Shown here: positions 1 through 15,758 of the stretch, piece after piece | Position numbering within the stretch: the first letter of the stretch is position 1 | Layout of the letters: each line of letters begins with the position of its first letter | Assembly: GCA_030586555.1 (NCBI GenBank) | Contig: JAURAC010000048.1 | Location: 1-15,758, forward strand | Origin: Candidatus Subterrananammoxibius californiae | Lineage (GTDB): Bacteria > Planctomycetota > Brocadiia > Brocadiales > Subterrananammoxibiaceae | Length of the DNA: 15,758 nucleotides | Direction of reading: 5' to 3' | Position numbers and translations under genes: made by a program | The notes under the pieces: model-generated | Database searches by the model: none | Told to the model about the DNA's origin: nothing | What the model saw: the letters and a program-made list of their open reading frames with translations, nothing else

Positions 1-336
1 CTTATATTAGAAATCTTCTTGCAATTTTACCGAGATGCGCTGTTATTTAAAACCCTGTCCTCTGTTTGTCATCCCGAACTTGTTTCGGGACCTAAAAATG
101 AAGCAAAGGCGGGGTTTCCTGAAACAAGTTCAGGACAGGGTCTTGAGGATATTCCATTATATAACCAGCATAAGAAGGATATGTTAAAATCCTTATGTAG
201 TAATCTCAACAAGGTAGGTATAATTGATATAATTGGACACATAACAACCTCGATTGAGTACTTAAATGCTAACGTAAATGTGAATCTGGTGTTTGAGAAT
301 CTTCTTGCAAAGATTGCCCTAAAGGGCAGGGAATAG
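1..336 (+). CDS. holB: DNA polymerase III delta' subunit, C-terminal part (5'-truncated by window edge)
   Basis: Frame 1 is open from base 1 (LILEIFLQFYRDALLFK...). The motifs FYRDxL...LYN...I..I...L..NVNxxLxFENLL match the HolB C-terminal pattern. Carries a ~30-aa palindrome-encoded insert. Confidence 0.7.
   Translation, partial: LILEIFLQFYRDALLFKTLSSVCHPELVSGPKNEAKAGFPETSSGQGLEDIPLYNQHKKDMLKSLCSNLNKVGIIDIIGHITTSIEYLNANVNVNLVFENLLAKIALKGRE
52..141. repeat. Composite palindromic element in frame in holB
   Basis: Outer 9-bp IR accctgtcc (52-60) / ggacagggt (133-141). Inner 19-bp IR tcccgaacttgtttcggga (72-90) / tcctgaaacaagttcagga (117-135) with 2 mismatches; each inner arm is itself a hairpin. 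Length 90 bp = 30 codons. Confidence 0.85.
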
Positions 337-573
337 GCAATAGGGAATAGCCAATAGGCAATAGAGAAGGAGTTAAAAAATAGAGTCGCATCAGGAACTG
401 GAAGTTTGGCAGAAAGCCATCTGGAGACACATCTGATAATATCAAAGAATTTGAACTACATAAACAGCCGAACTTTGGAGGTAATTTTACAAAAGACTCA
501 AGAGATAAACAAGATGCTCAATGCCTTGATAAACAGCCTGAGCAAGACCAGATGACCTTATTGGCTATTCCCT
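330..573. mobile_element. Heptamer inverted-repeat element enclosing a four-helix-bundle gene remnant
   Basis: Five tandem SSAATAG heptamers at 330-364. Perfect 15-bp IR agggaatagccaata (342-356) / tattggctattccct (559-573). Mobility is inferred. Confidence 0.6.
377..555 (+). pseudogene. Four helix bundle protein (23S rRNA IVS-protein-like), internally deleted
   Basis: 377-420 reads KIESHQELEVWQKA (family N-terminus). After a frame change, 421-555 reads LETHLIISKNLNYINSRTLEVILQKTQEINKMLNALINSLSKTR* (family C-terminus). The central region is absent. SD aaggag at 367-372 but no in-frame start codon. Confidence 0.8.
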
Positions 574-579
574 TCTTCT

Positions 580-2415
580 TTACTCCACGGTCACGCTCTT
601 GGCAAGGTTGCGTGGTTTGTCTACATCGCAACCCCTTATAACAGCCATGTGGTAGGCAAGAAGTTGCAATGGGATGACGGATAAGATGGGGGTAAGCACT
701 TCGAGGGTGTTTGGTATGTAAAACACATGGTCCACCTTCTTCTGAATCATGCTGTCTCCTTCTGAGGCAATTGCAATTACCTTTCCACCTCTTGCCCTTA
801 CTTCTTGAATGTTTGAAAGTATCTTCTCGTACGTACTATCCTTTGTAGCTATAAATACTACGGGCATATTCCTGTCAATTAACGCAATAGGTCCGTGCTT
901 CATTTCCGCAGCGGGGTAGCCTTCTGCGTGAATATAAGAAATTTCCTTTAACTTTAGGGCGCCCTCAAGCGCTACGGGGAAATTATATCCCCGTCCAAGA
1001 TATATGAAATTGGAGTTGTTACTGTAGAGTTTCGCCAATTCGTAGATTTCGGCTTCTTTGCCCAGAATCTTCTGCACCAAATCAGGTAACTTCTTTAGTT
1101 CACTTACCATTTCAATATTTTTAGCCGTGGATACGTTTTTCAGGCTACCTAAGAAAATTGTAAGAAGGTAGAGAACTGCTATCTGGGATGTAAATGCTTT
1201 TGTTGATGCAACGCCTATCTCTGGACCTGCGTGAAGATAAACGGCTGCGTCTGATTCCCTTGCAAGCGTGCTTCCCACCACGTTGCATATTGCGATTGTC
1301 ATTGCGCCCCTGCGTTTTGCTTCTCGCAGGGCGGCAAGGGTATCGGCAGTTTCCCCCGATTGGCTTATGGCTATTACGACCGTTCCAGCCTCAATGACAG
1401 GATTTCTGTACCTGAATTCTGATGCGTACTCAACCTCTGTTGGGATTCGACTGAGGTCTTCTATCATGTATTCTCCGATTAGGGCTGAATGCCATGATGT
1501 GCCACAGGCGACAATTACGATGCGCTTTGTATTGCGCAGCACTTCGTGTTTTCCCATTAGCTCCTTTAGTCGTACGCAACCACTAATGTCGTCGAGTCTT
1601 TCCATCATGGCATTCCTCAGTGATTCGGGTTGTTCGTGAATCTCCTTCAACATGAAATGATTATATCCACCTTTTTCAATCATTTCAGCATCCCAGAGAA
1701 TTTCCTCTATCTTTTTGTGAATAGGAATGCTGTCAAAGGTCATAATGGAAAGGTTATCCCTTGTTAAGACTGCCATTTCATTATCATCAAGATATATGAC
1801 CTTTTTAGTATGCTGGAGCATTGCCGTTATGTCCGAGGTAATGAAGTATTCTTCCTGTCCAATGCCTATCGCAAGCGGACTTCCCCTCCTTGCGGCAACA
1901 ATCTTATTAGGGTCTCTTGAGCTAATGACGGCTATACCATAAGTGCCCCGGGCACTCTTCAAGGCTTTACCAACTGCGTACTCTAAGTCCGCCTTAGGCG
2001 GATTAAAATATTTTTCAATCAGGTGAGATAAAACTTCGGTATCAGTTTCACTTCTAAAGACATGACCTTCTTTTTCTAACTGTGCCTTCAATAAATCGTG
2101 GTTTTCAATGATTCCGTTATGAACTACGGCAATCGAGTTGTTACAGTCTATAAGTGGGTGTGCATTTTCAAGGGTGGGTGCGCCGTGCGTTGCCCAACGG
2201 GTGTGGACTATTCCATAAGTACCTTTTGAAAACCGCCCACTTATCTTTTCTTCTAAGGCGGTAATTCGTCCTACCGACACCTCCGACTCAAGGGTATTAT
2301 TTTCTATTAAGGCAATCCCCGCCGAATCGTATCCACGATATTCAAGCCTTTTTATCCCTTCAACAAGGATTGGCTTTGCAACCCTGTTTCCAATATAACC
2401 AACTATTCCACACAT
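580..2415 (-). CDS. glmS: Glutamine--fructose-6-phosphate aminotransferase (isomerizing)
   Basis: MCGIVG N-terminus (catalytic Cys), LEYRGYDSAG, HTRWATHG, SQSGETADT, and C-terminal PRNLAKSVTVE. Start moved from 2436 to 2415 because the Cys must follow the initiator Met. Confidence 0.98.
   Translation of the reverse strand: MCGIVGYIGNRVAKPILVEGIKRLEYRGYDSAGIALIENNTLESEVSVGRITALEEKISGRFSKGTYGIVHTRWATHGAPTLENAHPLIDCNNSIAVVHNGIIENHDLLKAQLEKEGHVFRSETDTEVLSHLIEKYFNPPKADLEYAVGKALKSARGTYGIAVISSRDPNKIVAARRGSPLAIGIGQEEYFITSDITAMLQHTKKVIYLDDNEMAVLTRDNLSIMTFDSIPIHKKIEEILWDAEMIEKGGYNHFMLKEIHEQPESLRNAMMERLDDISGCVRLKELMGKHEVLRNTKRIVIVACGTSWHSALIGEYMIEDLSRIPTEVEYASEFRYRNPVIEAGTVVIAISQSGETADTLAALREAKRRGAMTIAICNVVGSTLARESDAAVYLHAGPEIGVASTKAFTSQIAVLYLLTIFLGSLKNVSTAKNIEMVSELKKLPDLVQKILGKEAEIYELAKLYSNNSNFIYLGRGYNFPVALEGALKLKEISYIHAEGYPAAEMKHGPIALIDRNMPVVFIATKDSTYEKILSNIQEVRARGGKVIAIASEGDSMIQKKVDHVFYIPNTLEVLTPILSVIPLQLLAYHMAVIRGCDVDKPRNLAKSVTVE
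1986..2004. repeat. Mini-palindrome (AATCCGCCTAAGGCGGA family) in frame in glmS
   Basis: agtccgcc-tta-ggcggatt, encoding NPPKAD. Related copies at 7727-7744, 8056-8073, 15056-15074 and 15189-15206. Confidence 0.75.
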
Positions 2416-2422
2416 AAATATC

Positions 2423-2575
2423 AGCTCATAGTTCATAGCTCATAGTTCATGGTAAAACTCCAAATCCCAAATCCAATAAAATCCCAATCTCCAATATCCA
2501 AATCTTTGGTAATTGGTAATTGGAAATTAATTGGGATTTTGATATTGAGATTTGGAATTTAATCAGCTATGAGCT
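2423..2575. repeat. Nested inverted heptamer-type repeat arrays in the glmS 5' region
   Basis: Outer AGYTCAT x4 (2423-2450) pairs with agctatgagct (2565-2575). Inner CCAAAT-rich / ATTTGG-rich arms (~2455-2560) include aaaatcccaat (2478-2488) / attgggatttt (2530-2540). Confidence 0.85.
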
Positions 2576-2588
2576 AATTTATTATTAC

Positions 2589-2617
2589 ATTCAAGCACAA
2601 TTTTCTTAATATGTCAA
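2589..2617 (-). promoter_or_regulatory. Putative sigma70 promoter for glmS
   Basis: Minus strand TTGACA-17 nt-TTGAAT, with TG preceding the -10 box. Confidence 0.45.
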
Positions 2618-3007
2618 AAAGAAATCCTGACCAAAGATTCTGGATTCGCTAAATGCCGTGTCGTTTACAATTTAGTTATCCATTTATTGTCAGAGTCTAA
2701 CTGTATCCTTAGTCTGATAAATTATCTTACGTTTATATAAGCACTATCATCTTTTTATTATATTTTCTGTAAGGGTTGGTATAATGAGTACTTAAGTCCT
2801 GAAGAAAGTCTTTTATTACTACGTTTGCATGATATTTACATAAATAAGTTCTTAGAGAAAACATAAAATGACATCTATATGATAACTTTATAGCACATTA
2901 TAAATGGGGTGTTGTGCATTTTTGGACATATTTACTTCTTTATCTTTTAATAAGGCACAGTATTTGTTATTATAGGTAAGCAATTTTATGAAAGGGAAGT
3001 TAAGACG

Positions 3008-3679
3008 ATGGAACCTATTGGAGAAGAAAAAGACGGCATGCATGATGCGGATAATTTGAAAAAACTTTATAAGGCTCAAGAACATGCATCCTTAGAGGTC
3101 TTATATTCTCTTGCAGATGCTGTTGATGCAAGGAACGCATATACCACAGGTCATTCTAAGCAGGTTACGGTATGCGCCACAAATATTGCCAGAGTTATGG
3201 GGCTTAAAAAGAAGGAACTCGATGCCATCAAGCTCTGTGGACCACTACATGATATTGGAAAGATTGCCGTTAAGGAAGCGATAATCGGCAAACCAGGAAA
3301 ATTAAGTGAAGATGAGTTTTCACAGATTAAAATTCATCCTTTAAAAGGGTACAGAATAATCGAAGGATTGGATTTTCTCGGTGAGGCACGCTTGCTTGCC
3401 CTGCACCATCACGAACGATTTGATGGAAAGGGTTATCCTTACGGTTTAAAAGGGGAAGAGATACCATTAGGCGCACGCATACTTGCCACAGCCGATGCTA
3501 TAGATGCAATGACCTCCGATAGGCCTTATCGGAAGGCGCTGGATATTGATATGGTTTTAATGGAATTAGATACGTGCTCTGGTACCCAATTTGACCCAAA
3601 GGTAGTAAATACGCTGTTGAAAAGAGTAGAACAGAAGCCAGAAATTTTTTACGGGATAATAAAGCCAAAAGATATTTAG
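3008..3679 (+). CDS. HD-GYP domain protein (putative cyclic dinucleotide phosphodiesterase), stand-alone
   Basis: T-G-H-S, LHDIGK, IHP, HHHERFDGKGYPYGL, ADAIDAMTSDRPYR motifs. Confidence 0.93.
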   Translation: MEPIGEEKDGMHDADNLKKLYKAQEHASLEVLYSLADAVDARNAYTTGHSKQVTVCATNIARVMGLKKKELDAIKLCGPLHDIGKIAVKEAIIGKPGKLSEDEFSQIKIHPLKGYRIIEGLDFLGEARLLALHHHERFDGKGYPYGLKGEEIPLGARILATADAIDAMTSDRPYRKALDIDMVLMELDTCSGTQFDPKVVNTLLKRVEQKPEIFYGIIKPKDI

Positions 3680-3743
3680 TTCATGGCTGATAGCTCATAG
3701 CTGATAGTACGTACATGTACTATGAACTACGAGCTATGAACTA
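3677..3743. terminator. Inverted AGCTCAT-family heptamer array between convergent genes; possible bidirectional terminator
   Basis: tagttca-tggctga-tagctca-tagctga-tagtac ... gtacta-tgaacta-cgagcta-tgaacta. The repeat structure is clear; the terminator role is inferred from position (no U-tract). Confidence 0.5.
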
Positions 3744-4868
3744 ACTTGCCATTTCAACATTTGCCCTGGGAATTACAGCGCTTGATGAATCGGAGAATTC
3801 AACCTCCAATACCCTCACTTTCGATTCTGTCTCAATCTGCTGAGGCTCTGAGGGAAGCGCCTTCACCTTTCCAATCCTGCCGAAGAAGGGTTCCCTTATT
3901 ACCCTGACAACGTCGCCTGCTTTGAGTCCTCCTCTTTCCTCTTCAATCTGTGTTTCAGAATATGCAACTTTTTCCAAGGCATAGGGAATGATTATTTCTG
4001 GCCTTACAACCCCCGCCCTTATCTGGGTTGCGCCATTAACGGATGCCTTAGAGCCAGCGCGCGATTTCAAGAGTTCAAACGTTTTATGCGCCATGCCGAT
4101 TTGTCCAAAGCCCTCCGTGATTATAAGTGTAATGCCAATATTCTCAGAACCAGTGATAGCCACACCGAGGTCATATCCTAATAGCTCTTTGAGGTCTTCG
4201 TCATAAAGACCGCCAGCAATTATAGCCTTAACACCTGTTTTTCTCGCCTTCTCAATTGTGTCACGTCGAACAAGAGAGCCACCAACAATTATCTTATCCT
4301 TTAATTTTTCCGTAATTTTGTCTGGATTCAATACCTCATCCGGTGAATCTACAGTAATTACTAATTCACCCGTTGCCTCACCGCCAACCCCGAAAATCCC
4401 CTGAACGAAGGTGGCAAACGATTCCATCGCCACACCTTCGTTCGTGATAACCTCGATGACCTTGCCATCAATATAGGCACGCACCTCCACAGGCCTTGGA
4501 GGTTCACGAAAAAGTACCTGTCCGGTGACGGTAGAGATACTTTCCACCGTCCCTGTGATAGGAGATGTACAAACAGTGCCAAACCACTTCAGGAATGATT
4601 TCGCTTCAGCTATTGGCTCATCCTTTTTAACAGGGTCGCCTTCTTTTTTCAACATGTAGTTTCTTAGCTCTTGAGGCTGAATGCCCAGTTTATTAACAAC
4701 ATTCGTTGAATGAACCTTGCCCGGCAATTCTGTCCTTGCTACGATATCCTCAGCCTTCAGAACATTCCCCTTATTGACAAGGACGTTCCCCTTCAAAGGC
4801 AATACCCGCCTTTTTTGTATTACCGTCTTCTCTGCAACCCGAAGACCCGGTGTATATGCATGTGTCAT
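3741..4868 (-). CDS. Conserved hypothetical protein of GlmL-like operons (barrel-sandwich-hybrid-like repeats, C-terminal KOW-like motif)
   Basis: 375 aa from MTHAYTPG. Contains G.VLV..G..(L/V)...(D/E).(I/V)A and SPITGTVE segments, and C-terminal GDVVRVIREPFFGRIGKV. The ORF-track extension to 4925 runs through a REP-like palindrome. Confidence 0.75.
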   Translation of the reverse strand: MTHAYTPGLRVAEKTVIQKRRVLPLKGNVLVNKGNVLKAEDIVARTELPGKVHSTNVVNKLGIQPQELRNYMLKKEGDPVKKDEPIAEAKSFLKWFGTVCTSPITGTVESISTVTGQVLFREPPRPVEVRAYIDGKVIEVITNEGVAMESFATFVQGIFGVGGEATGELVITVDSPDEVLNPDKITEKLKDKIIVGGSLVRRDTIEKARKTGVKAIIAGGLYDEDLKELLGYDLGVAITGSENIGITLIITEGFGQIGMAHKTFELLKSRAGSKASVNGATQIRAGVVRPEIIIPYALEKVAYSETQIEEERGGLKAGDVVRVIREPFFGRIGKVKALPSEPQQIETESKVRVLEVEFSDSSSAVIPRANVEMAS

Positions 4869-4882
4869 TGTTGTAAACCGTA

Positions 4883-4907
4883 GTAGGGGCAAACGGCGTT
4901 TGCCCTG
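4883..4907. repeat. GTAG-type REP-like palindrome
   Basis: GTAG followed by the stem gggcaaac-ggc-gtttgccc. Confidence 0.7.
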
Positions 4908-4926
4908 AATTTGAATAGAACACACA

Positions 4927-5283
4927 CTAAACCATCAACATCTTCATCGGTTCTAATGTTCTCTTAAAAGGGTTAAAAACTAATCCTAAGATTTCTAAGG
5001 TTACTACACCCAAAACAGGCTCGTCATCCCTTTCTCCTAAGATAACCGGAGTAAATCCATTTCCTTGAGGCAATTCTATGAAGCACTCCGAAACCTTCCT
5101 TTTAACCTTTGTTCCGTCTGCAAGAATAAACTTTACTTCCCTTTTAGGTTTTAAATTTAAATCTTTCCATACTTTTAAAGGGAGAAGTGTATAAGTTGCC
5201 CCACTATCAATGAGAAATTCCACTGCTCTTTCCTTGCTTTGGGAAATATCTTTGACTGCTCCTTTAATGTAACTTATACCCAT
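4927..5283 (-). CDS. Clan AA (retropepsin-like) aspartic protease, small single-domain
   Basis: FLIDSGATYTLLP catalytic motif and PVLGVVTLEILG; 118 aa; AGGA SD upstream. Confidence 0.88.
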   Translation of the reverse strand: MGISYIKGAVKDISQSKERAVEFLIDSGATYTLLPLKVWKDLNLKPKREVKFILADGTKVKRKVSECFIELPQGNGFTPVILGERDDEPVLGVVTLEILGLVFNPFKRTLEPMKMLMV

Positions 5284-5288
5284 TTCAT

Positions 5289-5333
5289 AGTCCTTTCTGT
5301 AACCTGAAAACCAGGTGTATGCGCCTGAGCCAT
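5289..5333 (-). pseudogene. Diverged duplicate of the 5' end of the 3741..4868 gene
   Basis: Reads MAQAHTPGFQVTERT versus MTHAYTPGLRVAEKT; 33/45 nt identical by manual ungapped alignment. Confidence 0.8.
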
Positions 5334-5383
5334 AATGTAAATCCCAAACTCAAATTAATCTTTGCCTATCTCCGTTCCCATAC

Positions 5384-5443
5384 TGAGCAATGAGAAAAAG
5401 ATTTTTCACTCATTGCTTAGAACTCATTGCTCATTGCTTATTG
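5384..5443. repeat. Inverted CTCATTG-family heptamer array
   Basis: tgagcaatgag (5384-5394) is complementary to ctcattgctca (5423-5433) and nearly so to ctcattgctta (5409-5419). Abuts the glmL-like stop codon. Confidence 0.8.
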
Positions 5444-7261
5444 TTATTCCGGATACGCATCCATTGCTTTAGCCCACTTCAATATCTGGGTTGACGCCTC
5501 GTTCCCACGCTCAGCGTGGGAACGAGTGGAGCGCTCTGCAAAGGTAATCGGCCTGCCCCGTGTATCAATTACGAGTCCAACTACGCCGCCCCAGACCTTT
5601 TGCTTGATTGCCTTGCCTTTGCCTTCTCCGAGGTCAAATAGTTTGGTAGGGGTTACCTCAATCTCTGCCTCCTGACCATCTGCAAGCGAATATAGTTTTA
5701 ATTCACCATAAGGAAGCGCATCTTCTATTACCTTCCCATCGGGCATAGTTATTTTGTAGTTGATGCACTTATCGCCTGATTTTCCAGTATTTGTAAGGGA
5801 AACACAAGCGCCAAGATTTATCAAACAATCCTTTTCAAAGACCTCCGTAGCTGCCCTTTGATTTACGCTGGAGAGTACGCCTAAATGGGGCATCATGAAG
5901 ATACTGTCCACAGTGAGCCTCGTTACGCCTTCAGGCTGGAAGGCATCTATGAGCATCATCATTGCCTGTGCCCTCCGTGGCGCATGAGATAGCACTCCGC
6001 CGCTTCCGACAATAATGTTTAGTTTAAGCATATCAACCAGCGACTCTTCTTCTGTGGCCTCGGCAAACGCCTCTGAAATATCCCTTTCCTTCTGGACACC
6101 CTTAAGACCTACCGCAAGGGATTTATGCTGTTCAAATGCGAGCCTGAGCGCCTCCCTCGAAAGGGCTTGTTCGATCTTTAATTCATCGAGCGTTTGGGGT
6201 ATGGTGGTGGGACGAATCATCTTGTTCTTTATCCTGTTACGAAGGTCTGCTTCATCGATATCAAAGGGAACCCACCTCATTATATTATCAATGCCCGCCT
6301 CTGCCAGCACGTTTGATACGCTGTAGCTCAGACCTAAGTTTGCGCTTACGGTACGATTAAAAGTTCCATCAAACACAGAGAAGACGTCTGTCGTTGCCCC
6401 GCCAATATCAACACCAACAACGTTTATATTGTTCTTCCTCGCAATCTCCTGCATTATAACGCCAACGGCGGCAGGGGTTGGCATTATGGGTGCGCCTGTC
6501 CATGACATAAGCGTTTTATAACCGGGCGCATGCATCATCACATGTTCAAGGAAGAGTTCTTGAATCTTCTGTCTCGCAGGAAACAGGTTTTCTCTTTCGA
6601 GTACAGGACGGATGTTATCGGTAATACAAAGCGCCGTCTTTTCCTCTAATACCCTTTTTATCTCCTCACGGGCCTCCTTGTTTCCTGCATATATAACAGG
6701 GAGCTTGAACGTCATGCCGAGCCTTGCCGTGGGGTTTGCCGCAGCTATGTATTCGGCAAGCTCTACAACATGGGTTTTAGTGCCACCATCCGTGCCACCT
6801 GAGAGGAGAATCATATCGGGGCGATGCTGTCGAATCAGTTCCATCTTTTCATGTGGAAGCCTCTGGTCGTTTGAAGCGATGACATCCGTTACGATAGCGC
6901 CTGCGCCTAAGGCTGCCCGCTGAGCGCTTTGGGCAGTCATTGTCTTAACTGCTCCAGCAACCATCATCTGAAGACCACCGCCAGCGCTGCTTGTGGAGAC
7001 GTAAATATCAACCCCAACATTGCCCTTTGCAGGCATAATAATCCTTTCGCCGTCCAGTATCTTTCTGCCGGATAATTCCTCGACCTCTGCAAAAGCATTG
7101 AGCACGCCCCTTGTAACATCCTCAAACGGCGCCTCAACAGTGGTAGGCGCTTCACCCCTATACGTCTGGCGGTACTCATTACCCTTCTTCTCAATGAGTA
7201 TTGCCTTTGTCGTTGTGCTTCCACAATCTGTTGCAATGATTACGTTCAATTCATCAGCCAT
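5444..7261 (-). CDS. GlmL/MutL-like (glutamate mutase L family) ASKHA-fold ATPase with C-terminal extension
   Basis: Two actin-like phosphate motifs, TDCGSTTTK and VDIGGATTDVFS, plus SSAGGGL, LSGGTDGG and MPTPAAV; 605 aa. Confidence 0.85.
   Translation of the reverse strand: MADELNVIIATDCGSTTTKAILIEKKGNEYRQTYRGEAPTTVEAPFEDVTRGVLNAFAEVEELSGRKILDGERIIMPAKGNVGVDIYVSTSSAGGGLQMMVAGAVKTMTAQSAQRAALGAGAIVTDVIASNDQRLPHEKMELIRQHRPDMILLSGGTDGGTKTHVVELAEYIAAANPTARLGMTFKLPVIYAGNKEAREEIKRVLEEKTALCITDNIRPVLERENLFPARQKIQELFLEHVMMHAPGYKTLMSWTGAPIMPTPAAVGVIMQEIARKNNINVVGVDIGGATTDVFSVFDGTFNRTVSANLGLSYSVSNVLAEAGIDNIMRWVPFDIDEADLRNRIKNKMIRPTTIPQTLDELKIEQALSREALRLAFEQHKSLAVGLKGVQKERDISEAFAEATEEESLVDMLKLNIIVGSGGVLSHAPRRAQAMMMLIDAFQPEGVTRLTVDSIFMMPHLGVLSSVNQRAATEVFEKDCLINLGACVSLTNTGKSGDKCINYKITMPDGKVIEDALPYGELKLYSLADGQEAEIEVTPTKLFDLGEGKGKAIKQKVWGGVVGLVIDTRGRPITFAERSTRSHAERGNEASTQILKWAKAMDAYPE
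5498..5526. repeat. Perfect palindrome in frame in the glmL-like gene
   Basis: ctcgttcccacgct-c-agcgtgggaacgag (14-bp arms), encoding TRSHAERGNE. Confidence 0.9.
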
Positions 7262-7377
7262 AGTTATTGCCTCTTACGATTAACGGTTAGGGTTACGAAG
7301 CCCGTTTCGACTTTCGGTTACGTCTTTCGTCTTTTTTGCCGTTGCCCTTACCGCTTGACGATACAGGCATCGTTACC

Positions 7378-7701
7378 CTAAGACGATTTTCTGATTTTTT
7401 CTATCAAGATGTCAATACTCGCCCTCTTTTCAAGGATTTGGGTAAGCCTTTCGTAGTCTTTTGGTGAAAAAAAGGTTGTTACAATTGGACGGAAGAAGAC
7501 CATCGCCTGACTCCCAATAAAATTGAGCGGCTTAACAGATTCGAGGAACATTATCGCAGGCTCAGCCATTCCACGCCTTATAACAAAGTCTGCAAGTTTT
7601 TCGACAAGGGCAAGGTCCTGCTCGTCAAGACCCTTATCCCCTTTTTCCATAGAAAAAGCATGGCTTAATCCACCTATAAAATTCCGAACTTTCCTACTCA
7701 T
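7378..7701 (-). CDS. Conserved hypothetical protein, first gene of the GlmL-like operon
   Basis: 107 aa from MSRKVRNF with PAIMFLESVKPLNFIGSQ. The alternative ATG at 7722 lies inside a repeat element; start uncertain. Confidence 0.7.
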   Translation of the reverse strand: MSRKVRNFIGGLSHAFSMEKGDKGLDEQDLALVEKLADFVIRRGMAEPAIMFLESVKPLNFIGSQAMVFFRPIVTTFFSPKDYERLTQILEKRASIDILIEKIRKSS

Positions 7702-7716
7702 GTTTAAGTACCAAAA

Positions 7717-7755
7717 TGTCATTGCGAGTCCGTCTTAGGCGGGCGTGGCAATCTC
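7717..7755. repeat. TGTCATTGCGAG...GTGGCAATCTC-type element with an internal mini-palindrome
   Basis: attgc (7721-7725) / gcaat (7748-7752) arms enclosing gtccgtcttaggcgggc, a variant of the TCCGCCTTAGGCGGA hairpin. Confidence 0.65.
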
Positions 7756-7784
7756 ATACCTATCGCTAATAGTACTTGCCATTT

Positions 7785-7813
7785 ACTTTATTGTAACCAC
7801 AACAGAATGTCAA
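7785..7813 (-). promoter_or_regulatory. Putative sigma70 promoter for the GlmL-like operon
   Basis: Minus strand TTGACA-17 nt-TAAAGT. Confidence 0.55.
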
Positions 7814-7817
7814 GCGA

Positions 7818-7913
7818 AATGAGCAACGAGACGAGGTGAAGTAAGACGTAAGAAGTAAGACGAAAGACGAAAAAACATCTCACTTCTCACATCTCCTCAT
7901 CGTTCATTGCTTA
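7818..7913. repeat. Nested inverted heptamer arrays downstream of the ligase
   Basis: Inner GTAAGAM-like repeats (7841-7869) against catctcacttctcacatctc (7876-7895). Outer CTCATTG-family arms aatgagcaacgag / ctcatcgttcattgctta. Confidence 0.7.
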
Positions 7914-7914
7914 A

Positions 7915-9426
7915 TTACAATGCTCTTTTTAGGACCTTGCCGGTGGTGCCGTGGGGGAGTTCTTTTCTAAACTCAAAATATTTTGGTATTTTATATGGTG
8001 GGAGTTTTCCTTTGCAGAATTCCCTTAGTAGAGACGCAATGCGTTGCGTCTCTACATCCGTCTCAGGCGGATTCTCATGCTCGTGCAGGGAAACATAAGC
8101 CTTTGGCACCTCTCCCCTAACATCATCCTTAACACCTACCACAGCTACCTCAAAGACCTTCGGGTGATGGCTTAATACTTCTTCTATCTCGTATGGCGAT
8201 ACGTTTTCCCCACTTATAATTATAAGTTCCTTTTTCCGCCCGGTAATCTTAAGAAAGTCATCCTCGTCGAGCCTTCCAATATCACCAGTTTTGAGCCAGC
8301 CATCAGGGGTTATAGTTTGCCGTGTCTCCTCGGGCATATTATGATAGCCCTTCATTACGTTGGGTCCCTTTACCCAGATTTCACCATCTTTATTAGCAGG
8401 AAGGTTACTACCGTTATCGTCCACAATCCTCACCTTTAGATTTGGAAGTGGCTGACCAGCGGTGCATGGCTTGTTATTTTCAGGACTATTGACGGAGACA
8501 ACCGGAGACGCCTCCGTTAAGCCATATCCTTCTATTAGTGGAAAAGAGGAAATCTTGCTAAAGGAGTCTATCAAGTCTTTAGCCACAGGTTCGCCGCCAG
8601 TAGTGCATAGTCGCAGAGACTCAACGCATTGCGTCTCTACCTTTTGTCTCTCTGCTATGGTTCGTAAAAGGACGCGATACATGGAAGGAACTGCGACCAC
8701 AAATGTAACCTTATTCTTTGTTATTGCATCGAGCGCTTTTGGAGCAGAAAAACGACCTGTGTAAACAATGGTGGCTCCAAAATACAATGGTAGCGCAAGT
8801 GTGGTGGTAAAGGCAAGTGCATGGAATAAGGGTAACGTGCCGAGCATTATTTCATGCTCGGTAAAATGAAACCGCGGAACACAACCTTGCAGATTGCTTA
8901 CAATATTTTTATGCGTAAGCATTACGCCTTTAGGGTTGGCGGTAGTTCCAGAGGTATAAAATAGTGCCGCTAACTCATCATCGTTACCAGTGTACGGGTC
9001 AATATCCTTGGTAGGGGCAGGTTTTACCCCTGCTTTCGCAGGGGCTACCCCTACCAGTTTGTCTAAATAGATAGGGTTTATACCTTGATTGCTAAGGATT
9101 TTTTCAAAGGCAGAGAGGGTTAGTACAGTGTTGAGGTTGGCATCTTTTATAACGTAAGATAACTGTGCGGGTGAATACAGCGGGTTTAATGGCACAGGTA
9201 TCTTTCCCGCGAAAAGGATGCCAAAATAACTTGCTACAAATTCCTTTGAGGAGGGTAATAATATGCCTACGTGTTGCTTGCTAACATCACTATTATTTAG
9301 TAAAAAAGTTACCTTTTTTGATGTCTGCGCAAGTTCGTAATAGCTTACCGGACCGCCATCATCAATAATTGCAATTTTTTCAGAGAAGAAATTACATGTT
9401 TCAAGAAATCTTCTCGCTAAGGTCAT
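7915..9426 (-). CDS. AMP-dependent synthetase / long-chain-fatty-acid--CoA ligase family protein
   Basis: YTSGTTANPKGVMLTH, EGYGLTE, WLKTGDIG, GRKKELII and C-terminal TGKVLK. Substrate not determinable. Confidence 0.92.
   Translation of the reverse strand: MTLARRFLETCNFFSEKIAIIDDGGPVSYYELAQTSKKVTFLLNNSDVSKQHVGILLPSSKEFVASYFGILFAGKIPVPLNPLYSPAQLSYVIKDANLNTVLTLSAFEKILSNQGINPIYLDKLVGVAPAKAGVKPAPTKDIDPYTGNDDELAALFYTSGTTANPKGVMLTHKNIVSNLQGCVPRFHFTEHEIMLGTLPLFHALAFTTTLALPLYFGATIVYTGRFSAPKALDAITKNKVTFVVAVPSMYRVLLRTIAERQKVETQCVESLRLCTTGGEPVAKDLIDSFSKISSFPLIEGYGLTEASPVVSVNSPENNKPCTAGQPLPNLKVRIVDDNGSNLPANKDGEIWVKGPNVMKGYHNMPEETRQTITPDGWLKTGDIGRLDEDDFLKITGRKKELIIISGENVSPYEIEEVLSHHPKVFEVAVVGVKDDVRGEVPKAYVSLHEHENPPETDVETQRIASLLREFCKGKLPPYKIPKYFEFRKELPHGTTGKVLKRAL
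8028..8073. repeat. GTAG REP-like palindrome plus adjoining mini-palindrome, in frame in the ligase
   Basis: gtagagacgcaa-tgcg-ttgcgtctctac (8028-8055, 12-bp perfect arms) directly followed by atccgtctcaggcggatt (8056-8073). Encodes NPPETDVETQRIASL. Confidence 0.9.
8613..8640. repeat. Second copy of the GTAGAGACGCAA REP-like palindrome, in frame in the ligase
   Basis: Minus strand gtagagacgcaatgcgttgagtctctgc, 26/28 identical to 8028-8055 in opposite orientation. Encodes VETQCVESL. Confidence 0.9.
9009..9056. repeat. Nested GTAGGGGC REP-like palindrome in frame in the ligase
   Basis: Outer tggtagggg (9009-9017) / cccctacca (9048-9056). Inner cccctgc-tttc-gcagggg (9027-9044; GAAA loop on the mRNA strand). 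Encodes LVGVAPAKAGVKPAPT. Confidence 0.88.
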
Positions 9427-9432
9427 GGTGAA

Positions 9433-9490
9433 AGCTCATAGCTCATAGCAATTTAGCTCATAGCAACTATGAGCTATGAGCCATGAGCTA
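9433..9490. repeat. Inverted AGCTCAT-family heptamer array
   Basis: agctcat-agctcat-agc...agctcat-ag versus ctatgag-ctatgag-ccatgag-cta, filling the dksA-ligase spacer. Confidence 0.85.
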
Positions 9491-9976
9491 TTAGTTGTGG
9501 CTATAACTGTCAACGGACTCAACATCTTTTACCTTTTCCTTAATCCTATGATTTTCATCGCTCTCCATGTTGCCCAGTGACTCACCCCATAGAGAAGCCT
9601 CTGCCTCAACCTTGGCTCCCAGCTCTATTTCTTCTTCCTCTACTTCCTTGCACTTTATACAGAGGGTAGCAAATGGCAATGCCTCAAGCCGTGCCTTTTT
9701 TATTGGTTCCCCACAATTCCTGCAGATACCATAGCTACCAGACTTTATTCTTGCCAGAGCCTCATCAATCTGTTCAAGTTCCCTTCTTTCTTCCTCAACT
9801 ACAAGCCATGACAGCTCATCCCTTAAGGTGTTTGAGGCAATATCAGCAAGGTCGGTAAAACGATGCCCCCCCAACTCACGGTTTTCTTGAAATCTCCGTT
9901 CGATTTCCCGGATTAGATGCGTCCGTCTCATTGACAGACGATTTTTAAGTTGCCTGAGTGACATTTTTCTTCGCAT
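9491..9976 (-). CDS. DksA/TraR family C4 zinc-finger transcription factor
   Basis: Coiled-coil tip DLADIA (DxxDxA) and YGICRNCGEPI...RLEALPFATLCIKCK. Start placed at 9976 behind GGAGGG; acidic C-terminal tail. Confidence 0.9.
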   Translation of the reverse strand: MRRKMSLRQLKNRLSMRRTHLIREIERRFQENRELGGHRFTDLADIASNTLRDELSWLVVEEERRELEQIDEALARIKSGSYGICRNCGEPIKKARLEALPFATLCIKCKEVEEEEIELGAKVEAEASLWGESLGNMESDENHRIKEKVKDVESVDSYSHN

Positions 9977-10282
9977 TTTAATTTTACCCTCCAGATAAAG
10001 ACTCCTCACTACAAGTAAGGAATTAAGGAGCAAAATATATACCACTTTAAGACAATTAATACATAAAATCCATAAAGCCCTTAATGTTAATTGGTTAACA
10101 TTTATTTAAAGGTCTTCAAATGTTTTTGCCCCTTTTTCACACTTTTATTACCAGATTTAAAACTCTTATATAATTATACCCTATTTTTCAGCAAAACCAA
10201 TAGTATTTTAATTATCGAGCAAACTTTTTTAAATACATATCTAATATACAATGTAATAATAACTTAGATTCAATATTACATG

Positions 10283-10399
10283 CGATACTAAACCAAATGG
10301 AAGACTCCCCCACTGGGGGTGGGCTTGATTAAAGAAGAAGTCCGCCAAATGACGACGGACCCTAACTCGCATCGTGCAGGTAAATGCTTGCTTATGTCG
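10283..10399 (-). ncRNA. Candidate structured non-coding RNA, family unassigned
   Basis: GC-rich island in an AT-rich spacer, starting ~6 nt after a consensus promoter, with three predicted hairpins and an imperfect closing stem. Confidence 0.55.
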
Positions 10400-10404
10400 G
10401 ATAT

Positions 10405-10432
10405 ATTATAACAGGTTTAATAAATTTGTCAA
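10405..10432 (-). promoter_or_regulatory. Consensus sigma70 promoter
   Basis: Minus strand TTGACA-16 nt-TATAAT with extended -10 (TGt-TATAAT). Confidence 0.8.
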
Positions 10433-10588
10433 GTGTAGATTTTTTGAATGTAACCGCAAATTAAAAATGTCAGTTTTATTACAATTCCCCAATATAATAC
10501 CAATCACATTAAAAAATATATCCTCCTTGTCGGCCAATCGCTTTATCCTGAAATTTCTGCAACTTTGGTTATCTTTTTATTCACGGTT

Positions 10589-11896
10589 TTAATCGAACGA
10601 GTTAATGACGAGGCCTGTAAGGGGCTTTGGATAAAAGTATGTGGCTTTTGGGGGCATCTTTTGTCTTACGCTTGCAATCCTGCTTACCTGTTCGATGAGC
10701 GTTGGGTTGTGAAAGAAGGCTAATTGGTATTTTCCTTCGTTTACAAGTTTCACGGCTTCTACTTCGCTCTGGATATATTCAATGCTGTCTTGTTTTACGT
10801 TTTCATCTGTTTTAATTCCAAGATACTTATCGAGAATTAAATCATGCAATATGCATACGTCTAAGTCCTTCCATTCGGGATGTCGCCAGCCCTGAACTTG
10901 ATTCAGGGTAGACTTTATTTCATTGCGAAGAAGTAAAAGGTAAAACCTCTTTTCTTTGCCTTCATACATACCAAAGGCATGCTTATCGGCATGCTGATGA
11001 AGCTTCTTTATTAATGAATGGACGTTACAATCCTTCCCAAGATTTTCTACATTAAAAGAATCTTTTATAGCGGTTTTGAACTGCTCTAAGCTAAAACTCG
11101 CTGGGAGATTTTTTATTACTCTATGCGTAGGGAGTATTTTCAGTCCGGGATTGTTCAGTGAAACGCACATCATCATTATATAATCAACTGCGCTTTCTTG
11201 CCCATGTTTCCCTTTTAACTCGTTTCTATAAGCGAGGGCTGATTCGTAGCGGTGGTGTCCGTCTGCGATAAAGAGCGGCTTATCTTTCATAAGCCCCTGA
11301 ATTTTTGCAATAATTGCCGGGTCATCTATCGCCCAGAAACAATTTTTTACCCCTGCTTCATCAAAAGCAGTGATTGCTTTTGATGAATGTTGAACTGCAT
11401 CTGTTAGTACACCTTCAATGGCATTATCGGGATAGAGGGCAAATATCGGGCTAAGGTTGGCTTTACATGCCCTGATTAATTTGAGGCGGTCTTCTTTCGG
11501 TCCTGGCATCGTCTGTTCGTGTGGATAGATATGCCCAGTGCCAAATTCCTCAAGTTTGACCCCTGAGATAAAACCTCTTCTTACAAACTTCCTTCCTTCG
11601 AGTTCAAACTCCTGGTCATAGACGTATATGGAAGGGCAAATATCGCGTTTAAATACGCCTTCACGCAGCCAGTTGTGGAGAAACCTGGCTGCCCTCGTGT
11701 ATTTATTTTCGTGTTCATTATCGTCTGGAAGTTCCTTGCCGAGGATTAGCCTGATGATGTTGTGTGGATGCAACTCGTAATATTTTTCTCTATCCTGTGG
11801 AGAAATCACATCGTAAGGCGGCGTAAGTACCTTTGAAAAGTCCTCTATTGGTTCCAGATTATATCTTATCCCTCGAAAGGGCATTATCGTTGCCAG
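10589..11896 (-). CDS. DUF1015 family protein
   Basis: PFRGIRY, PPYDVIS, IYPHEQT, FIADGHHRY, ILPTHR, MPPKATYFYPKP motifs. Start probably CTG at 11896 (alternative ATG at 11884). Confidence 0.9.
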   Translation of the reverse strand: MATIMPFRGIRYNLEPIEDFSKVLTPPYDVISPQDREKYYELHPHNIIRLILGKELPDDNEHENKYTRAARFLHNWLREGVFKRDICPSIYVYDQEFELEGRKFVRRGFISGVKLEEFGTGHIYPHEQTMPGPKEDRLKLIRACKANLSPIFALYPDNAIEGVLTDAVQHSSKAITAFDEAGVKNCFWAIDDPAIIAKIQGLMKDKPLFIADGHHRYESALAYRNELKGKHGQESAVDYIMMMCVSLNNPGLKILPTHRVIKNLPASFSLEQFKTAIKDSFNVENLGKDCNVHSLIKKLHQHADKHAFGMYEGKEKRFYLLLLRNEIKSTLNQVQGWRHPEWKDLDVCILHDLILDKYLGIKTDENVKQDSIEYIQSEVEAVKLVNEGKYQLAFFHNPTLIEQVSRIASVRQKMPPKATYFYPKPLTGLVINSFD

Positions 11897-11912
11897 AGGT
11901 ATTACCTCCTTT

Positions 11913-12698
11913 TCATTCTACTACCTTTAAGACTTCACACCAAAATTTTTCGTTTAAATCGTCTGAATATTTACCATAAACAAGATCCCATAAAATACGT
12001 ATATTCCGAAATGCAGAAAACCCGACAAAAACACCAACAAAAATATAAAACCAAAAAGCTGGCTCTTTTACGATGGAGATAAATACACAATCTAAGATAG
12101 GTTGTAGCAAACCTTTTTCTTTAAAAGTAGAAAAAGCAATTATTATATGTTTTTTCAAACTGGCAAATAAGCAAAGCAATGACAACCACAGAAAAATGTG
12201 CATTACTATAACCCAATAATGCCGAGTTGTCCTAAAAAATAATAAGCAAAATGCCCCTGTTAGTTTTTTCCAACGTGAGGAGCCTTGAGGCTCTTTTACC
12301 CCGCCCAGCTTGCGATATTCTGCAAGTGCACTTTCCCATCCGAGGAAGTTACCTGCAGCTATCTGCTCAAGAATCAGTTTTTCTATTATCCTGAAATAGC
12401 CTATAATGCGATTTATGGTGGTAGCCTTATCAAAGAAAATCCACCATGATGGAAGCAAAATGACTAAGGGAAGTAACCACCAAAGATTAGACGGTGGTGA
12501 ACCTTTACTTTCGGAGGAAGCATAATGTCCACCTATTTCTTTGATGATAAAGCCGAGGATTAACCCCGTAGTCATTACAGAAAAGGTTAGAAATCTAACT
12601 TGACACTCTTTCAAATGTTGAAGTTCCTCCCTTAAAAAAGCGTGTTCTTTTATACAAAGCACAACATTTTTTTTAGTCATTAGGAACCCTTCCCACAA
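11913..12698 (-). CDS. Hypothetical integral membrane protein (~4 hydrophobic segments)
   Basis: Hydrophobic stretches FLTFSVMTTGLILGFII, LWWLLPLVILLPSWWIFF, YWVIVMHIFLWLSLLCLFA, FWFYIFVGVFVGFSAF. Start is TTG 12698 (AAAGGA upstream) or ATG 12680. Confidence 0.7.
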   Translation of the reverse strand: MWEGFLMTKKNVVLCIKEHAFLREELQHLKECQVRFLTFSVMTTGLILGFIIKEIGGHYASSESKGSPPSNLWWLLPLVILLPSWWIFFDKATTINRIIGYFRIIEKLILEQIAAGNFLGWESALAEYRKLGGVKEPQGSSRWKKLTGAFCLLFFRTTRHYWVIVMHIFLWLSLLCLFASLKKHIIIAFSTFKEKGLLQPILDCVFISIVKEPAFWFYIFVGVFVGFSAFRNIRILWDLVYGKYSDDLNEKFWCEVLKVVE

Positions 12699-12699
12699 A

Positions 12700-12828
12700 A
12701 TTGTCCTTTCTCAAATGAACCAAAGGATTGGCTTATAGCCCCCCTTATGAGCTAATGAGGGAATTACACAACTAAAAAATTCTTCTGGTGGTCTCAACTG
12801 CCTCTTCAGCTTCGGCTTTAGTTACCAA
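12700..12828 (-). repeat. Degenerate direct repeat copy A, including a probable HEPN-gene 3' remnant
   Basis: 12753-12801 matches 15137-15186 at 42/50 columns; 12700-12716 matches 15072-15088 at 16/17. Minus strand 12828-12745 reads LVTKAEAEEAVETTRRIF*LCNSLISS*. Confidence 0.8.
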
Positions 12829-12846
12829 TTTGGGTTATACGTAACA

Positions 12847-14364
12847 TTACAAAGCTGAAGATTTAACTTCCTGAATGAGATATTGATTATCCTTGATACA
12901 ATTGGTTTCCCCAAATTTGTATATATCCTTGAGCGTCTCATAAGCTTCTGCACCACTTTCAAAAAATTTATCACTTCTTATTTCAGTTGTTATAGAACCT
13001 GACGAACCAATTAGTTTTAGCTCAATATACCTTTTGTAAATTGCGTTTATTATTGATTTTAAAAATTCCCCTTCTTTATCTTTAGTTATAACCAATTCAG
13101 CCCTATTTTCGGAATCCTTTATTAAGTTTCTAATTCTGAACACCACCACAGGGAAAATATGTTCAATATTATAATTTGTTATATTGCGTAACACTCGCTT
13201 TGTATCCTCACTAGGTTCATTATTCTCAAACTTTATATTATTTCTAATCGAAGTATTTTTCAATTCTCCATTTATAGCTTTTTCAACATACTCTCTATAG
13301 TAAATATCTCTCTGTAATTTAAGTTGATTAATAACAATATCTTCTCTTATCGAGTAAAGTAAGGGGATAATCTTAGAAACAACCTTAATAGTTGTTTGTA
13401 CCTTACCCTTTTCTTTATTCCGGATCAATCTGATAAAGATGTTATAGATTGGTGCTCTTTGATTTGATAACCTAAAAATTTCCTTGTATTTTGTAAAGAT
13501 ACCCGTTGCAATAACTGGCCTCAATAAGGTAAGGATATGTACTTTCGGTTTTCTTCCAATAATCTCACCAAATCGATATTCAATTTCTACTTTACTTCCG
13601 TACTTGGCTATGAAATCTCTAAAAATGGTTTCTTCTAAAAATTTTTTATGCTTACTTCCGAAGATATCGTCTACTTTAACATTTTGAGTATCATTATTTG
13701 CATTTGCTATTAACGTTCCTGTTGCATATTCATCTAAGTTGTCAATTGATTCAGTTATTTTATCTAACGAGTTAATTGTAATTCTAATCTTTGAATTTAA
13801 AAGTTTATCTAAAGCTAATGCATTAAAATTAGTAAAATATTTATTATTATCACACAAAAATTTACGTACTTCTGAAACTTTTGGGAATTTGACCAATCTC
13901 AGAAAGTCTCGTATTGGGTTATTGTTTTTGAATTCGTGATTTAAAAATTCATTAAAAGACCTTTGAACAAAGTTTTCTAAACTTTTTGTATTCGTTGAAT
14001 ATTGCTTAAGTAAAGATAGTATCAATATGATAAATCTTGTTTGATTTCCGTTTGTTAAACAACAAGTTTCATAACTAATTGATAAATAATCGCTATCTAT
14101 GTTCACACCGGTTGCAGACACAATCATACCTGAGTGGAGAAAACGGAACATCTCCTGATCCTTAAGAATACTTTTTATTATTTCTAGGTTTGTCTTTTTT
14201 AACCCGATGTATTCCCGAGGGTTACTGCCAGCTTCGGTATCCCGGTAATCTAAAAAAAGAACATCCCTAAAAAGTGTTTCCCCGAAAATAGTCTTTTTAT
14301 CACCTGATACAAAACATTTCTCTGGAAAGGTCAATTTATTCTCAAATTTGAATATATCCGACAT
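12847..14364 (-). CDS. AIPR-like (abortive infection phage resistance, ParB/Srx-type motif) protein
   Basis: SNPREYIG...N.EI..SI...F.FLHSGMIV...LTNGNQT...IANANNDTQNVK..D resembles the AIPR pattern NVR.YLG/NNGI/NG.QT/ATN.QN. ATG at 14364 follows AAGGGGA; 505 aa; AT-rich. Confidence 0.7.
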   Translation of the reverse strand: MSDIFKFENKLTFPEKCFVSGDKKTIFGETLFRDVLFLDYRDTEAGSNPREYIGLKKTNLEIIKSILKDQEMFRFLHSGMIVSATGVNIDSDYLSISYETCCLTNGNQTRFIILILSLLKQYSTNTKSLENFVQRSFNEFLNHEFKNNNPIRDFLRLVKFPKVSEVRKFLCDNNKYFTNFNALALDKLLNSKIRITINSLDKITESIDNLDEYATGTLIANANNDTQNVKVDDIFGSKHKKFLEETIFRDFIAKYGSKVEIEYRFGEIIGRKPKVHILTLLRPVIATGIFTKYKEIFRLSNQRAPIYNIFIRLIRNKEKGKVQTTIKVVSKIIPLLYSIREDIVINQLKLQRDIYYREYVEKAINGELKNTSIRNNIKFENNEPSEDTKRVLRNITNYNIEHIFPVVVFRIRNLIKDSENRAELVITKDKEGEFLKSIINAIYKRYIELKLIGSSGSITTEIRSDKFFESGAEAYETLKDIYKFGETNCIKDNQYLIQEVKSSAL

Positions 14365-14992
14365 CTTTATTCCCCTTAAATATTTGACGCATGATGATTG
14401 ACACATATTTAAAATCCGAGATAAGTTCTTTGAATCTTTTACCATTGTTTGCTATCAAAAATTTTCCTGGTTCTTGAAAACGGTTTAGCTTGTACTTTCT
14501 TTCATACTCCTTAGACAATACTCGCTTTGCAAATCCTGAGTAGTGAGATAAATAATTTCTAATTTTATAAACAAATTGGATAGAATCTTTTTGTTTAGAT
14601 GATATTTTTTTTACAAAAGGATTATATTGCTCTACTGTATACTTTTTAAATAATCCATTCACCTTATCTAATTCATGGAAGTCTCTATAGTTATCTGAAA
14701 ATAAAATTGCCCTAATTACACTATTATCTAAATTTATCCTCTTAGGTAGGTTCATTTTTTCTTTTAGCATAGAACAATCTAATTTAACAGCCAATATCAG
14801 CTCTTCTTCTAGAAATTTTTCCCATAATGCACATACTCTTAATATTAAGGACTCTAAAAGCAAGCCTTTTTCTTTCTCAGGTATTCTTCCTTTACTTGAT
14901 AAATCCAAGATAATTTCAGCCCCATATTGTAAAATTTCTTCTATATTATTCTCAAACTTTTTATGATTATTTATTATGCTTTGTTTTTGCAT
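14342..14992 (-). CDS. Putative HEPN-domain ribonuclease
   Basis: Helical protein with ALWEKFLEE and IRNYLSH (RxxxxH). Overlaps the downstream gene by 23 nt. Start is ATG 14992 (TTG 15034 possible). Confidence 0.6.
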   Translation of the reverse strand: MQKQSIINNHKKFENNIEEILQYGAEIILDLSSKGRIPEKEKGLLLESLILRVCALWEKFLEEELILAVKLDCSMLKEKMNLPKRINLDNSVIRAILFSDNYRDFHELDKVNGLFKKYTVEQYNPFVKKISSKQKDSIQFVYKIRNYLSHYSGFAKRVLSKEYERKYKLNRFQEPGKFLIANNGKRFKELISDFKYVSIIMRQIFKGNKDVGYIQI

Positions 14993-15071
14993 TGTAAATC
15001 GACTCAAGCAAGTGTACTGCTCCCTATTTGTCAAGCATCATTTTTTGTAGTAAGTAATCCGCCTAAGGCAG

Positions 15072-15219
15072 ATTGTTCTTTCTCAAATTAAACTGGTGTC
15101 TTATAGTCTAAAGCCGAATGTGGATAGTCATCATTATAATGAGGGATTTACACACCTGAAAAAACTTTTCTGGCAGTCTCAACGGCTTGTCAGCCTTAGA
15201 CGGATTCAGGATTTTTCAT
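15072..15219 (-). pseudogene. Degenerate direct repeat copy B / collapsed HEPN partner gene of the MNT
   Basis: ATG at 15219 overlaps the MNT end (MKNPE), followed by a mini-palindrome containing TAA, then AVETARKVF/(frameshift)QVCKSLI, homologous to copy A. Confidence 0.55.
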
Positions 15220-15535
15220 TAAAAGGGTAAACTTCTCTGGCGCTTTCGAGGGCGCTTATAATAAATGGGTTTTCATTCTCCTTCATTTGTTCAAATTCTT
15301 CTGGCGTATAAACGAAAACATCAACAGGAATTGGAAAAAGGGGAACTTCCAAAAGCCGTTCCAGAAACCTCTTATTAGTTTTTTTGATAATAATTAAATC
15401 CAGGTCGCTATATTCATCAGCATCGGCACGAGCTTGTGAGCCAAAGATTATAATTTTTTCCACAGGCCCATAGCCATTCACTATAGTCTTGACGATTTCA
15501 TCAACATTTATTTTTTCTTTGATTTCAACTAGCAT
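15206..15535 (-). CDS. Minimal nucleotidyltransferase (MNT) domain protein
   Basis: IIIFGSQARADADEYSDLDLIII (GS...DxD) and VDVFVYTPEEF. Start at 15535 avoids overlap with ahcY. Confidence 0.9.
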   Translation of the reverse strand: MLVEIKEKINVDEIVKTIVNGYGPVEKIIIFGSQARADADEYSDLDLIIIKKTNKRFLERLLEVPLFPIPVDVFVYTPEEFEQMKENENPFIISALESAREVYPFNEKS

Positions 15536-15542
15536 GGGTCTT

Positions 15543-15758
<216 letters not shown>

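Follow-up and report, generated by a model that had tools for sequence, protein, structure and literature searches.

The window analysed in this study, a stretch of 15,758 nt, comes from a Brocadiales (anammox-related Planctomycetota) genome which has very probably been colonized by about ten families of REP-type palindromes, together with seven predicted RAYT transposases, and in which the copies inside genes would have been filtered by reading frame and by the tolerance of the host protein. We directly observed the families and their copy numbers, their in-frame residence in genes, the coincidence of palindromes with gaps in orthologues, RAYT genes flanked by cognate palindromes, a bias in reading phase and alleles of different length. 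An earlier note, made from the letters of the window alone, had read these palindromes as peptide insertions into four housekeeping-type proteins; beyond that reading, the net gain in length is smaller than the element, the phase is biased and shorter in-frame holB alleles occur in groundwater populations.

Palindrome families in the genome

The genome (3.34 Mb, 2817 ORFs) is a bin of 150 contigs with 5.1% contamination. ORFs were called by a crude procedure of our own, hairpins were located by our own hairpin scan and families were defined by consensus patterns; single-linkage clustering by shared 10-mers was useless for defining families, as 1629 of 2112 hairpins were chained together in a single cluster. 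Nine family patterns, with 13–140 copies each, proved to be short dispersed palindromes, as REPs are. The comparison of coding with intergenic copies suggested by the earlier note gave, among 671 merged elements, 226 that are ORF-internal (at least 90 nt from the ORF start and at least 30 nt from the ORF end) and 269 that are intergenic, with 90 near ORF ends and 86 straddling ends; extragenic location, the 'E' in REP, therefore does not describe them. The internal elements are spread over 194 of the 2817 ORFs, which is about 7% of ORFs or 68 internal copies per Mb, in line with the unusually high density claimed by the note. Pfam matches with E ≤ 1e-5 were obtained for 14 of 20 host ORFs sampled at random genome-wide (TrpA, ValRS, GMP synthase, MnmE and a FliI-type ATPase among them), so that the host ORFs are real genes, and the elements in them give rise to the recurrent peptides VGAGLKPAPT, VETQxxASLx, VGARCNVPLx, NPPxAD and SASGG.

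A GTAG foot or a variant of it is present in R3, R4, R5, R6, R7 and the GTAGGGGCAAACG type and absent from R2, R8 and R9, and R1 carries GGGTGG at one end. R2 has 140 copies at one mismatch or fewer. R9, which comes on top of the 671 elements, has 62 copies, 15 of them internal; 52 of the 62 are singlets, and the genome holds five R9 doublets, including that in holB, with spacers of 27–28 nt whose sequence is not conserved, one doublet lying inside a gene. The family copy numbers and the controls show that the palindromes are not chance hairpins: reversed-sequence control patterns for two families had no match in the genome, and 566 hairpins with at least 12 paired bases were found, against 59 in a third-order Markov simulation. 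Internal copies are as near to the consensus as intergenic ones (in R6, for example, 0.83 versus 1.60 mismatches), and no conserved target motif was seen adjoining the elements. R4 is almost never intragenic, only 2–4% of its copies being internal; the number of stop-free frames was rejected as the cause of this scarcity, since about three of its six frames are open.

Palindromes of the window

All ten palindromes named in the earlier note are present and have relatives in dispersed families of several to 140 copies, as the note had proposed; single-copy hairpins occur in the window as well, for example at 11357–11387 with 14 pairs. The claim of in-frame residence also holds, the frames of holB, glmS, the GlmL-like gene and the acyl-CoA ligase being open across the palindromes.

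The C-terminal part of holB (DNA polymerase III delta′; 1–336, forward strand), assigned by weak NCBIfam matches (E 9.5e-5), opens the window, and the N-terminal part lies at the end of another contig, C135, which overlaps the window start by 55 nt; holB orthologues are present in 23 of 30 relatives, in which holB–glmS synteny was looked for and none was found. The element at 52–141, described earlier as one palindrome, is actually a REPIN-like R9 doublet, in which two inverted copies of a hairpin of about 25 nt (72–90 and 115–137) are separated by a 28-nt spacer. It encodes 30 residues, and at this site 19 of 19 orthologues are shorter by 17–28 residues. In glmS (580–2436, reverse strand; glutamine–fructose-6-phosphate transaminase, TIGR01135, 845 bits), an R2 palindrome of the TCCGCCTNAGGCGGA family at 1986–2004 encodes NPPKAD, where 20 of 21 orthologues have a 3-residue gap and the remaining one a 1-residue gap. 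The R8 palindrome (CTCGTTCCCACGC...GCGTGGGAACGAG, a family of 13 copies) at 5498–5526 encodes TRSHAERGNE in a GlmL/MutL-family protein with a C-terminal extension (5444–7261, reverse strand; PF13941), with a gap of eight residues in 16 of 21 orthologues and of six residues in the other five.

The acyl-CoA ligase gene (AMP-binding family; 7915–9426, reverse strand), one of four paralogues in the genome, holds four palindromes. The R7 double-foot REP (GTAGAGACGC...GCGTCTCTAC) at 8028–8055 encodes VETQRIASLL, and all 18 homologues show a clean gap of nine residues at this point. The R2-like palindrome at 8056–8073, with one mismatch to the R2 consensus, encodes NPPETD with no gain in length, the residue number being equal in 18 of 18 homologues. 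At 8613–8640, a decayed R7 REP encodes VETQCVESLR, and here the ligase is longer by four residues than 17 of 18 homologues. The compound GTAGGGGC-footed palindrome at 9009–9056, with R3-like ends and a unique centre, encodes LVGVAPAKAGVKPAPTK in a variable linker where all 18 homologues are shorter by 1–9 residues; its description as a family palindrome stands for the feet and the first 17 nt or so, which match the GTAGGGGCAGGTTT family, but the whole is unique. The idea that the added peptides form loops fits this last insert, which is a disordered surface loop in the predicted structure (pLDDT < 50 at residues 129–138), whereas VETQRIASLL is modelled as an N-terminal extension of helix 457–472.

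The seven in-gene sites listed earlier are thus real, but the list was incomplete: an eighth in-gene family palindrome, an R9 hairpin (CCCTGAACTTGATTCAGGG), lies at 10887–10911 in a DUF1015 gene (10589–11884, reverse strand; PF06245), with a 2-residue gap in five of five orthologues. The three palindromes taken to be intergenic relatives fared differently. That at 15056–15074 is an intergenic R2 copy with one mismatch, whereas that at 7727–7744, intergenic and just upstream of ORF 7378–7722, is a decayed and weak R2 member because, by our count, four of 16 positions deviate from the TCCGCCTNAGGCGGA consensus. The GTAGGGGCAAACG-type REP at 4883–4907 (eight copies at three mismatches or fewer) lies either upstream of ORF 3741–4925 or at its very 5′ end: the longest ORF includes it within the initial 14 codons, and should translation really start at the in-frame ATG at 4868, the REP would belong to the leader.

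Length gain relative to orthologues

Seven of the eight in-gene sites of the window coincide with orthologue gaps, the exception being 8056–8073, as do six of nine sites sampled at random elsewhere in the genome, so that 13 of the 17 sites show a gap, of +2 to +28 residues. The gaps anticipated by the earlier note are therefore the rule, but 8056–8073 and three of the nine sampled sites are of equal length, the outcome by which the note itself would count its reading as refuted at those sites. The four sites without gain are 8056–8073, the R2 copy of GMP synthase, the R7 copy of MnmE and the R6 copy of CbiA, the last being a perfect 28-nt REP where orthologues hold equal-length, partly similar residues. 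At 17 of 17 tested sites the net gain is less than the length of the element. Most sites do gain residues, as palindrome-to-peptide insertion would have it, but simple insertion is incomplete as a description since the gain never reaches the length of the element, and the zero gain at four sites is not predicted by a plain insertion model; moreover, lengths of 28, 29 or 31 nt rule out the in-frame insertion of an element as a fixed unit.

A hunt for paralogous empty sites within the genome gave seven pairs, of which three were informative. In one of them (C107/C68), 15 nt of R2 replace six resident nucleotides with a net gain of nine. On C46, a single site is occupied by R1 in one gene and by a double-foot REP in its paralogue. 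With no more than about 55–80% protein identity to the closest genomes of the species collection, the exact junctions are not readable.

Reading-frame phase

A scan for double-foot GTAG...CTAC palindromes found 190, of which 97, about half, are ORF-internal, and it takes in other palindrome families too, since the genome read backwards still gave 38. By starting codon position, the 97 divide into 70 at position 1, 27 at position 2 and none at position 3, a phase in which GTAG would be read with a TAG stop. The split of 70 versus 27 is significant (binomial p = 1.5e-5), and in R3 32 of 35 copies share one phase. This bias was probably made by selection and not by targeting.

RAYT transposase genes

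A PF01797 profile search of the genome gave eight matches, of which seven best match NF047646, five of these reaching its 80-bit cut-off, and one is IS200-type; the seven are predicted RAYT/TnpA_REP tyrosine (HUH-Y1) transposase genes. The HUH histidines H55 and H57 and the catalytic tyrosine Y115 are invariant in the PF01797 proteins, and the consensus of the eight reads MPNHVHLI...WQ...YIxNNPVR. Three RAYT genes are flanked by their own palindromes: that at C78:18933–19467 lies between an inverted R8 pair, that on C150 is flanked by R1-like hairpins, and that on C59 is flanked by REPs of the GTAGGGGC or GTAGGGGCGGTTCGC type and itself holds an in-frame REP encoding CRGGSRTAPT. GTAG-footed families and RAYT genes with matching flanking palindromes, to which the earlier note had pointed, are thus both present in this genome. 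No flanking cognate pair was seen for two others, at C78:793–1468 and on C21, and a single R2 copy lies 55 nt upstream of the RAYT gene on C53. No RAYT with flanking copies specific to R2 (the most abundant family), R7, R9, R3, R5 or R6 was found in the assembly, from which, at 150 contigs, some RAYTs may be missing.

Relatives and groundwater populations

The process had been regarded as peculiar to one lineage. The same families, however, occur in 11–12 of 30 sampled genomes of the order, with up to 255 copies, and are shared across Brocadiales. R2 occurs in all 10 genomes of one family (f2), with a maximum of 255 copies, and is patchy in abundance among relatives. The ligase orthologue of one relative carries its own insert at another site.

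Focusing on contigs from other groundwater runs, letters 54/55–142 of the window are replaced in holB by 28, 29 or 5 letters, all in frame, which makes these population alleles shorter by 60 or 84 nt. A contig of run X8, about 90% alike over the GlmL region 5444–5893, is shorter by 24 letters, and one X7 contig is without nine letters at 10890–10912 in the DUF1015 gene. At 8613–8640, contigs of X7 and X8 have T at 8614 and G at 8621, and with these two letters the palindrome is perfect again. For the ligase, a scan of metagenome contigs for a close relative gave a best identity of 44% and no empty-site allele. Contigs of an independent study hold the same sequence at 0.83–0.89 of sampled words; the parts of the window that lack cover from runs X4, X7 and X8 (12.6–15.2 kb) were left out of this comparison.

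Discussion

In the reading that we favour, the RAYTs would mobilize the hairpins, presumably as single-stranded DNA, and a copy landing in a gene would survive only if it alters the length by a multiple of three overall, brings in no stop codon and encodes a peptide that the protein tolerates. Landing may usually remove or overwrite some resident bases, which would leave a net gain smaller than the element and sometimes none. Loops, linkers and helix ends would be the tolerated spots for the 5–30 encoded residues, and this survival filter would leave the set of recurrent peptides.

An unlikely alternative is that REP sequence is copied into genes by templated replacement of a resident stretch, with any length gain incidental, for example through gene conversion or through excised REP single strands annealing at replication forks via microhomology. 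The net gain below element length at all 17 sites, the zero gain at four of them (the perfect CbiA REP included), the exchange of 15 nt for six in one paralogue pair, the different elements at one site in the C46 paralogues and the near-perfect state of internal copies all point this way. Yet a gain of 2–28 residues is seen at most sites, the series of holB alleles (5, 28/29 and 88/89 nt) resembles stepwise addition of hairpin units, homology between donor and recipient is not demonstrated, and loop length drifts at 55–70% identity, so that small deficits may be later deletions. As a general account of Brocadiales REPs, with resident coding sequence overwritten in a templated process and the copies then kept as near-perfect hairpins, it seems to us similarly unlikely; were it so, REPs would continually be available to replace coding sequence in conserved enzymes, and would do so with a preference for one reading phase. 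Also unlikely is the suggestion, confined to R2, that this family is a non-mobile motif (a protein-binding site, an uptake-type site or a HIP1-like hyper-abundant palindrome) which is selected or driven by conversion and accumulates in coding DNA as well. R2 lacks the GTAG foot, is only 15–17 nt long, flanks no RAYT in pairs, brings a net gain of 0 to +3 residues and is found throughout the f2 genomes; against this, a +3-residue gap recurs exactly at the motif in GlmS, TrpA, an amino-acid kinase and a paralogue pair, its boundaries are sharp with unconserved flanks, and its abundance among relatives is patchy, like that of mobile repeats. A last reading, in which the palindromes are inverted repeats arisen by chance, native hairpins with a structural or regulatory role, or the result of mis-assembly or pseudogenes, is largely refuted and scarcely credible: some window hairpins are single-copy and the bin is fragmented and somewhat contaminated, but copy numbers and controls oppose chance, the host proteins align full-length with orthologues and without stops, and the contigs of the independent study hold the same sequence.

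Colonization by RAYT-associated REP families with subsequent filtering would provide a natural data set on the peptide insertions that conserved enzymes tolerate, in a free-living, environmentally important order and with at least five families and seven predicted RAYTs in one genome. Since groundwater populations hold alleles of different length, a comparison of filled with empty sites could show the junctions of REP movement. For annotation, REPs explain odd recurrent peptides such as VGAGLKPAPT in Brocadiales proteins, as well as contig breaks at repeats. Our literature search, which took in Brocadia and Kuenenia, brought up no paper dealing with REPs of anammox bacteria; for intragenic REPs, the most recent items that it gave were the survey by Di Nocera et al. 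(2013) and a review of MITEs from 2024.

Comparison with known repeat systems

The likeness to the Rickettsia palindromic elements (RPEs) is one of behaviour only, namely in-frame palindromes in housekeeping genes whose added peptides are tolerated. RPEs are about 100–150 nt long and add about 30–50 residues, whereas the present elements measure 17–31 nt, or 90 nt in the case of the doublet, are presumably of unrelated sequence, and reside in a free-living lineage with RAYT genes alongside. RPEs, from the work of Ogata, Claverie and co-workers, are cited in PMC3733652 as palindromic repeats in frame in housekeeping genes. REPINs consist of two inverted REPs and a short spacer (Bertels & Rainey, 2011), which together make up a larger hairpin and replicate as a unit, a geometry which the holB element and four other R9 doublets approach with their 27–28-nt spacers; unlike REPINs as outlined there, doublets are only five among 62 R9 copies, their spacers vary and no R9-flanked RAYT was found.

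In the sections drawn on here of the survey of GTAG/CGTC REPs by Di Nocera et al. (2013; PMC3733652), Opitutus terrae, from the PVC superphylum, has the top intragenic count. Those REPs, like the present ones, are short GTAG palindromes encoding 7–30 residues within known enzymes, occur as singles and dimers, with several families and RAYT loci per genome, and give Gly/Ala/Pro-rich peptides (VGPALAAG there, VGAGLKPAPT here). Their family sequences differ from ours, and most of them are described as intergenic, whereas about half of our double-foot copies (97 of 190) are intragenic. In Additional file 3 (part 1) of PMC3733652, O. terrae, the richest case that we found in print, takes up 70 rows; the 226 ORF-internal elements counted here amount to a higher in-gene density.

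Intragenic GTAG REPs, REPs within RAYT genes and Rickettsia RPEs are thus already published (PMC3733652, PMC6006769). The double-foot REPs of TnpA_REP (RAYT) subclass 2.4, as characterized in the relevant sections of Quentin et al. (2018; PMC6006769), have GT[AG]G and C[TC]AC feet and form one long hairpin, and their RAYTs carry the motifs NH[IFV]H, WQ and YIxNNP. Our consensus contains the same three motifs, the match to the subclass being one by motifs, and the in-frame REP inside the C59 RAYT gene also has its counterpart in that paper. The in-frame REPs reported in those sections lie within tnpA_REP genes, whereas here they lie in about 190 other genes, and the non-GTAG families R1, R2, R8 and R9 take part as well. 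The GTAG...CTAC elements of this genome match the published double-foot REPs of subclass 2.4 (PMC6006769).

Palindrome families in the window and in the genome

The coordinates of all ten palindromes reported in the earlier note were recovered in the window sequence, and its placement of in-frame copies in four housekeeping-type genes proved correct in host identity and open frame: the C-terminal part of holB (1–336, frame intact), glmS (580–2436; TIGR01135, 845 bits), the gene of a GlmL/MutL-family protein (5444–7261; PF13941) and that of an AMP-binding acyl-CoA ligase (7915–9426). The palindromes are read as the peptides TLSSVCHPELVSGPKNEAKAGFPETSSGQG in holB, NPPKAD in GlmS, TRSHAERGNE in the GlmL-like protein and NPPETD, VETQRIASLL, VETQCVESLR and LVGVAPAKAGVKPAPTK in the ligase. 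A hairpin scan of the window added one family member, CCCTGAACTTGATTCAGGG at 10887–10911 within a DUF1015 gene, and about 20 further single-copy hairpins, which were treated as native or chance. The same gene holds a 31-nt near-perfect palindrome of 14 pairs (11357–11387), which has one copy in the genome and thus lies outside the families.

The families in the window are R9 (52–141 and 10887–10911), R2 (1986–2004, 8056–8073 and 15056–15074, with a weak member at 7727–7744), R8 (5498–5526), R7 (8028–8055 and 8613–8640) and the GTAGGGGC type (4883–4907 and 9009–9056). The suggestion of at least five unrelated families is therefore right in number, but R7 and the GTAGGGGC type both carry GTAG/CTAC feet and so count as separate families within a single class, not as entirely unrelated ones. 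Similarly, 52–141 has an inverted-repeat structure but consists of two R9 hairpins in opposite orientation, 28 nt apart, and is one of five R9 doublets in the genome with 27–28-nt spacers of differing sequence. The remainder of holB is on contig C135, whose end shares 55 nt with the start of the window (contig C106). The break between the two contigs coincides exactly with the beginning of this doublet, which shows that repeats of this kind fragment the assembly.

The window palindromes belong to repeat families and are not chance hairpins. In the genome (3.34 Mb in 150 contigs) hairpins with at least 12 paired bases numbered 566, whereas a size-matched third-order Markov simulation gave 59, and backwards-read control patterns of R2 and R3 gave no match in the genome. 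Families were defined by k-mer counting and consensus building and have sharp boundaries; with counts that vary with the chosen mismatch thresholds, they are R1 (GGGTGGCATGGACAAACTTGTTTGTCCGTGC; 130 copies at ≤4 mismatches), R2 ((A)TCCGCCTNAGGCGGA(T); 140 at ≤1 mismatch), R3 (GTAGGGGCAGGTTTNAAACCTGCCCCTAC; 60), R4a and R4b (GGTAGACAACG... compound hairpins; 72 and 99), R5 (GTAGGGGCGTATTGCAATACGCCCCTAC; 36), R6 (GTAGGGGCACGTTGCAACGTGCCCCTAC; 29), R7 (GTAGAGACGCAA...TTGCGTCTCTAC; 36), R8 (CTCGTTCCCACGCTCAGCGTGGGAACGAG; 13) and R9 (CCTGAACTTGTTTCAGG; 62 at ≤2 mismatches).

The nine patterns, merged with a generic GTAG...CTAC palindrome scan that still found 38 palindromes on the backwards-read genome and so takes in other palindrome families rather than giving a pure GTAG-foot count, yielded 671 distinct elements. 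With crude ORF calls (≥100 aa, greedy, non-overlapping; 2817 ORFs covering 85.7% of the genome), 226 elements are ORF-internal, at least 90 nt from the start and 30 nt from the end, and occupy 194 ORFs (6.9%), or 68 per Mb; 269 are intergenic, 90 lie near ORF ends and 86 straddle them. The 15 of 62 R9 copies that are internal are additional to the merged count. The non-coding 14% of the genome is still enriched in elements, and the internal share ranges from 2–4% for R4 up to 50–62% for R2, R3, R6 and R7. The hosts are real genes in large part: among 20 ORFs drawn at random from a list of 176, 14 had a Pfam match at E ≤ 1e-5, including TrpA, ValRS, an amino-acid kinase, MnmE, GMP synthase, a FliI-type ATPase, PmbA/TldD and a histidine kinase, and six had none.

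Two other features of the window were observed. Nearly every intergenic region holds two to five tandem copies of a 7-nt unit that differs by place (328–364, 2423–2528, 3677–3707, 5423–5443, 7305–7334, 7838–7895 and 9433–9491), with units such as AGGCAAT, TCATAGT, TTGGTAA, TAGCTCA and GTAAGAC, often forming a long hairpin with the reverse complement; the array at 2471–2490 shows 7–8-nt indels in other populations. Genome-wide, period 7 accounts for 706 of 1916 TRF arrays (the next commonest, period 8, for 245); of these period-7 arrays, 492 are located outside ORF interiors. The pattern resembles the cyanobacterial STRR heptamers. At 12847–15034 a pair of AT-rich ORFs, of which one weakly matches AIPR (abortive infection), is followed by an MntA/HalB-like nucleotidyltransferase gene (15206–15601), and together they form a possible defence islet; contig cover of 12847–15034 is thin or lacking in other metagenome runs.

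Comparison with orthologues

The nearest genomes in the species collection share only the order (protein identity 53–80%), a distance at which junctions are not placeable to the base. Seven of the eight in-gene sites of the window coincide with gaps in orthologues. In the ligase, the R7 copy at 8028–8055 faces a clean nine-residue gap in all 18 homologues (15 orthologues and three in-genome paralogues), the decayed R7 copy at 8613–8640 adds four residues relative to 17 of 18, and the R3-like compound at 9009–9056 adds one to nine relative to 18 of 18, in a variable linker. The R2 copy of GlmS (1986–2004) corresponds to a gap of three residues in 20 of 21 orthologues and one residue in the other, and the R8 copy of the GlmL-like gene (5498–5526) to eight residues in 16 of 21 and six in five. 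All 19 holB orthologues are 17–28 residues shorter at the R9 doublet (52–141), and the R9 copy in the DUF1015 gene (10887–10911) matches a two-residue gap in 5/5. The exception is the R2-like ligase copy at 8056–8073, with equal length in 18/18 homologues, an outcome that speaks against the earlier claim at this site.

Nine sampled host sites outside the window were aligned with up to five relatives. Net gains were three residues in TrpA and the amino-acid kinase and two in a metalloenzyme (all R2), seven or five in ValRS (R1), eight in Kdo kinase (R5) and seven in the FliI-type ATPase (R3). There was zero gain in GMP synthase (R2), at a perfect 28-nt R6 copy in a CbiA-like gene and in MnmE, where R7 occupies the place of the relatives' conserved DSFTGEDLVE stretch. 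Thus 13 of the 17 tested sites lie at a gap and four do not, and at all 17 the element is longer than the net gain.

The ligase was folded with a 16-sequence alignment (mean pLDDT 79, pTM 0.75; a single model). Residues 124–140 are predicted as coil, with pLDDT below 50 at 129–138; 263–272 as a short helix of low confidence, flanked by two regular elements (block pLDDT 57–64); and 458–467 as an N-terminal extension of helix 457–472 (block pLDDT 73–91).

Relatives, populations and paralogues

The idea that the process is special to this lineage was not borne out: R3 (≤3 mismatches) is present in 12 of the 30 genomes sampled from the order, with up to 48 copies, and R2 (≤1 mismatch) in 11 of 30, including all ten of one family (f2), with a maximum of 255 copies, in a genome of 2.2 Mb. 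In the ligase orthologue L007 of genome G012 an R2 palindrome of its own lies at residue ~49, a site different from those of the window, and exactly there three genomes of its genus have an extra segment. The ligase loci L006 and L009, like L007 from relatives of another family, also carry their own R2 palindrome and an extra segment.

Related populations carry length alleles. Of sampled words of the ligase stretch, 0.83–0.89 occurred in groundwater runs of a second study and 0.08–0.10 in two further runs. Contigs of four groundwater runs (X2, X4, X7 and X8) were aligned to the window at ≥80% likeness, a single comparison of mixed-community metagenome contigs. In place of holB 54/55–142, X2 and X4 have 28 letters, and X7 has 29 or only 5; these shorter forms (−60, −60 and −84 nt) are all in frame, and the 29-letter form has one R9-like hairpin. 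An X8 contig, about 90% alike, is 24 letters shorter over 5444–5893, equal to the eight-residue GlmL gap, and one X7 contig lacks nine letters at 10890–10912. In both X7 and X8 the letters are T at 8614 and G at 8621, with which the decayed R7 copy of the window becomes a perfect palindrome. An X8 contig is gapless over 7985–8427, so that the element at 8028–8055, or something equally long, is shared.

Three in-genome paralogous locus pairs were informative. Between contigs C107 and C68 (~90% identical), 15 nt of R2 stand in place of six resident nt; between C150 and C74, a 28-nt REP and two adjoining nt stand in place of 15 nt of heptamer array. In the tandem paralogues C46:56740–59230 and 59872–62305, R1 in one and a GTAGGGGCGACCCGCCGGGTCGCCCCTAC double-foot element in the other occupy the same position, with ~20 nt on either side non-homologous.

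Reading phase and RAYT genes

In codon position 3 a GTAG would give a TAG stop, a phase in which none of the 97 ORF-internal double-foot REPs lies: 70 start at position 1 and 27 at position 2 (binomial p = 1.5e-5), with 32 of 35 R3 copies in one phase. This bias results in a small vocabulary of recurrent peptides, namely VGAGL/FKPAPT (R3), VGARCNVPLx (R6), VGAYCNTPLx (R5), VETQNFASLx (R7) and NPPxAD or xSASGGx (R2). Internal copies are as near the consensus as intergenic ones (mismatches 0.97 versus 1.44 for R3 and 0.83 versus 1.60 for R6) and are therefore no ancient relics in decay.

PF01797 (Y1_Tnp) matches eight places in the genome; the best match of seven is the NCBIfam REP-associated tyrosine transposase (RAYT) model, five of them reaching its cut-off, and the eighth is IS200-type. 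The HUH histidines and catalytic tyrosine are invariant, with consensus MPNHVHLI...WQ...YIxNNPVR. The proposed search for RAYT genes flanked by matching palindromes succeeded for three genes, but not for R2, R7 or R9, for which no flanked RAYT was found in the 150 contigs. The gene at C78:18933–19467 has an inverted pair of R8, the family within the GlmL-like gene, on its flanks; that on C150 has R1-like hairpins; and that at C59:12280–12829 (L091) itself contains, in frame, a GTAGGGGCGGTTCGCGAACCGCCCCTAC-type palindrome of 30 nt that is perfect and is read as CRGGSRTAPT, the second copy being the flanking GTAGGGGCGGTTCGC-type REP just outside the gene.

By the established model, TnpA_REP and IS200/IS605 enzymes mobilise their elements as single strands, and the RAYTs probably do so with these hairpins, after which selection would purge copies that break the frame, create stops or harm structure. 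Simple insertion is insufficient, given the shortfall of net gain, the four zero-gain sites and element lengths of 28, 29 or 31 nt, with which fixed-unit addition cannot keep the frame. Two readings would account for this: variable junctions with loss of resident bases at integration, or REP sequence written over the resident sequence, of which we regard the second as improbable.

Relation to known systems

A literature search turned up no work on REPs from genomes of anammox bacteria or Brocadiales. The available portion of Quentin et al. (2018; PMC6006769) describes double-foot REPs (5′ GT[AG]G, 3′ C[TC]AC) with TnpA_REP subclass 2.4, and in-frame REPs within the transposase genes themselves. 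That of Di Nocera et al. (2013; PMC3733652) reports intragenic GTAG and CGTC REPs in many species, most in Opitutus terrae (by our count 70 rows of Additional file 3, part 1) and Rickettsia conorii, discusses questions of tolerance and cites the Rickettsia RPEs, the classical case. As far as these portions go, they cover the phenomenon, and its kind is already known. Novelty relative to them lies in the host order, in how many families and RAYTs reside together, in the systematic net-gain shortfall, in the population alleles and in the density, which in this 3.34-Mb genome is about three times the row count of O. terrae in that part of the file.

Follow-up and report, generated by a model that had tools for sequence, protein, structure and literature searches.

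The question raised by this locus is what a consensus sigma-70 promoter transcribes when it lies in a long spacer, several hundred nucleotides ahead of a gene for a DksA/TraR-family protein. The window (by which we mean the whole stretch of 15,758 nucleotides analysed) is contig C106 of a genome bin of 3.34 Mb (150 contigs, 42% GC, 95.8% complete); the sequencing runs containing this DNA are groundwater metagenomes (X2-X5 share 72-80% of sampled words, and the organism recurs at these groundwater sites), and among the genomes compared the source genome is the sole representative of its own family and genus. The large open reading frames (ORFs) that surround the element are all on the minus strand, as are the features described below. 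Upstream is a DUF1015 gene (11884-10589), followed by a spacer of 612 nt that contains the element, the DksA/TraR-family gene (9976-9491; 161 aa, with a DLADIA coiled-coil tip of the DxxDxA type and a C4 zinc finger) and an AMP-binding, acyl-CoA-synthetase-like gene (9426-7915). We placed the start of the dksA-like gene at the ATG at 9976, which is preceded by GGAGGG (9992-9987), and the nearest clusters of the encoded protein are mostly from Planctomycetota. The original prediction, made from the sequence, described a GC-rich segment of about 118 nt followed by some 300 AT-rich nucleotides before the dksA-like start, and interpreted it as a structured non-coding RNA, either a stand-alone small RNA or a cis-regulator of the RNA polymerase-binding factor. 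Base composition bears out the description: the 118 nt at 10400-10283 have 51% GC and are set in a spacer of 25-31% GC, with 31% in the 156 nt upstream and 25% in the 306 nt leading down to the ATG.

The promoter is likewise present as described. On the minus strand at 10432-10405, TTGACA (10432-10427) is separated by a 16-nt spacer from an extended -10 element, TGTTATAAT (10413-10405), and the sigma-70 promoter scan gave 12 of 12 hexamer matches with the TG at -15/-14 in place. An A-tract, CAAAAAAT (10446-10439), lies directly upstream of the -35 box and might serve as an UP-like element; a close relative from run X8 has a 1-nt deletion beside it, at 10447. Promoter geometry would put the start of transcription at 10398-10396, which is 7-9 nt past the -10 hexamer. 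Genome-wide, there are 61 perfect TTGACA-N16-18-TATAAT pairs, compared with a mean of 3.05 (sd 2.4, maximum 10) for 40 permuted hexamer pairs, an enrichment of about 20-fold that is far from chance. An Rfam scan of 20 hand-picked regions downstream of perfect promoters found known RNAs in three, namely two tRNAs and a SAM riboswitch. Given both the excess of perfect pairs and the known RNAs behind such promoters, the consensus is clearly used in this organism. The exact 28-nt promoter has no match in the species-representative genome collection.

What lies behind the promoter is less structured than had been thought. Three hairpins and an imperfect closing stem had been proposed, and one of the hairpins stands. 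Hairpin 1, GUCCGUCG/UGGCGGAC (10361-10339), has a 9-bp stem that includes G-U pairs and a 5-nt loop (10352-10348); its folding energy of -13.3 kcal/mol corresponds to a z-score of -4.4 (-4.44), with 0 of 200 shuffles as good, and it is the sole statistically supported structure in the element. Hairpin 2, CCCCC-AGU-GGGGG (10319-10307; -8.9 kcal/mol, z -0.46, 58 of 200 shuffles as good), is expected from base composition, and the weak 5' hairpin ACCUGC-ACGAU-GCGAGU (10381-10365; -2.0 kcal/mol, z -0.72, 36 of 200 shuffles as good) folds no better than chance. For the segment as a whole, z is -0.96, -1.33 or -1.78, depending on whether 131, 116 or 70 nt are folded. The closing stem between 10390-10399 and 10283-10294 is therefore without statistical support and, since the whole segment folds no better than its shuffles, the case for a structured RNA comes down to one hairpin. 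There is no Rfam match either, and the label of structured non-coding RNA was overstated.

Hairpin 1 is followed by a U-rich tract, UCUUCUUUAAU (10338-10328), and a terminator scan flags the two together as terminator-like. By the usual measure of an intrinsic terminator, the stem is stable and there are 6 U in the first 8 nt, but the U-tract is interrupted; if termination occurs here, it would yield a transcript of about 70 nt. Behind hairpin 2 lies a further U-rich tail (10306-10290), also interrupted and recognised by sequence, which the terminator scan did not flag and which is a candidate end for a read-through transcript of about 110 nt. Canonical long-stem T7 terminators exist in this genome, one of them behind the perfect promoter at C38:12218, and termination at the interrupted U-tracts of the element may be leaky.

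Conservation among close relatives was assessed on DNA contigs from other groundwater samples (runs X2, X8 and X9), with an alignment cut-off of 80%; the X9 contigs, and those of X7, leave most of the element uncovered. In run X2, which comes from another study and is 99+% identical, a single contig spans the whole 1201-nt stretch 9700-10900, which excludes an assembly chimera as the source of the arrangement. X2 has a single indel, the loss of one nucleotide (10352) that begins the loop of hairpin 1; the stem is kept, and a 43-aa ORF overlapping the element is put out of frame. The X8 contig, over 10261-10488, differs by 10 substitutions and one gap (95.6% identity, with 94.6-96.3% in the flanks), which is to say that the element region shows no excess conservation over its surroundings. 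X9 represents a more distant relative, with coding pieces identical at 264/296 and 140/156 positions (about 89-90%). Here, a 202-nt contig aligns only over the promoter block 10403-10445, at 42 of 43 positions, both sides falling below 80%; by eye, 19 of the first 30 transcribed bases are identical, which is below the coding flanks. The only fully conserved stretch among those 30 bases, again by eye, is a 9-nt motif, TTTACCTGC (10384-10376; 9/9 in X9), a candidate seed or binding motif. Further down, towards the dksA-like gene, the AT-rich spacer of X9 has 51 nt in place of 108, plus several insertions. These alignments point clearly to purifying selection on the promoter core, and suggest that, one 9-nt motif apart, the transcript start is not under such selection.

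No known RNA family accounts for the element. A search against Rfam 15, proposed as a check on the original prediction, gave nothing in the whole window at gathering score and, at E<=10 over 9950-10650, nothing within the element, whether riboswitch, cis-regulatory or other family; that region contains just two weak matches (E 1 and 4.5), neither of them inside the element and both at chance level. ARAGORN found no tRNA or tmRNA at this position. The earlier failure to match any riboswitch is thus borne out, as is the earlier view that 6S RNA is a poor fit by length, the element being about 70-118 nt against about 185 nt and also unlike 6S RNA in architecture. The short motifs thought to recall 6S RNA (ACCUGC..GCG.GUU, GCCCACC and GGGAG) are coincidental: the RF00013 covariance model does not match the element at E<=10, and the 6S RNA of this genome is found elsewhere, at C117:42368-42567, with 67.1 bits. 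We therefore reject 6S RNA as an identification. The likeness is limited to these motifs and to the circumstance that the element, too, would be a small RNA beside the gene for an RNA polymerase-binding factor.

The distribution of the element is narrow. It is single-copy in its own genome, and BLAST against 60 relatives and all 91 other genomes of the order returned short chance matches and no homologue; the 131 other genomes of the class, at E<=0.001, likewise yielded none. Two short matches in genus g12 fall inside a coding region and three further short matches are unrelated; those matches that were inspected are coding regions or unrelated promoters. Searches with blastn-short and nhmmer of up to 900 nt upstream of 29 dksA-like orthologues (locus L054, being too short, was left out) recovered the self match only. 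Protein-anchored scans of metagenome and genome contig collections returned distant zinc-finger relatives only, and the phage and plasmid collections contained no match to the element. The collection of homologues suggested in the original prediction consequently comes back empty, both for the class and for the orthologous upstream regions. The element appears to be young and restricted to a genus-level lineage of groundwater planctomycetes, where 'lineage-restricted' means that it was not found in anything more distant than the nearest relatives.

On balance, we favour an independent, genus-level small transcript of about 70 or about 110 nt that would end at the terminator-like hairpins, and put the probability of this at roughly 0.4. 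That half of the original prediction which proposed a stand-alone small RNA is still the best reading, tentative as it is, in that it would combine a real and conserved promoter (12/12 with TG, and a core conserved at 42/43 positions in a relative), such as a stand-alone small RNA gene should possess, with a terminator-like hairpin and no coding signal. Under this proposal, the constitutive-looking promoter, with its extended -10 and upstream A-tract, would fire at about 10398-10396, and the short non-coding transcript would mostly stop at hairpin 1 and the U-rich tract UCUUCUUU, giving an RNA of about 70 nt with its end near 10330; transcripts reading through would extend past hairpin 2 to about 10290, for a length of some 110 nt. 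The 5' third of the RNA would be largely unstructured and carry the conserved UUUACCUGC motif, with the stable hairpin towards the 3' end. Base-pairing small RNAs are usually built in this way, with an unstructured 5' part and a stable 3' hairpin, and the RNA proposed here may act on a target by pairing of bases, without Hfq. We infer the start site, the termination, the discrete RNA and its action in trans from sequence.

Base-pairing small RNAs restricted to a species or genus typically have their own sigma-70 promoter and an intrinsic terminator. The element resembles this class in having a strong sigma-70 promoter of its own, a predicted length of about 70-110 nt, an intergenic position, no ORF judged to be coding and a narrow range, as well as in its putative layout of an unstructured 5' part with a short conserved motif followed by a 3' hairpin and U-rich tract. 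It differs in that its U-tract is interrupted and in that Hfq was not found in the genome (95.8% complete). As regards targets, the predicted duplex between the element and the start region of the dksA-like gene (-18.3 kcal/mol) is not significant, 9.5% of 620 other starts being as good (-12.95 +/- 3.8), and an antisense search of the genome with the element gave no match longer than 13 nt. What the original prediction noticed is real but was over-read: it is an object of an ordinary kind, a strong promoter followed by an orphan, lineage-restricted small RNA candidate, and as a discovery of a structured RNA it is weak and should not rank above candidates backed by covariation. If transcribed as proposed, it would nonetheless be among the first candidate small RNAs in this anammox-related planctomycete order; a literature search on anammox or Kuenenia small RNA gave no title or abstract containing 'small RNA' among the matches listed.

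The other half of the original prediction, that the element regulates the RNA polymerase-binding factor in cis, depends on which promoter serves the dksA-like gene. Alignment of the upstream regions of orthologues revealed a sigma-54-type promoter, TGGTATATATTTTGC (GG-N10-GC), at about 10044-10030, which places it 54-68 nt ahead of the dksA-like ATG. The window contains no other match to TGGYAY-N5-TTGCW, for which 0.06 matches are expected. Within 200 nt upstream of the orthologue, TGG-N9-TGC is found at 11 of 16 loci in family f3 (three more have CGG) and at one of two in f4, where the locus carries a textbook TGGCAC-N5-TTGC; it is found at none of the eight f2 loci, which have TTTACA-17-TATATT at about -56, and at none of the 11 f5 loci, where the gene is directly behind an ORF that we read as gyrB-like from its C-terminal residues. 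When the f3 upstream regions are searched as a profile, the only part of the window to align is the sigma-54 promoter with the block just before it (E 0.0025). An rpoN gene is present on contig C75, and in relatives the strong promoters of the dksA-like gene are 55-132 nt from its start.

Since it has a conserved proximal promoter of its own, the dksA-like gene is most likely sigma-54-dependent, and for the same reason the element is probably not its leader. The sigma-54-type promoter would separate the control of the gene from the upstream element, and the consensus sigma-70 promoter, some 375 bp further upstream, reads as a lineage-specific addition. The proposal of a cis-regulator is thereby weakened, all the more so as the element is absent at the 29 orthologues and matches no riboswitch. 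A firmer by-product of this analysis is that, in two or three families of the order, a DksA homologue is preceded by a conserved sigma-54 promoter, which links a stringent-response cofactor to sigma-54 control. In Geobacter, dksA is tabulated with an RpoD promoter (PMC2725144). A literature search on dksA with sigma-54 and promoter produced no precedent for a sigma-54-dependent dksA among the matches listed.

Two further features of these upstream regions may be recorded. A palindrome, TGTTAACCAATTAACA (10100-10085), is a candidate activator site nearer to the sigma-54 promoter than the element is, and the f3 orthologues share a conserved inverted repeat (CGAAAA...TTTTCG) about 210-260 bp upstream of their sigma-54 promoter.

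The alternative that best survives this evidence, possible though doubtful, is that the sigma-70 promoter is a distal promoter (P1) of an operon of the dksA-like and acyl-CoA-synthetase-like genes, with the proximal sigma-54 promoter as the second of a tandem pair (P2) and the hairpins forming an attenuating or stabilising leader. By analogy, the RNA polymerase-binding factor might then be under dual sigma-factor control, in a layout like that of glnAp1/glnAp2 of E. coli, where tandem sigma-70 and sigma-54 promoters are about 115 bp apart. Here too, one gene is preceded by a sigma-54 promoter and, further upstream on that strand, by a sigma-70 promoter, but the spacing is about 375 bp and two terminator-like hairpins intervene. 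The pattern of conservation suits a distal P1: conservation is much higher in the promoter core than over the first 30 transcribed nucleotides, as expected if the product is downstream, and because the start of the transcript is less conserved in X9 than the coding flanks, the selected product may indeed lie further down, for example in the dksA-like operon. Moreover, all features between 10432 and 7915 share one strand and no strong canonical terminator intervenes, the U-tracts behind both hairpins are interrupted, and the dksA-like and AMP-binding genes are adjacent at 17 of the 29 relatives' loci.

However, the leader required would be about 420 nt long and would consist mostly of the 25% GC spacer, which has large indels in X9 (108 nt reduced to 51). 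The strong sigma-70-type promoters able to serve the gene at the relatives' 29 loci are 55-106 nt from its start, and four distal matches, at 627-653 nt, are within a divergent gene upstream or next to it. The terminator scan flagged hairpin 1 and its 6 U in 8 nt as terminator-like, and the would-be leader matches no riboswitch family.

A separate question is where hairpin 1 came from. The palindrome TCCGCC-N3-GGCGGA has 163 copies in the genome, and the looser CCGCC-N3-9-GGCGG has 249 matches, against 3-41 for eight control arm pairs; GTAG/CTAC-type feet accompany only 14 of the 163, and a related two-hairpin repeat of 50 nt has about 18 strong copies. The density of these palindromic repeats is itself one of the firmer by-products of the analysis. 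Compared by eye, the arms of hairpin 1, GTCCGTC/GGCGGAC, agree with the common palindrome arms at 13 of 14 positions, and hairpin 1 is, like these REP-type dispersed palindromes, GC-rich and intergenic. It differs from them in its loop (5-7 nt, against 3 nt in the repeat) and in its sequence, where no GTAG/CTAC feet are seen. The element as a whole occurs once in the genome, and at E<=10 it was not recovered with a profile of the 50-nt two-hairpin repeat. Hairpin 1 was probably seeded by the dispersed TCCGCC...GGCGGA repeat, to judge from its arms. Given the resemblance, it need not have evolved for this RNA.

Taken one step further, the same observations could mean that there is no functional RNA, the GC-rich island being a decayed insert, repeat-derived or foreign, and the promoter being kept for some DNA-level reason or owing to a short divergence time. 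We consider this unlikely. The agreement of the arms with so abundant a palindrome, the lack of a homologue in the 131 other genomes of the class and the non-significant overall folding speak for a relic. Against it, the profile of the related two-hairpin repeat does not recover the element, the element is single-copy, and the 42/43 promoter block in X9, beside flanks below 80%, would be difficult to account for if the promoter were not under selection. If, instead, the small RNA is transcribed as we propose, the locus would provide a clean example of a young small RNA gene made from a consensus promoter and a repeat-derived hairpin.

The palindromes might, alternatively, work as DNA. In that case, an activator of the sigma-54 promoter, which lies about 300 bp further down, would use those at 10360-10340 and 10319-10307 as its enhancer or operator sites and, once bound, would block the sigma-70 transcript. 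A sigma-54 promoter needs an upstream activator site, the inverted repeat of the f3 orthologues stands at a similar distance, and the AT-rich spacer would presumably favour looping. We nevertheless regard this as very unlikely: the two palindromes are unrelated to each other in sequence, so that a single protein would not recognise both, the element shares no homology with the f3 repeat (it is only the sigma-54 region that aligns), the palindrome at 10100-10085 is the nearer and better-placed candidate, and a perfect sigma-70 promoter at this very site would be left unexplained. A more elaborate scenario, which we likewise regard as a long shot, would join several of these elements: a newly born, genus-specific regulatory RNA, having acquired its terminator by capturing a genomic palindrome, would be encoded within the enhancer region of a DksA homologue that is transcribed with sigma-54, and sigma-70 and sigma-54 activity would jointly set the level of the factor. 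If true, this would amount to a sigma-competition sensor wired around DksA, itself an RNA polymerase secondary-channel factor, with the sigma-70 input arriving through RNA output or read-through.

There remains the coding potential of the element itself. The original prediction saw no credible ORF; a 43-aa ORF with an ATG start does exist (10372-10241), and it is open in the window, but we judge it to be non-coding, so that the claim holds in substance if not to the letter. A DUF1015 profile was built from 29 relatives, and its positions 332-362 bear a weak likeness to residues 16-46 or so of the ORF, which has a DUF1015 gene as its neighbour. In a six-frame search of the genome with that profile, the ORF is the third-best noise match among 95,908 fragments, with E = 12, and the likeness to DUF1015 is thus unsupported. 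Against 1.84 billion representatives, the ORF has five matches at E<=0.001, each with 3-8 matched stretches; all three of those that we read are internally repetitive, and none is DUF1015. That the element encodes a 43-aa peptide, or is a DUF1015 gene remnant beside the intact DUF1015 gene, is the least probable of all the readings considered, given E = 12 for the DUF1015 profile, no Pfam match at E<=10, no purine-rich Shine-Dalgarno run seen before the ATG on inspection of the sequence, the frameshift in the 99%-identical strain of run X2, and a GC content that falls from 51% to 25% inside the ORF.

The DksA homologue encoded in the window (9491-9976, minus strand) is preceded on the same strand by a sigma-54-type promoter, TGGTATATATTTTGC, at 10030-10044, and this element is conserved in orthologous loci from relatives of the same order. 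TGG-N9-TGC is found before the dksA-like gene in 11 of 16 loci of family f3 and in one of the two loci of f4, where the counterpart reads TGGCACCACATTTGC; none of the eight f2 loci and none of the 11 f5 loci carries it (the loci tied to the observation are L043, L044, L046, L049, L055-L057, L131-L137 and L139). One literature search gave no precedent for this arrangement among the papers listed; for Geobacter, a published table assigns dksA an RpoD promoter (PMC2725144).

Directly downstream of the promoter, in the dksA-like gene's short 5' UTR, is a hairpin, CUCCUUA...UGAGGAG (10002-10030, minus strand), which appeared as terminator-like in the terminator scan. The 5' UTRs of the f3 loci share their own conserved block, and a profile search gave no alignment between this block and the window.

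Upstream of the sigma-54 promoter, at a distance of about 40-70 bp, lies a perfect palindrome, TGTTAA-CCAA-TTAACA (10085-10100, minus strand), which is a candidate for an operator or for a binding site of IHF or an activator. Among the conserved blocks upstream of the f3 dksA-like genes is an AT-rich inverted repeat, GCGAAAA..ATTTC / GAAAT..TTTTCG (L046, L049, L055, L047, L048 and L056), which precedes the start of the gene by about 320-390 nt and the f3 sigma-54 promoters by 210-260 bp; it is likely to be an activator-binding site.

Elsewhere in the genome to which the window belongs, perfect promoters (TTGACA-N16-18-TATAAT) also stand before short ORF-less segments at C38:12218 (minus) and C11:43404 (plus), the first of which ends in a canonical terminator with a long stem and T7. 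Neither region has an Rfam match, and both segments are candidates for additional sRNAs.

The same genome contains 163 occurrences of the 15-nt palindrome TCCGCC-TNA-GGCGGA (for example C6:10139, C38:66942 and C109:3791), the flanks of which are mostly unrelated to one another. Controls with other arm pairs, which refer to the looser form CCGCC-N3-9-GGCGG, gave 3-41 occurrences. A crude ORF map places 111 of these copies within open frames of 120 aa or more, and only 14 of the 163 have feet of the GTAG/CTAC type, as in REP elements. A 50-nt repeat, present in about 18 copies at E<1e-6, consists of a GTCCGCC-AAAA...-GGCGGAC hairpin followed immediately by a TCGCC...GGCGA hairpin (copies include C38:60364-60413, C68:4837-4886, C90:118623-118671 and C11:77662-77710); some copies form the tips of longer inverted repeats.

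Within the window, a 532-aa ORF (12847-14445, minus strand) gives a borderline match to AIPR (abortive infection), at 24.8 bits where the cut-off is 25. Flanking this gene are ORFs at 11913-12698 and 14342-15034, for which no family assignment was found, and a nucleotidyltransferase-domain ORF (15206-15601); together these may constitute a defence islet. Finally, a second DUF1015 copy, interrupted by the contig end, is present at C3:2968-4008 (minus) and scores higher against the relatives' profile than the window copy (645.8 versus 609.1 bits); bin contamination is 5.1%, and this second copy could be either a paralogue or a contaminant.
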